Shown here piece by piece: positions 1 through 64,000 of a DNA stretch of 64,000 nucleotides. Numbering within the stretch: the first letter of the stretch is position 1; each line of letters starts with the position of its first letter. Source of the stretch: Phycisphaerae bacterium (GTDB taxonomy: Bacteria > Planctomycetota > Phycisphaerae > UBA1845). Both the position numbers and the translations under genes were made by a program. Under the pieces are notes generated by a model, which was not told where the DNA came from, did not search any database, and was given only the letters and a program-made list of their open reading frames with translations. The stretch spans positions 448,001 through 512,000 of the forward strand of contig CAXXGO010000003.1 of NCBI GenBank assembly GCA_963666835.2, given 5' to 3'.

Positions 1-79
1 CTTTGACGAGGCAGCGCGAACGGCTTCTTCTCGGTCTGTTGGGCCAACGTCCCAACGACTCAACAACGCCGTGGCGTAA
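1..79 (+). CDS. 3' end of a CDS entering from the left (unknown product)
   Basis: Open frame FDEAARTASSRSVGPTSQRLNNAVA* ending TAA at 77-79, followed by a strong hairpin; too short to identify. Confidence 0.3.
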   Translation, partial: FDEAARTASSRSVGPTSQRLNNAVA

Positions 80-102
80 CGTTAAACCCGGGTCTTGGCC
101 GT

Positions 103-133
103 GCCGTTCCTCGCAGGCAGTGCGGGGAACGGC
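103..133. terminator. 13-bp GC-rich hairpin, possible bidirectional terminator
   Basis: GCCGTTCCTCGCA-ggcag-TGCGGGGAACGGC (one G:U pair), downstream of the SDR gene; no clear U-tract. Confidence 0.45.
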
Positions 134-266
134 GACAGCGTGGATTGGACGCAAACGTCTACACGTGGCGATTCGCTAGTTGCTTTGCATGGCTGACTGC
201 CCCATCCGGGTCTCCGGCTCGGGCGGCGGTTACGTATACACGCCGCGTATAGCCGCACAACGCAGA

Positions 267-1016
267 TCAGATCGGCTGCGCGGTTGGTCGGAACAGGATC
301 TCGTTCACATCCACGTCTTGCGGCTCGTTGATTGCGAACGCGACCATACGAGCAAAGGTCTCGGCCGGAACGGCGATCCGGCTTACGAACTCCTTAGTTG
401 CGGCCTGGATCTTCTCTTCACTTATGTGCTCAAGCAATTCGCTTGCGACAGCACCCGGCGAGATTACGGTCGTTCTAATGCCATAAGGCTTGACTTCCTG
501 ACGAAGGCCCTCCGACAGAGCCCGAACAGCAAACTTCGTAGCACAATAGACTGTGGCGTCAGGACCGAGTTTATGACCGTAAACGGAGGACACGTTGATG
601 AGATGGCCGCTTTTCTGCTGCTTCATATACGGCAACGCCGCCGCTATTCCGTAGAGCACACCCTTGAGGTTCACGTCGATCATCTGATCCCATTCTTCGG
701 TCTTGAGCTTCTCGAGCGGCGCAAGTGGCATCAGGCCGGCGTTGTTGAGCATGACATCGACCCGACCGTAGGTGTCAACCGCCTTGTCGACGAGCTCCTT
801 GACTTGCTGCCGGTCAGTAACATCCGTAGCCACGGCCAGTGCCTTTCCGCCCTTGCCCTTGAGTTCGCCGGCCAATGCAGTGATGCGATCCGCTCTCCGC
901 GCCGCCAGCACAACCGTTGCCCCTTCTGAAGACAGCAGCCGCGCGGTTGCCTCTCCAAGACCACTGCTGGCCCCGGTGATAACGACGACTTTACCTTCGA
1001 TATTCTCAGCGATCAT
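267..1016 (-). CDS. SDR family NAD(P)-dependent oxidoreductase (YdfG-like)
   Basis: TGASSGLG Rossmann motif, NNAG, catalytic YCATK, typical C-terminal [11 protein letters not shown]. Confidence 0.95.
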
Positions 1017-1303
1017 TGTTGGATTCCTTTCGTTGATCTCTGGGGTCGAGTGACAAACTCCTCGCGCTCCCGGTTACTCCCCGTAATCACCGTCAGTCAC
1101 GTGTTCCATCCACTCCACGGGACTACCATCCTGCGCCTCCTGAATGGCGATGTGTCGCTCCTTTGAGTTGTGCGTGGCAGCAGCCGCGCTCACGATGCGT
1201 TAGTGTCTGCTCGCCATCCCCGTCCGATAAAAAGCAGCATAAGGCGATCTCAGGACAGCATCAAGAGTGCTAACACAACGCGGAAACCAAGTGCAGAAAA
1301 TGG

Positions 1304-1334
1304 TGGACATCCATGCAGAAGAACCTGATATAAT
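1304..1334 (+). promoter_or_regulatory. Possible sigma70-type promoter (extended -10)
   Basis: TGGACA (1304-1309), 19-nt spacer, TGnTATAAT (1326-1334), in an AT-richer intergenic stretch upstream of the CDS at 1496. Confidence 0.35.
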
Positions 1335-1495
1335 GACGTTTTGAGTCGGGGATGCTGCCGACAGCGAACCCGGTGTCGAGGGCTGAGAGCTCATCTTATC
1401 TGTCTGCAGGATCCTCTCCACGTATTGCCATCTGGCTAAGCAACCGGCACGCACCGGGCTTAAGCGTGCGTTGAGACACATCGGAGATCGATGAA

Positions 1496-2830
1496 ATGAG
1501 ATCAGCCACATTGGGGATATTTTTCGTAACCACCGGTCTGTTCCTTACGTCGGGGTCGAACACCCAGGGCGAGCCGGTCGGCACAGCGTTTACATATCAG
1601 GGGCAGTTGAAGCGCGCCGGCGTTCCCGTTACGGGGTCGGTGGACTTCGAGTTCAGCATGTGGACGGCCGCATCAGGCGGTACACGGCTGGCGGTCATTG
1701 GGCCTGTTACGCTGGAACTCGTGGACGGGCTGTTTACCGAGCGGCTCGATTTCGGCGAGGGAGTGTTCACGGGAGACGCGAGGTGGCTGGAGGTTCTCGT
1801 GGAGGATACGTTGGGCGCCCGGGCTACGTTATCCCCACGCCAGCAGATAACGACTACACCTTACGCGCTCACGGCGAAACAGGCTGAGGATCTCGAATTG
1901 CCCTTTTCCGGGACGGTCGACACGGCGGCCATCGGAGTGGCTCTGACCCAGGTGGGTTCGGGGAGGGTGCTCAGCCTGAATAAGACGGGAGGGGGAAGTG
2001 AGGCGGTGGTGTACGCCAGCCAAGGTGGGACCGGGGCCTGTGGTCAATTCCTGGTCGCCAACCAGGCGAACAGCAATGCGGCAGTGGAGGCAACGAGTGC
2101 CGGTTCCGGCCCTGGAGTGCATGGGAAGGCCGCAGCGAGCGGGGTGGCGGTGAAGGGCACGGCGTTGGGGAGTGGGCGGGCGGCGTCCTTCCACACGGAG
2201 TACGCCACGAACGACAGCCCCACGGTCTACGCCGAACAGAAGGGCGGAGGTCGGTGCGGACATTTTCGGATTACCAACGCCAATAACGACACTGACTCTG
2301 TGGCCGCCTCGACGACGGGCGATGGGGCCGCAGTGTCAGGTTACACAATCGGCGAAGGCTCCGCCGGCAAGTTCGAGATTAACAACACGAGCAGCGTTGC
2401 GCCGGCCGTTTTCGCGAAGACCAACGGCAGCGGCTACGCGGTCTCGGCCGAGTCGGCAACCGATGCCGCGCCCTCCGGCGGTGGTACTGTCATCATCGGT
2501 TCGCCGGGCGGGCTGAACGTTGTCCTTGACAAGGACGAGGTCATGGCTCGCAACAACGGAGAAACACCGACCCTGTTCATAAACAACGACGGCGGGGACG
2601 TAGTGTTCGGCGGGGCCATCGACATTGGGTACGAGCGCGTCAGCTTCAGTAGTTCGAGTGACCACGCCGAGGTTCACTGCCCTGCGGGGAAGAAGGTGAT
2701 CAGCGGAGGATGCTCCTGTGGTATGGACGATGTCCAACTCTCGTACCCCCCCGAGGATGGGGACAGTTGGTATTGCCTGTGCAGCGGTGACGGCACGAGC
2801 GCCATTGCGATTTGCGCGAACGTGAAATAG
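1496..2830 (+). CDS. Secreted tail-fibre/adhesin-like protein with beta-solenoid-like repeats and a Cys-rich C-terminal domain
   Basis: Signal peptide; N-terminal GTAFTYQGQLK..GVPVTG.VDFEF module; repeated G..F...N..N....V.A...G.G units; C-terminal CPAGKKVISGGCSC. Confidence 0.75.
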   Translation: MRSATLGIFFVTTGLFLTSGSNTQGEPVGTAFTYQGQLKRAGVPVTGSVDFEFSMWTAASGGTRLAVIGPVTLELVDGLFTERLDFGEGVFTGDARWLEVLVEDTLGARATLSPRQQITTTPYALTAKQAEDLELPFSGTVDTAAIGVALTQVGSGRVLSLNKTGGGSEAVVYASQGGTGACGQFLVANQANSNAAVEATSAGSGPGVHGKAAASGVAVKGTALGSGRAASFHTEYATNDSPTVYAEQKGGGRCGHFRITNANNDTDSVAASTTGDGAAVSGYTIGEGSAGKFEINNTSSVAPAVFAKTNGSGYAVSAESATDAAPSGGGTVIIGSPGGLNVVLDKDEVMARNNGETPTLFINNDGGDVVFGGAIDIGYERVSFSSSSDHAEVHCPAGKKVISGGCSCGMDDVQLSYPPEDGDSWYCLCSGDGTSAIAICANVK

Positions 2831-2890
2831 CACAGGCCGGCGATGCCGTACGTATGGTTCGCCGATCATCATCGTATCGCCCGAGCTTCA

Positions 2891-3127
2891 CTACTCCCGC
2901 CCGGGCTCTAACGGCTTAGCCTCCAGGGTGCCGTCGGATCGTCCCTGCAGTTGCAGGATCTTCTGCTCGGCCTTGGCGAGCGTACCGCGGCAATGCTGGA
3001 CCAGCTTCATGCCCTCTTCGTACTTCTTAATGGAGTCCTCGAGACCGATCTCGCCCTTTTCGATCTGCTCGGCGATCGCTTCGAGCTGTCCGAGGGCCTC
3101 TTCAAACGTTACCTTTTTCTTGCCCAT
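2891..3127 (-). CDS. xseB: Exodeoxyribonuclease VII small subunit
   Basis: FEEALGQLEAIAEQIEKGEIGLEDSIKKYEEGMKL; directly downstream of xseA. Confidence 0.97.
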   Translation of the reverse strand: MGKKKVTFEEALGQLEAIAEQIEKGEIGLEDSIKKYEEGMKLVQHCRGTLAKAEQKILQLQGRSDGTLEAKPLEPGRE

Positions 3128-3129
3128 GA

Positions 3130-4689
3130 TTAGTCGAATAACTCCAGTTGGTTTAGATTGACAACCCCAGCTTCGAACTCACCGTCGGTCAGCTCGGTTA
3201 CGATTCGATCGTGGTCGTGTAGTTGGCTGAGCGAACGGACCACCCGCCGCCCTTTCTTGGTTCGCGTGATGGAGAAACCGCGGCCGATTACGCTCTTGTA
3301 ACTCAAAGCCGCCAACAGATCCTCCTCACCGCGAATGCGCTCCGTCAGAACGGCGATTCGCCGTTGCAGTGCCGCGGCGAACCTCGCGGCACACCGGTCA
3401 ACCTCGTCACGGCGCCTTTCAACAAGGTGCCTCGGCGAACTCTGTGCCACCCGCCCGACAACGCCGCGAAGATCGACCGCAAGCTCACCCATACGTCGCC
3501 GAACAGCCCAGTCGATCCGGTGCTGAGCATCGCGCAGCTCGAGCGTGGTCCGCAACAGGTAAGTGTGCGGGGCGATGCGCTGAACTACGCGTTCGAGGGC
3601 ATCGAGGCGGCTACGAACGAAGCTAACCCGCTCGACAAACGCCCGCTGCATCCGCACGTTCGATTCGTCAACAGCCTGTTCACGCCGATGCACCGTAGCC
3701 AACGGCTCGGCAAAGACCCGCCGGTGCAGCAAACCAGCAAGCCGGGCACCCTGCAGGTCGGCATTCCCCATAATCGCCCGCGTCATGCGACCGCAAAGCG
3801 CATCCAACGCATCGAGCACCTCATCGAGAACGGGAACGGCAATCTCCGCGGCAGCGGTGGGCGTAGCGGCGCGCACATCGGCGACCAGATCCGCAATCGT
3901 GACGTCCACTTCGTGCCCTACCGCGCTGATGGTCGGAATACGGCCGGCATGAATCGCCCGAGCAACGGCCTCGTCGTTGAAGGCCCACAGGTCCTCGAGC
4001 GATCCGCCCCCCCGCCCGACAATCAGCAGATCGACCCGGCCGAGCCGCTCGGAATTCGCGTTGATTCGTTTGACGGCCGCGGCAATCTCTGCCGCCGCCC
4101 CCGGACCTTGTACTCGGACCGGATACAGCATCAACTGCACGCACGGGTACCGCCGCGCGATCGTCCGCAATATATCCGCAAGCGCCGCTCCGGTAGGACT
4201 GGTCACCAGGGCAATCCGGCGCGGATATTTCGGCAAGGAACGTTTGTGCCGTTCGTCAAAAAGGCCCTCGCCCGCGAGCTTCTCGCAAAGCTGTCGAAAG
4301 GCCAGCTCGAGAGCGCCAACGCCACGCGGCTCCAGCTTGCGAACATAGAGCTGATACCGACCGGCCCGCTCGAACACCTCCACCGCACCGGTGGCAACGA
4401 CCTCCAAGCCGTCCTGGGGATCGAACTTCAACTTACCGGCAGCACTCCGCCACATCACCGAGGAGATCTCGCTGGACTGGTCCTTGAGCGTGAAATACAG
4501 GTGTCCGCTGGAGTGGCGTTTGAAGTTGCTGATCTCCCCGACCACATGAACCGTGGGAGGCAGAGCCGATTCGATGGCACCCTTTACCATCGCGGTAAGT
4601 TGCGACACGCTCAACGGAGTTGCGGTTGCCGTAGCTCGCTTCTGTTGCGGCGGGCGAATCAGATCAGGGTTGAATGGTTCACGAGTCAT
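3130..4689 (-). CDS. xseA: Exodeoxyribonuclease VII large subunit
   Basis: OB-fold GEISNFKRHSSGHLYFTLKD; RGGGSLEDLWAFNDE; SAVGHEVD; TPTAAAE. Confidence 0.97.
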   Translation of the reverse strand: MTREPFNPDLIRPPQQKRATATATPLSVSQLTAMVKGAIESALPPTVHVVGEISNFKRHSSGHLYFTLKDQSSEISSVMWRSAAGKLKFDPQDGLEVVATGAVEVFERAGRYQLYVRKLEPRGVGALELAFRQLCEKLAGEGLFDERHKRSLPKYPRRIALVTSPTGAALADILRTIARRYPCVQLMLYPVRVQGPGAAAEIAAAVKRINANSERLGRVDLLIVGRGGGSLEDLWAFNDEAVARAIHAGRIPTISAVGHEVDVTIADLVADVRAATPTAAAEIAVPVLDEVLDALDALCGRMTRAIMGNADLQGARLAGLLHRRVFAEPLATVHRREQAVDESNVRMQRAFVERVSFVRSRLDALERVVQRIAPHTYLLRTTLELRDAQHRIDWAVRRRMGELAVDLRGVVGRVAQSSPRHLVERRRDEVDRCAARFAAALQRRIAVLTERIRGEEDLLAALSYKSVIGRGFSITRTKKGRRVVRSLSQLHDHDRIVTELTDGEFEAGVVNLNQLELFD

Positions 4690-4752
4690 TGCTGCGTCCG
4701 TGCCGGAGCCGGCGGTCGACCTTATTACGCGCGGCGGAAAGTCGCAACGTTC

Positions 4753-6438
4753 CTACTCTGCCAGCGAGTCCTGATTGCGTTGCATAATGATGATCACCGG
4801 ACTGATCTTCCCGGGCACCGGCGTGCCCCACCCGGCCACACTCAGCCAGGACGATCCGGTTCCGAGATATCGAGGGCCAAAGCCGGCTACCGGCGAGTAC
4901 CCCAGCCGACCCGCAACGAGCTCTCGCCGGCAGGCTTCCTGAGTTCCATCAAAATCTTCGTAGTTGTAGCTCGACATAACGAGGTAATCCGGTTGAGGGC
5001 GATCAAAGGACTCCCGGGTCATCTGCACCTTATACGTATTGAAGCCCATCTCATTGAACCGCGGCAGATACTGGGGACTGGAAAACGCCCCCACACTCGC
5101 AACCGGATCGACGTTCTGCTTGAACCAATGCTCCGCCCGGACCCGCGAGTCAGTGAGCATCTCGACATTGACCGCCAACGCATACCCGAGCGACAAAAGC
5201 AGCACAACCGCGGGGATCCCCAAGCGGATCTCCCCCGGCAAAGTGCAACAGCGCCACAGGTCCGCCCCGGCCAAGCCCACCAGAACCGCGAGCATCGCCA
5301 GCGGAGCGAACAGGAAACGGGAGTACACGAAGTCGATCCGCATAATCACGATCACGTAATAGCCCAGCACCGAGGCTAAAACGACCAGGGCAACTCGCCG
5401 ATGCCGGCGAAGGCAATGCACTACGGCAACCGACATCGCCGCCACCATCGGCCAACCGACCGCCGCGGCCGCATACCGAACGGTCGCCAGGAGGAGCTGC
5501 AACTGGTTCGGATATCGCAGTTGCCGGGCGTGCAGCGAGCCGGCGGTCGGATCCAACCAGTAGTTCATCCGATCCCGATAGGATTCGGGATCCGAGAACA
5601 CTCCGTACAACAGCAGGTACGGCAGAACGAACGCGACCACGCCTAGCAGCCACTTCATCTGAAACAACGAACGACAAAGGGCCACTCCAAGGGGATGGGC
5701 TTTGAGTGTCCTGCGCGCGTCTTCCACAATCAACGCCAGAGCTAACCCCGCGTACATCCCCCCTACCGCGTCCTTCGTACTTATCGCAAACGACCCTAAC
5801 AGACCGAGCAGTACGGCATCGCTCCACCGGCCTGACCGAAGCAGCCGAGCAAAAAAGAACACGCTCCAGGTGAACCAGAAGACCGAAGGTATGTCGACGT
5901 TGCCCAAGTGGGCAAAATACGTGAATGCGGCACCGATCATCAGCGCCACCGCCGCCAAGACACTGGCGGCCTCGTCGCCGGTTAACACCCGCGCCGCGCT
6001 CCAAAGTCCCAGTCCGGCTCCAATCGCCATGACAACCGTGGCTGCCCGGCCAATCAGAATCAGAAGAGAAATCTTCGGGGCGTGAGGTGGCCTAAGAACC
6101 GTTCGTCCGGTCGCGGGGTCTACGATACGCTCACCGCTGCGTTCCCAATGATTAAGAACGGGTTGGTAAGCTGCCGCCAGAATCAGGTACTGCAGCGGTG
6201 GATACCGCCCGACCCAGGTCTGCGGCCATGCCTCTACCGCCCCTAGCGTCCGAACCCCGGCGATCGTGTCCTGACTCCAGGATACGGTGGCCGGCAGCCC
6301 CCACTTCAGGCCCGGCAGGTAAAGCGCCAGCCCCAGACCTACCAGCAAAAGAGCGCCGCGCCAACACCGCAAGCCGGTACGAGGTTTCCCGTCTTTGGTT
6401 TCGCCGGGCTTCAAGAGTGTCGCCGGTGTTTCACCCAT
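4753..6438 (-). CDS. GT-C fold membrane glycosyltransferase (ArnT/PMT-like, family 39/83)
   Basis: Many hydrophobic helices, YPPL motif in the first loop, AISTK motif, soluble C-terminal domain. Confidence 0.75.
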   Translation of the reverse strand: MGETPATLLKPGETKDGKPRTGLRCWRGALLLVGLGLALYLPGLKWGLPATVSWSQDTIAGVRTLGAVEAWPQTWVGRYPPLQYLILAAAYQPVLNHWERSGERIVDPATGRTVLRPPHAPKISLLILIGRAATVVMAIGAGLGLWSAARVLTGDEAASVLAAVALMIGAAFTYFAHLGNVDIPSVFWFTWSVFFFARLLRSGRWSDAVLLGLLGSFAISTKDAVGGMYAGLALALIVEDARRTLKAHPLGVALCRSLFQMKWLLGVVAFVLPYLLLYGVFSDPESYRDRMNYWLDPTAGSLHARQLRYPNQLQLLLATVRYAAAAVGWPMVAAMSVAVVHCLRRHRRVALVVLASVLGYYVIVIMRIDFVYSRFLFAPLAMLAVLVGLAGADLWRCCTLPGEIRLGIPAVVLLLSLGYALAVNVEMLTDSRVRAEHWFKQNVDPVASVGAFSSPQYLPRFNEMGFNTYKVQMTRESFDRPQPDYLVMSSYNYEDFDGTQEACRRELVAGRLGYSPVAGFGPRYLGTGSSWLSVAGWGTPVPGKISPVIIIMQRNQDSLAE

Positions 6439-6505
6439 CGATTCTGCGTCGGTTGGAAGACCGATTCATAACCCGGCTGATGGCGTCCCGTAACGCACGC
6501 TCCCG

Positions 6506-6526
6506 GTAGCACAGGCTCCCAGCCTG
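6506..6526 (+). repeat. GTAG-type REP-like palindrome
   Basis: GTAGCACAGGCT-CCC-AGCCTG; related hairpins GCAGGCTTCCAGCCTGC at about 44944 and GCAGGCCTCCAGCCTGC at about 45027. Confidence 0.5.
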
Positions 6527-6584
6527 CCCCCGATGAGCCTTCGCAAGGAAGGACGGATCTACAACCACTTTTCAGAAAACGGCC

Positions 6585-7691
6585 CTACGTCACACGGCCG
6601 GCCACCGCCTGGCACTCCTCCATCACGCGCAACACATTACCGCCCAGGACACCGGTCAACTGCGATTCCGAATAACCGCGCCGCAACAAACCGGCAGTAA
6701 GATACGGCAACTTCGAGCAATCCTCCAGGCCCACCGGGAGCATCGGTACGCCGTCGAAGTCGGACCCGATCCCGACGTGATCCGGTCCGATCACTTGCAG
6801 GGCGTGGTCGAAGTGGTCTACAAGCACCTCCAGCGGGGTCTGATGATCCGTCAGCCGAGCTTTTTCATCTCTCTTCTTGGCCTCCTCATACGCCTGGTAG
6901 TCCGCCAACTCGAGCTTCGGAAAGGCCGGATCGATGAACCCCGCACAAAAGTTGATCTGGACCACACCTCCCGTTGCGGCAATCTCGCGCATCAACGCAT
7001 CGCTGAGATTTCGTTGATGAGCAGCGACGGCCCGACAGGACGAGTGCGATGCTATAATCGGAGCGGCTGATGTCTCCAGAACGTCCCGCACGGTCAGGTC
7101 ATGAACATGCGAGACATCAACCATCATCCCCAGGCGGTTGAGCTCTCTCACCACCTCTCGACCGAAGTCGGTTAACCCGCCATGTTGCGGAGACAACGCC
7201 TCGGCCAGACCGGAAGAATCGGCCCAACTCGTGTGGAACCCGTGCGTAAGTGTCAGATAGCTAGCACCCCGGGCATGATACTCGCGGAGGTTCTCCAGAG
7301 AATCCTCGATCAGGTATCCACCCTCGATGCCGATCAACCCGGCAATCCGATTCTCGACATGAGCCCGGCGAACATCGTCGGCCGTACGGGCGGGCACCAT
7401 GTGGTCTGAGTGCCGCGAGATTGTCGCTTGAATTCGAGCGAGCTGTTCCCGCGCCGCGGCCAATCCAGCCCCCGGTTCGACCGGTCCCGGCACCCAGACG
7501 GCGAAAAACAACGCCGCGACCCCTCCTTCGAGAAGCCGCGGAATATCCACATGCCCCACCTCGTGCCGCTGTCCGAAGTCCCAATCCGGATCCACCAGCC
7601 GGCCCGTCGTATCGCAGTGGGTATCCACGACCGCGACCCGCCCGTGTAGCCTTTTCGCGCGCTCAACGTAGCCGTCGGAATGTATGTCCAT
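6585..7691 (-). CDS. Membrane dipeptidase (peptidase M19, renal dipeptidase family)
   Basis: DTHCD, IGIEG, LTH, DVSH, ASHS, HVGIGSDFDG motifs; start taken at ATG 7691. Confidence 0.95.
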   Translation of the reverse strand: MDIHSDGYVERAKRLHGRVAVVDTHCDTTGRLVDPDWDFGQRHEVGHVDIPRLLEGGVAALFFAVWVPGPVEPGAGLAAAREQLARIQATISRHSDHMVPARTADDVRRAHVENRIAGLIGIEGGYLIEDSLENLREYHARGASYLTLTHGFHTSWADSSGLAEALSPQHGGLTDFGREVVRELNRLGMMVDVSHVHDLTVRDVLETSAAPIIASHSSCRAVAAHQRNLSDALMREIAATGGVVQINFCAGFIDPAFPKLELADYQAYEEAKKRDEKARLTDHQTPLEVLVDHFDHALQVIGPDHVGIGSDFDGVPMLPVGLEDCSKLPYLTAGLLRRGYSESQLTGVLGGNVLRVMEECQAVAGRVT

Positions 7692-7960
7692 AGCGCGCGA
7701 TTGTATCACAGAGCCTGTTCCAACGCCCTCGTGCCAAGCTGAAATGCCCGGCAGTACTGCGGACGTGACCATTATAGGACCATCGCCCACCCTGGCCTCT
7801 CGGCCGATCCCCGGCCGCTCCGAGACCGATAATTTGCGAATGTTACCCGCGAATCCTCTCGATAGTTATGGGATGAAGTACCCCGAGTTTAGAGAGCGGT
7901 AGAACCCTCGCGAGGTGAGACAGATCACGACTCGCGATCAGAGCCTTGAGGAGCAAGCCA

Positions 7961-8476
7961 ATGTCCGGAACGTCTCGTCGTTTGATTCTCCTTCCCGTCG
8001 TGCTCGCTGCCGTATCAGCCTGCAACAGCCAGGTGAAGAACGCCACCGAAATCCAGCAAACACGCATGGATGACATGAAATGGGAGCTGCGTCCGCACCT
8101 GACCTACATGGTGGACAATGCCATGTTGCACGACATGTCCATCGCGGACATCCACTTCGTACCGCACACCAGCGAGCTGAGCGGAACCGGGATCGTCAAA
8201 CTCGACCGCTTCGCCATCCTGCTCGACACGTACGGGGGAACTCTCCGGTACGACACCTTCATCGAAGATGAGGAGCTGATCGAGCAACGCCTGGAGCACA
8301 CTCGAGAGTATCTCGCGATGGCCGGCTGCGACATGAGCCGGGTACGCGTCGAGACAATGATGCCGGGCGGTAGAGGCCTGCCCGCAGTCGATGCGATCGA
8401 AGCTAAAGAGCGCGCGGAGACTCAAGCTTCCGGCTCCCAAGCCGCAGGCATGATGATGCCGATCGCCGGTCAGTAA
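7961..8476 (+). CDS. Hypothetical lipoprotein
   Basis: GAGGAG RBS, then ATG 7961; lipobox VSAC after a hydrophobic stretch. Confidence 0.75.
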   Translation: MSGTSRRLILLPVVLAAVSACNSQVKNATEIQQTRMDDMKWELRPHLTYMVDNAMLHDMSIADIHFVPHTSELSGTGIVKLDRFAILLDTYGGTLRYDTFIEDEELIEQRLEHTREYLAMAGCDMSRVRVETMMPGGRGLPAVDAIEAKERAETQASGSQAAGMMMPIAGQ

Positions 8477-8556
8477 GCTAACCGGCCGGCCGGATAATGG
8501 GGAAAGTCCACCGAATCACAGTAACACGAGGGCACGTACGAGAGGTGATGCCAGCC

Positions 8557-10968
8557 ATGTTGCGAAATGTGAAAACGACAATCTTGTTAGTCGCGACGCT
8601 TCTAGTCGCCGGATGTGCGAATTCCGACTACATGGGGCCGCGCTATCCGAAGTTCCGGCAGAATCAGCCAAGAGCCCGCGCCGACATCCGGCCCGCGATG
8701 GAACCGAGAATCCTACCGGAAACCTACATGGCGGCGGCGAAGCTGTTCGAACAGCAAGGGAACTACGAACAGGCCATCAAGCAGTATCGCATGGCCGTCG
8801 CGGTGAACCACGACTATGCGGCAGCCTACCACCGCCTCGGTGTACTGCTGAGCGGGGTGGGGCATTACATCGAGTCCGTCGAGGCCCTCGATCGCGCAGC
8901 CGCCCTCCGCCCGGACAACCCCGTCGTGCAGAACAACCTCGCGTTTGTTCTGATGCTCCAGGGTAAGTGGGCCAAGGCGGAACAGCACTTGCGAGCGGCT
9001 ATTGATACTCAGCCGTGGTTTGTTCGCGCCCAGATCAACCTGGGCATGACCCTTGCTCAGTTGGGACGCCGCGACGAAGCTCTGGACACGTTTCGCAAGG
9101 TCCTGCCGGAAACCGACGCATACTACAACTTCGGTTTGATGCTCCGCTCCACGCAGAACTATGACGAGGCCGCGGAAGCGTTCCGCCACGCTCTCAGCCT
9201 GAACCCCGAGTTCTCCGCGGCCGCCAGACAACTCGATCAGATCGCCCATCATCTTACCCCCGCCGAACCGAAAGAGACCGAAGAGCCGGCGGAACCGGAT
9301 GACTTTGCTCGGGAGAAGATGGCCGAAGTGCAGGAACCGTCCGAGCAGACCGTCGCACCGGAAACAGTCGCGGTAGCTCCGCCAACCACGGTCCAACGAC
9401 AGAAGGCAGAACCGACAGCGTCCGCTCAGAAGGAGCAGCCTACTCCCGAGGCTCCAGCTAAAACTGTCGTCGCCACTACTGTCGGCGAAGACCGCTCTTT
9501 CGAGGATCGCCGACCTGCCGATTCTGCACGCAAGACAGAAGTGGCGACGAAAGCCCCGAAACCGGTTCAGCCTCAGAAGAACACCGCTCCCGCAATACCC
9601 ACAACTGCCGCGGGCACGCCCGCGACCTTGGACACGGCCGGTGACTCGGCTGTCGTAAACACAATGATCGACGCGGTCTACCCGGGCCTGATTCGCGAGA
9701 CAGATGACCCCGAAATGGTCTCTCTTTCCCCGCCGACTCCCCAAACCGAAGAGACGCCGGCCGGTAGAGCCGAACCGGATGAGCCGCGCCTAATCGCCGA
9801 GCAGGTGGCTGAACCCGAGAAGGACCCCTGCGAAATCGATACTGTGGTTGTGTTGGGCGAGCCCTACTACGACCCCCCTGCCGTTGAGCCGAAGCAACAG
9901 GATTCCCAAGTGACCACAGCGGTTACACCAACGAAGCCCGCGCGGACTGCGCCTCCGCCTTCCGAGCCCGTAGCGGAGAGCACGCCGGGCTTCAAACCGC
10001 GAGCCGTCGAGACGCCCCGCCCGTCGGAAGACGAGGAGCAACCCTGCGAGATCGATACCGTGGTCGTCTTGGGTGAGCCCTATTACGAGAAGCCGGCCGT
10101 AGCCGTCAAACAACCTGCCAAGGCCGAAGCCCCCGTGCAGCCCAATGGCAACGAGGACGTTATGGACCGCTACGACTGCGAGACGGTCATAGATACGCTG
10201 GCCTTGCTGATTGCCGGGTTCCCGGGCGACATCTATCTCTGGGACAATCTCGATTGGGATCTGGCGGATGCCGTCGAGGCAACACAAACTCCGAATGCCG
10301 CCACGATCACTCTTGTTCATGAGACCTGGGAAGAACCGATTGACGCCAAAGCGTCCCCGGCGACGACCAGCCCGGTCCACGTCACCAAAGCGACTCCGAA
10401 CACGCGGCAGGATAAGTACCGCGCGCTCGATCATCAGCTCACCCTGGTTCGCGAGGAGATTCGCTGCTGGGACGAGACCATCGCAGAAGAGCACCCGGAT
10501 CTCGTATTGGTCGAAGCCATCGAACCGACTCCGGTTTCGCGACCATTGCCTCCGTTCGACGTGAATGCCGAAATGACGCCGCCATTCCCCCCTATCGATA
10601 TGTTTCCCTACCTCGCGGCAACGCGGCGTTTTCCGCTCATTCTGGATCCGGCGCAGCTTACGTTCGACATGACCGAGCAGCTCGACTCTCCGGCCGTCGC
10701 GAAGACGACACCTGAGAAAACCGAGAAACCTACGACCAAGCCCCCTCAACAGCCTGAGCAAGCCCCCGTTCTGGTGCGTGAGCTTCTGCCCGAACCTGCA
10801 GAGAAGGAGGAGGGCAAGACGGAAAAGGAGACCACAAAGAAGCTCCGGAAGCCGACCGCCCAAAACGGCGCCGCGGATTGGCGGGCCATGTTCGGCGAGC
10901 TTGCCGATCAACTCTCCATCGCAGAGAACGAAGTCCGCTGCGTACTGGCAACCGGCATCGAACTCTAG
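8557..10968 (+). CDS. TPR-repeat lipoprotein with a long Pro/Glu/Thr-rich C-terminal region
   Basis: Lipobox LVAGC; about 5 TPR units (e.g. AYYNFGLMLRSTQNYDEAAEAFRHALSLNP); low-complexity tail with internal repeats. Confidence 0.85.
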   Translation: MLRNVKTTILLVATLLVAGCANSDYMGPRYPKFRQNQPRARADIRPAMEPRILPETYMAAAKLFEQQGNYEQAIKQYRMAVAVNHDYAAAYHRLGVLLSGVGHYIESVEALDRAAALRPDNPVVQNNLAFVLMLQGKWAKAEQHLRAAIDTQPWFVRAQINLGMTLAQLGRRDEALDTFRKVLPETDAYYNFGLMLRSTQNYDEAAEAFRHALSLNPEFSAAARQLDQIAHHLTPAEPKETEEPAEPDDFAREKMAEVQEPSEQTVAPETVAVAPPTTVQRQKAEPTASAQKEQPTPEAPAKTVVATTVGEDRSFEDRRPADSARKTEVATKAPKPVQPQKNTAPAIPTTAAGTPATLDTAGDSAVVNTMIDAVYPGLIRETDDPEMVSLSPPTPQTEETPAGRAEPDEPRLIAEQVAEPEKDPCEIDTVVVLGEPYYDPPAVEPKQQDSQVTTAVTPTKPARTAPPPSEPVAESTPGFKPRAVETPRPSEDEEQPCEIDTVVVLGEPYYEKPAVAVKQPAKAEAPVQPNGNEDVMDRYDCETVIDTLALLIAGFPGDIYLWDNLDWDLADAVEATQTPNAATITLVHETWEEPIDAKASPATTSPVHVTKATPNTRQDKYRALDHQLTLVREEIRCWDETIAEEHPDLVLVEAIEPTPVSRPLPPFDVNAEMTPPFPPIDMFPYLAATRRFPLILDPAQLTFDMTEQLDSPAVAKTTPEKTEKPTTKPPQQPEQAPVLVRELLPEPAEKEEGKTEKETTKKLRKPTAQNGAADWRAMFGELADQLSIAENEVRCVLATGIEL

Positions 10969-11150
10969 CTCGTCTCAGCAGACCCCGGCGAATTGCACTC
11001 GCCACGTCATATTGCCAGCAAGAATGGCCAATAGTGGCACCAAGTGCATCATTTCCAGCCACACAGTTGCAGAGGGATACGAAACTCGCTATATTACCGG
11101 GCGGTTAATCGCTCAGGTGACGGCGCGGGCACGGGCCCACCGAATCCGCG

Positions 11151-11170
11151 TGTAGGCTAGGCAGCCTACA
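11151..11170. repeat. Perfect 8-bp hairpin (REP-like or terminator)
   Basis: TGTAGGCT-AGGC-AGCCTACA in the intergenic region. Confidence 0.4.
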
Positions 11171-11392
11171 AGGCGGAGGCGGAGGAGCCGAAGGGCGATC
11201 ATAAGAGAACGGGCACTTCGCCACGAGTGTAGGGGTAGGATCGGGACGAACACCGGGCGGCCAGTGCTATTATCGTGTCATGGCGGGACGCGGTTGAGGG
11301 GCGAGTGCGGTTGGCGCCGCGTGTGCTCCAGCAGGCTGCGGGTCGCAAACATTTTCGGGTTCTAATGTAGAATGTTAGGGAGGGTGTCGCTG

Positions 11393-13018
11393 ATGTTTCA
11401 ACGTCACGGATTCGTGGTGCGAGTAGCGTTTGTAGGTCTAATCGCAACCGCTATGGCGGTTGTGCTGAGTTCACCGGTTCTTGCGGAACCGGTGTCGCCT
11501 TGGGGAAGCGACTTGGCTTTGGACCCGGCACGCCCGCCGGGCGAACCGCCGGTGCTTCCCGGTGATATCGCCGGTCTTCAGGCGGGAGCCGATCAGATCG
11601 TCGACCAGCAGTGCCCGGACGGAGGATGGGGCTGGCCTCACGACACCTGCACCACCACCTACCACAACATCACGGGGCCGATCGCGCTGGGTCTGCTTGA
11701 CGCATACCCCCTTACCGGCGACGCCGCCCATTTGGCCTCTGCGGTAGCCGGAGGAGACTTCGATCTTCTGAGCGAATACCCCACCGGCAATCCGCGATTC
11801 GGTAGTTTCACCGCGTATTTCATGTGGAGGCTGTCGGAGGCCTCGGGCGATTCGACCTACAGCGATTTCGCGGCTACCGAGTTCTTTGACGCCCTCGACG
11901 CCGGAACGTATGGTCCGGACGGTGATTGGACCACGGCCGATTTCGTGACCGCAGTTCAGGCAGCCCGCGCGGGCGCCTGGATCAATCTGTTGCCGTGGGA
12001 ATTCAGCACATTAACGTTCACGGCCACCCAGATCGGCAATGCCGGACAAGACGCAGTGTTTCAGGATGCAATCCTGGACGGTCTTGACACGCTCGATAGC
12101 ACGGACCCCGGCAGCGTATACGCCGACCTGCTCGGCCTGGCCGGTGGTATCCGCGGGCTGGCTTTGATTGGAGTAACAACCTTCGACCCGATTAATGCCC
12201 CCAATTGCGCGGCGATTGACGGGATCGATAACCTCGGCGACCTCGCGGACGTGCTCGTCAGTTTTCAGAACGTCGACGGGTCATGGAACTGGCACTCCGC
12301 TGTGCCCGCACCGACGGAGGGTGACAAGGACACCCAGAACTCCGCCTATGCGGTCATGGCCCTGGCTGCGGCCGACCCGCTGCTGGCGGCTGACTACTCG
12401 GCGGCCATCGTAAACGGTCGCACCTGGCTGTGGAGCATGCAGCTCCCGTCGGGCGGTTTCCTCAGCTATCCGGGCGGCGACGAGAACACCGAGGTCGAAG
12501 GCGAGGCCTTGTCAGCACTGGCCGCGCCGATGGGCGCCTGCTGTGCCGTCGCCGGCTCCTGCTCGGTGATCGAAGAGGCCGAGTGTACCGTTGCGGGCGG
12601 AAGTTATCTGGGTGACGGCACCGCGTGCGAAGGCGACGCCGACAGTGACGGCGTAGACGGGGAATGCGGTGACGAATGCCCGGACGATCCGGGAAAGACC
12701 GAGCCGGGCATCTGCGGCTGCGGAACGCCCGACACAGACACCGACGATGATGGTGTCCCGGACTGCCAGGACGGCTGCCCGCTTGACGAGAACAAGATCG
12801 AGCCGGGAATCTGCGGATGTGGCGTGAGTGACTCCGCCGACGATGACGGCGACGGGGTACCCGACTGTATCGACCTTTGCCCGGGAGCGGATGACGCCCT
12901 TTTCGGTCCGGACTGCGTTTCGGCCATCCCGACCGTCTCGACGTGGGGGCTGGTCGTCCTGGCATTGATCGTCCTTACGGGAGCCAAGATCGCGTTCAGC
13001 CGGCGCCGCACGGCATAA
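11393..13018 (+). CDS. IPTL-CTERM surface protein with prenyltransferase/squalene-cyclase-like alpha-alpha toroid repeats and TSP3-like Ca-binding repeats
   Basis: GGAGG RBS before ATG 11393; signal peptide; QxxDGGW-type repeats (QQCPDGGWGW, FQNVDGSWNW, MQLPSGGF); DxDxDGVPDCxDxCP repeats; AIPTVSTWG + TM + RRR. Confidence 0.85.
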   Translation: MFQRHGFVVRVAFVGLIATAMAVVLSSPVLAEPVSPWGSDLALDPARPPGEPPVLPGDIAGLQAGADQIVDQQCPDGGWGWPHDTCTTTYHNITGPIALGLLDAYPLTGDAAHLASAVAGGDFDLLSEYPTGNPRFGSFTAYFMWRLSEASGDSTYSDFAATEFFDALDAGTYGPDGDWTTADFVTAVQAARAGAWINLLPWEFSTLTFTATQIGNAGQDAVFQDAILDGLDTLDSTDPGSVYADLLGLAGGIRGLALIGVTTFDPINAPNCAAIDGIDNLGDLADVLVSFQNVDGSWNWHSAVPAPTEGDKDTQNSAYAVMALAAADPLLAADYSAAIVNGRTWLWSMQLPSGGFLSYPGGDENTEVEGEALSALAAPMGACCAVAGSCSVIEEAECTVAGGSYLGDGTACEGDADSDGVDGECGDECPDDPGKTEPGICGCGTPDTDTDDDGVPDCQDGCPLDENKIEPGICGCGVSDSADDDGDGVPDCIDLCPGADDALFGPDCVSAIPTVSTWGLVVLALIVLTGAKIAFSRRRTA

Positions 13019-13289
13019 CCGAGTTGTTTGAGCAAGGAACGCGGGTTAGCTCTTATCGTGCAGCCCGCATTCCAGCAGATTGCCCGGCGGAGGAGCTGGT
13101 GCCGCGAGACGTAGATTCGCAAGGCAATAGCGCTTGGCCGGGCCCACATACTGAAGAAAACGCGAATGGCGAGTGAGCTGCCCAACAGGCCTCATTCGCC
13201 ATTCGCCTTTCTACGGTCCCGCCGCCGCGTCAGCCAACGCCTGCCGCAAAAGAAGCCGGCCGGGCAGTTCGTATGGTCGTACGGCACAC

Positions 13290-14417
13290 TCACCGTCGCC
13301 GGCTCCTCAGCAGAACGAGAAACACCGGAACGCCGATCAAGGCGGTAACCACGCCGATGGGCAGCGTCGCGCTGCCCAGGTGCCGCCCGGTTAACGAACC
13401 GGCAAGGCGCATCGTCAGTTGGGACGCCCAATCGCAGATAATCAGAAACGCCCCGCCCGCGATTGCCGACGCCGGAAGCAGGATCCGGCAATCCGGCCCT
13501 ACCAGCAGCGCTAGAGCATGTGGCACGACCAACCCGACGAAGCCGATCGGACCGCAATGGGCTACGACCGCCGCCGTCGCCAACGTCGCAACGAGCACAC
13601 AGACTCCCTGCAGCCGCGTGACATCGACCCCGCGCGCGGCCGCCAGCTCATCCCCAAGCCGGTACTGGTTTAGAGAACGGCTCGCCCCCACCAAGACTAT
13701 CCAGGCCGGCATAACAAACGGGAGAATCACTGCTCCGGAAACCCGCGTGATGGAATCGAGAGACCCCATCATCCATCGAACTGCGGTAAACGTAACCCGC
13801 TCGTCAGATACCGCCGTAACGAACATCATCATCGCCGAACAGAACAGACCGATCGTCACTCCGGCCAGCAGCAGCTCGTTCGAAGTAAGCCGGCGCGAGC
13901 CTCGGGCGATCAAAAACACCGCCCCCACTACGATGACCGCTCCGCCAAACGCGCAGAGCGCCGGCGAGGAGATTCCCAACACCGCAACCGTCCAACCAAG
14001 CCGGATGGCAATCAGAGCGCCGAGTGACCCGCCGCTGGCAATGCCGAGCGTATAGGGCGTCGCAAGGGAGTTCCGAAACAAAACCTGAAACGTCGCCCCG
14101 CAAAGAGCGAGCGTGATACCAACCTGCAAAGCCAGCAGACTCCGCGGGAACCGCTGATCGAAGATGTGCCGGGCTGTTGCTGCGAAACCGGCGGCTTCCT
14201 CCTCGGATACGGTGCCGTCCCCATCGATGTCGGCAAACGCCCGTCCCTGCAGCTCACTTGGCGCGATCTCCATCCCCATTCGCGCCCGCCAGACATCCGC
14301 CCAACCGAACGTGCCCGACTCCGTTCCGATCCCGGGGCTGATGATAAGCAAGGTCAGCACGCCGGCGGTGCCCGCGGCTAGTTGCAGCACATATTTTCTT
14401 CGCGTAAGGCCGGTCAT
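13290..14417 (-). CDS. Iron-chelate/cobalamin ABC transporter permease (FecCD/BtuC family)
   Basis: RFPR, FRNSLATPYTLGIASG, GPIGFVGLVVPH, LPIGVVTALIG; ATG overlaps the ATPase stop (ATGA). Confidence 0.93.
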   Translation of the reverse strand: MTGLTRRKYVLQLAAGTAGVLTLLIISPGIGTESGTFGWADVWRARMGMEIAPSELQGRAFADIDGDGTVSEEEAAGFAATARHIFDQRFPRSLLALQVGITLALCGATFQVLFRNSLATPYTLGIASGGSLGALIAIRLGWTVAVLGISSPALCAFGGAVIVVGAVFLIARGSRRLTSNELLLAGVTIGLFCSAMMMFVTAVSDERVTFTAVRWMMGSLDSITRVSGAVILPFVMPAWIVLVGASRSLNQYRLGDELAAARGVDVTRLQGVCVLVATLATAAVVAHCGPIGFVGLVVPHALALLVGPDCRILLPASAIAGGAFLIICDWASQLTMRLAGSLTGRHLGSATLPIGVVTALIGVPVFLVLLRSRRR

Positions 14418-15208
14418 CCGTTCCCCGCCGCCTCCCCCGCCGGGACGATCCACCACCGTGGGGAATCCCCTGCCATCCTAATCGCCGAAAGGTCTACGCC
14501 GTATACCGGCTGGAGGATTTCCGGAGTCAGAACCTCGGCCGGCGGCCCGCTCGCTATCTGAACGCCATCGTTGAGCACCAGCACATCCGAGCAGAATTGT
14601 GCCGCCAGGTTGACATCGTGCGTCACGACCACCACCGCAAGCCCCTCCCGCACCGCACGATCCCGCAAGATACCAAAGATGTCCAATTGATGCCTAAGGT
14701 CCAGCGATGCGGTAGGCTCATCCAGCAGGAGAAGCTCAGGTTCCTGAGCCAGCGCCGCCGCCAGATGAACGCGCTGGGCCTCGCCGCCGGAAAGTGTCGC
14801 CATCCTTCGTTCCGCAAACGGCAGCGTGGCCGTCCGCTGCATAGCACCCTCCACAATCTCAAGGTCCTCGGCGTTCTCGAATAGGCCAAACGGCCGGTGC
14901 GGAAACCGCCCGAGCAGAACCACCTCTCGAACAGAGAGGTCGATATCGCCGGACACCTGCTGGGGCACGAGAGCGACCCTCCGAGCCCGTTCGCGCGCGG
15001 GGATATCCGCAACCGCAGCCCCGCCGAGGGTAATCACGCCTTGCGTCGGCTTAGTCAACCCGGCCATCAAGCGTAACAGAGTGCTCTTACCCGCGCCGTT
15101 AGGCCCGACGATGGCCCAGTGTTGACCGCCGCCGATCGACAGCGAGACCGGCCCCAGAAACTCCGGTCGGTTCGGAAAGCCGAATTGCACATCTTCGAGG
15201 ACGAGCAT
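14414..15208 (-). CDS. Iron-chelate/cobalamin ABC transporter ATP-binding protein
   Basis: GPNGAGKST, LSGGE, LLLDEPT, THD. Confidence 0.95.
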   Translation of the reverse strand: MLVLEDVQFGFPNRPEFLGPVSLSIGGGQHWAIVGPNGAGKSTLLRLMAGLTKPTQGVITLGGAAVADIPARERARRVALVPQQVSGDIDLSVREVVLLGRFPHRPFGLFENAEDLEIVEGAMQRTATLPFAERRMATLSGGEAQRVHLAAALAQEPELLLLDEPTASLDLRHQLDIFGILRDRAVREGLAVVVVTHDVNLAAQFCSDVLVLNDGVQIASGPPAEVLTPEILQPVYGVDLSAIRMAGDSPRWWIVPAGEAAGNG

Positions 15209-15218
15209 GGACTTGGCC

Positions 15219-16163
15219 TTAAGGCTCAATCTCGTCCTCCGAATGGAGCAGTCGGGAAAGTCTCTCGATGATCTCCACATAACGCGGAGAGGGGATCAGG
15301 CAATTGTCTTCCGTGAGGAAGTACACGCGGTCGTTGTCCAGGGCGGGCACCCCCTGGAGCTGCCTCCATTGCTCGAGCATCTCCTGACGAATTGCCGGAG
15401 TAAGCTCCACCTCGGGCATAAGCTCCACGATGACCTCCGGCCTGCGGGCCACGATCCCCTCCGCACTCACCTGGGGGTACGGCATGTCCACGTGGCCAAA
15501 GACGTTTCGCCCGCCCGCAATCTCCAACATCTCGTGCAGGAACGTCCCCTTGCCGGTGGTCAAGACGTTCGCCAGACGGCCCGGGCGCCGCGCCACGGTA
15601 AGAAGGACCCCCGGACGTTGCCGACCCGTGACCCGATCGCGAATGGCCTGCAGGCGGCGGCGCAGATCCATCCGCAGACTCCGAGCTTCGTCAGCGCAGC
15701 CGAGGTAGCGGCCTAATTCGGTTATTCCGGTCTCCACGTCAGCCAGGGTCTCCGTCCTATCGAAGTAGATCGGAATATCCAGCCTGTCACAGAGTGACTC
15801 CACTGAGTCACTCCGCCCGCGCAGCACCAGAAGATCAGGACGCAGGGCGACGATCCTCTCAAGATCAGGATCGAACAGCCCCCCCACGCGCGGCCGCTCG
15901 ATAAGCTCGGGCGGATACACGCAGAACTTGCTCACCCCCACTATCCGATCAGCAACCCCTAGCGCACAGAGAACCTCCGCCGAGTTCGGGGCAATTGTGA
16001 CAATCCGTTGCGGCCCGCGAGGTGCGGAAGTTGCCTCGACGGGTGCCTTGGAGGGATCCGGCGAATTCGCGCTTGCGGCAAGGCCCAACACCCCGGCCAG
16101 GCCGACCGCCAGCAACATCAGCCGGTAGAACCGCCGCCTTGTCAGATAGCTTTGCGCGAACAT
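15219..16163 (-). CDS. Periplasmic binding protein, BtuF/iron-chelate type (helical backbone)
   Basis: RIVTIAPNSAEVLCALG, VGVSKFCVYP, PDLERIVALRPDL; N-terminal export signal. Confidence 0.9.
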   Translation of the reverse strand: MFAQSYLTRRRFYRLMLLAVGLAGVLGLAASANSPDPSKAPVEATSAPRGPQRIVTIAPNSAEVLCALGVADRIVGVSKFCVYPPELIERPRVGGLFDPDLERIVALRPDLLVLRGRSDSVESLCDRLDIPIYFDRTETLADVETGITELGRYLGCADEARSLRMDLRRRLQAIRDRVTGRQRPGVLLTVARRPGRLANVLTTGKGTFLHEMLEIAGGRNVFGHVDMPYPQVSAEGIVARRPEVIVELMPEVELTPAIRQEMLEQWRQLQGVPALDNDRVYFLTEDNCLIPSPRYVEIIERLSRLLHSEDEIEP

Positions 16164-16248
16164 GCGACCATCGTAGGCCCGCAGCGCCGGCCTGCAAGAA
16201 AAATCCGCGCCCCGGATCGAACATCAGCCAAATCAAGCGAGAATCGAA

Positions 16249-18012
16249 TCAGACTTTGGGGACGAGACAGGCATCCTGCACACTGTGGCCACAGATGCTC
16301 GCTACGCTAACAGTGGCGCGAGGTCGCTCCGCCTTCCCGGGCGACCAACAGAACAACCGATCGCGAAGCTCATTCGTAGCGACGATCAGATCAGGGGCAA
16401 CCTCGACTCGACGCAAAGTCTGACCGCCCGCCTCATAACGACAGGCGAAGCTGTCGCCTATCACACAGGCATGGACGTGCAAAGACGTGTCCGTGAAGAC
16501 CAAACGCCGCACACCCTGCGTCGCCAGCAACCAAACCGACTCGGCCGCCCGTTGTGACCCGCGGTGCAAACGCTCCGGACTCGAGTCTTGCCCTGGTCTC
16601 CAGCGTAGGACATCCCCCGCGCTGTTGCCCGCAAACACGCCATCCGAAGTGGCACAGACCGCGGAAATCGCGCCCTCGCTGCCAGTGTAAACGCTCGCGG
16701 GACGATGCGACCGGTCGTCAGCCGGCCAGCGGATTACTCGATCGTCGATCGCACAATACAAATCGCCGGCTAGTAAGGTAATCCCCCGGACGGTCTGCGC
16801 ATCGCGGGTCATTGACTCAAAACACCGCCGGACGTTCTCTACGTCACCGATATCCCACTCACATATACCCAGCTCGGAGTGAGAGCCAAACACCCGCCCG
16901 CCAACTGCTACCACCGAGTTGAACCCGTATCGAACCACAGGGGCTTCCGCAACGGGCAGAACCAGGTCCGGTGCCGACGCTTCCAACGGCAGCCGGTAGA
17001 CGCCGGTGGCGGCGCCCAGCAACAACGCCTGTTCGCCGTTTTCCGCCTGCGCTAACTGCACCGACCGTACCGCCCCCACGGCCCCAGCAATCGGTATCGT
17101 CATTCGCGGAGCTTCCAAGCTATCCGCAGCGAAGAAGAGCAATTCGCCTCCTGCGCTCACGACGATCCACTGAGTGCGGTCCGTTGGCACGTCGGAGGCG
17201 AATAAAGCCTCATACAACTCGCCGCGCTGGTGTTCGGAGAACGTGCGGAGCAACTCCGGCATATCCGCATCCGGCGAGTCCGCGGACATTGCTTTTAGAC
17301 GCTCCAACATCGACGCCAGATGGTCGAGATGGTCGCCCTGAGCCCGTTCAAGGGCACGCTGGACCCCGCGGGCGGCCACGTGTTCGGCTTGGCTGCGCAC
17401 CGCCCGCTGCTGAGTATCACGAATCTGACGAAGCGTGTCCGACGAAACCAGCACGGTGGGCTTGCCCTGCAAAGTCAATCCGGCGGCGAAACACGCGCCA
17501 TCAAGAGCCGCAACGAGGGCATCGGCCACCCTCTCGCCGGCACTGCCCTCCACAAGTTCCGCGGCCTCGTGCTCGGCGGTTGACCGCAGTACGCTATCGC
17601 GAACTGCAGATGCGAGAGCCGTTAAAAGGGACTCGGTCCGCACAGTGCGTCTGCTGCCGAGGATCTTCTCGCTGAACGATCGCAATTCACCGACTTCCGG
17701 AACGGGCGCCACACTCAACCGAACATCCGCCCGACATCGATATCGATCACTCGTGAGGGCATCTTCCACCCTCAAGGCCACCTCGACCGGAGAGACCCGC
17801 ACAAAGAGCAGATCGTCCGCGTCACCCGCCTCGACCACCGCCCCGGGCGGGGCCACTACGTGGTCGCGAGTCGTTCGAGTTACAAGCGCCGCCCAACCGT
17901 GTGGCAGGTCCAATGACCGAGTCAGCAAGCCGAAAACATCCGCAGCCGGAGCAATAGCGGCGAGGTTGCCGTCGTCAGCAAAGAACTTTTTGAGATTGAA
18001 CTTCCCAGCCAT
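16249..18012 (-). CDS. Putative SPFH/band-7-like domain + coiled coil + beta-propeller protein
   Basis: N-half follows the SPFH pattern (LPHGWAALV..PPG..LLFV..LTSD..GLTL), then a helical segment; C-half has repeated 4-strand WD40-like units (AISAVCATSDGVFAGNSAGDVLRW); start ATG 18012. Confidence 0.65.
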   Translation of the reverse strand: MAGKFNLKKFFADDGNLAAIAPAADVFGLLTRSLDLPHGWAALVTRTTRDHVVAPPGAVVEAGDADDLLFVRVSPVEVALRVEDALTSDRYRCRADVRLSVAPVPEVGELRSFSEKILGSRRTVRTESLLTALASAVRDSVLRSTAEHEAAELVEGSAGERVADALVAALDGACFAAGLTLQGKPTVLVSSDTLRQIRDTQQRAVRSQAEHVAARGVQRALERAQGDHLDHLASMLERLKAMSADSPDADMPELLRTFSEHQRGELYEALFASDVPTDRTQWIVVSAGGELLFFAADSLEAPRMTIPIAGAVGAVRSVQLAQAENGEQALLLGAATGVYRLPLEASAPDLVLPVAEAPVVRYGFNSVVAVGGRVFGSHSELGICEWDIGDVENVRRCFESMTRDAQTVRGITLLAGDLYCAIDDRVIRWPADDRSHRPASVYTGSEGAISAVCATSDGVFAGNSAGDVLRWRPGQDSSPERLHRGSQRAAESVWLLATQGVRRLVFTDTSLHVHACVIGDSFACRYEAGGQTLRRVEVAPDLIVATNELRDRLFCWSPGKAERPRATVSVASICGHSVQDACLVPKV

Positions 18013-18070
18013 GATTCCGTCACTCAATGATCGCTTCGCAGTCTCAGCAAGCGCTGTAGCCGCCGCACCC

Positions 18071-19189
18071 TCATTTCTCCCCCTGCGCAAACTTCTCGTA
18101 GCGGACCAGATCTGAAGGATGCACCGAAGGGGGATTCTCCTCGATCGCCGTCAGAACGTCCGCCACCGAGATCGGCCGCGGCTCCTGCCCCGCAATCGCC
18201 TCCATAAACGGGCGCTGGGCAGCCCGCTGGGCAATACTCTTGATGTCGGCCCCGCTGTATCCGGCAAGCCGGTCGCATAGTGCGCCGAAATCCACATCGT
18301 CCGCCAGCGGCCGGTCTCCGAAGTGGATTTCCAGCAGTCTATACCGTGCCGGAGCGTCCGGCAGACCCACGTGGATCTTCGCATCGAGCCGACCGGGGCG
18401 GAGCATGGCCTCGTCCAACATCCAAGGCCGGTTTGTGGCTCCGACAAACAGCAGAGCTCGATCGCCTCTGCGGTCGAAACCCTCCAGCTCCTGCAGAATC
18501 TGCGGCACAACCCGTTGCATAACCGTCGAGCTGTCGCTCTTTCGCTTTGGTACCAGAGCCTCCGTCTCGTCGAGGAAGATCACCGACGTAGGTTCCGCCT
18601 TGGCTGCGTCAAAAAGCTTCTGAATGTTCTGCTCCGCCTCCCCGACCCACTTGCTGAGCATCTGCGCCGGGCTGACTACGAAGAACGTAGCGTCAATCTC
18701 GTGGGCAATGGCCTTGGCGATCATCGTTTTGCCCGTACCCGGCGGGCCGTACAGCAAGATACCCCCGCCGCGGCCAATCCCATACTTCTGAGCCAGCTCA
18801 GGATGCGCAAACGGGTAAATCATCTTTAGCCGGATCTCCTCCTTGACATCATCCAGCCCGGCAATGTCCTCGAAACCGATGGTCGGCTTGTCTTTAACGA
18901 TCCAGTCCGAGGCATCCGCCCCGGAGTCGCCCTCTTTCTCGCGTTGCCGCTGGCGGGCGGCTTTCGGTGACTTGTGCAAACGATCGCAGTCCTTGGCCAG
19001 GTCGATCAACTCCGCGGCCAGCTCCTCGTGCTGACGCTGGGCCTCGGGCGATTGGGTCGCCGCGGCCAGCTCGATCATGCACTCGGCCGCATCGACCAGA
19101 TACGCCTTGGCCGCCAAGTAGTCGCCCTTCTGATAAGCGGCCACCCCTTTGCTCTTGAGTCGATCAAATGTGGCAAACGAAACTGCCAT
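18071..19189 (-). CDS. Single-domain classic AAA+ ATPase with an N-terminal MIT-like domain (Vps4/CdvC-like)
   Basis: FEDIAGLDDVKEEI, GPPGTGKT, SKWVGE pore loop, VIFLDE, GATNRPWMLD, GYSGADI, C-terminal PSVHPSDLVRYEKF; about 70-aa three-helix N-terminus. The AAA call is secure; Vps4 affinity is inferred. Confidence 0.85.
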   Translation of the reverse strand: MAVSFATFDRLKSKGVAAYQKGDYLAAKAYLVDAAECMIELAAATQSPEAQRQHEELAAELIDLAKDCDRLHKSPKAARQRQREKEGDSGADASDWIVKDKPTIGFEDIAGLDDVKEEIRLKMIYPFAHPELAQKYGIGRGGGILLYGPPGTGKTMIAKAIAHEIDATFFVVSPAQMLSKWVGEAEQNIQKLFDAAKAEPTSVIFLDETEALVPKRKSDSSTVMQRVVPQILQELEGFDRRGDRALLFVGATNRPWMLDEAMLRPGRLDAKIHVGLPDAPARYRLLEIHFGDRPLADDVDFGALCDRLAGYSGADIKSIAQRAAQRPFMEAIAGQEPRPISVADVLTAIEENPPSVHPSDLVRYEKFAQGEK

Positions 19190-19210
19190 GCGGTCCCTTT
19201 GGGCTTGTTC

Positions 19211-19585
19211 CTATTCGCGCCTCGTCACCGGGAGCCGGCGAACACGAATCGCTGTATCTCCGATCACGACAATCGCCCCGCGGACGAGGTCATCGTCAAG
19301 CTCATCCAGATTCGCGAGCAAAGCAGATGTATGCTCCTCTGGTCGACCGTTGTGCATTCTGAGGATGATGACCGACGGTTGGGCGTCAAACGAGCCTGCT
19401 AGCAACGTGCCGAAGTCCGTGTCCTGCGTAATGATGACACGTTCTTCGTCTGCCGCACGCCGGAGAATAGTCGCATCGTCAGCGGCCGCCAGTCCCAGAT
19501 CGCGAACGTGTACCGCATCGTTCCCCTCGGCTGCCAGATCGCGTGCAACTCTCCACGAAACGGCTTGGTCAACCAAGAACCTCAT
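19211..19585 (-). CDS. DUF5615 family PIN-like toxin (VapC45-like)
   Basis: MRFLVDQAV, DAVHVRDLGL, DDATIL, IITQDTDFG; follows a DUF433 gene. Confidence 0.9.
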   Translation of the reverse strand: MRFLVDQAVSWRVARDLAAEGNDAVHVRDLGLAAADDATILRRAADEERVIITQDTDFGTLLAGSFDAQPSVIILRMHNGRPEEHTSALLANLDELDDDLVRGAIVVIGDTAIRVRRLPVTRRE

Positions 19586-19586
19586 C

Positions 19587-19829
19587 TCAGGATCCAGTCT
19601 CTTTCAGTGGGACAATCCGGTCTTCGGTCAGTGTTGCGGCATAGCGCAGCGCCTCGACAATATCTTCTTCCTCGAGATCGGGGTATGCCTCCAGGATCTC
19701 ACCGTGAAGCATACCACTGGCCAAGCAACGTACGACGGTGGCGACGGGGATCCGCAAACCGCGAATGCACGCCTGCCCACCCATCTGTTTGGGATCAAAA
19801 GTCAACCGTCCCCATTCCATTGTTCTCAT
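19587..19829 (-). CDS. DUF433 family antitoxin
   Basis: DPKQMGGQACIRGLRIPV...EILEAYPDLEEEDIVEALRYAA. Confidence 0.92.
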   Translation of the reverse strand: MRTMEWGRLTFDPKQMGGQACIRGLRIPVATVVRCLASGMLHGEILEAYPDLEEEDIVEALRYAATLTEDRIVPLKETGS

Positions 19830-20048
19830 CCTTCACGCAATCACCGTCTGTCACGCAGAAAGCCCCGGTTTCCGCGCCGTAGTGTCTACCCCAAGAACTC
19901 AAGCCCCATCGCAATTGGCAACTCGGCGGAAGCCCCCCCTTCTCAAAACGAAATTTCATTATCGTGCTCGTGCGGAACAAACACCAAACCCTATGATAAG
20001 AGCCCCCCTCATACCAGCAACGTATTCGTGCCACACGAATTCCCAGCA

Positions 20049-20774
20049 TCAAAGCTCCTCGAAGAAGCGATTCTGCCAGTCCGGAATGCCGTTCACTCCT
20101 GGGCACGCTCCGGTGTAAGGTTGTTCAAGAACTCGCGCCGGGATCCAAACATACTCGTGTTCTCTCAATGTCGCACGTACTGTTTGGCGGACTTCATCCT
20201 TGAGCCCGTCTTCATTGACAATCCCAGCCAGCCGACCGAAGTTGCTCGCACATATCCGTGCATAACCCCATTCCTCGTTATTGATAAGGCAAACAGCCGG
20301 CAACCGGACAGCGCCATGATAGCTCGCGTCCTGTATTTGCGGGCACATCTCCACCTTCGCTTGATCCGGAGAACAGTCAAAATCAGTAGTCAGGTTGAGA
20401 GAGAGCTTCGTGCAGAGATCATCCGCAAACCGCCTGAACTCATCGACCGCAACATCCCAGACAAAACCAAACGGGCATTCACTGCGCTTCGGGTCATCTG
20501 CCTCTGACAGAACCTCTAACCACACGACATCTGCCGGCCTCTTGAGACGCGGAGACTCCATTGAGTTCGGTGTCGTATCATTCCGCGCACTGTTGGCGTT
20601 CTCAATCCTATCCTGGCCGATAGCCAGCACCGCCTCGCTCAGCGACAAACCGAAAACACCGCGGATCACTCGGATGGAGGAAACCGCAGTAGCTCCATCT
20701 GACATCAGCGTATCGAACACATCCACCGGCGTTGCACCGCTTGTCTTTAACTCCACGTATTTCGTCGTGTCCAT
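20049..20774 (-). CDS. Hypothetical protein (N-terminal L7/L12-CTD-like helical motif)
   Basis: 241-aa ORF in a locally AT-richer segment; SIRVIRGVFGLSLSEA motif; C-terminal PYTG..DWQNRFF. Confidence 0.6.
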   Translation of the reverse strand: MDTTKYVELKTSGATPVDVFDTLMSDGATAVSSIRVIRGVFGLSLSEAVLAIGQDRIENANSARNDTTPNSMESPRLKRPADVVWLEVLSEADDPKRSECPFGFVWDVAVDEFRRFADDLCTKLSLNLTTDFDCSPDQAKVEMCPQIQDASYHGAVRLPAVCLINNEEWGYARICASNFGRLAGIVNEDGLKDEVRQTVRATLREHEYVWIPARVLEQPYTGACPGVNGIPDWQNRFFEEL

Positions 20775-20946
20775 TGTACGGCTCGCGACTCAGGCGGTAT
20801 TCCTTGGATCGGTGCGAACGCAAGTGACGAAGCTCTGCTCTTGCCACCCAGGCCACCTCGAACCACTTTGCCGCTCCTTGGCACAGGTAGAATAGGGGAA
20901 AGCACTCTCGACTGTCCCAATGCTCTTGCCCACGAGTGGATCCCCT

Positions 20947-21555
20947 CTACTTCTGCTTCTCCCCCTCGCCCTTGAGGGCGTTCAGTTCGGCACGCAGGCC
21001 GGCGAGTTTGTCTAGTTCCTTCTGATGCTCCGCTTCCGTCTCGGCGTCGATCAGGCGGTCGATCTCGTCGTCGGTGACGACCTCGCCCGCCTTGCTCATC
21101 TCAATGTCTTGGGCGGCGACGTCCTCCACCGTATCGAGGAACATATCCATCCGCTCTTCCATGGTCTGAGACTGCACCATGGCCTTCTCCCAATCGGCCT
21201 GGGTCTTGACCAGATCCGTCTCGCCGAAGAGCTTGCCGATCTCCCCGGCCATCATCCCCATCGCCTGGGCAAAATCGGCCGACGCCTCCGCCTGCCGCTT
21301 GACCAACAAAGCGTTCTTGACGGACAGAAGCTGTCTTTCGAGCATCCGGCGGATAGTGGCGGTCTTCTTGAGCGAGTTGCGAATGAAGACGTATTGCTGG
21401 GTGTCGCCGATCTTCTTGGCGTGCTGGGCGTTCTTGATGAACTCATCCTGGAACTTGCCCTGCTCGCGAATCGACTTCTCTATCCGGCGGATCCCCTGCC
21501 GGATCTTGATGTCTCGTTCGATCCGCCGCTCTTCCGGTGATTTGAAAAGTCCCAT
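20947..21555 (-). CDS. ESCRT-III/Snf7-PspA superfamily-like protein (Vps2/Vps24/CdvB-like)
   Basis: 202 aa, all-helical pattern; MGLFK amphipathic start; basic N-half, acidic C-half; DDEIDRLID helix; terminal LRAELNALK. Confidence 0.75.
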   Translation of the reverse strand: MGLFKSPEERRIERDIKIRQGIRRIEKSIREQGKFQDEFIKNAQHAKKIGDTQQYVFIRNSLKKTATIRRMLERQLLSVKNALLVKRQAEASADFAQAMGMMAGEIGKLFGETDLVKTQADWEKAMVQSQTMEERMDMFLDTVEDVAAQDIEMSKAGEVVTDDEIDRLIDAETEAEHQKELDKLAGLRAELNALKGEGEKQK

Positions 21556-21642
21556 GAGAATTAACTCTCAGATATCCAAACGCGTCCACCGGCCAACCGC
21601 CGCAACCGATTACAGCTTCCCCCGGCGCCCCTGAGCCCGCGG

Positions 21643-21858
21643 TCAATAATACTCGCGCTCCGGAATGATAAGCCAAAGCACGAGGTAGATGACGCACATA
21701 ATGAAACCGGGAAAACCAATTGGCAGTATCGATAACAGTGCATAAACCACCCGCACGGCAACCGGGTCAATACCCAGGTACTCGCCGAGTCCGCCGCACA
21801 CCCCGCCGACCCATCGGTTGGCCACGCTTCTTCGCAACTGCTTCGGATAACCATTCAC
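21643..21858 (-). CDS. pspC: PspC domain protein
   Basis: LRRSVANRWVGGVCGGLGEYLGID...RV...YLVLWLIIP, the PspC signature. Confidence 0.95.
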   Translation of the reverse strand: MNGYPKQLRRSVANRWVGGVCGGLGEYLGIDPVAVRVVYALLSILPIGFPGFIMCVIYLVLWLIIPEREYY

Positions 21859-21906
21859 CGTCTTAATCTCATTCCATCCGCCACCGCGGTCCGCCCGCCG
21901 ACCCGG

Positions 21907-22512
21907 CTACTGTTCGGGAGCCGCTTGTCTTTCCCGCACGCTCCGATCGGCTTCGTCGAAGCCCTCGGTTGTGTCGGTGATAGCCCCGGCGTCCATCTTC
22001 TCCCACACGTTCATTACGGTCTGCCCCGCTTCTGTCAGACCGGCGGCACCTTCGTCCACCGTAGCCCCCAACGCGAGAATCTCGTCCAGCCTCTCCTGGT
22101 AGACCTCGGCCCTGATCCCGTCCGACTCGATTAGCTTGCCGAGCCGCAGCATGTCCGCTTCACTGATCAACCCCAGCTTCGACGATTGCCCGGCTCGTTC
22201 GGTGTTCTCGCGCAACATACGCAGGCGGGATACGGTCATCATCTCTTTGCTGCGGACGTTGAGCTGCCGCGAGAGCATCAACTGCTCACTCGTGCGCAGT
22301 TCAAACTCCTGGGCGTAAGCCCGCCGAAGCTCCGGAGTCTTTTCCTGGGCTCCGCGCTCGAAGATCCCCTGCTTCTCCTTGGCAAGCTTCGCGATCTTGT
22401 TGAGCAGGCGCGTACGGTCCTTCTCGAGCAGCAGTTCCTGCCGCCGCAACTCCGTCCGCGTCATCCGCGAGAGCGGTCTCTTTCGCTTGGTGAGCCATTC
22501 GAGAAAGGCCAT
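21907..22512 (-). CDS. Helical coiled-coil protein, putative divergent ESCRT-III-like subunit
   Basis: 201 aa; MAFLEWL amphipathic start; long basic helical hairpin, acidic C-half; parallels the Snf7-like region of the neighbouring gene. Confidence 0.6.
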   Translation of the reverse strand: MAFLEWLTKRKRPLSRMTRTELRRQELLLEKDRTRLLNKIAKLAKEKQGIFERGAQEKTPELRRAYAQEFELRTSEQLMLSRQLNVRSKEMMTVSRLRMLRENTERAGQSSKLGLISEADMLRLGKLIESDGIRAEVYQERLDEILALGATVDEGAAGLTEAGQTVMNVWEKMDAGAITDTTEGFDEADRSVRERQAAPEQ

Positions 22513-22578
22513 AGTCAACACATCCCCCGCAAAGCGGAAAAACCCACTAGTGACATCGCATCGTCACAATACCGACTT

Positions 22579-24042
22579 TCAGATAGCCTCCGGATCGGCC
22601 GGTCGATCCTTCTGCTTCTCAGGCACGTCCGTAGTACCGGAGTCCGCCAGCGGCGGCATGGCCGAATCCGCCGCGGCGGTCGAAGCCGGCTCCTCCGCGG
22701 TCGGGGCTGCCTTGTCCGGCTCGACCGGGGCGGCGGCGGGCCCCTCGAACTCGCGCAGGATGGCCAGCTCATCTTCGCTCATTAGGGCTTGTTCCATGCC
22801 GGTTTCGAGCCCCCCGACCATCTCCGCGTCGGCCTGCAGCGTCTCGAGCATCTCCTCGGCCGCGACGGCGTGTTCGGTCAGCTCCGTTGTGTCGGGCAGC
22901 TTGGCCGCCTCGCCCTGCTGGATCAACGTCAAGTTGTGGATGTCCGTACTGATGATGTTGATCTGCTGATTCAGCATCGCCGCAGTCGTGTTCTGCCGAG
23001 AGATATCCTTGCGCATCTGGGCCAGTTGCGCCGCGATCCGCCGCCGCGGAACTTGCGACGTCGCAGCCTTGCCCTCTTCGAGGAGCGTAGCCTCCTTCTT
23101 CTCCAGCTTGCCGATGTCTTCGTAGATCCGATCGCGGCGTTGGGCCAGCGCCGCCCGCCGTTCCGCCAGCAAGTTGATCTTCTCCGCGTCGTCGCCTTCG
23201 CCGGAGAAGAGCTGTTTGATTCGATCGATGACGTTCATCGAGTGTCTCTCCTGACGGTGCACTGGTGCACCCCGGAACAACAGGAATTCGCCTTCCTTAC
23301 GGGTGAGGCGTAGCTCCGGCTCAGCGTCCGCCACTTGCTGGAATCCCGCGCGGACTACCTCCTCAGGAAGTCCCGTCTCTCTAGCTACCGACGATACCGA
23401 TAACCCGCCGGTGAGCAAGTCGGCGCTGCGGGCTTCGATCCCGTCACGAACCCGCTCCAGTTTCTGCTTCGCCCCTTCCGGATCGAATATTTTCAACAAC
23501 CGCGGATCCACATTTTCGCCGCCGCCGGTGGTCTTCCAGCCACCGCACCCGTCCGGCTCAATCAACACCACGGTTACATCCCCGGCAGAAAGTGAAGCCG
23601 CCCGAGCCTCTTGCGAAAAGCCCGTTGTGCTGCACACGCCGATGATGTGCGGCACCCGCTCGTCGGCTACCAACTTGCGAACGTGATCGCTCAGCTCCCC
23701 CAGACCGATCGGCGGCGGTTCGCTACTGCCCGGGTCGGCGAAGTGACTCAAGGGCGACAGAACCGAGGCAACCGCGACCCCTGTCCGTCGCTTCCAAAAT
23801 AGAAAACGACGTTCATAGCCATGTAGCGCGATCCGACGGTTGGCCGGAAGCGTTTTGAGCAGTTCACGGTCGTAATTGCGGTTCTTGGCCATCAAAGCCC
23901 GCAGCCGGTCACCCTCGTCATGCTGCGACCGCTGCCAGGATGATCCGCGTAAGTACTTTCGCTTCGCCGCTCCCAGATTCGCCTCGACCCCCGAGAGGAA
24001 CTCGGTCTCGTACTGAAGAGCTTTCGATGCGTCAATCGTCAT
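22579..24042 (-). CDS. Fusion protein: restriction-endonuclease-like fold + winged helix + Snf7/ESCRT-III-like C-terminal domain
   Basis: IIGVCSTTGFSQEARAA..VVLIE (Mrr-like C-terminal motif); LSVSSVARETGLPEEVV..LRLTRKEGEFLLF (wHTH); residues 269-487 begin MNVIDRIKQLFSG, form a helical hairpin, and end SEDELAILREFE + Pro/acidic tail. Confidence 0.7.
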   Translation of the reverse strand: MTIDASKALQYETEFLSGVEANLGAAKRKYLRGSSWQRSQHDEGDRLRALMAKNRNYDRELLKTLPANRRIALHGYERRFLFWKRRTGVAVASVLSPLSHFADPGSSEPPPIGLGELSDHVRKLVADERVPHIIGVCSTTGFSQEARAASLSAGDVTVVLIEPDGCGGWKTTGGGENVDPRLLKIFDPEGAKQKLERVRDGIEARSADLLTGGLSVSSVARETGLPEEVVRAGFQQVADAEPELRLTRKEGEFLLFRGAPVHRQERHSMNVIDRIKQLFSGEGDDAEKINLLAERRAALAQRRDRIYEDIGKLEKKEATLLEEGKAATSQVPRRRIAAQLAQMRKDISRQNTTAAMLNQQINIISTDIHNLTLIQQGEAAKLPDTTELTEHAVAAEEMLETLQADAEMVGGLETGMEQALMSEDELAILREFEGPAAAPVEPDKAAPTAEEPASTAAADSAMPPLADSGTTDVPEKQKDRPADPEAI

Positions 24043-24048
24043 CTCGAT

Positions 24049-24318
24049 CTACTTCCGATCAGGGGGGCCATCAATCAACGGTGCTCCGCACTGGCTGCAG
24101 TATCGCCCTTCACGAACTTCGGTCTTGCCACATTGCTCCCTCGAACAGACTCGCACTCGGGGTCTTTGTCCTCGACCACCCCGCGGACCGCGAAGGACGG
24201 CGAAGAACCCCTTGCCGACCTCCCCGAAAGCCCGCGCAATGACATACAACAAGCCAAACAACAGGGCCGCGATCCCCAGTACGAGAATGAGAATGATAAC
24301 CAGAGCATCACCGGTCAT
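24049..24318 (-). CDS. Small membrane protein with a C-terminal zinc ribbon
   Basis: One long N-terminal TM helix; CSREQC...YCSQCGAPL; 6-nt gap to the next gene. Confidence 0.8.
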   Translation of the reverse strand: MTGDALVIILILVLGIAALLFGLLYVIARAFGEVGKGFFAVLRGPRGGRGQRPRVRVCSREQCGKTEVREGRYCSQCGAPLIDGPPDRK

Positions 24319-24337
24319 CCCCGCCCCCCTAACGTAC

Positions 24338-25366
24338 TCACTTCAGAACACTCAGGTCGTTGCCGCAGAAGATGCAGAACCGATCACTCGCATGCACGAA
24401 GGCCTGGCAAGCGGCGCATCGCGGCACCGATGCCACCAGTTGCTGCCCGCATTGTATACAGAACTGATCGTCGCGGTGGACCGGGTTGTTGCACGCCGGG
24501 CAAACCGGATCCCCCCCCGGCGGCACCCAACACCGCGAGGCCGCCCGCTCCGTCTCCGCCGGCGCCCCCGCCACAGCGTCCAGCATCTGCCGCGCGGAGG
24601 AGAATCGTCTTTCGTATCCCGTGTACGACCGCTGGAATACCTGATCCAAATGGGCGGGAACCCCGGACCGCAACGAACTCGGCAAATCACCGCCCTGAGG
24701 CTTCTTGCCGGTCAGCATCTCGAACAGGACTACTCCGCATGAAAACAGGTCACTGCGTGCATCCAGCTCTGCACCTTCCCGTTGTTCCGGAGACATATAA
24801 GCCAGAGTACCCGCAATGCTCCGCCCCTCTTCGGTCTGCATGCTCCCGCTCTGCATTATCGATTGCGCGGTGACACCGCCCACGCGCCCGAGACCGAAAT
24901 CCGTAATCTTGACAGATTGCTCACTGATGGAGGCAAGCTCCTCGAGCGGATGACTCAACAGCACGTTCGCCGGCTTGATGTCTCGATGGACAAGATTGTT
25001 CTCATGCGCCGCCGCCAGCGCTTGAAGGATTCCCCGAAGGACCGCCACGGCCGCACCGACGGGAAACTCCCCCTGATACCGATCAACCGCCTCCCGCAGA
25101 GACGGGCCGTCCACGTACTCCATAACCAGATACGGCGGGTCGGCATAGGGATCGAGATCAATGGCCCGGACGATGTTGGGATGGCGTAACCCGTGCACCG
25201 CAGTACCCTCGCGCTGCAGGTTCCGAACAAACTGCGGGTCGGTCGGGATCTTGATGGCCACCGCCTCACCGAACACGTGATGGCGCGCCCGCCAGACCTC
25301 GCCGAAGCTGCCCGCCCCGACGCGCTGCTCAAGCAAATAGTTGCTTATCCGGTCTCCCTCTTTCAC
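24338..25366 (-). CDS. Hanks-type Ser/Thr protein kinase with a C-terminal double zinc ribbon, no TM segment
   Basis: GGAGG RBS before GTG 25366; GAGSFGEVW, VAIK, HRDIKPAN, DFG, GTLAYMSPEQ; CPAC/CIQC/CAAC/CIFC. Confidence 0.93.
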   Translation of the reverse strand: MKEGDRISNYLLEQRVGAGSFGEVWRARHHVFGEAVAIKIPTDPQFVRNLQREGTAVHGLRHPNIVRAIDLDPYADPPYLVMEYVDGPSLREAVDRYQGEFPVGAAVAVLRGILQALAAAHENNLVHRDIKPANVLLSHPLEELASISEQSVKITDFGLGRVGGVTAQSIMQSGSMQTEEGRSIAGTLAYMSPEQREGAELDARSDLFSCGVVLFEMLTGKKPQGGDLPSSLRSGVPAHLDQVFQRSYTGYERRFSSARQMLDAVAGAPAETERAASRCWVPPGGDPVCPACNNPVHRDDQFCIQCGQQLVASVPRCAACQAFVHASDRFCIFCGNDLSVLK

Positions 25367-25407
25367 AAAGACGATCCCTCCACCGCCATCCACAATCACA
25401 AGGCGAA

Positions 25408-25812
25408 TCAGACCTCCTCCAGCCGCTCGGCTTGGAATTCGCACACCTTGAAATTGTAGACTCCGGCCGCAAGAAAACCAAGTACCAGGACCACCCACGT
25501 CAGGGCGGCATGCCCAGTCACCCTCCCGATCATCCAGAAAGCCACCAGAACGTCGGCCAGCAGATACCCGATCAGCATGACTGCGGCGGCCACGTTGGAG
25601 TCCTTCGAGACCACCCATGACGTCACGAAAAACGTGGCCCACGGCAGAACCAGCACGAACCCCAGCCACGCAACAACATACTTGACCGTTGACCAGATCG
25701 TCTCCAACTGCTCGGGATGATTCCAGAACCAGATTACGGCTCCCGCCCCCGAGACGACCAGAACGGCGGTCACTACCTTGCTACCTACGTATTGTCCAAT
25801 GGCGGCCAGCAT
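25408..25812 (-). CDS. Hypothetical 4-TM membrane protein
   Basis: GAGGAG RBS before ATG 25812; four hydrophobic segments; first gene of the co-oriented cluster. Confidence 0.8.
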   Translation of the reverse strand: MLAAIGQYVGSKVVTAVLVVSGAGAVIWFWNHPEQLETIWSTVKYVVAWLGFVLVLPWATFFVTSWVVSKDSNVAAAVMLIGYLLADVLVAFWMIGRVTGHAALTWVVLVLGFLAAGVYNFKVCEFQAERLEEV

Positions 25813-25982
25813 CCGATTGGGCTCCTCATCTGGCAGCGTCCCCACCAAGCAGGGACCATCCCGGGCTCCCACGTATACTCTACCGCAGAATACCGGCGCC
25901 GGCGATTACAAAGTCCGCATCACTCTGTAGTGTTGATTCGAGGAAAAGCGATGATTATCCACAAAATCCGACATGGACGGGA

Positions 25983-27395
25983 TCAAACCAGTACGGAGCA
26001 CGCCTCAGACCGGGCAGCAACCATACAGTTCTTCCCCGCGGCCTTGGCTTCGTAGAGCGCGCGATCCACCGCCCGGATAAGTGACTCGGGGTCCGTCGCC
26101 TCCACTGAGTGCACGCTGGCAATACCTAAGCTCAGACCCGCGTCAACATGCGGCAGGCTCGCGCGGACAGCCTCCGCAAAGCTCTCGACGATCCGCCCGC
26201 CCAGCACTTCGGCCCTTTCCACGTCGGTTTGTGGAAGGAGTACGATGAACTCGTCTCCGCCGAACCGGGCGGGGATATCCGAAGCGCGCAACTGGCTCGT
26301 GATGGTCGCGGCCGTCATCACCAGAAGCTCGTCTCCGACATGGTGCCCGAAGGCGTCGTTTACCGCCTTGAAGTCATCCAGATCAATCATGATGCATGAC
26401 AGATCCACGTCGTAGCGGCGCACTTCGGAGAAACTCCGCGCAATCACTTCATTGAAGTGCCGGCGATTGTAGAGCCCGGTTAGAGGGTCCCTCGCGGCCA
26501 GCTCGCGGAGCTGCCTGGTCCGCCGTGCCACCCGATCTTCCAGGTCCGCGTTCAAACGCACGATTCGTTCGTGGGACTGCTGGTGTTGATCCGCCATTCG
26601 GTTGAACGCGTCTGCAAGCCGCCCGATCTCATCACGGCGGCCCACGGGATTGCGAACGTCCAGGCGTCCCTGGGAAAAACGCTGCATCGCCACCCCGAGA
26701 CCCTCCAACGGCGACACTATCCTGCGGATTAGCAGAAAGCCTAACGGAATCGCGACCGCAGCCGCAAGAATGCTCACCCCGACCAACAGATCCGTCCGGT
26801 TAGCCATCCACTGCCGCCACGCATCAGCGGCCATCCCAGCGCACAAGTAACCGACCAGAACAGTCTCGCCCGCTTCCTCGGCGTCCTTCTGATCGGTTCG
26901 CACATTGATAGGGTATTTGATATCCAGGAAGCCGGAGACCCCACCAATTGCGGCCCGATAGACGGGAGTTCCCGGCACCAGCCCGTCCTCGAGGTGCCGC
27001 AGCCCGGCACCGGCAAGAGCGTCACGGCCGTGGCTCTGCGCCCCGGCCAGACGGACTCCCTGATCATCGAAGAAGGCGATATACGCCAAGGCGTGGCCGT
27101 CGGCGACATCATCCGCCAGAGCTTGGAGTGCCTCGCTATCTCGCTGGGCTACCGAAGTCGCGGTGGTCCGAGAGAGCATCGACGCCAACTGCGTGAGAAC
27201 CTCGTTTTGCTGCGCCCGGGCCAGTTGAGCTGTGGATCGCAGGAAGTAACCCGACACAATTGCGGTGACCCCGAGAACCAGTGCCACGACCAGGACAGTA
27301 GCCTTGGACTGCAGACTCAGCGCAGTATCCAGCAGCCGGTTCCAATACCCGGCTAGCCCCGTTGTTCCCGCACTCTCCATCCGGACGTGGTCCAT
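25983..27395 (-). CDS. Membrane diguanylate cyclase (sensor-HAMP-GGDEF)
   Basis: Two TM helices, HAMP (RRDEIGRLADAFNRM), DPLTGLYNRR, RASD I-site, RFGGDEF. Confidence 0.95.
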   Translation of the reverse strand: MDHVRMESAGTTGLAGYWNRLLDTALSLQSKATVLVVALVLGVTAIVSGYFLRSTAQLARAQQNEVLTQLASMLSRTTATSVAQRDSEALQALADDVADGHALAYIAFFDDQGVRLAGAQSHGRDALAGAGLRHLEDGLVPGTPVYRAAIGGVSGFLDIKYPINVRTDQKDAEEAGETVLVGYLCAGMAADAWRQWMANRTDLLVGVSILAAAVAIPLGFLLIRRIVSPLEGLGVAMQRFSQGRLDVRNPVGRRDEIGRLADAFNRMADQHQQSHERIVRLNADLEDRVARRTRQLRELAARDPLTGLYNRRHFNEVIARSFSEVRRYDVDLSCIMIDLDDFKAVNDAFGHHVGDELLVMTAATITSQLRASDIPARFGGDEFIVLLPQTDVERAEVLGGRIVESFAEAVRASLPHVDAGLSLGIASVHSVEATDPESLIRAVDRALYEAKAAGKNCMVAARSEACSVLV

Positions 27396-27586
27396 AGCTC
27401 ACCAGCCCGCTCTCAGCCTGAGTTGAAGCGGTCGGCTAGCGCCCTACACACTACCCAGAGTCTTATCGGGGGGGGGCAAGCCGGACTGAAGGGGGAGATC
27501 CACCGACCGGGACGCCGGACGTATCAACGTACAAACATAAACCGACGGTGGACGAAACGATGCCGAACGGCGGACCGGGAGGCCGG

Positions 27587-28585
27587 CTACGCCTCCGCCA
27601 TCTCGCTGCGCTGGCGGGCTCGTTCTCGCAGCGTGTCGAGGGCCTCACGTACCTCATTAGCCATGCGGGCGTTGGGGAAATCCCGCACTAATTCTAGCCC
27701 CGTATTGATGGCATCGTTCCAACGCTTCTCGGTAACCGCAAAGCGAAACTGCACGCCAAGCTGCAACAGTTTCTCTTTGAAAACGTGCCGGGCGGAACTC
27801 TGCAAGGTATGTGCTTCAGCGGGTGAAAGATACTGATCCAACTCCCGGAGGATGTCTATAGCCAAGTCTGTATCGCTTCGACGAACTGCCTCCTGCCAGG
27901 CAGCCTTCATCTCCTCCTTGTGCTTCTCCTTGAGCATCTTCTCGCGATCAACCAATGCCGCCACCTTCGTATTGCCGGGCAGCGCCGCCGCCAGCCGGTC
28001 GATCTCCACGCGGGCGCGAGCCCAATCATGCGCCGCAAAGTGAACCTCGATCATCTTGATCGCCTCGGCGAGCCGAGCTTGGATAGCATCCCCGCGAGCG
28101 TTGTCCAACTCCTCGCGCAGCGCGTCCGCCTCTTCCTTCGCACCGAAGCGGTTTTCCATTGCCTCGATCAAACCAAACGCCGACTCCCATTTCTGGTTTT
28201 CGATGTCCGCGCGAATAGCCGCCCGCAAAGTCTCAAGCTCTTGGTCACGATGAGTTAGTGACTTGGCCGCATCGGAAAAACCGGTGTTCCGTGCAATAAC
28301 CTGCAGATCCGCAGATTGCCGCGCAATCTCGTTCTTTAGCTCACGGAATTCGCTGAGCTGGCGCGCCACGGTTGCCTCCATTTTGACCAACAGAGGCATG
28401 ATCGTCATGAAGACCGCGGCCAGGAGCAAACCGAAACCGCCGGCCACCATCAGCCAGCCGCTCGGCGAAGATTCCACCCCGACAAGCCCCAACGTCACCA
28501 GCGCGCAGCCGCCGACTATTCCAAGCACGCATGCCAGGTTATGAAGCCAGCGAAGTTGCGAAAACCGAATAGGTGGAGTAGCCAT
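27587..28585 (-). CDS. Hypothetical protein, 2 N-terminal TM + long helical/TPR-like cytoplasmic region
   Basis: GAGGA RBS before ATG 28585; two TM helices, then coiled coil and helical-pair repeats. Confidence 0.75.
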   Translation of the reverse strand: MATPPIRFSQLRWLHNLACVLGIVGGCALVTLGLVGVESSPSGWLMVAGGFGLLLAAVFMTIMPLLVKMEATVARQLSEFRELKNEIARQSADLQVIARNTGFSDAAKSLTHRDQELETLRAAIRADIENQKWESAFGLIEAMENRFGAKEEADALREELDNARGDAIQARLAEAIKMIEVHFAAHDWARARVEIDRLAAALPGNTKVAALVDREKMLKEKHKEEMKAAWQEAVRRSDTDLAIDILRELDQYLSPAEAHTLQSSARHVFKEKLLQLGVQFRFAVTEKRWNDAINTGLELVRDFPNARMANEVREALDTLRERARQRSEMAEA

Positions 28586-28817
28586 CTCAAGTTCCTCATC
28601 CTGAGAACAAGCGACCATTTCGAGCCGCCAAATGTTGCGTCGCCAATCGACATGCGGCCCTTCCGCAACCCTGAGCGACCGGCCCATCCTTGAGCCACCG
28701 GACCATCCTCTTTAATCCTAGTTCGCTTAGGTGGCCCGTCAACCGCCGACCGCCTCGACAAGAACGTGCGCTGCGAAATCCTCAAATACCAACCGGCCCT
28801 GCAACAGCCTCACGTCT

Positions 28818-29012
28818 TCAATCGCCCTCATTGCCTGTGCAGGCCGTAAGCACCATTCCCTCCGCCCCGCGCGACTGGGCCTTCCGTTCACGCTGTTCAA
28901 CAAGGCGCATTAGCTGCTCACTTCGCTCGATTGTGTTCGCAACCAGAGCGAGAAACACCAACACGCCCCACCCGCACGCGGTCAACCATATTAAAGCACC
29001 CCAGCCAATCAT
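28818..29012 (-). CDS. Small hypothetical membrane protein
   Basis: MIGWGALIWLTACGWGVLVFLALV TM segment followed by a charged helix. Confidence 0.45.
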   Translation of the reverse strand: MIGWGALIWLTACGWGVLVFLALVANTIERSEQLMRLVEQRERKAQSRGAEGMVLTACTGNEGD

Positions 29013-29220
29013 AGACGCGTTGCTCCGAGGACTTCCCCGGATGTATCGGTCTATCATTGCCGCAGCATGGGTTAACCGCTGCCAACACCGCCAATGCACC
29101 GATTCCTGTCACACTGCACTGCCGGGTGCGCGGCGGCGGCCGCAAGGCATGATGCGTAAACAAAGCCACGACCGGCTCTTCAGGAAGCCGGTCGTGGCAT
29201 TATGAGGCACAAACACCCGC

Positions 29221-29243
29221 GAACGGGTAGCAGCTATCCGTTC
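29221..29243. terminator. Hairpin immediately after ilvE
   Basis: GAACGGGTAG-cag-CTATCCGTTC, 2 nt downstream of the ilvE stop. Confidence 0.5.
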
Positions 29244-29245
29244 CG

Positions 29246-30148
29246 TCAACCGCGGCATTCCGCGCGGTAGTACTCGACGAAGTCCCTGTTGAGCTGCTGG
29301 GTAATCGGCCCGGGCTTGCCGTCCCCCACCGGGCGTGATTCGACCTTCGTAATCGGAATCACCTCGGCGGCTGTTCCAGTCCCGAAGATCTCGTCGGCGA
29401 TATACAGATCGTGGCGAATGAGCGTTTTCTCGACCACGTTGAGACCGCGCTTGCGAGCCAGATCAATCACGAGGTTACGCGTTATCCCCTCCAAAATGCC
29501 CTCGCATGTTGGCGGCGTGAAGACCTCGCCGTGGCGCACCAGAAAGATGTTGTCACCAGTGCATTCACAAATGTGGCCCTCGGTTGTGAGCATGATTGCC
29601 TCATCTGCGCCGGCGTCCTTGGCCTCCGCCTTGGCCATGATGTTGTTCAGATAGTTCAACGACTTGACCCGCGGGCTCGTGGTGTTGGGGTGATTCCGCG
29701 CCAAACTGGAGACAATGCAGTTCAACCCGCGCTCATAGACCTCCTTCGGATAGAGCTGGATCTTGTCGGCAATGATAAACACTGTCGGATTGGCCGTGTG
29801 CCCGATCGACAAGCCCAACAGACCGACTCCTCGCGTGATAACCAGGCGGATGTAACCGTCGCCGGTTATTCCGTTGGCAGCCATGGTATCGTACATGGCT
29901 TTGGTAACCTGCTCGGGCGTCATCGGAACCGCAAGGCGGATTGCCTTGGCCGATTCAAAGAACCGGTCGACGTGCTCCTTCTCCTTGAAGATCTTGCCGT
30001 CGTAAACACGGATCCCCTCAAAACAGCCGTCCCCGTAGAGGACCCCGTGATCGAAAACGCTGATCCTGGCTTCCTGGACAGGTACAATCTCTTCCCCAAC
30101 CCACACCTTCAGGTCCGGTCTCGGCAAATACGGATTCTCTGGCATCAT
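29246..30148 (-). CDS. ilvE: Branched-chain amino acid aminotransferase
   Basis: DHGVLYGDGCFEGIR, VKSLNYLNN (PLP lysine), ECTGDNIF, LEGITR, GTAAEV. Confidence 0.96.
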   Translation of the reverse strand: MMPENPYLPRPDLKVWVGEEIVPVQEARISVFDHGVLYGDGCFEGIRVYDGKIFKEKEHVDRFFESAKAIRLAVPMTPEQVTKAMYDTMAANGITGDGYIRLVITRGVGLLGLSIGHTANPTVFIIADKIQLYPKEVYERGLNCIVSSLARNHPNTTSPRVKSLNYLNNIMAKAEAKDAGADEAIMLTTEGHICECTGDNIFLVRHGEVFTPPTCEGILEGITRNLVIDLARKRGLNVVEKTLIRHDLYIADEIFGTGTAAEVIPITKVESRPVGDGKPGPITQQLNRDFVEYYRAECRG

Positions 30149-30223
30149 TCAAACCTCACACCTTGCTGGATTCAAAGGGCCACGCGTCCTGGCGCCCACC
30201 GTCCCGTGGCCTTTCCGTCATCT

Positions 30224-30916
30224 CTAATCAAGCACATTGCGAAGCACTCCCGCAGTCAACGTGACGCGCCGGTGCGCCCGTGATGCGACCTTGGGATCAT
30301 GCGTCACCATCACGATCGTCTGACCATCCCGGTTCAACTCGACGAGAAGGTCCAGCAGATCTCCACCAATCTTCTCATCCAGGTTACCGGTTGGCTCATC
30401 CGCAAGCAAGAGCGACGGGCGGTTCAGCAGGGCGCGAGCCACCGCTACCCGCTGCCTTTCTCCACCGGAGAGCTCGCGCGGGCGGTGCCGCACGCGATGT
30501 TGCAGGCCGACCCGTTCGAGCATCTCTTCCGCATCACGTCGCGCCTCACGACGCGCCCCCCACCAAGCCAGACCGGAATGCGTTATCAGACGCGGCAGCA
30601 CCACGTTTTCCAGAACGGACAGCTCGGGTAACAGGTGATAGAACTGAAAAACAAACCCTACCCGCTCATTACGGTAGCGTTCGCGGAACCCATTCGACTG
30701 TTGAAACAAGTCCTGGCCCTCGAACTTCACGGTCCCTCGGTCCGGAATATCCAGCGCCCCGAGGATGTGTAGCAGGGTGCTCTTGCCGGAACCGCTGGCT
30801 CCGACGATTACCAGAAACTCACCTTCCTGGGCCTGCAAAGACGCGCCCCGCAGGACCCGCACCTCGCTCGATCCCATGGTGTACGATTTGTTAATACCCT
30901 GTGCGTGCAGCATCAC
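30224..30916 (-). CDS. lolD: Lipoprotein-releasing ABC transporter ATP-binding protein
   Basis: GASGSGKST, GFVFQFYHLLPE, LSGGERQR, ADEPTGNLD; lysS-permease-ATPase gene order. Confidence 0.85.
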   Translation of the reverse strand: MMLHAQGINKSYTMGSSEVRVLRGASLQAQEGEFLVIVGASGSGKSTLLHILGALDIPDRGTVKFEGQDLFQQSNGFRERYRNERVGFVFQFYHLLPELSVLENVVLPRLITHSGLAWWGARREARRDAEEMLERVGLQHRVRHRPRELSGGERQRVAVARALLNRPSLLLADEPTGNLDEKIGGDLLDLLVELNRDGQTIVMVTHDPKVASRAHRRVTLTAGVLRNVLD

Positions 30917-30919
30917 GGT

Positions 30920-32509
30920 TTACTCGTAACGGAGCGCGTCGACCGGCCAGACCCGGCCGGCCAGAAACGCCGGAACCACGGAACCGATTACGGAAGCGAC
31001 CACCGCCACGGATGCCACCCAAATGGCATCAGCCAGCTTGACGGCTTCCGGGATTCGATCAAAGGAATACACGTCGGGAGTCCAGACTCTCAACTGCGGG
31101 TTGATCCACGCTAGTGCCTCTTGGATGTCGTTGATGTTCCACACGAACAGGCTGCCGACAATCGTGCCCAAGATCGCCCCGGTGATCCCGACCATTCCCG
31201 CATAACCCATAAACAACGCCGCCACCCCGCGTCCGGAAGCGCCCAGAGCCTTCAGGATGCCGATGTCGCGGGTCTTCTTCTCGACGATCATGAAGAAGAT
31301 CAGGCCGACCAGGGCAATCGCCACGAGGCAGATAATCCCGAGGATTATCAGCATCAGGACCTTCTCTTTTTCAACCGCATTGATGAAATGTTTCTGCAGA
31401 TCCTCCCAAGTATAGACCTGCACATAACTCAGCGACTGCTGATCCGTCAGGGTAAGGTCCATGCCCAGCGTACCGAGAAAAGCCGACCACTCATCGCTGA
31501 TCGCCTTCTGGGCTGCATTAAGATCGACCCCCTCGTTAAGCCCGATCAGGATCTGGTTGGCTCGAGGTTTCGAGAAGCTCCCGTCGATCAACGGCTGAGC
31601 ATCCATACCCAGTTTCTGCTGCACCATGGCGAAATCAACGTACACACTCAAGCTGTCGATCTCAAAAATGCCCGTGCGCGAGTCGTCAACGTAACGCAAG
31701 GGGATGCGAACCGGGGGTTCGCCCGTGACGTTCCCGGATTGGCTCAGCGGCATCAACGTCAGTGCCACCTCCGCCCCGCGAGCCAGGTACCTTTCGAAGC
31801 TGCCGTCCGTCTTTCGCCGTTCATACAGAAGATCAGCGCCAACCACGATCCCATAACGCTCGGCGCCGGCGTACCGCGGACCATCGAACCCCACCGAATA
31901 TACGCGCTGCCCGGGAGATGCCGTGACCCGCGGGTACTGCGCAATCTCGTACGGCGCCTCATCATACTGTTCCAGAACGTGCGGATCCTGCTCCGCCGCC
32001 CGCCACTTCGCGTTCGCCGCCTCCAGATCAGGCGGCAACTTCAGAACCCCCGCCTCGGTAAAACCGGCCACCGGCATCGCCTGCTTCCCGAAGTGAGTAC
32101 TCCCCGGATAGTAGTGCTCATAGTGCAGCCCCTCCTTGAGACTATTGACCTGCACGTACTCCTCCAACCGAATACCCAGCACCCGCGCAGGCTTCGTGTA
32201 AGCGGTCGCCGGAATCCGGAACACCCCATAGCTGTACACCGTTGGAGTAACTAACCTGACCACCTCGGGAAGCTGTCTCTTGACGTATGCTCCGAATTCC
32301 TCGTAGTACGGGAACCCCTGCATCGATCCCCCGTCAAGCACAATCTCACTGTGCAGGCCGCGGGAACGAGTCCGAATCGTATCCAGGAACCCCCCCATCA
32401 CGCTCAGAACGACAAGGACCATCGCCACGCACAGCGTAACGCTGGCCGTCCCGAAAAGGGCGATCAACTTCGTGTGCAAGTACCGCCAGACGAGGAACCA
32501 CTTGTACAT
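30920..32509 (-). CDS. LolC/LolE (MacB/FtsX-type) ABC permease
   Basis: VLSVMGGF, EKTRDIGILKALGAS, PVDALRYE; 1+3 TM layout with an enlarged periplasmic domain. Confidence 0.9.
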   Translation of the reverse strand: MYKWFLVWRYLHTKLIALFGTASVTLCVAMVLVVLSVMGGFLDTIRTRSRGLHSEIVLDGGSMQGFPYYEEFGAYVKRQLPEVVRLVTPTVYSYGVFRIPATAYTKPARVLGIRLEEYVQVNSLKEGLHYEHYYPGSTHFGKQAMPVAGFTEAGVLKLPPDLEAANAKWRAAEQDPHVLEQYDEAPYEIAQYPRVTASPGQRVYSVGFDGPRYAGAERYGIVVGADLLYERRKTDGSFERYLARGAEVALTLMPLSQSGNVTGEPPVRIPLRYVDDSRTGIFEIDSLSVYVDFAMVQQKLGMDAQPLIDGSFSKPRANQILIGLNEGVDLNAAQKAISDEWSAFLGTLGMDLTLTDQQSLSYVQVYTWEDLQKHFINAVEKEKVLMLIILGIICLVAIALVGLIFFMIVEKKTRDIGILKALGASGRGVAALFMGYAGMVGITGAILGTIVGSLFVWNINDIQEALAWINPQLRVWTPDVYSFDRIPEAVKLADAIWVASVAVVASVIGSVVPAFLAGRVWPVDALRYE

Positions 32510-32511
32510 GG

Positions 32512-34158
32512 TCAGCCGCTTCCACCGGCAGACGCCGGGGCCGGCGAGCCGGTCAACACCGGTCGCTGCAACGGAAAGAGTATTACATCGCGAATGCTCG
32601 GACTGTCAGTCAGCAGCATTACTAACCGGTCGATCCCCACGCCCAATCCGCCGGCCGGAGGCATGCCGTATTCCAACGCCGTAACGAAATCCTCGTCCAT
32701 CACGGCCATGGTCTCGTCCCCCTCGCCAGCAACCGTCCGGCGGAGGTTTTCGGCCTGCACGTCCGGGTCGTTCAACTCGGTGTAGGCGTTCCCCAACTCC
32801 ATACCTGCTACAAACGCCTCAAACCGCAAGGCAATCGAGAGGTCGTCAGGGTGGCGGCGGGTCAACGGGCAGATCGCCGCAGGGTAGTCGCATACAAAGG
32901 TCGGTTGGACCAAGTGGTGCTCGACCGTTGCCTCGAATACGTCATTCACAATCACCGCGTCATCCTTGCCTGCGATGGTGATGCCCAACTCCCCGGCTTT
33001 CCGGTGGACCGCCTCCGAATCGGCGGGGTCCACACCCGCATATTCGCGTAACAGCTCATGGTATTTAACGCGAGGCCACGGCGGCGTGAAATCAAGCACC
33101 TGCCCGTTGAACACGGTCGTCAAGCGTCCGCTGTCCAATCCGGATCGAGCTTCGCGATAAGCCGCCAGATCATTCTCCTCGGCATAAGCTGCGGCCGCAT
33201 CCGCCCGGTCCTCGCCCTCCAGGCGGGCCACCTCGCTCTCGATCTCGGCCACCCGCTGCGGCACGGCCTCTCGACACGAAACTTCGAACGCCGCGGCCAC
33301 CATCTGCTCTACCCGCTCCATCATCACGCGGTAATCGGCGTACGCCTCGTACAGCTCGATCATTGTGAACTCGGGGTTGTGCTTCGTGCTGATCCCCTCA
33401 TTGCGGAAGTTCCGGGCGATCTCGAAGACCCGGTTCATCCCTCCCACCAGAAGGCGCTTCAGATAGAGCTCAGGGCTGATCCGCAAGAACAGATCGAGAT
33501 CCAGAGTGTTGTGATGGGTCGTAAACGGCCTGGCAGCCGCCCCGCCGTATATCGGCTGGAGTGCCGGAGTCTCGACCTCAATGTAGTCTTCATCGATAAG
33601 CCGTTGCCGCACGGCCTGAATAATCGCGCTACGCCGTCTGAACGTCGTCAGAACCCCGGGATTGGTGAACAAATCAACATAACGCCGTCGATACCTCAGG
33701 TCCACATCGACCAGCCCGTGCCATTTCTCCGGCGGCGGCCTCATCGACTTGCACAACAGCTTGATCTGATCAGCCCAGAGCGTCAGCTCGCCGGTCTTGG
33801 TCTTACCGATCACGCCGTCGGCCCCGATGATGTCACCGAGGTCGAGCTTCTTGACGACCTTCCACTGGTCATCCCCCAGGGCGGCTTTGCTCAATCCGAA
33901 CTGCAACGCACCGGTTCCGTCCCGGACCGTCAGAAACGCCAGTTTGCCCATGACTCGGAGCAACGCGATTCGCCCTGCGACCCGGGCGGACCGGTCACTG
34001 CGCTCGCCAGCCTCCAACCCCAGCGGCGCCGCCGCGGCGCGCACGGCGGCGGTGCTAACCACGTTATCGTATCGTTCTCCGTAGGGATCGACTCCCAATT
34101 CCGCAACCGCATCGCGTTTCGTACGACGTTGCGTCCTCAATACGTCTTCTTCACTCAT
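32512..34158 (-). CDS. lysS: Lysine--tRNA ligase (class II)
   Basis: OB anticodon domain, RYRRRYVDL, YGGAAARPF, LRISPELYLKRL, FRNEG, YGMPPAGGLGVGIDRL. Confidence 0.98.
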   Translation of the reverse strand: MSEEDVLRTQRRTKRDAVAELGVDPYGERYDNVVSTAAVRAAAAPLGLEAGERSDRSARVAGRIALLRVMGKLAFLTVRDGTGALQFGLSKAALGDDQWKVVKKLDLGDIIGADGVIGKTKTGELTLWADQIKLLCKSMRPPPEKWHGLVDVDLRYRRRYVDLFTNPGVLTTFRRRSAIIQAVRQRLIDEDYIEVETPALQPIYGGAAARPFTTHHNTLDLDLFLRISPELYLKRLLVGGMNRVFEIARNFRNEGISTKHNPEFTMIELYEAYADYRVMMERVEQMVAAAFEVSCREAVPQRVAEIESEVARLEGEDRADAAAAYAEENDLAAYREARSGLDSGRLTTVFNGQVLDFTPPWPRVKYHELLREYAGVDPADSEAVHRKAGELGITIAGKDDAVIVNDVFEATVEHHLVQPTFVCDYPAAICPLTRRHPDDLSIALRFEAFVAGMELGNAYTELNDPDVQAENLRRTVAGEGDETMAVMDEDFVTALEYGMPPAGGLGVGIDRLVMLLTDSPSIRDVILFPLQRPVLTGSPAPASAGGSG

Positions 34159-34286
34159 AGGCCGAGCCAACTCTGGTAAGGTAATGCACGACAGTCAAAC
34201 CGCGATCCTACCCGCGCGCGCGCACGCGGGCAAACCGCGCCGAACCACGTTTCAGAGACGCGCGGCATTTACAGCCCACATTACTG

Positions 34287-34315
34287 TTGCATGGGGCGCT
34301 CTATTGCGGTACGAT
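34287..34315 (+). promoter_or_regulatory. Possible sigma70-type promoter
   Basis: TTGCAT-17 nt-TACGAT upstream of the CDS at 34400, which has a GGAGGAGG RBS. Confidence 0.4.
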
Positions 34316-34399
34316 CCAGGTGGACATCAAACGGCGTGTCCGGGAGAGACGGAGGGACGTTTCGTAGGACTCGCCGGACCAGTTCGGAGGAGGTGAAGC

Positions 34400-36505
34400 G
34401 TGCCGACCATGAGAGTGCTCATCATTCTGTCCGGCTCCTGGCTCTTTGCGGTTTCTGCCCAAGGGCAGACCGTTTGGCATGTAGACGATGACGCCGCTCC
34501 CGGCAGAGCTGGCGGGACCATCGGCGAGTATGAACAAGTCCTGAGCGTTCCGGGCCCGCAATATCCGACGATTCAATCCGCTATCGACGCGGCGGCGGAC
34601 GGGGATACGGTCTTGGTCGCCAGCGGCACCTATTTAGGGGCGGGTAACAAGAACCTGGATTTCGGGGGACGCTTAATCACGGTACGTTGTGACGGGCTTG
34701 CGGGAAGCTGCATTATTGACTGCGAGAACTTGGGGCGTGGCTTCGAATTCCGCAACGACGAGCCGGATGACTCCGTTGTGGATGGTTTCACGATCACGCG
34801 CGGCGACGCTTATGATGGCGGTGGGATGTACATATTGGATAGCAGTCCTACCGTAGTCAACTGTACGTTCACCGGGAATGCGGCGCACAACGGTGGGGGT
34901 GTATTAAGCGAGAGTCACTCGTCGAACTCCGGACCACATATAAGAGACTGCGTTTTCAACGCGAACCACGCAGATCTGCACGGCGGAGGCGGCTTCTATC
35001 AGCAAGGTGAGGGGTCTTCCACGCTGACCGACTGTCTATTCGAAAACAACACCGCAGACGGGTACGGCGGGGGTGCCTACGTGGGCGCCGGCGCCGTTGT
35101 GGATGAATGCGAGTTCAAGAATAACCGCGCGGACGATGGCGGAGGGCTAGCCAGCAGTGGTGATAACCTCGTGACAGATTGCGTGTTTCGCGACAACGTC
35201 GCCGTTGACGACGGCGGGGCGATCCGCAACTTCGACTCCGGGACGATAGCGGATTGTACGTTCCTATCCAACAGTGCCGGCGACGAGGGCGGGGCGATCT
35301 CCAACTCCAGATCCCCGACGATAACGAACTGCACGTTTCGCTACAATTCCGCGAATGACGGCGGCGCTGTGTTCAATAATGTTGAGACCGCTCCACTGAT
35401 TGCCGGTTGCACGTTCACGTCGAACTACGGACGCGATGGCGGCGCGATGCATAACCGGACCAGCAGAGTCAAAGTCATCAACAGCATATTCACCGCGAAC
35501 ACCGGGACGGGTAGCGTGATGTACAACCGGCAGGGCGCGACGCCGCTGTGCGTGAATTGCACGTTCTCGGGGAACATGAATCAAGCGGTACACAGCCGCC
35601 AAGAGAGCATCGCCACATTCGTCAACAGCGTGTTCTGGGGCAACGCGGGAGACCTCTTCAGCGGAACGGATGAACCGGCGGTCTCGTACAGTAACGTCGA
35701 AGGCGGCCACGCCGGAATAGGCAACATCTCCGTGGATCCGATGTTCGAGGATTCGAGTCTACGGCTTTCGCACTTTTCGCCGTGCATAGATGCCGGGAGC
35801 AACGCGGCCGTCTTGCTCGACACGATCGACGTGGACGGCGATGGAGATACCGGCGAATCGTGGCCTTGGGATATGGATCGAGATGTGCGGTTCGTGGACC
35901 ATCTTGGTATCGCCGATACGGGTGCAGGTACGGCTCCGATCGTCGATATGGGTGCATACGAAGTGCAATACTGCATCGAGGACGGCCAGTGCGAGGACGG
36001 GGATACATGCACTGGTACTGAGACGTGCGGCGATGACGGCGTATGCATCCACTGGCTGTCGGCGGATTGCAATAACAACGGTCTGGAGGACGATTGCGAT
36101 CTGGCGGAGAACACCAGCCGGGACTGCAACGAGAATCTCGTTCCCGATGAATGCGACATTGCCGACGGCGGGAGCGGCGACTGCAACGAAAACGGGGTAC
36201 CGGATGAATGTGACGCCGATTGCGACGAAGACGGGCTACCGGACGAGTGCGAAATCGTCGGCGGAGGCAGCGAGGACTGCAACGGCAATTGGGTGCCGGA
36301 TGAGTGCGAGGCGGACTCGGATGGCGACAACGTGATCGACGCCTGCGACGAATGCCCGGGGGTTGACGATGCGGACTTCGGGGCGGAGTGCGTAGGCGCT
36401 ATTCCGACGGTGTCAGAGTGGGGCATCGCCGTGTTGGCCTTGCTGTTGCTGGCCGCCGGTAAGATCGCGTTTAATCGGCGGATCGGACGAGGCACGCCGG
36501 TCTAA
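34400..36505 (+). CDS. IPTL-CTERM surface protein with a right-handed parallel beta-helix and DCNxNGxPDEC repeats
   Basis: Signal peptide; YPTIQSAIDAA..GDTVLV..GTY; repeated CxFxxNxAxxxGGA; SPCIDAG, VDMGAYE; AIPTVSEWG + TM + RR. Confidence 0.9.
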   Translation: MPTMRVLIILSGSWLFAVSAQGQTVWHVDDDAAPGRAGGTIGEYEQVLSVPGPQYPTIQSAIDAAADGDTVLVASGTYLGAGNKNLDFGGRLITVRCDGLAGSCIIDCENLGRGFEFRNDEPDDSVVDGFTITRGDAYDGGGMYILDSSPTVVNCTFTGNAAHNGGGVLSESHSSNSGPHIRDCVFNANHADLHGGGGFYQQGEGSSTLTDCLFENNTADGYGGGAYVGAGAVVDECEFKNNRADDGGGLASSGDNLVTDCVFRDNVAVDDGGAIRNFDSGTIADCTFLSNSAGDEGGAISNSRSPTITNCTFRYNSANDGGAVFNNVETAPLIAGCTFTSNYGRDGGAMHNRTSRVKVINSIFTANTGTGSVMYNRQGATPLCVNCTFSGNMNQAVHSRQESIATFVNSVFWGNAGDLFSGTDEPAVSYSNVEGGHAGIGNISVDPMFEDSSLRLSHFSPCIDAGSNAAVLLDTIDVDGDGDTGESWPWDMDRDVRFVDHLGIADTGAGTAPIVDMGAYEVQYCIEDGQCEDGDTCTGTETCGDDGVCIHWLSADCNNNGLEDDCDLAENTSRDCNENLVPDECDIADGGSGDCNENGVPDECDADCDEDGLPDECEIVGGGSEDCNGNWVPDECEADSDGDNVIDACDECPGVDDADFGAECVGAIPTVSEWGIAVLALLLLAAGKIAFNRRIGRGTPV

Positions 36506-37386
36506 AACCTGGCAGTGATCGGCAACATAAAGTCGGGCCCGTGATCGGGAAACTCGCCGCGGGCCATGAGCAGACTATCGCCATCGACTATGTGAGGCTC
36601 AGCGGTCAGCGAGGCCTCGAGCCGGTCGGGCGTGAAGTAGACCTCGACGTGCGTGGGCGAGGGGTCGATGCGGTCGATCAGCGCCTGTAGTGTCGGCATT
36701 CTCGTGGCAACCACGTCTTGAATACGGAGGGTCGAACCGACGATCTTGAAGCACAAGATCGCATCGAGATCCTCGGCGTACCACATCGGCTCCTTTGCCT
36801 GAGTGAACAGGAACACGCCGTGCTCCCGGACGACGCCAAGTTGGCGGGACACCGCGGCGCGCTGGTCCAGCAACCGGTGGAGGAGGCGCAGGTCGCTCGG
36901 TTTTCCGAGATCAAGCTGTCGTAGCCTGGGCCCGTCCGGCGTGTTCTCCGATCGCGTCACGGGAGCTACGAACCGGCTCTCCCTCACCAGCCGGAACCCG
37001 AAAGGCTCGTACAGCTCGGATCTCTCCGCAATCAGCAGAGCCGTCGCGTATCGTTCATCGCACCACGCCAACGCCTCCCCCATCGCTGCCCGGAAGAGCC
37101 CGCGACGGCGGTAGTCCGGGTGAGTGCAGACGGCATGCAAACCGCCCACCAGCCTCTCACGTCCGTCCAAGATCATCGGTACTTCGAGTACGCCGACATG
37201 CGCCAGAGGCCGGGCACCGTCGGTCACCAGGAATGGCGTCGAGACCTTATCCCACCGCAAGCCGAGCGGCTCGAGCGCGCGGGCGTGCGCTGACAGGTCC
37301 CTGAAAGCGTGATCGAGCAGCGAAAAGACCCGCTCCAGCAATCCGGGTTCATCCGCGTAGTTGTGGCGACCGAACCTGTGAGCCAT
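36502..37386 (-). CDS. GNAT family N-acetyltransferase
   Basis: VCTHPDYRRRGL acetyl-CoA motif, LYEPFGF; the start may instead be 37407. Confidence 0.9.
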   Translation of the reverse strand: MAHRFGRHNYADEPGLLERVFSLLDHAFRDLSAHARALEPLGLRWDKVSTPFLVTDGARPLAHVGVLEVPMILDGRERLVGGLHAVCTHPDYRRRGLFRAAMGEALAWCDERYATALLIAERSELYEPFGFRLVRESRFVAPVTRSENTPDGPRLRQLDLGKPSDLRLLHRLLDQRAAVSRQLGVVREHGVFLFTQAKEPMWYAEDLDAILCFKIVGSTLRIQDVVATRMPTLQALIDRIDPSPTHVEVYFTPDRLEASLTAEPHIVDGDSLLMARGEFPDHGPDFMLPITARF

Positions 37387-37471
37387 CTCCGACCACCCGA
37401 CGCGCATCTTCTACGAAGGGAATCGCGCGGACCTAGCACCGCCCTCCACCTTCTACGATCGAGGCGATGTC

Positions 37472-39757
37472 CTACTCGTTGCTGTAGCTGCGAATGATCT
37501 CGCTGGCTTGGTTGCTGCGCAGATTCACGGCTCCGAGCGCCTGGCTGGCTCCGGTACGAACCGTCAAGTCCGCCTCATCCCGAGCAGCTTGCACGAGCCC
37601 CGTAACCTGCTCACTCTCCAGCAGACTGCCGTGACGCTTGGCCGACTCCGCCAGAGAGTCAAAGGCCGAGATCCGCAGCTCGGCATCGTTGGACGACTCC
37701 AACGCCATGCGAGCGATCGCCTGCTGGGCACTCGGGGTCGGTACGCTGGCCAGCACGACCGCAGCGGACGTGCGCATCTTGTCATCAGGCGACTGCAGCG
37801 CGGCCACCAAGGCCGGCTCCGCAATGCGCACATCGAACACCGTCCGTCCGTCGGTCGCGATCCGCCCCAGCGTCTCGACCGCTTCCAGCGCCAGCGACAA
37901 CGCGAAGTCGTCATCGAAAGCCGTCTGCTGAGCCCGCTCGAAGACCCTGGTCAAAGCGGCCGTGATGGCCGCCCCATCCGCATCGGCGTCAACCGATCCG
38001 ACACAATCGTCTCGGCTCACCAGATCCTCAGCGAGAAGCGCCTCCGACGAATCAGTCAGCAAGATCACCGGAGTCCGTGCGTACGTGAACTCCGAACGAA
38101 GTTGCGCAAGAGCCGCCGCCGCCCCAGGGCTCGCAACCCCAGTCGAAAGCACCACCGCCCGCAAGGAAGGGAACTCCTGTCGGGCTCGGGCGAGCCCCCG
38201 GGCAAAATCCCGCTCACCGATCACGGCTCTGCCACCGGCCCGAAGAGCGTCCATAACCCGATTGAGGTTGGCCTGGTCCTCATCAACCACCAAAACCTGC
38301 TCATCACCCGTGAGGGCAACCGCCTCGGCCAACACCGGGACGACATACTGCGCGCCGGCAAACGGAGATTGGGGCAACGCCGCTCCTAAAGCCAGCGCCG
38401 CGCGAATCCGCACGATCAAGTCCGGGAAACGCATCGCCTGCACCAACGGCTGCTTGAGATCCTCAGCACCGATGAGTGACTGCGGCCCTGCCGTAACCCG
38501 CAACGCTTCGATCGCTCCCAGAGCCGTGGCGGCGTCGAGGTCTTTCGCCGCCCGACCAAGGACCATGTGTGCATAATGAGCCCCGGCCGCTTGCGTGAAA
38601 TACAACGCCCGAGGGAACGCATCCGGGCGAGTCGCGTCCGGATCACCTGCCTCGTCGGGGTCGCCGCTTTCGGTGTTCATCCCGAGCCGGCTCTCCCGGC
38701 GGATGTTAGCCGCCAGCCACAGAGCAATCGCATCAGCGTGATCGGCCTGCAGGTTCAGTACTCTCTCGCAACAACGCATCGCCATCACCGAACCGAAGAT
38801 CTGCTGGGGTACGACCACCGCCGATAGGGCCTGATTCACCTCGTCCCAATACCAGACATTCGCATTAGGCAATCTCGGATCGGCTCGAACGACATCGTTC
38901 TCGTCGAAGTAGCTCTCCCCAAGAGCAAACATCGCGCCGGCGGCGTCGGTTGGTACCGAACGTCCCGTTAGGGCTGCGATGCGGTCTACAGCCTCCTGAG
39001 CAGCGCGCTTTGTCTCCGCGGGCATCCGATCGTCACCGGCCAGCGCGAGCAGGTGCGGCACGGCATGCGGATATCCGATCTCCCCGAGAGCTTTAACCAA
39101 GTGCAGCCGCACATCATCGTCCCTAATCGCCAAAGCGGTCGCCAGCGGGGTCACTGCCGGTTTGCCCATCTTTCCGAGAGCGGTGATTACACGAGGCCAT
39201 AACTCAGCCTTGTTCGTGTCCAAGAGCGTATCGATCATCGGTGCGATCGCATACTCTCCGGCATCCGCGAGATGTCGCGTGCCGAAGTACTCCTGTTGCG
39301 GACCCTTCCCTAAGTTCTCAATGTTCGCCCGAATCCGCCCGGGATCTTGTCGCTTCTCGTGTTCCCCCCGCTCGATCAGGTCCAACACTCGGGAAGCGCC
39401 TTCGCCAATCGAGGACTTTTCTACCAGGATCAGCAGGGTATCGATGCTCTTGCTGTCCCGTTCCGCCAACTCAACGATCTCGACCGGATCCAGTTGGGGG
39501 TGGGCAAGCAGAGCGTCTGCGAACGCCTCGGCCGCCTTGAATCGCCCCATCCGGGCATAGTGAAGAAAATCACCGAACAGCGTTTCCACGGTTGCGTCAG
39601 CCGGGATATCAACCGCAGCTCCGCCCCGGCCGTCCACCTGAGCCGCACTCGGCTGAACGAACGACATCGCGCCAATGATAGCTACCAACACGAAGCGGCC
39701 GAGATTTCGTCGGCTACCCAGGCAACGTACAGTCACAGTCATCGATTCCTCCCGCAT
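37472..39757 (-). CDS. Exported HEAT-repeat protein with a receiver-like insert
   Basis: Signal peptide; HEAT/PBS-lyase units (VRLHLVKALGEIG, VRIRAALALG); QVLVVDED...PVILLT segment. Confidence 0.8.
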   Translation of the reverse strand: MREESMTVTVRCLGSRRNLGRFVLVAIIGAMSFVQPSAAQVDGRGGAAVDIPADATVETLFGDFLHYARMGRFKAAEAFADALLAHPQLDPVEIVELAERDSKSIDTLLILVEKSSIGEGASRVLDLIERGEHEKRQDPGRIRANIENLGKGPQQEYFGTRHLADAGEYAIAPMIDTLLDTNKAELWPRVITALGKMGKPAVTPLATALAIRDDDVRLHLVKALGEIGYPHAVPHLLALAGDDRMPAETKRAAQEAVDRIAALTGRSVPTDAAGAMFALGESYFDENDVVRADPRLPNANVWYWDEVNQALSAVVVPQQIFGSVMAMRCCERVLNLQADHADAIALWLAANIRRESRLGMNTESGDPDEAGDPDATRPDAFPRALYFTQAAGAHYAHMVLGRAAKDLDAATALGAIEALRVTAGPQSLIGAEDLKQPLVQAMRFPDLIVRIRAALALGAALPQSPFAGAQYVVPVLAEAVALTGDEQVLVVDEDQANLNRVMDALRAGGRAVIGERDFARGLARARQEFPSLRAVVLSTGVASPGAAAALAQLRSEFTYARTPVILLTDSSEALLAEDLVSRDDCVGSVDADADGAAITAALTRVFERAQQTAFDDDFALSLALEAVETLGRIATDGRTVFDVRIAEPALVAALQSPDDKMRTSAAVVLASVPTPSAQQAIARMALESSNDAELRISAFDSLAESAKRHGSLLESEQVTGLVQAARDEADLTVRTGASQALGAVNLRSNQASEIIRSYSNE

Positions 39758-40475
39758 GACGAGGATGTCGGAAAAACCTCCCGAACGGGATCAGCCTCAA
39801 CGCCGAGAGCCGCCCCATCACGTCGTCCCCCAATCAACCACAAGGCGAGCCGCGGCACCTGCAGGGCCGGGGAACCCGCCTGGCGCGCTACCGGGTGTCC
39901 GCCCAAGACCGGCGACAATACCCCCTGATAGCGGAGGTCAGTATAGGGAACAGGTGCCGTGCGTCAACGCAGATCCACGTGTTCCACCCTCGGCCGAACG
40001 CCTTCCGGACGGTAGCCGGGACAGAGCAGCACCCGACCGTTTGGCCACCCGCGACCGCAAGGTAAGAGCCCACAGATTCCGAACAGCCGTCAAATGTTCT
40101 GTAGGATCGCCACACTCCCCGCAGCAGTTACGCCGAGGAGACCGGTCTGAACGAGAATGAGGAAGTCGTTAAACGTGCATCCCCCAGCCTGCAACAGAAT
40201 CGCTCCAGCCGCCAGAACCTGCAATGTCCGCCTGCCGCAGAGTCTCCTCATCAATATTCTCCAGTATCACAGGGGTTTACATGCGCCGCAGCCCGGCCAC
40301 TTCGCCGCCGCTGCCAATGTTTATCGGTCCGGCAGTGTAACGGTGCGGTTCTGAGCGTCAATCGCGCGACCGTTGGCCCAACGCCTCGCCTGCGTTGGAG
40401 CCGATACGCACATGACGGTATCCTTGCACGCGACCGTGTCCTTTGGATGGGATTATATTGGGACCCAATCAGAGT

Positions 40476-41147
40476 ATGCCGTACGGGTTTGGAACGGTCT
40501 CGCAGACCCTGTGGGCCCGCGGGGGCAAGCGCGCTTTCGACTGCATCGTTGCTGGCCTGATCCTGCTCCTGGTCTCTCCGGTGCTGGGAATGGCGATCAT
40601 CCTGGTTCGGGTGACCAGCCCGGGACCGGCGTTCTTTGTCCAGGACCGCTCCGGACGTCACGGTAACATCTTCCGGCTCTACAAGCTCCGAACGATGCGC
40701 GGGAATCGCAAGCCGGATCCGAAGGAGCTGGTCCCCCTCGACCATCCCGAGATAACCCCACTGGGGCGGGTGCTCCGGCGATCGAAGATCGACGAGCTGC
40801 CCCAGTTAATCAACGTGCTCAAAGGCGAGATGTCCCTCATCGGCCCGCGGCCGACTCTTCCAGACCAAGTCGAGGCGTATGACGACTTCCGCCGTCAACG
40901 CACCGTGGTCAGGCCGGGGATTACAGGATTGGCCCAGGTCCGCGGGGGAACCGCCCTTTCCTGGGATGAACGGATCCTCTACGACATCGCTTATGTCCGA
41001 CGGTGCAGCCTGGGCTTGGACTTGCGAATACTCAGTTGGACGCTTCTGGTAGTTGTGGTCGGCGAGGCCTTGACCACGCGACGTTTCGCCGACAGCCCCT
41101 TCGCCAAGTACGTCGACGTCCCGGAGGGCTACTCAACGGCCGATTAG
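40476..41147 (+). CDS. Sugar transferase (polyprenyl-phosphate glycosyl-1-phosphate transferase, Bac_transf)
   Basis: KRAFD, KLRTM, IDELPQLINVLKGEMSLIGPRP, RPGITGLAQV; start uncertain (40443 or 40476). Confidence 0.93.
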   Translation: MPYGFGTVSQTLWARGGKRAFDCIVAGLILLLVSPVLGMAIILVRVTSPGPAFFVQDRSGRHGNIFRLYKLRTMRGNRKPDPKELVPLDHPEITPLGRVLRRSKIDELPQLINVLKGEMSLIGPRPTLPDQVEAYDDFRRQRTVVRPGITGLAQVRGGTALSWDERILYDIAYVRRCSLGLDLRILSWTLLVVVVGEALTTRRFADSPFAKYVDVPEGYSTAD

Positions 41148-41481
41148 TAGACCATCACCACAACATAGCAGCTAGCCGGCGTCTTCCGTCGGATAGTTGT
41201 TCCGCTTGGAAGGTCGGTTGCTGTCAGGGAATGGTATGAGCCGGCGTGCGGCCACAACGTCAGTTACCACCACACACTGGCGCAGGCCTGCACGATCACG
41301 GTACCCTTAGCCCGCCCTGCAGTATTACTGCAAGCCCAAGGGGCCAAAAAAACACTGAGCCAGTAGCCGAGAAACCGTATACTTGCGTTTGACAGATCAG
41401 CACTTGGCGCTGCTTCGCGGTGTCCAGATATTAACCCCTGGCGGTTGTGCGCCACCGCCAGTTTCTTTATGTTCGCCGCCA

Positions 41482-41540
41482 ATGGACCGTGTGTGCATCT
41501 TCATTGGCGGCAGTAACTTCTACCATACCCTGAAGGGAGC
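41482..41540 (+). pseudogene. Remnant of a NYN/LabA-DUF88 gene (N-terminus only)
   Basis: MDRVCIFIGGSNFYHTLK resembles the NYN start R..IFIDGSNFYH with D replaced by G; similarity is not continued downstream. Confidence 0.45.
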
Positions 41541-42143
41541 CGAGCTCAGAGGACCGGACGGTGCTCGCAACTGGAGTGGTCGGCGCGGGAGCCTTCATCC
41601 TCAAGGTTGTGTACGAATGTGCAACTGCAGGGATCGTCTTTGTTCAATCTGAGTCTGTGTCTTCACCAGTTCCCCTGGCACAGAATGCTGGAAGCGTGAT
41701 CGGTACGGCTATCGCGATAATGGAGCAGACAACTGAAGTGAAGATCATCAGGCACTGAGTAAGCAGGCGTCGATGTCGGAGTCGTTGCGAATGGTCCTGA
41801 CGCCAGGAGGTTGACACCCCGGCCGGGCCGGCGAGTCGAACACGCCCATCTCCCCAGAGGGCGTGAATCGACCGCTAGACCCGGGCGGGGTGCCGTTCGA
41901 GGGAACATTGCATTCCTGGTCTCACCCCGGAATACGCTCCCCCCATTCCTCCCCTCCCGGTCTCAGTCTCCGGTTCGCTCTTGTTTGTCGCACATATCGT
42001 GCCAACGTACCCAACTAGCGGAACATCTCCCGAAAAATCGGCGCAAAGGGTTATCCCACAAGCTCTTACGTTCATAGCAACGTGATAGTCACCGTACGCC
42101 GGAAGCACCCGAGATGGGGACATCAGCCCGATATTCGGCCACG

Positions 42144-42161
42144 TTGGGCATGCGTGCCCAA
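42144..42161. terminator. Hairpin downstream of the kinase gene
   Basis: TTGGGCA-tgcg-TGCCCAA. Confidence 0.35.
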
Positions 42162-42218
42162 TGCCAGGGCAGAGGGTTGCTCGCCCAGCGGATCCACGCT
42201 GGGGAAACCGGATAGGGG

Positions 42219-44591
42219 TCAGGGTCGTCCCGGTGCTGACATGGCGCCACCGCTACGGCTCTCGCCGGGGCGCGGCTGCATCAGTTTCGAACGCCAATCA
42301 CGCCAGTGCTGCCCCCACACGGGGATGAGCTGGTCTTTGTACAGTTGGCTTCGCGTGCTGAAGAACTCGGCGGGGTCCTCTCCCCCCTCCTCGACGCTGG
42401 GCACATCTTCCGCCTGCTCGGCATCGGATTCCTGGGCTTGGAGCTGCTGAAGCCGAGCGTATGCCCAATTGAAGTTCATGTCCGTCGTCTCGCCGGCAAT
42501 CTCCATGGCCTTCTTGAAATCGGCAGCGGCTAGACCATAACGGCCGGCCATCCCGTACTGCAGGCCGCGCGCCGCAAGGGCATCTGCGTTATCTTGCTCA
42601 AGTTCAACAACCTGTGACAGGTCAACCAAGGCGCTATCGACGTCTTTCAGAGCCGCGAAGGCGGTAGCCCGGCCCAGCAACGCCACGATGAAATCCGGCG
42701 AACCGGCGAGAACCTCGTCCAAATACGCAATCGCCTCGGCCGGCTGCCCGGCTTGGATAAGAACCAAACCACCCGCCGTCTTATCCCAGGGTGATCCTCC
42801 GCCCATCGTGATGGCGGTCTGGGCGTCAGATACACCTTCGTCGGGTTCGCCGTTGAGAATGTGCGCCAATGCGCACCAGATGCGGGCGTGCGGATTCGCG
42901 CCGCTCAACTGCATAATCTTCCGGGCATCGGCTGCCGTTTCCGCATAACGCCCGAGAAGGGCAGCTACCAGCGCGCGCAACCGAAGAGCCGGCCAGCTCT
43001 CGGGCCGCTTCTCAAGGTACATGTTGACCAGGGTCAGCGCACCGGCAAGCTCGTTGTCCTCATACATCTTGCTTGCCTGGGTCAGCACAGCGCGGTACTC
43101 GTCGCCCACCGCTTCCGCGTCATCTTGTTCCTCCGCCGCAAGAGCATCGTGGAACTCTCGCATCGTGCGTTGGGCAATGCCGAAGGCGCTGCTGGCCGCA
43201 GCGGGGTTGGCCCCATCGGAACGTTCGCTGCCGGGCGCCGGCCGCGCCGCCCGGGTCTCCTGAACCAAGCCCTGAACCATTGGAACGGCGGCTCCCGCCA
43301 CAGAAAGCGGGGTCCTAATCTCGGCCGGAAGAGTCTGGAGCAATTGGAAAAGGCGATCCCGATCCTCAACCGCTTCAGCCACGTCGGCCGAGGCCTTCTC
43401 AACCTCCGCACTCCGCGTTGCCAGTTCGGTGTTCTGGGTGTAAAGCGCCCAGCTCATAACGGCTGCCACGAGCACGGCCGCGATCGCCACAGCGCTCAGG
43501 GCATGACGCGCGACGTACTTTCCGAACCGCGTCATCGAGCCCGCACGTCTCGCTTTGACCGGTCGGTTCGAGAGGAAGCGGCGCAGGTCGTCCGCGAACT
43601 CGCCGGCACTTTGGTAGCGTTGATCGCGGTCCCGCTCGGTTGCCTTCAGGCAAATCGTCTCCAACTCCAGAGGGATGTTTGGATTTCGGGTCCGCGGGGG
43701 CAACGGCTCCGAGTTGGCAATCAAACCGATGACCCGCTCGCGCGTCTCCCCAGGGTATGGCGGGCTCAAGGTCAGCCATTCGTACATGGTGGCGCCGAGC
43801 GAGTAGATGTCGGTTCGATGGTCCTGCTGTCCGGGATCCCCGAGGATCTGCTCCGGCGACATGTACAAAGGAGACCCGAGAACCTCCCCCGTCACCGTCA
43901 CACCCGGCTGCTCCGCCAGGCGCGCCAGGCCGAAGTCGGTGATCTTCATCTTCCCGTCTTCGCCAAGCATGAGATTATGCGGCTTAACGTCCCGATGAAC
44001 CACGCCCTGAGCGTGCGCGTACGCCAGGGCATCGGCAATCGTCGCTATGTACCGCGCGATCGTCGTAACTTCTTCCGACGTGGTCGGGAGTTTGCCGGCG
44101 CAACCCAGCTCAACCGTGGATCCGCTCGTCCCCGTATCTCGTACCGCGGTAGCCGTTCGGCGAACCGTGGACATCAGGCCCGAAGTCTTCGCGCCGGACC
44201 GCGTCAGTGCAACGGTCTCGTCCGTGTCAATCGGTCCCTGTTCTGCGCCCGATCCGTCCCGAGCCTCGTTGATTATCTCGTAAAGGCTCCGCCCCGCCAC
44301 GTATTCCATGGCGTAATAGAAGACCCCGTCTTGCTCACCCTGAGCGTAGACCGAAGTGATGTGTTCGTGTTGGAGCTTCGCCGCAGCGCGGGCCTCCCGG
44401 AGGAACCGCTGCACTGCAGCCGGAGAAGCACTAATCTGCGCGCTGAGCACTTTCAGGGCAACTCGGCGATCAAGCGAGCGCTGGCGAGCTTCATACACGG
44501 TCCCCATCCCGCCCCGCCCGATCTCCCGGTGGACCTCGAACTCGCCGAGCACCGAAAGATTGCGCAGGAACCGCCGACGCTGACGCGGCAA
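42219..44591 (-). CDS. Ser/Thr protein kinase with a TM helix and C-terminal TPR repeats
   Basis: GRGGMGTVY, VALK, HRDVKPHN, DFG, GSPLYMSPEQ; one TM; TPR units; start uncertain. Confidence 0.93.
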   Translation of the reverse strand: MPRQRRRFLRNLSVLGEFEVHREIGRGGMGTVYEARQRSLDRRVALKVLSAQISASPAAVQRFLREARAAAKLQHEHITSVYAQGEQDGVFYYAMEYVAGRSLYEIINEARDGSGAEQGPIDTDETVALTRSGAKTSGLMSTVRRTATAVRDTGTSGSTVELGCAGKLPTTSEEVTTIARYIATIADALAYAHAQGVVHRDVKPHNLMLGEDGKMKITDFGLARLAEQPGVTVTGEVLGSPLYMSPEQILGDPGQQDHRTDIYSLGATMYEWLTLSPPYPGETRERVIGLIANSEPLPPRTRNPNIPLELETICLKATERDRDQRYQSAGEFADDLRRFLSNRPVKARRAGSMTRFGKYVARHALSAVAIAAVLVAAVMSWALYTQNTELATRSAEVEKASADVAEAVEDRDRLFQLLQTLPAEIRTPLSVAGAAVPMVQGLVQETRAARPAPGSERSDGANPAAASSAFGIAQRTMREFHDALAAEEQDDAEAVGDEYRAVLTQASKMYEDNELAGALTLVNMYLEKRPESWPALRLRALVAALLGRYAETAADARKIMQLSGANPHARIWCALAHILNGEPDEGVSDAQTAITMGGGSPWDKTAGGLVLIQAGQPAEAIAYLDEVLAGSPDFIVALLGRATAFAALKDVDSALVDLSQVVELEQDNADALAARGLQYGMAGRYGLAAADFKKAMEIAGETTDMNFNWAYARLQQLQAQESDAEQAEDVPSVEEGGEDPAEFFSTRSQLYKDQLIPVWGQHWRDWRSKLMQPRPGESRSGGAMSAPGRP

Positions 44592-44937
44592 GGCCCGTGT
44601 CCCGCATCGACCTTGGGGGAGTTTTCGCTACCTGAAGTCACCGCTAATCGCTTCTTTGAAACCTTCGCCCGGACACCGAGTTCGGGAACCACCCCGCGCG
44701 CACCATCACATCCTATTGTATAGACGCGCAAGCCTGCGGTTTCGAGTCACGAACCCGCAACATACGCTTCACACCGCCGTAGACATCCACCACCGCCTGA
44801 GCCGCGGATTTAATAAGCCTACAGTGTAGCCGCAGCCGCGATTGCGTCGAAGCGGCATCCCTGCGCGAAGCCTGCCCTCGCCGGCCTGCGGGCGTCCTTC
44901 ATCCCGCCCGAGGCTCCGCGCCCTGCCCCGGATCGAC

Positions 44938-45045
44938 CGTAACGCAGGCTTCCAGCCTGCTCTTTCCACTCAACCCGCAGCACGGGCTGCCCCCACGGCT
45001 AAAGCCATGTGCCACCCGACCGCAACGCAGGCCTCCAGCCTGCCG
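44938..45045. repeat. Cluster of REP-like hairpins
   Basis: Two near-identical AACGCAGGC(T/C)TCCAGCCTGC units flanking CCCACGGCTAAAGCCATG. Confidence 0.5.
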
Positions 45046-45227
45046 CCGTATAGCGTGACCCATTTCTGGATTCGGGGCAATTGGAAATTCCGTCCGGTAT
45101 TTGTAACCACCGCCACGACTGCAGAACGCTCGTCCCGAGCTGGTCCCACCCCGACCGCCGCCCGGAGGAGAGGGGAACCTCCGATAATTCCATCGGCAAA
45201 GTGCATCTTCCTTGACCGGTGATTCGC

Positions 45228-45754
45228 TCAGCGAGCGGCGATATTCGGAAAGCGCCCCGCGGAATGCAACCGGCCCATCGTCAGGTAAGCTTTGCACGAC
45301 ATGATCAATCGTCGCCAGATCGTCCTCGCTTACCTCGCGAACCACTCTCCCGGGCGCGCCCATGACAACCACGCCGTCGGGTATCACACTCTTAGGCGGG
45401 AGCAACGCGGCCGCCGCAATGATGCAGTGACTTCCGATTTCACAATCGTCGAGAACGACGGCCCCGGTGCCAATCAAAGTGCGTGACCCGATCCGCCGGC
45501 CGTGTACGACCGCTCGATGCCCCGATGCCGACATCTTCTCCGATGTCCAGAGGAGTATCGTGCGGCGTGTGGACTACCGTTCCGTCCTGGACGTTGACTC
45601 TTCGGCCGATCCGAATCGGGGCAAGATCGCCCCGGACCACGACATGATGCATCACGGTGACTTGATCGCCCAGATTGACGTCTCCTCCGACGTAGGCGGT
45701 CGGGGCGATGTACACATCGCGTCCCAGCACGGGTTGGATCTTCCGGTCGCTCAT
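45228..45754 (-). pseudogene. Gamma carbonic anhydrase family (hexapeptide repeat) protein, interrupted by two +1 frameshifts (pseudogene or sequencing error)
   Basis: Frames join as ...VRGD..IRIG..VNVQDGTVVH...EDVGIG | HRAVVHG...DHVVQS | YLTMGRLHSAGRFPNIAAR*; extra G at about 45520-45523 and extra T at about 45287-45288. Confidence 0.85.
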
Positions 45755-45855
45755 GGTCACGATTCTAGAAGAAGCGGCGATACAGGTCGATCCCGCTCAC
45801 TCGGAACGCATCGCTCGCCGCTGCTTGCAGGCCGCGGCGCCGGGCGTTACGGTGC

Positions 45856-47721
45856 ATGGCCAATGCCACGCGAGACTCACAGAGGATATCAGCAGTGACG
45901 GGACAGGTGAAGCGACTGGCTGTCCGCGGGCAACGCCTGCGCAATAAGCTAGCCCAGTTGATTACGAAGGTCGGCTTCAAGGAGGAGTACCTTCTCGTTC
46001 TGCTGGCGATCCTCGTCGGCGGCGCCACCGGCCTGTTCGCCGACCTTTTCTACTGGCTGATTGAGTTCGCCCGAGAGGTCGCGTACGGCGACGGCGAACA
46101 TGCGGGTCTCTACGGAGGCCGGCTATGGATGCTGGTTGTCCTACCCACTATCGGGGCTCTGGCGGTTGGACATATCACCTTCTTCTTCGCCCGGGAAGCC
46201 AAAGGGCATGGCGTTCCGGAGGTCATGGACGCGTTGTACCGCAGAAGCGGGGACATTCGCGCCCGGGTGGCCGGAGCCAAAGCGATCGCCAGCGCGTTTA
46301 CCATCGGCTCGGGGGGGTCGGCCGGAACGGAAGGGCCGATCGTCCAAATCGGGGCGGCGATTGGAAGTAGCGTCGGCCGATATCTGCAGATTGAACCTCG
46401 GAGGATGAGCGTAATGGTCGCTTGCGGAGTCTCTGCGGGAATCGCGGCGATCTTCAACGCGCCGATCGCCGGAGTGCTCTTCGCGCTTGAGGTTTTCCTG
46501 AAGGACTTCTCGTTTCGCACGTTCTCTCCGGTCGTGTTCAGCAGCGTCATTAGCTGCTCGGTGATGCATGCTCTGCGCGTTCGAGATGAGGCGATTTTCG
46601 AAGTCCAGACGTTACGGGAGGCGGGGTACCTCTTCCCCGGGATGGAGTTGCCGCTCTTTCTGCTTCTGGGACTGCTGGCCGCGCTGGCTTCGGTGCTGTT
46701 CATCAAATCACTGTATTTCACCGAGGATCTGACTGACCGTATCACGTTCCCCGAAGCCCTCAAACCCGGACTGGGCGCCATCGGGTTGGGGCTTTCCGGC
46801 GCGATTTTCGTCTGGCTGACCAGTTCAAGCACCCCGCCCGAGTTCTTCGGCAACGGTTACCCGGTCATTCAGGCGGCGCTAAGCCAGGACGTCCTCACGT
46901 ACTCCATCGGGGCGTTGGTGGCGTTGTTCTTCCTCAAGATACTGGCAACCTGTCTTACGTTGGGCAGCGGGGGCTCCGGCGGGATCTTCGCTCCGTCGCT
47001 ACTGATGGGGGCGGCACTTGGTGCCGCATTCGGCATGGGGCTTCACCGGATCGGAATCATCGATGAACACAGCGTCAACGCCTACGCACTCGTAGGTATG
47101 GCCGCCTTGGTTGCCGGCACGACCCACGCCCCTTTGACCGCGATCGTCATGTTATACGAGATTACCCGCGAGCCTAAGGTGATCTTGCCGGTAATGTTCG
47201 CCGCAATCGTTGCCACGGCCGGGGCGCAGATGATGCTCCGCGACAGTATATACACCCTGAAGCTGCGCCGGCGCGGCGTGCGCGTCGGCTCGATCACGGA
47301 TCTGACGATTCTGCGGCGGATAACCGTGCGCGATGTTGACTACCAGACCGCCCAGACCGTTCATCCGGAAGATCCGCTGCAAGCGCTGATCGACCTGGCC
47401 GGCAGAACCGATGCTACGGACTTCGTGGTGATCGATGAGTCCGGCACGTACCAGGGGCTCGTTGTCGGTGCCGATGTTCGCACGGCGTTATTACAGCCGG
47501 AGGCGGTATCGCTGCTGGTTGTAGCGGAACTGCTCCGGGCGAACGTGCCGATCGTCTATCCGAACGAGACTCTGGACGTGGTCCTCGACAAATTCGCCCG
47601 TAGCGATACCGCATCGTTGCCGGTCGGCGGGCTGGACGATTCCTCCCACATTCGAGGTCTGATCTCCCGCCGGGCCGTGATGCAGCGCTACCAACAAGAA
47701 CTTGATCGACAGAGCAGGTGA
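45856..47721 (+). CDS. CLC family chloride channel / Cl-/H+ antiporter with a CBS pair
   Basis: GHGVPEV, GGSAGTEGP, FNAPIAG, GGIFAP; C-terminal CBS domains. Confidence 0.95.
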   Translation: MANATRDSQRISAVTGQVKRLAVRGQRLRNKLAQLITKVGFKEEYLLVLLAILVGGATGLFADLFYWLIEFAREVAYGDGEHAGLYGGRLWMLVVLPTIGALAVGHITFFFAREAKGHGVPEVMDALYRRSGDIRARVAGAKAIASAFTIGSGGSAGTEGPIVQIGAAIGSSVGRYLQIEPRRMSVMVACGVSAGIAAIFNAPIAGVLFALEVFLKDFSFRTFSPVVFSSVISCSVMHALRVRDEAIFEVQTLREAGYLFPGMELPLFLLLGLLAALASVLFIKSLYFTEDLTDRITFPEALKPGLGAIGLGLSGAIFVWLTSSSTPPEFFGNGYPVIQAALSQDVLTYSIGALVALFFLKILATCLTLGSGGSGGIFAPSLLMGAALGAAFGMGLHRIGIIDEHSVNAYALVGMAALVAGTTHAPLTAIVMLYEITREPKVILPVMFAAIVATAGAQMMLRDSIYTLKLRRRGVRVGSITDLTILRRITVRDVDYQTAQTVHPEDPLQALIDLAGRTDATDFVVIDESGTYQGLVVGADVRTALLQPEAVSLLVVAELLRANVPIVYPNETLDVVLDKFARSDTASLPVGGLDDSSHIRGLISRRAVMQRYQQELDRQSR

Positions 47722-47815
47722 CCGGGCACAGGCCCCCGACCGGCGTAACGCCGCTGATGGGAACCTGTGCCCGGTGCCAGCGCTTGTTCTGCACACTTCC
47801 GGCTTCCAGTGCTTT

Positions 47816-47915
47816 GTCACACGTGAAGGTCCGGGGTCAATCCGCAACGTGCCCCGCCCCGGCACTGCTCAAGAGCAGTGGCACGCCTGAAAACCCGGGT
47901 GTCACTTACCACTAG
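47816..47915 (+). repeat. About 100-bp REP-like element, copy 1 (core CACTGCTC-AA-GAGCAGTG)
   Basis: Aligns along its length with 57595-57694; core palindrome at 47863-47880. Confidence 0.8.
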
Positions 47916-49327
47916 TTGCAGGTGCAGAATTCGAGGAGATCCTCGCCGCTTCGGCAGCCGGGATCGTTGCCCATGATCCTCATGTACTCACTTATCGCGA
48001 AGGCATCCTCATCATCAACATCGCAGTCGCCATCCACGTCAAGGCGCGTGGTTCCGCAGAGCGGATGGCCCGGCGTATCGATGAAGCCGCCGTACATCCC
48101 GTAGAGGACCAACGTTTGTGAACTGTAGTCGCAGACATCGTCATCATTCAGTACGCCGTCGTTGTCGATGTCCGGGTCGCACGCGTCGCCGAGCGTATCT
48201 CCGTTCCACTCATCGCAGTTGAGCTGATCCGCGTTGGGCACGTCCGGGCAGTTGTCGACGTCACCGCAGACCCCGTCCTCATCGATATCGTCGTCCGGAT
48301 CGTACGGGCAGGCATCGCAGACGTCGCCCGCGCCGTCCTCGTCGGTGTCCAGTTGGTCCGCGTTTGCATCATCAGGGCAGTTATCGCACACGTCGCCGAC
48401 CCCGTCGAGATCAGCATCCGCCTGGTCGGCGTTCGCCAATTCGGGGCAGTTATCACAAACGTCGCCCACCCCGTCGATGTCGTAATCACCCTGCATCTGG
48501 TTGGGGTCGTTCGGGCAGTTGTCACAGACGTCGCCGTAACCGTCGAAGTCTGCGTCGGCCTGATCGGGATTCGCAATCGCCGAGCAATTGTCACACAGGT
48601 CACCCCAGCCGTCGTCGTCACCGTCAATCTGCTCGATGTTAATCACTTCAACGCAATTATCGCATCCGTCACAGACGCCGTCCCCGTCGTTGTCAGGATC
48701 CAGATCGCCGTCCGAATCGCAGACCAGCCCGACGCCCATCCAATCCCCGTCGCAACAGATGTCGACGGTCTCGCGGCTCGAGATGCCGTCGCAGCAGAGT
48801 CCCTCCTCCGTCGGACAAACCGAGCCGGTTCCTGCCGGTACCCCGCCGAAAGCCGTGCAGCACCCCGGCGGAAGATCGTCGCAACTGCCGTCGGGCAGGC
48901 AGCACGCTTCCAGAACCCCACAATCCGACCCGGAACCACCCGCGGTGCCGCCCAGGTCATCACAGCAGATTCCGTCGGAGTAGATGCACGTGCCGTCAGG
49001 CATGCAGCAAGCCTGCGTCCCCTGGCACCTCGTGTTGGTTCCCTGAGAAGTGCAGGGCAGGTCGGGAATGGTCCCACCGTCCTTGAGATCTGGAAACTCG
49101 TGGTGTTGAATCAAACAGCACGAGATGCTGTGCGGAGGCGCCCAGTCCTCACAGCAGGAACCCTGGTCAAAACAGACGGCTGTCGGTATCGGCGGCGGGG
49201 TCGGGTCACCGGTAAGACTACCAGCAAAAGCAGTACCGGCGACAAACAACGCGGCCAGAGCCATCATCGCCGCCATTACACGGTACTGCCGCCGGCTTAC
49301 ACCGCTCCGGTTAGAAGCTGCAGACAT
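47912..49327 (-). CDS. Secreted Cys-rich protein with thrombospondin type 3 repeats
   Basis: GGGAG RBS before ATG 49327; signal peptide; ACCxPDGxC repeats; tandem DxDxDGxGDxCDNCPxxxNxDQ repeats. Confidence 0.9.
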   Translation of the reverse strand: MSAASNRSGVSRRQYRVMAAMMALAALFVAGTAFAGSLTGDPTPPPIPTAVCFDQGSCCEDWAPPHSISCCLIQHHEFPDLKDGGTIPDLPCTSQGTNTRCQGTQACCMPDGTCIYSDGICCDDLGGTAGGSGSDCGVLEACCLPDGSCDDLPPGCCTAFGGVPAGTGSVCPTEEGLCCDGISSRETVDICCDGDWMGVGLVCDSDGDLDPDNDGDGVCDGCDNCVEVINIEQIDGDDDGWGDLCDNCSAIANPDQADADFDGYGDVCDNCPNDPNQMQGDYDIDGVGDVCDNCPELANADQADADLDGVGDVCDNCPDDANADQLDTDEDGAGDVCDACPYDPDDDIDEDGVCGDVDNCPDVPNADQLNCDEWNGDTLGDACDPDIDNDGVLNDDDVCDYSSQTLVLYGMYGGFIDTPGHPLCGTTRLDVDGDCDVDDEDAFAISEYMRIMGNDPGCRSGEDLLEFCTCN

Positions 49328-49765
49328 TTTGATTCTCCCTTCTCGTAACATAAGAAACTGCCTCCACGAACGTCCGAACGCCCGAGAGATTGGACTGAGA
49401 CTGAGCCGTTGAACGTGTACCCGCGACGCCACGGCACTACCCGCGGGGTATGACGCCAACGCCCTCGCTCCACCGCGCAGACTCGCCGCGATGGACGGCC
49501 GCGAACAACGGATTCGCTCGCGACGCTACTATCCAATGGGGTAAGCGAGAAAGAGCGACGAACTGGTCAAAGGAATCCACCCACGAGCACGGCAAACCTA
49601 CTCCCCGTCGCCTGGCGCTCGCCGGCATTCACCTGTCTAGCCTACAACGATTCAACGGCGGCCGAGCCTTAGGTCGGAATACGCTTTGTTCGGGATCGGC
49701 GTTCGGGTACAATGCGCTCGGAGGAGCGGCACATTGGATGAGATGCAATCTGAGAGGGGCGCCCT

Positions 49766-50335
49766 ATGAGCGGACACACGGTGGCGACCCGGAGCACGGC
49801 TGAGCAGGCGGCGGCTTTCACCAGGCAGGCGGTGGATAGCTGGTTTCCGTCCATCTACGATTGCCTCCGAGACATCGCTCGGCGGCGGTTGATGCACGAG
49901 GCGCCGGGCCACACCCTTCAGCCCACTGCCCTGGTCAATGACGCATACGTGCGGCTTGTCGAGTATGACCACGATCGCTGGAATGGCCGGGCTCATTTCC
50001 TGGCCGTGGCGGCACGAATCCTCCGCGAGGTCCTGGTCGATCACGCCCGCCGGCGAGCGGCAGCCAAGCGCGGCAAGGGTTGGTGCCGCGTCGCGCTTAG
50101 CGAAGGGATCGGCGCCGCCGACGCAGATACTGTCAGTATTATGGCACTGGATGACGCTTTGACCAGGCTGGCTCGCGATCATGGGCGTGCGGCCCGTATT
50201 GTGGAACTTCGCTTTTTCAGCGGGATGACGATCGAGGAAACCGCGCGCGTGCTCGATGTTTCCCCGGGAACGGTAAAAGCCGATTGGCGCTTCGCGCGAG
50301 CGTGGCTCAACAACGAGCTGGATCAGTTTGCGTAG
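49766..50335 (+). CDS. ECF sigma factor, planctomycete-expanded type (TIGR02999-like)
   Basis: HTLQPTALVNDAYVRL, HFLAVAARILREVLVDHAR..AAKRG, VELRFFSG, DWRFARAWL. Confidence 0.93.
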   Translation: MSGHTVATRSTAEQAAAFTRQAVDSWFPSIYDCLRDIARRRLMHEAPGHTLQPTALVNDAYVRLVEYDHDRWNGRAHFLAVAARILREVLVDHARRRAAAKRGKGWCRVALSEGIGAADADTVSIMALDDALTRLARDHGRAARIVELRFFSGMTIEETARVLDVSPGTVKADWRFARAWLNNELDQFA

Positions 50336-50445
50336 TGGTGTACGGGCTGTCGGGCACATAGCCCCGGGGGAAGCCAAACGGAACCCGTAATTGCGGTCAC
50401 GATCGAGGGACGAGGCCTGCCATCGCCGTCGCGCGTATGGGGAAT

Positions 50446-50548
50446 AGGTGCCAGGTTGGTTTGGCGGATGGCTGGAGAGTCATTCTGATAGCTTCTTCCT
50501 CGCGTCGCGCTGTTGCGGCAGGTCTCGTACCTCGACCTGCCCTACATC
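50446..50548 (+). repeat. Composite REP-like element, copy A
   Basis: Near-direct repeat of 51785-51893; contains a degenerate GTGTCAGG..GGATGG..CTGACA palindrome plus GTAG-GGCAGGTC..GACCTGCC on the minus strand. Confidence 0.8.
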
Positions 50549-50671
50549 CTTTGCCGTGTTTGAATCTGAGACGGCTGTTCGGTATATTGATATGCTCATC
50601 TTCCACGCGGCTCGGTCGGGGCTTCGTTGTCCTGCCGGCTGTGCGGTGTCGACAGTCTGGGAGGTAATGAC

Positions 50672-51241
50672 ATGTTGCGTATCGGTTGTGTGCTCGTTGC
50701 GGTGGCGTCGTTCTTCTTCAGCGTGGAAGCGAATGCCGGGCTTGTTGTGGTACTCAGCGGTACCGCATCGGAGAAGATGGACCTGGGGTTCACGGTGGAG
50801 CCTATCGGATCTACCTACGGTCACGCACCGCTGGGACATGGCAAGCCTAAACCAGTCGCACGTTCCTCGGTTGCGCTATCGCCCGGGCAGAGCGCGCGCA
50901 CTGTGCGCGATGCAATGGCTGAGACTCCTCTTTCCATGTGGTTCAACCGCGTGACGGTCGGCGCACGCCCCGCCATCTACATGGAGTTAGATGGGGGCGT
51001 GTCAGAGTTCTGGATTAACATGGATGGTGGCTCTAATAGCGAGTGCGTGCTGGTCGAACCCGGCTACCCTGGTGTGACTGTCGGTGGGATCACGTTTACG
51101 ACGTGGCTCACTGATTTGGGGCCATACCCGTTCATAGCCGAACCGACTACACTCTCCGGCCTCGACATCATAATCGTGGGTCTCGCGGCTGTCGGCGGTA
51201 TCGTGTTCGGTCGGTCAAAAGATAGGGGGGTTGCGGCTTAA
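50672..51241 (+). CDS. Secreted protein with a C-terminal TM anchor
   Basis: GGAGGT RBS before ATG 50672; signal peptide ending ANA; C-terminal EPTTLSG + hydrophobic helix + RSKDR. Confidence 0.7.
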   Translation: MLRIGCVLVAVASFFFSVEANAGLVVVLSGTASEKMDLGFTVEPIGSTYGHAPLGHGKPKPVARSSVALSPGQSARTVRDAMAETPLSMWFNRVTVGARPAIYMELDGGVSEFWINMDGGSNSECVLVEPGYPGVTVGGITFTTWLTDLGPYPFIAEPTTLSGLDIIIVGLAAVGGIVFGRSKDRGVAA

Positions 51242-51259
51242 GGATGGCAGACACAAAGG

Positions 51260-51316
51260 GAGAAGACGTCGGGATGCTCTGCTAGCCATCCGGAGAATCA
51301 TCCTGACACGTTTTCT
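51260..51316 (-). repeat. Inverted partial copy of the composite REP-like element
   Basis: Reverse complement GTGTCAGGATGATTCTCCGGATGGCTAGCAGAGCATCCCGAC matches 51787-51828. Confidence 0.7.
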
Positions 51317-51327
51317 GACCTGCGCAT

Positions 51328-51702
51328 ATGAATCCCGAACAGCAGTACAAATCGCTGGTTGAAAGCCTGCGGCTGGTCGCCGCCCCGAAGGAACAGCAGG
51401 TGTCCGCATTGCCGGACTTCGTTGTTGTGACAGATGAGGTTGCCATGACCTTTGGCGATGCCTTCTTGTTGGCGCCGCAGCTTGTTCGTGGTGGGCTTGT
51501 CACGGATGAAGCCTTCCAAGCGCTTGCCCGGCTCGATGAGTGGTTGGAGAGAATGCCGACCGACGGATCAATATCGAGTCTCCACTCGCTCGAGAACCAC
51601 CCATTCTGGCGCCGGTCGAGAGAACTCGCCACAAACGCGCTGTTCCAGCTAAAGGAGTCGCTGGGGCCGCCGGACTTGAGTCACATCTTCTGGACACAGT
51701 AA
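51328..51702 (+). CDS. Small all-helical hypothetical protein (immunity-protein-like)
   Basis: 124 aa; L..VAAP.EQQ...DE.A..F...LENHPFW...RELA pattern; function is inferred only. Confidence 0.65.
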   Translation: MNPEQQYKSLVESLRLVAAPKEQQVSALPDFVVVTDEVAMTFGDAFLLAPQLVRGGLVTDEAFQALARLDEWLERMPTDGSISSLHSLENHPFWRRSRELATNALFQLKESLGPPDLSHIFWTQ

Positions 51703-51784
51703 TACGGCGACTTCGCTACGAAGAAACCAGACAGCCTTCTGCGAGCGAGACTTTGGGGATCGAAGTACTGCCCTGGTAAGGAGA

Positions 51785-51893
51785 AGGTGTCAGGTTGATT
51801 CTGCGGATGGCCGGAGAATCATCCCGACAGCCCTTCCCTTCCTCGCGTCGCGCGCTGTTGCGGCAGGTCTCGTACCTCGACCTGCCCTACATC
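51785..51893 (+). repeat. Composite REP-like element, copy B
   Basis: AGGTGTCAGGTTGATTCT..AGAATCATCCCGACAG palindrome followed by TGTTGCGGCAGGTCTCGTACCTCGACCTGCCCTACATC, the latter identical to copy A. Confidence 0.8.
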
Positions 51894-51928
51894 GAATGCC
51901 ACGTTTGTGGCATGCGCGCGCTTCGATT

Positions 51929-51982
51929 CTGCACTGCTCAAGAGCAGTGGCACACGCGAGAATACCTGTCACGTAGCGCTAG
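51929..51982 (+). repeat. REP-like element, truncated copy (core CACTGCTC-AA-GAGCAGTG)
   Basis: Core palindrome at 51932-51949 followed by GCACAC, as at 47863 and 57642. Confidence 0.8.
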
Positions 51983-54417
51983 CCATCACGATCGCTCCGC
52001 GGATTCTCGTTCGGTCGTGCTGGAGCGAGAATGAGCCAAGCGGCCGATACGGTCTTCAGCGCCGCCAGGAAGACGGCGCAGACGACGATACCGAACACCG
52101 GCACCAGAAGGACTCCTCCAACCAACGCCCCCAGACATGCCCCGGCATGGTCCGCGACAACGACGCGCCCCGCGGCCGTGCCGCGGTGGCCGCTCAGCCC
52201 GTACTGGATGCCGCCGGCCAGCGCAAATGTCGCTCCGCCCAGAACGCCGGTCAGCGCCACCATCGCCACTATGCACGATTCCACCAACGCAAACGTGGTC
52301 GGGTTGCTCTGCAAGGCGGCAAGGGCCGGCAGGACTGCGGGCACACTCGCTGACAGCCCCACCAGGGCAAGATCCACCGCAATAAGGCGGCTCCGGTAGT
52401 TCGTAACGCCCGTGCCGTTGCGTCCGACGCGCCTTCCGGCCAACCAGCATCCAACCACCAAACCACCCATGAACACGGCCACGATCCAACCGATTCGCTG
52501 ATAGACGTATCCATAGAGAGTCTGGAACGCAAACAGCCAGACGACGCTCAGCGCCATGGTCACGAAACCCGTGGTCCCCACCGATAGGCAGACGGTCGCC
52601 CGGGCAAACCGGAGCCCGCGCCCGATCCGGTCGTCGCCCCGGCGGCCTCCTAAGCCGGGGCTGACAGACCCCTGTACCAGCGGCAGAATCCCCGCAAAGC
52701 CCAAGGCGACAAGAAGCCATCGCCAACTGACGGAGCAGAGCCCGGCAATCACGCCCTCCGTTCCTCCGGAGGCCACTTGCTCCCACAGAGCCAGTCGCTT
52801 TAAGAAGATGAGCGGCCTTAAGTCCGTGCTGACCTCGATGTCGCCCACTGCATCCAACTCCGCCCGGCGCTGCGCTACTTTGCGTTCATCAAGCCAGTCC
52901 ACGGCCCCGTCGAACCACGCGGGATCGAACAACTCCGACCGGACCGCGCGCTCGCCGTACCTGCGAGACAGCTCCCGTGGATCGGTGGTTACCAGACCGG
53001 GTCCCGTGGCAGCAAAGATGTGCGCAGGATTCCCCCAGGAGACAGTCACCTGATCGAAGTGCCTTCCCAACGACATCCGGACCATCGCCAGGTACTCGGC
53101 AGAGACCGCAAACAACTGCCCGGGACCGGCCGCGACCGTCAGGCAAAGAACCGATCGAGGGGTCATAGCCCGGCCAAGCTCACCGAAGAACTCGTCACTG
53201 AGCAGGCGAGCACGCATGGCGGAGGTTGGCTCCGGCAGGCGTGCGATTACCAGATCGAACCTGTCCCGCTGGGTCTTCACGTAATGCCGAGCATCGCGGT
53301 GGTGTACGGTCACACGCTCATCCAACAGTGCAAGGTGGTCCTGCTTGGCCAGGTATGGATCAATCAGCTCAATAAGGCGGTCATCCGCCTCCACATAGTC
53401 CACCGTAACAACCGGATGCTGAAGCACGTTGGCCAGCAGTCCCTCCGCCCCTCCTCCGAGAACCAGGACGTTCTGCGGCGCCGGATGTTGGCACATCCAG
53501 AAATGAGCCAGCGGCACAAACGTGTAGGGATCGGGGAAGTCCGCCGACACTTGCCCGTCACAGTACAACGTGTACTGCTCGGCGAGACGCCCCACGGCGA
53601 GATTCTGGTACTTCGTTTCCGCCTCGGCACACAGCTCGTATTCCGGGGCAATCTCTCGCCACCGCCGCTCAACCAGACTGCGGTTCAAACCCTCCCCGAC
53701 CATCGCCGCGGTCACCAATAGCCAGCCTGCAATCAAGGCGAGCCCTGCCGAACCAAGGGACCGGAGTTTCAGCGCCGAAAGAAAACCCGCGGAGGCGAAG
53801 AGCGTCAAAGCCGCGCAACCCATCACGGTTTGCACCGGATTGAGGTGCTCCACCGCCCAGAACGTAAAGACCGCGCCGCCGATCAAGCTGCCCAATGATT
53901 CGAGCGCGTAAACTCTCCCCAGCGCCCTCGAACCCTCCCGCAAGCTCATTCCAGTGCGATCTTCTTCAAGAGCCCCCGGCGACCCACTCCGCCCCGCGCA
54001 GCACGCCAGGGGGAAGGCCGCACCGACAAGCGCTCCCGCCGGTGACGCCAAGACAACCGCCGCGAGGGCACTGAGCGGTAGAGGCAAGAACTCCCCGGGG
54101 CCGACGCCGAACCACGCCCGCGCTCCTCGGAACAACCACAACTCGACTCCGGTCGCCACGCTCAGCGAAACAAGCACCGTAACCAGAGCGACATCAGCCC
54201 GCCGGGTATGCCGCGACACCACTCCGCCGAGCGCGCCTCCGGCCGCCACGCCAAGAAGCCACGCGAACAGAACCAGCCCCCACGCAAGCTCGCTCCCGAA
54301 CATCAGAACTAGGGCCTCACGAATGAGCAACGACTGGATCACAATCGCCTGGACGCCCCAGGCCACGACGAGCAGGCCCAACCACACCCGACATCCGGGC
54401 GTTCTTCCGGAGAGCAT
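51979..54417 (-). CDS. Fused MFS-like membrane / spermidine-synthase-like (SAM-binding) protein
   Basis: Multi-TM N- and C-regions; ETKYQNL, VLVLGGGAEG, DARHYV, FDLVI; start uncertain. Confidence 0.85.
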   Translation of the reverse strand: MLSGRTPGCRVWLGLLVVAWGVQAIVIQSLLIREALVLMFGSELAWGLVLFAWLLGVAAGGALGGVVSRHTRRADVALVTVLVSLSVATGVELWLFRGARAWFGVGPGEFLPLPLSALAAVVLASPAGALVGAAFPLACCAGRSGSPGALEEDRTGMSLREGSRALGRVYALESLGSLIGGAVFTFWAVEHLNPVQTVMGCAALTLFASAGFLSALKLRSLGSAGLALIAGWLLVTAAMVGEGLNRSLVERRWREIAPEYELCAEAETKYQNLAVGRLAEQYTLYCDGQVSADFPDPYTFVPLAHFWMCQHPAPQNVLVLGGGAEGLLANVLQHPVVTVDYVEADDRLIELIDPYLAKQDHLALLDERVTVHHRDARHYVKTQRDRFDLVIARLPEPTSAMRARLLSDEFFGELGRAMTPRSVLCLTVAAGPGQLFAVSAEYLAMVRMSLGRHFDQVTVSWGNPAHIFAATGPGLVTTDPRELSRRYGERAVRSELFDPAWFDGAVDWLDERKVAQRRAELDAVGDIEVSTDLRPLIFLKRLALWEQVASGGTEGVIAGLCSVSWRWLLVALGFAGILPLVQGSVSPGLGGRRGDDRIGRGLRFARATVCLSVGTTGFVTMALSVVWLFAFQTLYGYVYQRIGWIVAVFMGGLVVGCWLAGRRVGRNGTGVTNYRSRLIAVDLALVGLSASVPAVLPALAALQSNPTTFALVESCIVAMVALTGVLGGATFALAGGIQYGLSGHRGTAAGRVVVADHAGACLGALVGGVLLVPVFGIVVCAVFLAALKTVSAAWLILAPARPNENPRSDRDG

Positions 54418-54604
54418 CTGCGATTCTGCGGCTGCGGGCACGGGGTTCCGTCCTTTATCGACACCGACAGTGTCCGCGTATACTATCATCCCCGTCCTGG
54501 AAAGACACGGCCCACCCGAGGTCCTGCCGAGACTTTGTCCCGTCGGGTGTATCCTTCACGGCAGCGGCCGGAGTGCTCGTTTCCACGGCGTAAGTGGTGA
54601 TCGG

Positions 54605-55702
54605 ATGGACGACCACACAAGTGACACAACTCTGACGCGCCGCGAACTGATCGCGCGAGGTGCCGGAGCGCTCGTGACAACCGGCGTCGCGGCCGCAGCC
54701 GGGATGTTGCTCCATGAATCCGGAGATGCCCCACAGCGTAAGCCCGACGCCGCCGCGCGTCTTCCGGATTACTTCGCAGCGATCGACTTCCCCCAATCGA
54801 ACCCGCGGATCAGCATCGCCGGCGGGACTGAGGATCGGATCGGGCAGATGGTCCGTGCGGCCGTAAACGGGCTCGCCCCGTCACAAGGGATGGGAGCGTT
54901 TGTCTCTTCCGGGGATGTGGTGCTGATCAAACCGAACGCCGGCTTCGACCGGCCGGTCCGACTGGGGGCCACGACGCATCCGGAAGTCGTCCGCGGGCTG
55001 CTGCGCATGTGCCGAGAGGCCGGGGCGCGCAGAATAATCGTAACCGACAACCCGATCGAAGATCCGCAGTCCTGTTTCGCAAGAACAGGGATCGGCGATG
55101 TTGCCCGAGAAGAAGGCGCTGAAGTCGTCCTGCCAGTCAGAAGCGGGTTCCGGGAGGTCATGGTTCGTCAGCGCCGTCCCCAGCGGGCCGCCGGCGAGAT
55201 TCTGGAACATTGGCCGATGCTGTTCGAACCGCTGGCCGCGGCAACCAAGGTCATCGGGGTCGCCCCGGTGAAGGACCACAGCCTCTGCGGCGCATCGATG
55301 AACCTCAAGAACTGGTACGGGCTGCTGGGTGGTCGCCGTCACCAGCTTCACCAGGCGATCCACGAGACGATCAGCGATCTCGCCATGCTGATCAGCCCGA
55401 CGCTGGTGGTGGCGGACGGCACTCGGGTCATGATGCAAAACGGTCCGACCGGAGGGCGAATCAGCGATGTCCAGGCCGGTGGACGGATCGGCCGGCCGGT
55501 GGTCGTAGCCGCGGTCGACCCGGTCGCCTGCGATGCATGGTGCTTCGAGAACCTGCTGGGGCGCGATCCCGGCACGTTGGCCTATCTAGAGTATGCCCAG
55601 AGGAAGATCGAAGTTGCTGTTTCCCAAGGCACGCACCGTTTCGGTCGGTGCGACTGGCGGGAATACGAGAGGCTAGGGCAAATAGCCTCCAGCGGAGTCT
55701 GA
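54605..55702 (+). CDS. DUF362 domain protein with a Tat signal
   Basis: TRRELI twin-arginine signal; GDVVLIKPN, TTHPEVV, KDH, MNLKNWYG, DPVACD; true start ATG 54605 lies inside the longer track ORF. Confidence 0.9.
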   Translation: MDDHTSDTTLTRRELIARGAGALVTTGVAAAAGMLLHESGDAPQRKPDAAARLPDYFAAIDFPQSNPRISIAGGTEDRIGQMVRAAVNGLAPSQGMGAFVSSGDVVLIKPNAGFDRPVRLGATTHPEVVRGLLRMCREAGARRIIVTDNPIEDPQSCFARTGIGDVAREEGAEVVLPVRSGFREVMVRQRRPQRAAGEILEHWPMLFEPLAAATKVIGVAPVKDHSLCGASMNLKNWYGLLGGRRHQLHQAIHETISDLAMLISPTLVVADGTRVMMQNGPTGGRISDVQAGGRIGRPVVVAAVDPVACDAWCFENLLGRDPGTLAYLEYAQRKIEVAVSQGTHRFGRCDWREYERLGQIASSGV

Positions 55703-55706
55703 ACAG

Positions 55707-57566
55707 ATGCCGGATACCGGTCACACCCGCAAGGGATCGGCGGTAGGAGCAAACCTCCTTCGCATCACGACCGTACGCATCATCGTCCAGACCCTGTGCT
55801 TTATCCTCTTTCTGTCGTTCGTGCTGCTCACGAGTTTCGCCAATCTCGATCGCCACCCCGGCCTGCGTATGTGGGTAAGCAAGTTCATCGAAGTCGACCC
55901 GCTAATCAGCCTTGGTACTGCCTTGACGACCCACACGGTCTATCAGGGGCTCCTGTGGTCTTTGGTAATACTGATTCCAACGCTCTTTTTCGGGCGGTTC
56001 TTCTGCAGTTGGATCTGCCCGGCCGGCTCCCTGAACCACTTCGTGGGCTGGGCGTTCAATCGGCGCAATCGCGATGAGCGGATTGCATCGAACCGATATC
56101 GCCGGGCGTATCAGTTGAAGTACCTCGTTCTCATCGCGCTATTGGCGGCGGCCGCGTGCGGTACGCTCCAAGTCGGGCTGCTGGATCCGATCTCCTTGCT
56201 GTACAGGTCTTTCACCGGCGCGGTACTGCCCGCGGCCAGCATGCCGACCGGGCGTTTCTTTGATGATCCGCGGTTCTATCAGGGAGCTCTGCTGATCGGG
56301 TCCATGCTGTTCGCGGTAGTTGCCCTGAATCTGGTGATTCCCCGGTTCTTCTGTCGGGTGCTGTGTCCGCTTGGCGCGCTCATGGGCGTCTTAAGCCGGT
56401 TTGCGTGGTGGCGGATTGAGCGCGACGAAGCGAAGTGCGTCGACTGTGGCCAGTGCCTGATCGACTGCGAGGGCGCGTGCGACCCACATCTGAGAATCCG
56501 CTCCAGTGAGTGTCTGGTCTGCCTCAACTGCATTGAACAATGCCCGCATGGCGCCCGACGTTTCGGTTTCCTGCCCGACCCGCGGGATTCCATACGCACG
56601 CCGGACGTTCCCAGGCGCCGTGCTATTCTGGCGGTGCTGGGGGGGATTCTGTTCTTCCCCTTCGCTCGGACCTCCGGAAGAACGACGCGGGCGTTCGCAT
56701 CAACGGTGATTCGACCGCCCGGTGCCGTCGAGGAACTGGACTTCCTGGAGCGCTGCACAAAGTGCGACCAGTGCATCCGGGCATGTCCGACGAATACTCT
56801 GCAACCCGCCGGTTTGCAGGCGGGGCTGGAAGGTCTGTGGACACCCATTCTCGATTTCCGCATCGGGTTCTGCCAACGGCATTGCACGGCCTGTGGCCAG
56901 GTGTGCCCGACCGGGGCCATTCAGCGTCTTTCCGTATCGCAGAAACTGGGCCTGGGTGAGTTTCGCGGCGACGGGCCGATCAGGCTGGGTACCGCGCACG
57001 TCGATCCCGGGCGATGCCTACCTATCAGCAAAGACATTCCATGCACAGTGTGCGAGGAGGTGTGTCCGACCAGCCCCAAGGCGATTCTCCCACAACGGCG
57101 GAGGCATATCGTTCGGGACGGTATCAAGACGGTGGTCAGCGCTACCGCGCGAACCGTCACCATACTCCAGCCGCTGGAAGACGGGACGGCGGACAACGCC
57201 TCCCCGGTACTTAGCCCCAACTGCTGGCAAGGCGATGGCACCACCGCATACCTGGCCGACGTACATCATCTTGACGGAGAGACGGAAACACACCGGCTCG
57301 CCGGCAACACTACCGACACTCTGCGGATCGACGGCAGCTTCGCCCGCATTCCCCAAGCCGGTTCCAGGGTGGTTGTCCACATTGAGTTAACGGCTCCGCA
57401 GGTCGACGCCGATCGCTGTGTCGGCTGTGGAATCTGCGAGACGAAATGCCCGATCGTCGGGGATCGTCGGGGAATATACGTCACCGCCGAAGATGAAACC
57501 CGATCCCGTCGACACCGCGACCCCGATCGCAACCGCTCGGTGAGGCCGGTACGCTCCGCAGAGTGA
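55707..57566 (+). CDS. Membrane polyferredoxin (NapH-like + MauM/NapG-like 4Fe-4S domains)
   Basis: GRFFCSWICPAG, RFFCRVLCPLG, several CxxCxxCxxxCP motifs, IRPPGAV. Confidence 0.9.
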   Translation: MPDTGHTRKGSAVGANLLRITTVRIIVQTLCFILFLSFVLLTSFANLDRHPGLRMWVSKFIEVDPLISLGTALTTHTVYQGLLWSLVILIPTLFFGRFFCSWICPAGSLNHFVGWAFNRRNRDERIASNRYRRAYQLKYLVLIALLAAAACGTLQVGLLDPISLLYRSFTGAVLPAASMPTGRFFDDPRFYQGALLIGSMLFAVVALNLVIPRFFCRVLCPLGALMGVLSRFAWWRIERDEAKCVDCGQCLIDCEGACDPHLRIRSSECLVCLNCIEQCPHGARRFGFLPDPRDSIRTPDVPRRRAILAVLGGILFFPFARTSGRTTRAFASTVIRPPGAVEELDFLERCTKCDQCIRACPTNTLQPAGLQAGLEGLWTPILDFRIGFCQRHCTACGQVCPTGAIQRLSVSQKLGLGEFRGDGPIRLGTAHVDPGRCLPISKDIPCTVCEEVCPTSPKAILPQRRRHIVRDGIKTVVSATARTVTILQPLEDGTADNASPVLSPNCWQGDGTTAYLADVHHLDGETETHRLAGNTTDTLRIDGSFARIPQAGSRVVVHIELTAPQVDADRCVGCGICETKCPIVGDRRGIYVTAEDETRSRRHRDPDRNRSVRPVRSAE

Positions 57567-57594
57567 CCAACCGCGTTGAATCCGCTATCAAGTC

Positions 57595-57694
57595 GTCACA
57601 CGTAAAAGTCCGGGGCCAATCCACACCGTGTCCCGTCCCTGCACTGCTCAAGAGCAGTGGCACACCCGAGAACCCAGGCGTTATGTGGCACTAG
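57595..57694 (+). repeat. About 100-bp REP-like element, copy 2
   Basis: Aligns with 47816-47915; core palindrome at 57642-57659. Confidence 0.8.
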
Positions 57695-57714
57695 CGTGCT
57701 ACCGCTCGCTTCGG

Positions 57715-60700
57715 TCATCGTCTCGTGGGCGGCAGCAACCCAACCGTTGCACGGGAAGCGCGCGTATTGTACTTGCGCAGGTACTCCTGGTGCTCAGGCG
57801 TGGTCGGATAGTGCTCGGTATCGGGATACGGATAACCCGACATACCGTGGAACGGCAGCGGCGTAACCCTCTCGGAGAACTTGGTATTCAGATCACCGTC
57901 TTTGACCCAGCCGTCTGCGAAGAACACGAAATCGCGGGTCCACCCGGCCGGCAGGGGCGGCAATCCCCGGGCATCAAACCGCATCGCCAGCTCATCACCG
58001 GGGCCGAAGATAACGTACATGTCGTCCGGCGTATCCAGCAGCTCGGTAACCTCCCCGTAGCGCGTGAACATCCCCGCCGGAGGACTCCACGAACCGGTCA
58101 GACTTACGTCAGCGTAGTCAAAACGCTCGAAGCCGTGTCGGTCGCGCGTCATTCTGGAGAAGCCGCGATAGTGCAGATCCGCATGCGCCACGGCCAGTTC
58201 CGTCACCCGACATCGATCCGCTTCGTCTTCTGTCGCAATAGAAACGCGGTCGAAGTAAACGCATAGATTAGTGGCAAGACGGATCTTACAGTCCGCAGAG
58301 GGGAAAAACCCGGTCAGATCGAGGGGCACGGTTATGCCCTTACTCGTTGGTAGTCCGACGGACTCTATCACGTTAGTCCAGCGTCCTTGTTCGTCTCGGA
58401 CCTCCAACGTAAGCGGAGCAAGCGCATACCGCGGATCCTGCCCGATCGCCATTCCGATACTCGATTCCGGCCAGTAGATCCATGCGTCGAGGAATAACAG
58501 GATCCTTTCCGCCTTGGACAGGTCTCCAAGGTCAATAACCAATGAATGCGGTTCGGCAAGCCCGTCGTATTGCGTGATCAGCGGAAACTCGGGGAACCGG
58601 CCGTCATGCTCCAGAATCAGTGGCAGCACGTCGGCACCGCGGTCATCCACAGCGGAAACCGGTGCATGCTGCGCGGACACGGCATAGAGCTTGTCTTCGG
58701 GTGGAGGCGAGGCGAACATCTCGTTGGGAATGACCGTAAGTTCCGCCGGGCGATCGACCACCCGTAGCGTGATCTGATCCGCGTACGTAATCTCTCGGAG
58801 CTCCTCCGTCAGACGCAGCTCGTAGAACCCGTCCCGTAGTTTCAGTTGCTCCGCTTCAATCTTCGTCAGCTCGGTGTGGTCGAGGGGATAATACACGCCC
58901 GGTGCCATCGGGACGCCCAACGGACCGATACCCAGAATCTCGTTGACCAACTCGAACCCGGAACCGTTGTAGCTATACAGGAAACCGCACGAGGCGGAGA
59001 CTTTCACGTACTCAACGACCGTCAGAACCTCGTTGATCGCAGGATGAACCACATTCTGAGAGACGCCGTTGGGCCAAGTGACTCGCACAACGTCAAGTTC
59101 CTTGAGATTCCCCAGCCCGAAATGAACCGGTCCGCGAACGTAAGTCCTCTTCTGGTAGTGACCGCCCGAGGCAATCTCGACTGTTGCGCCGTAACCACTC
59201 TTGTTGACTTTCTTGCCCACCAGATGCACGTTGATCCAGTTTTGCGGGTTGGCGTTGCGGTTCTCCAAGAAGACCAAGCCACGATCTGCGGTCCGCAGAA
59301 GCAGATCCAGATCACCGTCGCGATCGAAATCGCCATAGGCCGCGGCCATCGCCCGACGAGCAAACTCGCCCAGACCAACTTCCTTCGAGACGTCCGTAAA
59401 CCGCCCCGCACCGGCACCTGCCAGCAAGTTCACGTGTTCACCGCGTGCGGACACCAGCAGCAGATCGCTCCACCCATCGTTGTTGAAGTCCAGGACCTCG
59501 ATATCCCGTACGCCGTCTGCGGCAGGACCTTCCGGCAACGGAACTGTTTCGCCGTGGAAGACATTCCCACCTTCGTTGCGGTACAAGTACAGCTCGCGGC
59601 CCACGGCAACGAGAAAGTCGGGGCGGCCATCGCGGTTGAAGTCCCCCTGCGCCGCCACGCCGGCGTCCCTTCCTATTGGGGGAGAGAACTCTCCTCCGAC
59701 CTTGAAGGCGCCCATACGCTGATTGACGAAAAGTCGGGAGTCTCCGCCCCCGTTCACGACAAAGAGATCCATATCGTGGTCCCCGTCGAAATCGCCAAAG
59801 ACGGCATCGAGACTCTCGCTGAAGCCGACCAGTAGCCCGGCTTCGTCGGTCTGATCGGTGAAGGTACCGTTCCCGTTATTGCGGAGCAGGCTATTACCGG
59901 CTCCGCCGTCGACGGCCCAGTTGGCGGCGAAGAGGTCCAGGTCGTTATCGTGATCGTAGTCAAAGAAGACCGCCCTGCGCCCGTGATGAGGCTCATCGAC
60001 CCGAGCCGCCTCCGACACGTTCTCGAAAGTCCCGTCGCCGTTGTTACGGTAGAGCACATTCGAACCGGCATTCACGACGTACAGATCCGCATCCCCGTCG
60101 TTGTCATAGTCCCCAAAGATTGCATCGAGACCGATACCGTCATCACCGACGCCGGCGGCACTGGTAACATCGGAGAATCGTCCCGCGCCATCGTTTTGGT
60201 AGAGGCGGTTCCTCAAGGGATCCTTTCCGGAATCACATTCGGCAACATAGACATCAAGATCGCCGTCGCCGTCGTAGTCTGCCACGCTGAGACCATCACC
60301 GCGTAAGCAAACCGCAGAATCACCTCCGTCGGCGGCCCGTTCCGGAGACGTGCTTGGCTCCACCATAAGGCCGACGTTGTTTGTCACGTCAACGAAGTGA
60401 ATCCCCTCCCCAGTAAGCGGCTCCAGATCCGGCGTCAGACGCGGGGCCTCTATGATGTAAGAGTACTTACTGCGTTCCAGAGCCTCCTGGGTCTTCTCCG
60501 ACTCATCAACGGTGTCTTTGATCAAGTCGAAGATCTCCCGGTGGCGGGCGGCGTCATCCACCCGGCCCAAGCGGCGGTAGAGCGTAATCAACTGATAATG
60601 CGAGCTGGGATGCTGCGGGGCTACGCGAACCGCCCCCAGGACGGCCTCAACGGCTTGCTCGTACTTCTTCTGAAACTTGAAGCAAACACCCAGATTGTAA

Positions 60701-61128
60701 TACGCCCCCATGCACTCCGGATCATGCTCGATAACGTGCTCCAGGTTTGCCACAGCCTTGTCATATTCGCCAATGCGCTTGCAGACGATTCCATCAACGT
60801 AGTAAGCCGCGAGCAGATCCGGATCCGCCGCCCGGGCTTTCTCGAGAGCAGCCCGAGCCTCGTCATACTCCGCGGCCCGCATCAGAACGAGGCCCAGATT
60901 GAAGTAGTCCGTCGCGGACTTGTCGGTCAAAGCGATGCATCGCCGAAACTCCTCCGCCGCCTCAGTGAACTTGTCGTTCTCGTAGTGAGCCTTACCGACA
61001 AGTCGGCGCTGGTCCAACTCATTCCAATGAGCGTCGCCCACCTCGTCAGCCCCGGCCGAGCCGGCCGCCAGGCACCATGTGGCAAGAGTGAACAAAGCCG
61101 CTGCTCTTACGTTAGTATTGAATTGCAC
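57715..61128 (-). CDS. Secreted TPR + FG-GAP/VCBS beta-propeller + ASPIC/UnbV (CRTAC1-like) protein
   Basis: GAGGAG RBS before GTG 61128; signal peptide; TPRs; seven D(Y/F)xxDGxxD repeats; HFGLG..VTWPNG. Confidence 0.9.
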   Translation of the reverse strand: MQFNTNVRAAALFTLATWCLAAGSAGADEVGDAHWNELDQRRLVGKAHYENDKFTEAAEEFRRCIALTDKSATDYFNLGLVLMRAAEYDEARAALEKARAADPDLLAAYYVDGIVCKRIGEYDKAVANLEHVIEHDPECMGAYYNLGVCFKFQKKYEQAVEAVLGAVRVAPQHPSSHYQLITLYRRLGRVDDAARHREIFDLIKDTVDESEKTQEALERSKYSYIIEAPRLTPDLEPLTGEGIHFVDVTNNVGLMVEPSTSPERAADGGDSAVCLRGDGLSVADYDGDGDLDVYVAECDSGKDPLRNRLYQNDGAGRFSDVTSAAGVGDDGIGLDAIFGDYDNDGDADLYVVNAGSNVLYRNNGDGTFENVSEAARVDEPHHGRRAVFFDYDHDNDLDLFAANWAVDGGAGNSLLRNNGNGTFTDQTDEAGLLVGFSESLDAVFGDFDGDHDMDLFVVNGGGDSRLFVNQRMGAFKVGGEFSPPIGRDAGVAAQGDFNRDGRPDFLVAVGRELYLYRNEGGNVFHGETVPLPEGPAADGVRDIEVLDFNNDGWSDLLLVSARGEHVNLLAGAGAGRFTDVSKEVGLGEFARRAMAAAYGDFDRDGDLDLLLRTADRGLVFLENRNANPQNWINVHLVGKKVNKSGYGATVEIASGGHYQKRTYVRGPVHFGLGNLKELDVVRVTWPNGVSQNVVHPAINEVLTVVEYVKVSASCGFLYSYNGSGFELVNEILGIGPLGVPMAPGVYYPLDHTELTKIEAEQLKLRDGFYELRLTEELREITYADQITLRVVDRPAELTVIPNEMFASPPPEDKLYAVSAQHAPVSAVDDRGADVLPLILEHDGRFPEFPLITQYDGLAEPHSLVIDLGDLSKAERILLFLDAWIYWPESSIGMAIGQDPRYALAPLTLEVRDEQGRWTNVIESVGLPTSKGITVPLDLTGFFPSADCKIRLATNLCVYFDRVSIATEDEADRCRVTELAVAHADLHYRGFSRMTRDRHGFERFDYADVSLTGSWSPPAGMFTRYGEVTELLDTPDDMYVIFGPGDELAMRFDARGLPPLPAGWTRDFVFFADGWVKDGDLNTKFSERVTPLPFHGMSGYPYPDTEHYPTTPEHQEYLRKYNTRASRATVGLLPPTRR

Positions 61129-61326
61129 GACAGTTTTCTCCTCTCGAATCGTGGTCAATCCCGAATTGTACAGCGCGCCGTCGAGAAAGGGGATCGGTCC
61201 GCGCCGGTTTCTTAACACCCGGCACTCCCGTGCGGTGCCTTATCCGCCCATCAACAACTATGGCGAGCCGGCGCTAATCCGACGCACAACTCGCCCGTTA
61301 ACGAAATCGAGCGCCGCCGGTCCGTA

Positions 61327-63375
61327 TCACCCGTCGTTTTGCGGGGGCGGCTTGCGCCTTCGTTCGCGCCGGCTGGAACTCGCCCGCCCAGGTCGATACC
61401 CGCCGCTCCTTTTTGCGGGTCGCCGGCCTCCGCGCCTCCGGCCATCACTCGCCGCCTCGCGTGGCGGAGTAGCCCAAATAAGAGCATCAGGCGAATCCCC
61501 GATCAAGTCGCGGCGACCGGCCAGCAACAGCGCTTCGCGCACCATGGCGTAGTTCTCCGGCTTGAAGAACTGCATCAACGCCCGGTGCATTCGGCGCTCG
61601 CGCATGCCCTTCGCCACATAGACGGGCTTCATCGTCATCGGATCGAAACCCGTGTGATACATGCAGGTTGCCAGGTCGAGCGGTGCCGGGATGAAATCCT
61701 GCACCTGTCGTGGACGGTAGCCGGTCCTCTTCAAGAAGACCGCCAACTCGATCATCGCGTCCAGATCGGTGCCGGGGTGGGCCGAGATGAAATAGGGTAC
61801 CAGGTACTGCTCCTTTCCTGACGCCCGCGAGGCCTTGTTGAACTTGTCAGTAAACTCCTCGAAGTTGCTGCACGGTGGACGGTTCATGAGCCTCAACGTT
61901 TCGGCGTGGACGTGTTCGGGAGCAACCTTGAGATGACCCCCGACATGATGGGTCGCAAGCTCTTTCAGGTACTGCGGCGAAAGCACCGCCAGGTCCATCC
62001 TAACTCCGCTGGCCACGAGAACCCGCTGGACTCCAGCTAGGCTACGGGTCTCTCTCATCAACTCGATCAGCGGCCCCGTATCGGTATCCAACAAGCGGCA
62101 CACTCGCGGGTGGAGGCAGGAGAGCCTACGGCACTTGGCGGCCACTTCGGGGCGGCTGCAATTCATGCGGTACATGTTCGCGGTCGGGCCACCGAGGTCG
62201 CTGATGACGCTCGTGCCGGCGCGGACCAGCGCCGCCACCTCGTCCCGCACCGACTCACTGCTTCGGGACTGCACGATTCGGCCTTGATGAGCCGTTATCG
62301 AACAATACGCGCATCCCCCGAAACAGCCCCGCATAATCGTTACCGAATCCTTGACGATCTCCAGCGCGGGGATCGGCTCGGTGTAGCTGGGATGCGGACG
62401 ACGGGTGAACGGCAGCCGGTAGAAGAAGTCGAGGGATCTCGTCGAGTCCGGCAGCGCGGGCGGGTTACACACCACAGCTTGGCGATCGTGGAACTGTACC
62501 AGGGTCCTGGCGTTGTGGGGATTGGTCTCCAGGTGAATCACCCGGGTTGCCCGGGCGAAGGCCGACTTGTCGGTCTTCACTTCCTCGTATGAGGGAAGCG
62601 TCACAACTGCGGCACCCGATGGAGCCGTCGCGCCGGCGCCGACGGAGTACGCTACGCCCCGCATGTCGCGCAGATCGGCCACCGACTCTCCGCCGCGGAG
62701 TCTCCGGGCGATCTCCACGATGGCCGATTCCCCCATCCCGAAAACCAGCAGATCGGCCTTGGCATCGAGGAGGATGGACCGCCGGACCGTATCGCTCCAG
62801 AAATCGTAGTGGGCCAAGCGGCGCAGGCTCGCTTCGACTCCGCCGACGATGATCGGAACGCCCTTGTACGCCTCCCGCGCCCGATGGCAGTAGGCTAAGG
62901 TAGCCCGGTCCGGACGCATTCCGATCCGGCCGCCGGGTGAATAGGCATCGTCGTTGCGCACCTTACGGCTGGCCGTGTAATGGTTGAGCATCGAGTCCAT
63001 GTTCCCCGCGCTAACGGCGAAGAAGAGCCTCGGACGCCCGAAGACCCGCCACGGCTCGCAGGTGTGCCAATCGGGCTGAGGTACGATCCCGACTCTGAAG
63101 CCCTGCGATTCCAGAACCCGGCCGAGGATTGCCATGGCGAAGCTGGGGTGATCCACATAGGCATCACCGGTAACGAACACGACATCGACTTCATCCCAGC
63201 CGCGATCCGCGGCCTCGCCGCGCGTCATCGGGAGGAAGCTGGCCCCGTCTCCTGCGGAACCGTACCGGGGAACCGACTCGGACGGTAGCAAGAATTCGAT
63301 GGGATTAAACGCTCCAGCCTCGGCTTGTGTTACCAGAGGTGAGACCTCTCCGGTTCTCCCGGCGTCTTCCGTCAC
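61327..63375 (-). CDS. ygiQ: YgiQ family radical SAM protein (UPF0313)
   Basis: [50 protein letters not shown]. Confidence 0.92.
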
Positions 63376-63640
63376 CGTGGGATGTACCTCCTATTGACGC
63401 CAATCCGGTCACGCGGCGTGACAAACCGAATCCGATCAGTCTTGTGGAGTGAATTCCGGCCAATCACTCCACCGCTTGCGGAACGGCTCTGTGGCTGTCT
63501 TCCTGAGGATCCGAAACCATGAATCCAGATCGACACGCGCGCTGATGATATCGAAAACAGCCGCGCGGCGACAGGGGCTGGACTCCGGGACTTCCAGACG
63601 GGCAACGCGGTCATCCGGACCGGGAGGGAGCGTATCCCGT

Positions 63641-63689
63641 GCCCCCGGGGTGGCGCTCCGCGGCTACGCCGCTTCGCCTAAACCTGGGA
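63641..63689. repeat. REP-like imperfect palindrome
   Basis: CCCCGGGGTGGCG..GCGGCTACGCCGC..CGCCTAAACCTGGG nested inverted repeats; single copy in this window. Confidence 0.3.
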
Positions 63690-63798
63690 TTCGCGGTAAA
63701 ACGCCTTTGGCTTAGGTCAGGTCACGCGAGCGGGCCCCGAGATCGCGGAGTGCTTGATTTCGTCTCTGGCTCAGCGCGGGCCACGGCCGCCGCGTCTA

Positions 63799-63999
63799 TT
63801 AATACTGAAACTCTACGTTAAGGCACATGTCCCCTCCTTCATGCCGCACGTAGTCCATATACTCGCATAATTCGTCCTCCTCCAGGACCCGATGCCCAGA
63901 GAACTCGCCGGTGCCACCTGGTCCGATCATGGTGTCGCCGCACTTTCCAGAAACGTAGTACTCCACCAGGTCGATCCAGGTCTCGCCACGGGATTCATC
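63799..63999 (-). CDS. 3' end of a CDS entering from the right (unknown product)
   Basis: Open frame DESRGETWIDLVEYYVSGKCGDTMIG...MCLNVEFQY* to the window edge. Confidence 0.55.
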   Translation of the reverse strand, partial: DESRGETWIDLVEYYVSGKCGDTMIGPGGTGEFSGHRVLEEDELCEYMDYVRHEGGDMCLNVEFQY

Positions 64000-64000
64000 G

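Follow-up and report, generated by a model that had tools for sequence, protein, structure and literature searches.

Positions 16249–25812 on the minus strand of the window (the whole 64,000-nt stretch of DNA analysed) hold a candidate bacterial ESCRT-III/Vps4-like operon in the genome of an uncultured member of the Phycisphaerae (Planctomycetota). With moderate confidence, we read it as machinery for remodelling the cytoplasmic membrane, with stress-triggered repair or the scission of necks or invaginations as its likeliest roles. The claim of a sequence-only reading that a multi-paralogue ESCRT-III system with its own ATPase resides in a bacterial chromosome was supported by the nature of E3a, the ATPase N-domain, gene linkage and nativeness. 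Gene calls and Pfam likewise recovered the twelve co-oriented genes of that reading, nine of them core and three inserted. Neighbouring core genes were 6–87 nt apart, both gaps flanking the kinase being based on an approximate kinase start, later set at 25366. The features were as follows.

16249..18012, minus strand: SPFH/Band-7-like domain, coiled coil and WD40-like beta-propeller, 587 aa from the ATG, no TM segment (profiles)
18071..19189, minus strand: AAA1, single-AAA ATPase, 372 aa, with an MIT-like N-domain, an AAA core with RPGR and a Vps4_C-type tail (Pfam, profile, tree)
19211..20774, minus strand: inserted block outside the system, with an uncharacterised 241-aa gene, DUF433 and DUF5615/PIN (Pfam)
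20947..21555, minus strand: E3a, predicted Snf7/CHMP-type ESCRT-III of 202 aa, ending in an amphipathic helix (profile and model)
21643..21858, minus strand: PspC domain protein, 71 aa, one TM segment (Pfam PspC, E 5.5e-22, 77.8 bits, cut-off 25)
21907..22512, minus strand: E3b, ESCRT-III-like, 201 aa, of the archaeal Main-clade (arCOG09747/09749-like) type (profile links)
22579..23238, minus strand: E3c, C-terminal ESCRT-III-like domain of a 487-aa fusion (AF2 model, hhalign)
23257..24042, minus strand: N-terminal part of the fusion, alpha/beta domain (~1–186) and winged helix (~187–261) (AF2 model, profile)
24049..24318, minus strand: single-TM (6–24) protein with a C-terminal zinc ribbon, 89 aa (weak zinc-ribbon Pfam matches)
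24338..25366, minus strand: soluble Ser/Thr kinase with a C-terminal double zinc ribbon, ~342 aa (Pkinase 137 bits, DZR 36 bits)
25408..25812, minus strand: 4-TM membrane protein, 134 aa, four hydrophobic segments (no Pfam family)

The planctomycete host that had been thought probable was confirmed, because homologues of these genes carry Phycisphaerae or Planctomycetota names. The core had a GC content of 0.613 against 0.612 for the genome, and a tetranucleotide correlation of 0.95; among 300 7.8-kb pieces drawn at random from the genome, 30% scored lower. In a second sample and study, overlapping contigs with strain differences spanned positions 13000–30000, every junction being covered by one run or the other. 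On the strength of this composition and of the bridging contigs, an archaeal misassembly or other chimera was ruled out and the segment is native. The inserted block had a GC content of 0.56 and atypical tetranucleotides, and its DUF433 and DUF5615/PIN genes form a toxin–antitoxin-like pair.

Judged by sequence and predicted structure, E3a is an ESCRT-III protein of the Snf7/CHMP clade. Its profile matched CHMP3 (E 1.5e-5) and CHMP2A (E 2.1e-5) in the PDB, and hhalign gave 97% (E 6.6e-11) against Asgard ESCRT-III and only 17.5% against the cluster of Cdv-locus neighbours. Pfam Snf7 (PF03357) matched 10 of 59 family members, with no match for the protein of the window taken alone, and PspA_IM30 (PF04012) matched none of the 59. 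The model (mean pLDDT 74.5; helices 7–49, 52–109, 116–149 and 162–201) fits the ESCRT-III topology of a long alpha1–alpha2/3 hairpin followed by alpha4 and alpha5. Foldseek ranked CHMP2A/3 first (E 6.5e-4), and the first four rows of VIA were ESCRT-III, at Z 10.3–11.3, only about 1 above unrelated hairpins. The expectation that the helical proteins would model as ESCRT-III was thus borne out for E3a by model, fold searches and profile alignment. Identity was 86–94% across the best 120 homologues, which implies strong purifying selection. An assignment of E3a to PspA was also considered, and rejected on the matches to CHMP2A/3, Snf7 and Asgard ESCRT-III together with the PspA_IM30 count.

E3b may be assigned to ESCRT-III through profile links. 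hhalign gave 98% (E 1.6e-13) against Methanomicrobiales genes that adjoin Vps4 and occupy the Snf7-family position, and 96.9% against a cluster of planctomycete paralogues, which itself reached 94% against Asgard ESCRT-III; E3b compared directly with Asgard ESCRT-III gave only 1.7%. Its neighbour cluster in the Atlas was 16% Snf7. E3c aligned with E3b at 94% (E 1.3e-7), with the Main clade at 63% and with Asgard ESCRT-III at 38%, and appears linked to ESCRT-III through E3b. Its predicted topology fits, with a short N-helix, a long hairpin, two further helices (271–279, 285–326, 330–379, 385–410 and 421–432) and a disordered Pro/acidic tail ending in ...DPEA. Profile searches of the PDB gave no significant ESCRT-III match for E3b or E3c, fold searches with E3c placed ESCRT-III level with generic, unrelated hairpins, and neither aligned significantly with E3a (hhalign, 2% for E3b and 0.5% for E3c). 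The three units had a basic N-terminal and an acidic C-terminal half (net +11/−15, +12/−11 and +3/−21). Of the three helical ESCRT-III units originally proposed, E3a therefore stood, and E3b and, less surely, E3c may stand by profile links and overall topology but not by a decisive fold match. The third unit proved to be no stand-alone protein: it lies at the C-terminal end of a fusion, and the N-terminal part of that fusion ends in a winged helix.

This alpha/beta domain and winged helix of the 487-aa protein had been overlooked in the first reading. They were modelled at pLDDT 92–98; Foldseek rows were mainly wHTH proteins, and VIA gave Z 8–9 to Zalpha/SelB winged helices, the listed matches being generic winged-helix proteins. 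By analogy, this part may be ESCRT-II-like: ESCRT-II (Vps22/25/36) has tandem winged helices, and the fold search of the fusion showed one. The domain is encoded by a separate gene in distant relatives.

The Main-clade archaeal ESCRT comprises Vps4 (arCOG01307), Snf7-family proteins (arCOG09747/09749), a winged-helix protein (arCOG09748) and arCOG08177 (Makarova et al., 2024, PMC10936438), and SPFH and Ser/Thr kinase genes are frequent in its loci (PMC10936438). E3b homologues adjoin Vps4 in three Methanomicrobiales loci, one of which has the Methanocorpusculum parvum layout of PMC10936438 Table S2, and the alpha/beta–winged-helix and SPFH domains also recur in Methanomicrobiales loci of that layout. 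The profile of the fusion N-part matched a protein on the contig of one Methanomicrobiales Main-clade Vps4 (E 1.7e-17), with no homologue in two other Methanomicrobiales regions scanned; arCOG09748 is itself defined as a globular domain with a C-terminal winged helix. The SPFH N-part matched the SPFH proteins encoded at two Main-clade loci of archaea (E 4e-11 and 2e-13). The planctomycete operon differs in its bacterial host, its additional E3a and AAA1 module, its three ESCRT-III types, its PspC, and the fusions of SPFH to a propeller and of the winged helix to ESCRT-III. No arCOG08177 homologue was found in 40 planctomycete loci with a two-sequence profile. Many other planctomycete operons contain, besides AAA1, a second ATPase that is sister to Methanomicrobiales Main-clade Vps4 (100/99); this Main-clade Vps4 is absent from the present order of Phycisphaerae, in which one ATPase is left. 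The operon looks like a mosaic of a module shared with the Main clade (winged-helix protein, E3b/E3c, SPFH, kinase and, elsewhere, Main-clade Vps4) and an E3a/AAA1 module.

By its sequence, AAA1 is Vps4-related rather than a canonical Vps4. Pfam detected one AAA domain and Vps4_C (PF09336) at 28 bits over a cut-off of 21.3, and an ESCRT-III gene lies in the neighbourhood, the criterion used in PMC10936438. The N-domain profile matched 17 of 20 Asgard Vps4 sequences (12 at E<0.001, best E 2e-8), bearing out the suspected MIT domain, and matched none of 22 CdvC and none of three Main-clade Vps4. Among the 28 family members, Pfam reported MIT in one and TPR_2 in six, and the full-length profile matched PDB 2mpk, which we take to be an MIT domain (E 6e-5 over positions 10–68). 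A Cdc48-type RPGR arginine-finger motif was present in all 29 homologues listed, where the references have RRF/SRF, the form without PGR that characterises the second region of homology in the meiotic clade. Model scores were 227 bits for CdvC (cut-off 650), 227 for PAN and 220 for CDC48. In a tree built without eukaryotic, Halo_FHA, adaptin-clade and Thermoplasmata Vps4, AAA1 and two TPR-AAA rows were sister to the sampled archaeal Vps4 clades, not nested inside them (98/81), and apart from Cdc48 D1/D2, PAN and FtsH (98/81; SH 0.91). The nearest branch was this long-branched archaeal TPR-AAA pair, and the one member checked had no recognisable ESCRT neighbour. The Vps4-type ATPase originally proposed thus keeps its MIT-like N-domain (by profile) and its single AAA domain with a Vps4_C-type tail, but has RPGR and falls outside the sampled Vps4/CdvC clades. 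A Cdc48/p97 identity, which would call for two AAA domains in tandem and a double-psi barrel N-domain, was rejected on the single AAA domain, the helical N-domain and the separation from the D1 and D2 clades.

Compared with Asgard and eukaryotic systems, the operon is alike in the CHMP2A/CHMP3/Snf7 and Asgard matches of E3a, and in the Asgard-like N-domain, the Vps4_C-type tail and an SKWxGE pore loop of AAA1. It differs in an AAA1 core outside the Asgard/CdvC clade, with RPGR for RRF, and in having no ESCRT-I or ubiquitin genes. It is unlikely that the helical proteins form a PspA-like passive scaffold while AAA1 acts as a Cdc48-like unfoldase on another client, such as the SPFH-propeller protein, with no Vps4-type cycle. 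The RPGR motif, the PAN and CDC48 scores equalling that of CdvC, the TPR-like aspect of the N-domain and, in this genome, a tighter spacing of AAA1 with the SPFH-propeller gene than with E3a are consistent with such an unfoldase. The Asgard Vps4 matches, the tail, the Snf7-type rather than PspA-type helical proteins and the placement of AAA1 right after E3a (<200 nt apart) in 11 of 16 same-order relatives argue instead for a Vps4-like partner.

A literature search found no description of such a bacterial ESCRT-III/Vps4-like operon. Recent reviews confine the pairing of ESCRT-III with Vps4 to archaea and eukaryotes, and two papers of 2024–25 describe systems of this kind as missing from bacteria. 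PMC7619361 states that bacteria seem to lack a Vps4-like ATPase and that other ESCRT parts may still be found in them. In substance, the planctomycete operon contradicts the first of these two statements. Bacterial Vps4-like ATPases are described from operons in which a TPR-6TM gene displaces snf7, and the ATPase linked to PspA/divergent Snf7 has two AAA domains (Ravi et al., 2024, PMC11237479). With its MIT-like domain on a Cdc48-like core, AAA1 is directly relevant to the hypothesis that Vps4 arose from Cdc48.

The partner genes named beforehand (PspC, SPFH-propeller, two zinc-ribbon proteins, one of them a Ser/Thr kinase, and the 4-TM protein) were all recovered by Pfam, profiles and TM segments. 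Band_7 (PF01145) matched 7 of 27 SPFH-propeller family members (best E 1.1e-5), with no match for the protein of the window alone, and the family profile matched WD40 structures. The kinase had no TM segment, and its GTG start was inferred from an upstream GGAGG; in several operons of distant planctomycetes, a C-terminal homologue of the 4-TM protein stands ahead of the kinase. A search of the 92%-complete genome for PspA gave no match (9 of 14 controls gave one), so PspC is here without its classical partner. Bacterial Psp systems belong to the same superfamily and share PspC, SPFH, zinc-ribbon and TM partners; they differ from this operon, for which PspA_IM30 matched neither the E3a homologues nor the genome.

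In the preferred reading of membrane repair or scission, gene content suggests that PspC, the TM-zinc-ribbon and the 4-TM proteins would sense or mark damaged membrane, with the kinase toggling the system by phosphorylation. The SPFH-propeller protein may then oligomerise at the membrane, where it would serve as a scaffold or as an adaptor for cargo. ESCRT-II winged helices nucleate the filament for Vps20, and the alpha/beta–winged-helix domain fused to E3c could nucleate here. E3c, E3b and E3a, as predicted from homology, would co-polymerise through their basic hairpins and N-terminal helices. A hexameric MIT-ATPase would hold the C-terminal tails, most plausibly the terminal amphipathic helix of E3a, and by extracting subunits constrict and recycle the filament. 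Small, soluble and expressible, the protein set suits testing of ATP-driven ESCRT-III turnover and scission on bacterial membranes, and the operon is a candidate explanation for still puzzling membrane biology in planctomycetes without FtsZ.

The linkage anticipated in other genomes was found in 20 same-order loci, out of 25 relatives matched, and since the genes recur together there the operon is not a chance assembly. The fusion, E3b and E3a occurred in 20/20, as did the kinase (one fragmentary), followed by the 4-TM and TM-zinc-ribbon genes (18/20 each), the ATPase (16/20; three misses at contig ends, one truly separated), SPFH-propeller (15/20) and PspC (11/20). Distant planctomycete E3a loci contained the winged-helix-domain gene (19/20), an operon ATPase (17/20) and SPFH-propeller (12/20), with PspC in none of 20; E3a without an ATPase close by was seen in three of these and in one same-order locus. 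Within the class, 40 of 151 genomes encoded E3a, with large families at 0/21, 0/21, 0/16 and 0/12; in the phylum, 57 of 301 genomes did so, about a fifth of the sampled Planctomycetota, with E3a mostly adjoining such an ATPase in the loci read. Sporadic copies occurred in 1 of 221 Chloroflexota and, in the phylum that includes the Methanomicrobiales, in 3 of 121 genomes.

This patchy distribution makes a phylum-wide division role less likely, so that among the roles first proposed repair and scission are preferred over division. It is improbable that the same machine performs cytokinesis or bud-neck scission in FtsZ-less lineages, like Cdv in Sulfolobales, whose division set is CdvB/B1/B2/C, three paralogues and one ATPase. 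That parallel, the finding of the highly conserved E3a as a single copy in 21 of the 22 other genomes of the order and the failure to find ftsZ in this genome favour it. Against it, E3a is patchy by family although planctomycetes generally lack FtsZ. As in crenarchaeal Cdv, several ESCRT-III paralogues accompany a single MIT-type ATPase in a cell without FtsZ, and one ESCRT-III is joined to a winged helix, but that helix is N-terminal here and C-terminal in CdvB, no CdvA-like gene was recognised, and AAA1 lies far under the CdvC cut-off. Insertions are also tolerated within the operon, and the homologous archaeal loci belong to methanogens that use FtsZ. Possible, if doubtful, is a near-complete ESCRT pathway in these FtsZ-less planctomycete lineages, in which the winged helix joined to ESCRT-III is the nucleator, three filament subunits act one after another and a deep-branching MIT-ATPase retains the Cdc48-like state that gave rise to Vps4. 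Such a pathway would cut membrane necks during cell division or the formation of internal vesicles. If true, it would be the first ESCRT machine for scission known from bacteria and would preserve a living intermediate step in how Vps4 evolved.

The patchiness and sporadic copies in Chloroflexota and the Methanomicrobiales' phylum, the kinase and zinc ribbons, and the gathering of toxin–antitoxin-like and other inserts at the E3a–ATPase junction (unrelated inserts in 5 of 16 relatives) could instead point to a conflict or anti-phage system, in which the kinase would set off ESCRT-III polymerisation so as to shed or seal off infected membrane, or to kill the cell. We consider this quite improbable: the operon is near-fixed, single-copy and syntenic across the order, with conserved flanks, native composition and very slow evolution, unlike fast-turnover defence islands. 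A GGDEF gene lay upstream of the operon in 11 of the 20 same-order loci.

The operon at 16249-25812 contained twelve genes, all on the minus strand, with a separable block of three inserted genes, as the sequence-only reading had described. Pfam matches were obtained for kinase, AAA, Vps4_C, DUF433, DUF5615 and PspC domains; the helical proteins received no Pfam name in this search of the operon proteins.

Genes of the operon, 16249-25812 (-), in order of transcription
1, 4-TM protein
2, soluble Ser/Thr kinase with a double zinc ribbon
3, TM-zinc-ribbon protein
4, 487-aa protein, a fusion ending in an ESCRT-III-like domain (E3c)
5, E3b, 201 aa, helical
6, PspC
7, E3a, 202 aa, helical
8 to 10, three inserted genes, 19211-20774 (241-aa orphan, DUF433, DUF5615/PIN)
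11, AAA1, 372-aa ATPase
12, 587-aa protein

The operon is a real, conserved bacterial variant of the archaeal/eukaryotic ESCRT-III/Vps4 system, with a winged-helix (wH) component that is putatively ESCRT-II-like. The segment is native to the host genome (6.0 Mb, 92% complete), and the host was rightly taken for a planctomycete, with homologues carrying the names Phycisphaerae or Planctomycetota. The GC content of the operon core was 0.613, compared to 0.612 for the genome, and core tetranucleotide usage was ordinary. A single contig, possibly from the source sample itself, covered 13000-30000, and overlapping contigs with strain differences from a second sample and study covered all of this interval. 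The proposed checks of composition and coverage thus found a core matching its genome and a segment spanned by second-sample contigs; together with the synteny of relatives, this ruled out an archaeal misassembly.

Twenty loci were read out of the 25 same-order relatives matched. The fusion, E3b and E3a were each present in 20/20, as was the kinase (one copy fragmentary), followed by the 4-TM and TM-zinc-ribbon proteins (18/20 each), AAA1 (16/20, the misses being three at contig ends and one real separation), the SPFH-propeller protein (15/20) and PspC (11/20). A single open frame in all 20 loci ruled out a frameshift or read-through artefact for the fusion. The expected neighbourhood conservation was found, with core genes linked in both same-order and distant planctomycete loci. 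The insert was atypical (GC 0.56, with 5% of random genome pieces scoring lower on tetranucleotides). E3a and the ATPase were ≤200 nt apart in 11 of 16 relatives, the other five holding differing inserts, so that their junction is a spot prone to insertion; this proximity and the atypical composition ruled out the insert as a system component. Those junction inserts (L066:7024-9086, L071:8259-11195, L073:8172-9296, L076:8386-9135 and L083:8197-11067) were unrelated, and included HEPN/nucleotidyltransferase-like genes (by eye), membrane proteins and a 907-aa secreted-looking ORF.

Directly upstream and co-oriented lay a HAMP-GGDEF diguanylate cyclase (25983-27395, minus strand), retained in 11/20 same-order loci, which makes a c-di-GMP link to the operon possible. 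Starting 85 nt downstream, the same strand encodes the binding protein, ATPase and permease of an ABC transporter of the FecCD family (13290-16163, minus strand), an arrangement seen in only 1/20 same-order loci.

E3a was detected in 57/301 genomes of the phylum and 40/151 of the class, where its distribution was largely all-or-none by family: 21/22 other genomes of this order and 17/21 of one other family carried it, and within the 151 class genomes it was found in none of twelve families outside this order. Profile searches elsewhere gave 1/221 in Chloroflexota, where the genes surrounding E3a were the same set, one weak partial match among 91 genomes from the phylum of Methanobrevibacter, 0/251 from the phylum of a Moorellaceae genome and 0/5 among single genomes outside the phylum. 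A search of viral contigs with a Vps4-motif DNA pattern returned nothing.

E3a is an ESCRT-III protein. Its profile, built from 59 sequences, gave 13 PDB matches, led by CHMP3 (E 1.5e-5) and CHMP2A (E 2.1e-5), with weaker matches to Snf7, CdvB and CHMP1B, and PspA/Vipp1 absent from the 13. For the AF2 model (pLDDT 74.5), Foldseek ranked CHMP2A/3 first (E 6.5e-4), and VIA placed ESCRT-III chains in its top four rows, albeit a mere 1 Z or so above unrelated hairpins. A comparison by hhalign with 17 Asgard ESCRT-III proteins encoded next to Vps4 gave 97%. Pfam Snf7 was found in 10/59 members and PspA_IM30 in 0/59; the latter count, and a genome in which no PspA was found, ruled out a PspA identity. 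A loosened MIM1-like pattern, based on what we take to be the MIM1 consensus, matched 27/52 E3a tails compared to 1.9 in shuffles, and none of the E3b (0/31) or E3c (0/26) tails. These matches show no more than a terminal amphipathic helix; by eye, the tail of E3a in the window kept the three leucines and lacked the acidic and Arg positions. A complex predicted between the N-domain of the ATPase and the tail of E3a scored 0.24 against a mark of 0.32 and weighs neither way.

E3b and E3c diverge further. The two were homologous to each other (hhalign, 94%), profile comparison detected no homology of either to E3a, and their PDB profile searches gave no significant ESCRT-III match. In three Methanomicrobiales-related loci, genes adjoining a Vps4-like ATPase matched E3b (E to 6e-15; hhalign 98%); one of these loci contained SPFH and two 200-aa genes, with a 192-aa gene and the ATPase arranged divergently. 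The same layout is given for Methanocorpusculum parvum in PMC10936438 (Table S2), which lists the two genes under the Snf7-family arCOG09747/09749; the correspondence is based here on layout and a matching alignment passage. An independent tie of E3b to ESCRT-III came from a cluster of 12 genes of distant planctomycete operons (96.9% to E3b, 94% to Asgard ESCRT-III). In the E3c model a short N-helix led into a long hairpin, followed by two helices and then a disordered tail, and fold searches left it unseparated from generic hairpins. Of the three ESCRT-III proteins or domains originally proposed, E3a was supported by PDB, Foldseek and Asgard comparisons and E3b by profile links; E3c is tied in through E3b, with an indecisive fold match. 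After a disordered linker, E3c ended in a conserved acidic motif (DPEA/EPEA-like; 22579-22620, minus strand) found order-wide, a candidate docking tag. In two families, a coiled-coil gene with a signal peptide or TM lay between ESCRT-III-like genes (L031:10242-10880, L033:10315-10902, L039:10299-10886); no ATPase lay within the fetched regions of L033, L039 and L041.

In the 487-aa protein, an N-terminal alpha/beta domain and winged helix, modelled with high confidence, had been overlooked by the sequence-only reading. This alpha/beta-wH domain was a separate gene in distant relatives, in 19/20 of the distant loci read (20 of 56 phylum-scan hits, picked for long contigs and different families). 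One Methanomicrobiales Vps4 shared its contig with a homologue of this domain (E 1.7e-17), and none was found in two other archaeal regions scanned; wH proteins of this sort (arCOG09748) are regarded as ESCRT-II-like in PMC10936438. Fold searches of the larger model gave no named fold for the alpha/beta domain (1-186), because the lists were filled by other domains. The 587-aa protein consisted of SPFH, coiled coil and propeller, and its SPFH part matched SPFH proteins of archaeal loci. In an archaeal locus of the Main ESCRT clade (L299:1571-10969), Vps4 and two ESCRT-III-like genes were accompanied by genes for a zinc-ribbon SPFH protein, a propeller/PEGA-like membrane kinase and a PP2C-like phosphatase; there the propeller is attached to the kinase, whereas in planctomycetes it is attached to the SPFH protein.

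The AAA1 N-domain profile matched Asgard Vps4 (17/20), but not CdvC (0/22) or Main-clade Vps4 (0/3). In the PDB it matched 2mpk, presumably an MIT domain, calpain-7 weakly, and also TPR proteins. AAA1 had a Vps4_C-type tail, an SKWVGE pore loop and an RPGR motif as in Cdc48/PAN, and scored equally on CdvC, PAN and CDC48 models. A passive scaffold accompanied by an unrelated unfoldase is unlikely. In an IQ-TREE analysis of 71 AAA domains picked from about 279 extracted, with eukaryotic and several archaeal Vps4 clades outside the sample, AAA1 and two long-branched archaeal TPR-AAA proteins were sister (98/81) to a Vps4-type clade (99/93) of Asgard Vps4, CdvC, Main-clade Vps4 and AAA2, the second ATPase of other planctomycete operons. 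Both groups stood apart from Cdc48 D1/D2, PAN and FtsH, and a FastTree of 143 rows likewise set this grouping away from Cdc48, PAN and FtsH. The nearest branch to AAA1 consisted of archaeal single-AAA proteins (L298:6229-7737 and L203); the one read carried TPRs at its N-terminus, with no ESCRT gene recognised beside it, and the pairing is possibly long-branch attraction. The claim of a Vps4-type ATPase stands for the MIT-like N-domain and Vps4_C tail; canonical Vps4 was not accepted, given the RPGR motif and branching outside the sampled Vps4 clades, and AAA1 is Vps4-like and deep-branching. AAA2 was sister to Main-clade Vps4 (100/99). Among the distant loci, AAA2 and AAA1 each occurred in 13/20, and both in 9/20. 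In 61 genomes of this order, none of the AAA2 matches listed exceeded 38% identity, and with matches this low AAA2 is read as probably lost there. At a locus with two AAA2-type cores, one ATPase (L046:10294-11535) combined an AAA1-like N-domain (by eye) with an AAA2-type core, a possible domain swap between two motors.

The data show the homologies, folds and gene linkage, and we infer a Vps4/ESCRT-III-like working. The genes very probably form an ESCRT-III operon that includes an MIT-type ATPase of its own. PspC, TM and SPFH proteins would mark the membrane, the kinase may control the system, the wH domain could assist filament nucleation, and the ESCRT-III-type subunits would co-polymerise and undergo MIT-dependent, ATP-driven turnover. 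Stress-linked membrane repair or neck scission is the role we slightly favor. Roles in cell division or in defence appear unlikely. Searches of the host genome (92% complete) found no ftsZ and no PspA.

In the sections available, vps4 plus ESCRT-III systems are described as confined to archaea and eukaryotes (PMC10936438), and a Vps4-like ATPase as apparently absent in bacteria (PMC7619361). The accessible text of PMC11237479 reports transfer of Vps4-like ATPases to Planctomycetes and others, but at loci where a TPR-6TM gene has displaced snf7; it also describes an ATPase with two AAA domains next to PspA or membrane-anchored Snf7. The parts seen of PMC8281802, PMC13051332, PMC8382908, PMC13312728 and PMC7203096 held nothing on this operon. 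No description of this operon type was found in the literature searched (subscription journals lay outside its coverage), and this bacterial ESCRT-III/Vps4 variant is apparently unpublished.

Elsewhere in the window, two secreted-looking proteins (11372-13018, plus strand, and 47912-49459, minus strand) carried Cys/Asp-rich thrombospondin type 3-like repeats. The former ended in an IPTVSTWG-type sorting tail, which we take to be IPTL-CTERM.

Follow-up and report, generated by a model that had tools for sequence, protein, structure and literature searches.

The window analysed here is a stretch of 64,000 nt from an uncultured Phycisphaerae planctomycete whose genome is 92% complete. It contains an operon on the minus strand that encodes three ESCRT-III-like proteins (E3a, E3b, and E3c) together with an AAA ATPase (AAA1). 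In transcription order, the operon comprises a membrane protein, a Ser/Thr kinase, a zinc-ribbon membrane protein, a 487-aa protein, E3b, PspC, E3a, a variable insert, the AAA ATPase, and a 613-aa SPFH-like/propeller protein (Table 1).

Table 1. Features of the operon in the window, with positions counted from the first letter of the window
Feature	Position	Strand	Remarks
Conserved 613-aa protein	16249..18090	-	Weak Band-7/SPFH-like N-half (E 0.13), probable beta-propeller C-half
MIT-AAA+ ATPase (AAA1), 372 aa	18071..19189	-	MIT fold, single AAA domain, Vps4_C above Pfam cut-off, RPGR-type arginine finger
MIT-like three-helix bundle of the ATPase, residues 1-73	18971..19189	-	
ESCRT-III subunit E3a, 202 aa	20947..21555	-	Orthologue-level relative of euryarchaeal arCOG07402
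C-terminal amphipathic helix of E3a, residues 184-195	20971..21006	-	MIM1-like triad L187/L191/L194 plus K195; Glu190 at the Arg site
PspC-domain membrane protein	21643..21858	-	Variable member, 36/80 loci
Second ESCRT-III-like subunit E3b, 204 aa	21907..22521	-	Related to arCOG09747/09749 Snf7-family proteins
Third ESCRT-III-like region E3c, from Met269 of the 487-aa ORF	22579..23238	-	Weaker evidence (1e-4, 3e-4)
Globular and winged-helix-like domain	23239..24042	-	Homologue of the arCOG09748 C-terminal half; joined to E3c in the window's order
Small membrane protein with zinc ribbon	24049..24318	-	Homologues detected in 3/80 loci only
Ser/Thr kinase with C-terminal double zinc ribbon	24338..25669	-	
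Conserved multi-pass membrane protein, 154 aa	25408..25872	-	

The E3a ORF is read from 21555 to 20947, and the plus strand over it is interrupted by stops. Its GC3 is 0.83, and the gene is single-copy in the genome. Met269 of the 487-aa ORF, at which E3c starts, is invariant, and in other lineages of planctomycetes E3c stands as a gene of its own. A winged-helix domain is likewise fused to an ESCRT-III subunit in CHMP7. The true start of the kinase is probably close to residue 102, since most matches to homologues set in at that point.

The operon recurs across related genomes. Among 80 related loci, genes on the same strand as E3a were E3b (71), the 487-aa protein (67), the kinase (60), the ATPase (59), the 613-aa protein (50), the membrane protein (45), and PspC (36). 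With the count restricted to loci that have 5 kb or more of flank, the ATPase was found on the one strand in 46/55, E3b and E3c (the 487-aa protein) in 57/63 each, and the kinase in 56/63. The ATPase starts no more than 150 nt from E3a in 21 of the 59 loci. Forty more distant loci, half of which had also fed the operon-gene profiles, contained the winged-helix module in 38 cases, as a separate gene where inspected. Of two ATPase types, AAA2 was present in 21 of these loci and AAA1 in 20, and E3a lies directly upstream of AAA1 in most of the distant loci that have both genes. A related partial locus was also observed on a Chloroflexota plasmid. On a Halogeometricum plasmid (H37), the candidate proved to be a solo arCOG01307 gene with ESCRT neighbours absent, and it was set aside.

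An assembly chimera was ruled out by the contig GC of 0.609, which agrees with that of the genome, and by the recurrence of the operon in dozens of planctomycete genomes. The GC of the genome is uniform, and the closest loci belong mostly to Phycisphaerae or Planctomycetota MAGs among the named records.

Placement of E3a in the ESCRT-III superfamily

All motifs that the initial annotation had quoted for E3a were located in the 202-aa ORF: MGLFK (1-5), IRQGIRRIEKSIREQ (18-32), AKKIGDTQQY (46-55), LKKTATIRRMLERQL (62-76), FAQAMGMMAGEIGKL (95-109), VTDDEIDRLID (160-170), and LRAELNALK (187-195). The last of these, described there as terminal, is followed by seven further residues. The protein was counted as having the length of about 200 aa, the basic N-half, and the acidic C-half of the Snf7/CHMP/CdvB branch.

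A search for relatives among 1.84 billion representatives returned 296 sequences at E ≤ 0.001, and an alignment (A1) of 52 near-full-length sequences was built, including the E3a query. The A1 profile matched CHMP2A (3.4e-6), CHMP3 (6.6e-6), Snf7 (0.02), and CdvB (0.92) in the PDB, as well as CHMP1B. PspA and Vipp1 were absent from its 17 PDB matches at E ≤ 10, so the similarity of the E3a family profile to Snf7/CHMP proteins lies above that to PspA/Vipp1. The Pfam Snf7 family was matched by 22 of the 52 A1 members at E ≤ 0.1, while PspA_IM30 was not among the 25 families listed for these members, which means that at most one member matches it. When E3a was scanned alone against Pfam, neither Snf7 nor PspA_IM30 was matched; a match to CodY in the Pfam and NCBIfam scans was taken as chance.

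The AlphaFold model of E3a (pLDDT 82.6) contains helices at residues 7-49, 52-109, 116-156, and 162-201. This is the ESCRT-III helix layout, with an alpha1-alpha2 hairpin followed by alpha3-alpha5. CHMP2A (2.3e-3) and CHMP3 (6.9e-3) were the top Foldseek matches of this model, ahead of Vipp1 (0.24) and PspA (3.0), with nothing at E ≤ 0.001. VIA re-ranking gave Z values of 8.3-9.4 for Vipp1/PspA and 10.0 for ATP synthase chains, and it did not tell ESCRT-III apart from other hairpins.

These weak fold matches, together with the PspC gene directly upstream, are what speaks for E3a as an ordinary PspA/Vipp1-type stress protein that ends by chance in ELxxLK and lies beside an unrelated AAA ATPase. 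The superfamily fold is indeed common to both groups. However, every profile test placed E3a on the other branch of the superfamily. Besides the PDB and Pfam results of the A1 alignment, the PspA Pfam model found nothing in the genome, and two genuine PspA proteins from relatives gave no match to the E3a profile at E ≤ 1, against 1.5e-25 for an archaeal arCOG07402 protein. The profile searches thus reject a PspA identity, E3a falls outside PspA_IM30, and we consider this explanation very improbable. The available text of PMC7619361 describes PspA as having no Vps4-like recycling ATPase. We are nearly certain that E3a is an ESCRT-III protein of the archaeal/eukaryotic branch.

Kinship with the archaeal Main-clade system

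The euryarchaeal Main-clade ESCRT system, as presented by Makarova et al. (2024; PMC10936438), contains arCOG07402, 09747, 09749, 09748, and 01307, a kinase, and a phosphatase. When plasmids were searched with the ATPase of a remote planctomycete locus, a locus on a Thermococcus peptonophilus plasmid was found, and its genes were assigned to arCOGs from Table S2 of the same paper. The A1 profile matched the arCOG07402 protein of this locus (WP_062390961) with an E value of 1.5e-25 (Z=1000) over profile positions 3-192, and E3a itself shares 27% identity with it over 167 residues. Among 338 control ORFs, the next best score was 1.7e-5 and came from CdvC loci. With one arCOG07402 protein compared, E3a therefore shows similarity to arCOG07402 far above that to other ESCRT-III proteins, and it is linked to relatives of arCOG09747/09749/09748 and to a Vps4-like ATPase. 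The Thermococcus arCOG07402 protein alone gave no ESCRT match in the PDB.

The other subunits lead to the same archaeal locus. The E3b profile matched arCOG09747 (5.8e-12) and arCOG09749 (2e-8; Z=1000 for both). The N-half of the 487-aa protein resembles the globular and winged-helix part of arCOG09748 (2.2e-13, profile positions 9-261 of 275), and its C-half, E3c, resembles arCOG09747/09749 weakly (1e-4 and 3e-4). Direct comparison of the E3a profile with those of E3b and E3c gave no significant match (probability 1-2%), so the three are joined only through their archaeal relatives. E3b alone gave no Pfam match and no significant PDB match, and the profiles of E3b and the 487-aa protein gave no ESCRT match in the PDB. 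Atlas matches, which serve as leads only, were MIT clusters (0.87) and Methanobacteriota clusters (0.81 and 0.77).

Homology and gene order show a bacterial copy of the Main-clade system of euryarchaea, with E3a as one of its three ESCRT-III subunits. E3a corresponds to arCOG07402, E3b and E3c to arCOG09747/09749, and the globular and winged-helix module to arCOG09748; a kinase is present in both systems, and the order of the genes is comparable, with the winged-helix gene followed by the Snf7 genes and the ATPase. The AAA2 that other planctomycetes carry branches as the sister of the archaeal Main/halo ATPases (100/99). The system in the window differs in its bacterial host and in that no arCOG08177 and no phosphatase were recognised in the locus. 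Its arCOG09748-like module is joined to an ESCRT-III and is without the long N-terminal coiled coil. Of the two MIT-ATPases, the window's order has only the RPGR-type AAA1; a search of 41 genomes did not find the Main-clade Vps4. The operon also adds PspC, the SPFH-like/propeller protein, and a membrane protein. It is very likely that the operon is a bacterial member of the Main-clade type of ESCRT system.

The name Vps2/CdvB-like, under which the gene was initially annotated, should be replaced. E3a shares with the eukaryotic/Asgard Vps2/24/46 class (CHMP2A, CHMP3, CHMP1/Did2) the best PDB profile and Foldseek matches, the helix layout, and a terminal amphipathic helix with LxxxLxxL[K]. However, its similarity to this class is far below that to arCOG07402, its tail is without the first Asp/Glu and the Arg of MIM1, its model has no flexible tether, and its partner ATPase falls outside the Vps4/katanin clade. 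The matches to CHMP2A and CHMP3 are a resemblance, not orthology. The TACK CdvB/CdvC system is comparable in its ATPase, which is equal in size and layout to that of the window; CdvC was also the best NCBIfam model of the window ATPase, matched over the whole length with 227 bits (cut-off 650). In contrast to CdvB, E3a has neither a C-terminal winged helix nor a proline-rich MIM2, no CdvA was recognised at the locus, ESCRT-III-like ORFs from CdvC loci scored 1.7e-5 or weaker, and the finger of the window ATPase is RPGR, not RRF. Because arCOG07402 scores 1.5e-25 and the next control ORF only 1.7e-5, the apt label for E3a should be arCOG07402-like, rather than Vps2 or CdvB.

The MIT-AAA+ ATPase and the tail of E3a

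The N-terminal domain of AAA1 was modelled as a three-helix bundle (pLDDT 87). Nine of its top ten Foldseek matches were MIT domains (Vps4, katanin, MITD1, and NRBF2), with a best E value of 0.14 that is not significant. In a wide structure search, eight of the top ten were MIT domains or MIT-bearing chains at Z 10.7-11.9, a range that the tool cautions is not decisive for helical bundles. A profile of the domain matched 2mpk over positions 11-68 (E 2.8e-5). This entry is a chitin-synthase fragment that we take to be an MIT domain. A first profile of 33 close sequences had given no significant MIT match. In Pfam scans of 38 N-domains, MIT was matched by 2 and TPR_2 by 12, and a homologue search with the ATPase returned, among the matches listed, close bacterial relatives only, none of which had a precomputed MIT match.

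The rest of AAA1 consists of a single AAA domain and a Vps4 C-terminal helix, with Vps4_C at 28 bits against a Pfam cut-off of 21.3. An N-terminal MIT domain or an ESCRT neighbourhood, the features by which Vps4/CdvC are defined in the available text of PMC10936438, are both present. The best PDB sequence matches of the ATPase were Cdc48/p97. An RPGR finger is found in all 22 AAA1 rows, and thus AAA1 departs from the arginine finger without a PG insertion in the Vps4, CdvC, and Main-clade rows; the finger is xRF in the CdvC, eukaryotic, Main-clade, and AAA2 rows and RTGR in the haloarchaeal arCOG01307 row.

Phylogenetic trees of the AAA domain were calculated with 42 and then 35 rows, mostly out of 71 domains, with FtsH added in the second and with no Asgard, PAN, or spastin rows in either. 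AAA2 and the Chlorohelix ATPase were sister to the archaeal Main/halo ATPases, and AAA1 formed its own clade (100/99 in both cases). The neighbours of AAA1 were a TPR-linked Streptomyces ATPase and the haloarchaeal arCOG01307 protein (98/93 and 91/95), and AAA1 grouped with the Vps4-like ATPases against Cdc48 (100/98 or 94/94). In tree tests, a grouping of AAA1 with Cdc48 was not rejected (p-AU 0.07), a grouping with the Main clade had p-AU 0.34, and a bacteria-only clade of AAA1 and AAA2 was rejected (p-AU 0.005). The initial annotation had spoken of an MIT-ATPase. The co-oriented ATPase has the N-terminal MIT fold, but it is not a canonical Vps4, given its RPGR finger and separate clade.

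Vps4-like ATPases with TPR and 6TM partners have been reported in bacteria, with Planctomycetes among the hosts and snf7 displaced (Ravi et al. 2024; PMC11237479, in the text available). The Streptomyces ATPase with which AAA1 groups is TPR-adjacent and presumably belongs to that family. Unlike those systems, the operon in the window holds three ESCRT-III genes and a winged-helix module.

AAA2, the true Main-clade Vps4, was not found in the 41 genomes of the order, in which the best match had 163 bits and 32-39% identity. In other families, AAA1 was located away from the locus in five genomes (f19), and AAA2 occurred alone in three (f69). At least one of the two MIT-ATPases was found in 10 of 10 genomes checked. 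An AAA1-type N-domain was detected in 38 of the 401 phylum genomes, all of them among the 69 that have E3a, and this count comes from a profile that misses family f38 (0/8), although f38 carries AAA1.

The last helix of E3a had been annotated as MIM1-like. Compared with the consensus [DE]xxLxxRLxxL[KR] given in the available text of PMC12057046 and PMC5141497, the tail agrees at four of six positions. The leucine triad and K195 are in place, and Glu190 occupies the Arg site, as the initial annotation had cautioned; the first position is also off, with Leu184 for Asp/Glu, and a canonical MIM1 is therefore absent. Four of six positions, including the three leucines, are also matched by 49 of 3931 ORF tails of the same genome (1.25%), and four of six by 9% of the orthologue tails after shuffling, so the match in a single sequence is modest.

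The conservation of the tail was compared within and beyond the order. All 79 orthologues of the order retain L187, E190, and K195, R188 is kept in 99% of them, and the tail is conserved as well as helix 5. The leucine triad occurs in 79/79 of these orthologues, in 40/52 A1 members, and in 25/40 distant loci, against a background of 18.6% of the ORF tails in the genome. In the broader family, Gly predominates at the Arg site (18 of the 25 distant loci scored), and Asp/Glu usually fills the first position (25/25). Strict MIM1 matches of at least four positions were found in 6/52 of the wider family versus 5.7% of shuffles, and relaxed matches of at least five positions in 10/52 and 9/40 versus about 4% of shuffles.

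According to the available text of PMC5141497, the Vps4 residues in contact with MIM1 include D38, R57, L64, A67, E68, and K71; acids of helix 3 form a salt bridge with the MIM1 Arg, and an acid of helix 2 forms one with the last Arg. The contact columns were mapped by alignment to five eukaryotic Vps4-like proteins, and the spacing fits the numbering of that paper. At these columns, the window ATPase has E36, E55, I62, A65, K66, and D69. Among 53 ATPases of the order, E36 is kept in 48, E55 in 52, a hydrophobic residue at I62 in 53, A65 in 53, K/R66 in 53, and D/E69 in 41. The hydrophobic core of the groove and the helix-2 acid are thus kept, and the charges of helix 3 are inverted (E55, K66, and D69 versus R, E, and K in the eukaryotic Vps4-like rows), fitting the tail Glu at the Arg site. 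The helix-3 Glu column of Vps4 is Glu in 5/5 eukaryotic rows and Lys/Arg in 53/53 ATPases of the order. In family f38, a tail Arg/Lys occurs with Glu66 of AAA1 in 3/3 cases, and the AAA2 of f38 has Thr or Ile there.

This pattern suggests that the E3a tail is a charge-inverted MIM1. The swap rests on about two independent lineages; one locus (L095) is ambiguous, showing in the script's register a contrary tail Glu with an ATPase Asp, and another (L128) fits poorly with Glu and Gln. For these reasons, the charge reciprocity is a lead, not proof. Complex predictions for the MIT domain (1-78) with the tail (152-202) scored 0.20 and 0.30 against a mark of 0.32 and were counted neither way.

Within the same ESCRT system, the tail helix could instead be structural or autoinhibitory, packing on the hairpin, on another subunit, or on the winged-helix module, with the ATPase recruited by E3b, for example, or acting on other substrates. 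The incomplete MIM1 match and the variation of the Arg site across the family agree with such a role. The same holds for the AlphaFold model, in which helix 5 and the tail form one continuous helix (162-201) with the flexible tether absent, a feature that weighs against MIT docking. E3b also has its own terminal helix with invariant E190, A191, V195, and R196, which makes it a possible alternative ligand of the ATPase, and in the haloarchaeal and Chlorohelix loci a Main-type ATPase occurs together with other Snf7-like genes, with no E3a match in the stretches examined. However, within the order the tail is as well conserved as helix 5, the helix-3 charges of the MIT domain are reciprocal to the tail in two lineages, and AAA1 directly follows E3a in most distant loci with both genes. 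On balance, a structural or autoinhibitory tail appears rather unlikely. We infer from the reciprocal charges that recruitment of the ATPase by the E3a tail is favoured, and binding of the tail to the MIT domain of AAA1 is predicted with moderate confidence.

Distribution and possible cellular role

Of 401 genomes of the phylum, 69 gave an E3a match, and these belong to 27 families. Orthologues with 67-90% identity were present in 35 of 41 related genomes and in 25 of the 27 high-quality ones. Within the class, E3a was detected in 28 of the 29 other genomes of the order, in 22/28 genomes of f19, in 1/2 of f117, and as one marginal match in f113, and in none of the remaining families searched (0/28, 0/20, 0/18, and others). 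E3a is therefore near-core where present and patchy overall. PspA was above the cut-off in only 2 of the 41 relatives.

Analogy with characterised ESCRT-III proteins suggests how the system may work. The short hydrophobic and basic N-terminus of E3a and its basic hairpin would bind the cytoplasmic membrane, and E3a would co-polymerise with E3b and E3c, with the winged-helix module as a putative nucleator. The last helix of E3a would dock in the MIT domain's groove between helices 2 and 3 through its three leucines and K195, with a reversed salt bridge from the tail Glu190 to Lys66. The hexameric ATPase might then pull subunits from the polymer in an ATP-driven disassembly, by which the polymer is remodelled and recycled. 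Such a system may take the place of PspA in repairing or remodelling the membrane, with the kinase in control. As a whole, a Main-clade-type ESCRT-III with a tail-docked ATPase and a possible function in membrane repair or remodelling is the best explanation, which we hold with somewhat more confidence than doubt.

Of the possible roles, repair or remodelling under stress is tentatively favoured, because PspA passes in only 2/41 relatives and because the operon includes PspC and the SPFH-like gene. Sorting of vesicles or cargo ranks next, with a rather low probability; protein sorting is the role proposed for the archaeal Main-clade system in the available text of PMC10936438.

The operon might also encode a division machine of bacteria without FtsZ, similar to the Cdv system of Sulfolobales, in which polymers would constrict the neck and the ATPase would drive stepwise disassembly. 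No match to FtsZ or tubulin was found in the genome (92% complete), Phycisphaerae are described as dividing by binary fission without FtsZ (PMC6952346, in the text available), and division by ESCRT has been proposed for FtsZ-less Thermoplasmata (PMC10936438). The single-copy state of E3a, its near universality in the order, and its high identity there fit such a function as well. However, most other families of the class and 332 of the 401 phylum genomes gave no E3a match, so most planctomycetes must divide without this system. The sorting role proposed for the archaeal system, the hint of membrane stress from PspC and the SPFH-like gene, and the lack of a recognised CdvA-like gene also speak against division. 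Because most FtsZ-less planctomycetes lack the system, division is the least likely of the roles and is considered improbable. Equally improbable, taken as a whole, is the reading in which an FtsZ-less order has taken over a three-subunit ESCRT-III polymer of archaeal type, complete with an ESCRT-II-like winged-helix nucleator and its own MIT-AAA motor coupled by a charge-inverted MIM1 code, and now divides with it.

Recent reviews, as far as their text was available, state that the combination of ESCRT-III with a Vps4-like motor is absent from bacteria, and bacterial Snf7 homologues have been described as occasional and in other contexts (Ravi et al., PMC11237479). ESCRT is unmentioned in the available portions of PMC12673574, and the literature compared also included the available text of PMC8281802, PMC7240154, and PMC7203096. 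No description of ESCRT-III with a Vps4-like ATPase in planctomycetes was found in the literature searched, subscription papers lying outside that search.

We regard the operon as a new bacterial form of the archaeal Main-clade ESCRT system; its motor is non-canonical, and the tail of E3a is probably a charge-inverted MIM1. The complete operon is nearly universal in one Phycisphaerae order, and E3a extends to 27 families of the 401-genome phylum sample. The system lets one ask, in bacteria, whether a motor recycles ESCRT-III, and the presence of two differing ATPases in one operon bears on the origin of Vps4 from Cdc48-like enzymes. For bacteria without FtsZ, it provides a concrete candidate for membrane remodelling, or for division.

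Possible internal start codon in the fused gene

The gene encoding an N-terminal winged-helix module and a C-terminal ESCRT-III subunit, E3c, contains an invariant internal methionine. Among the 80 related loci (L001-L080), a Shine-Dalgarno-like word was present upstream of this codon in 49 of 61 fused genes, compared to 15% at random codons. The gene may yield two products, one in which the winged-helix and ESCRT-III parts are joined and one consisting of the ESCRT-III subunit on its own. The word could also be a by-product of conserved Gln/Glu codons.

Gap between E3a and the ATPase

The gap between the archaeal-type ESCRT-III subunit E3a and the ATPase gene ranged from 12 to 3593 nt across 59 loci and is an insertion hot spot. 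In the window, it holds a 241-aa ORF of lower GC with no assigned family and a DUF433/DUF5615 pair, which is a probable toxin-antitoxin module. On the same strand, the ESCRT operon is followed by an iron/cobalamin-type ABC transporter operon, in which the binding protein was assigned from Pfam and the ATPase and permease by eye. Elsewhere in the genome, ARAGORN called a tRNA-SeC.

Variants of the ATPase and E3a

One ATPase combined an N-domain of the type found in AAA1, the MIT-AAA ATPase of the window, with an AAA domain of the type found in AAA2, the second, Main-clade-type ATPase of other planctomycetes. It adjoins a normal AAA2, and the two motors appear to have exchanged domains. At another locus, AAA1 was split into two adjoining pieces in different frames, reflecting a frameshift or an assembly error. 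Some carriers had a third AAA ATPase, with open frames of 450-504 aa and E-values of about 1e-70 to 1e-74 against the AAA1 profile.

Eight distant E3a relatives (P0098, P0107, P0111, P0115, P0123, P0124, P0131, and P0132) carried a fused C-terminal P-loop domain that looks FtsK/SpoIIIE-like by eye. Two other relatives, P0057 and P0063, had approximately 220 extra residues at the N-terminus, which match no assigned family.

Coordinates of the features described
Feature	Location	Remark
Met269 of ORF 22579-24042	window 23238	minus strand
DUF433/DUF5615 pair	inside window 19190-20946	E3a-ATPase gap
241-aa ORF	inside window 19190-20946	E3a-ATPase gap
ABC transporter operon	window 13290-16163	
tRNA-SeC	contig C6, 1320413-1320508	
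AAA1/AAA2 composite	L097:10394-11632	
Split AAA1	L135 (G537:C2:1945025-1946126)	
Third AAA ATPase	G477:C6:429507-430277	
Third AAA ATPase	G592:C1:5168550-5169386	
Third AAA ATPase	G305:C11:106057-106830	
Chlorohelix locus	L105:1-4655 and L105:13293-14351	NZ_CP128401.1

Related locus in Chlorohelix

A related locus was found on a plasmid of Ca. Chlorohelix allophototropha, the record of which derives from a cultured colony. Besides an E3b/E3c-like gene and another helical gene, it encodes an ATPase of the AAA2 type, which is nested among planctomycete AAA2 sequences, together with a phosphatase and several kinases. Also present is a gene resembling arCOG09748, the winged-helix gene of the euryarchaeal Main-clade ESCRT system. 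This adds a second bacterial phylum as a carrier of a related locus.
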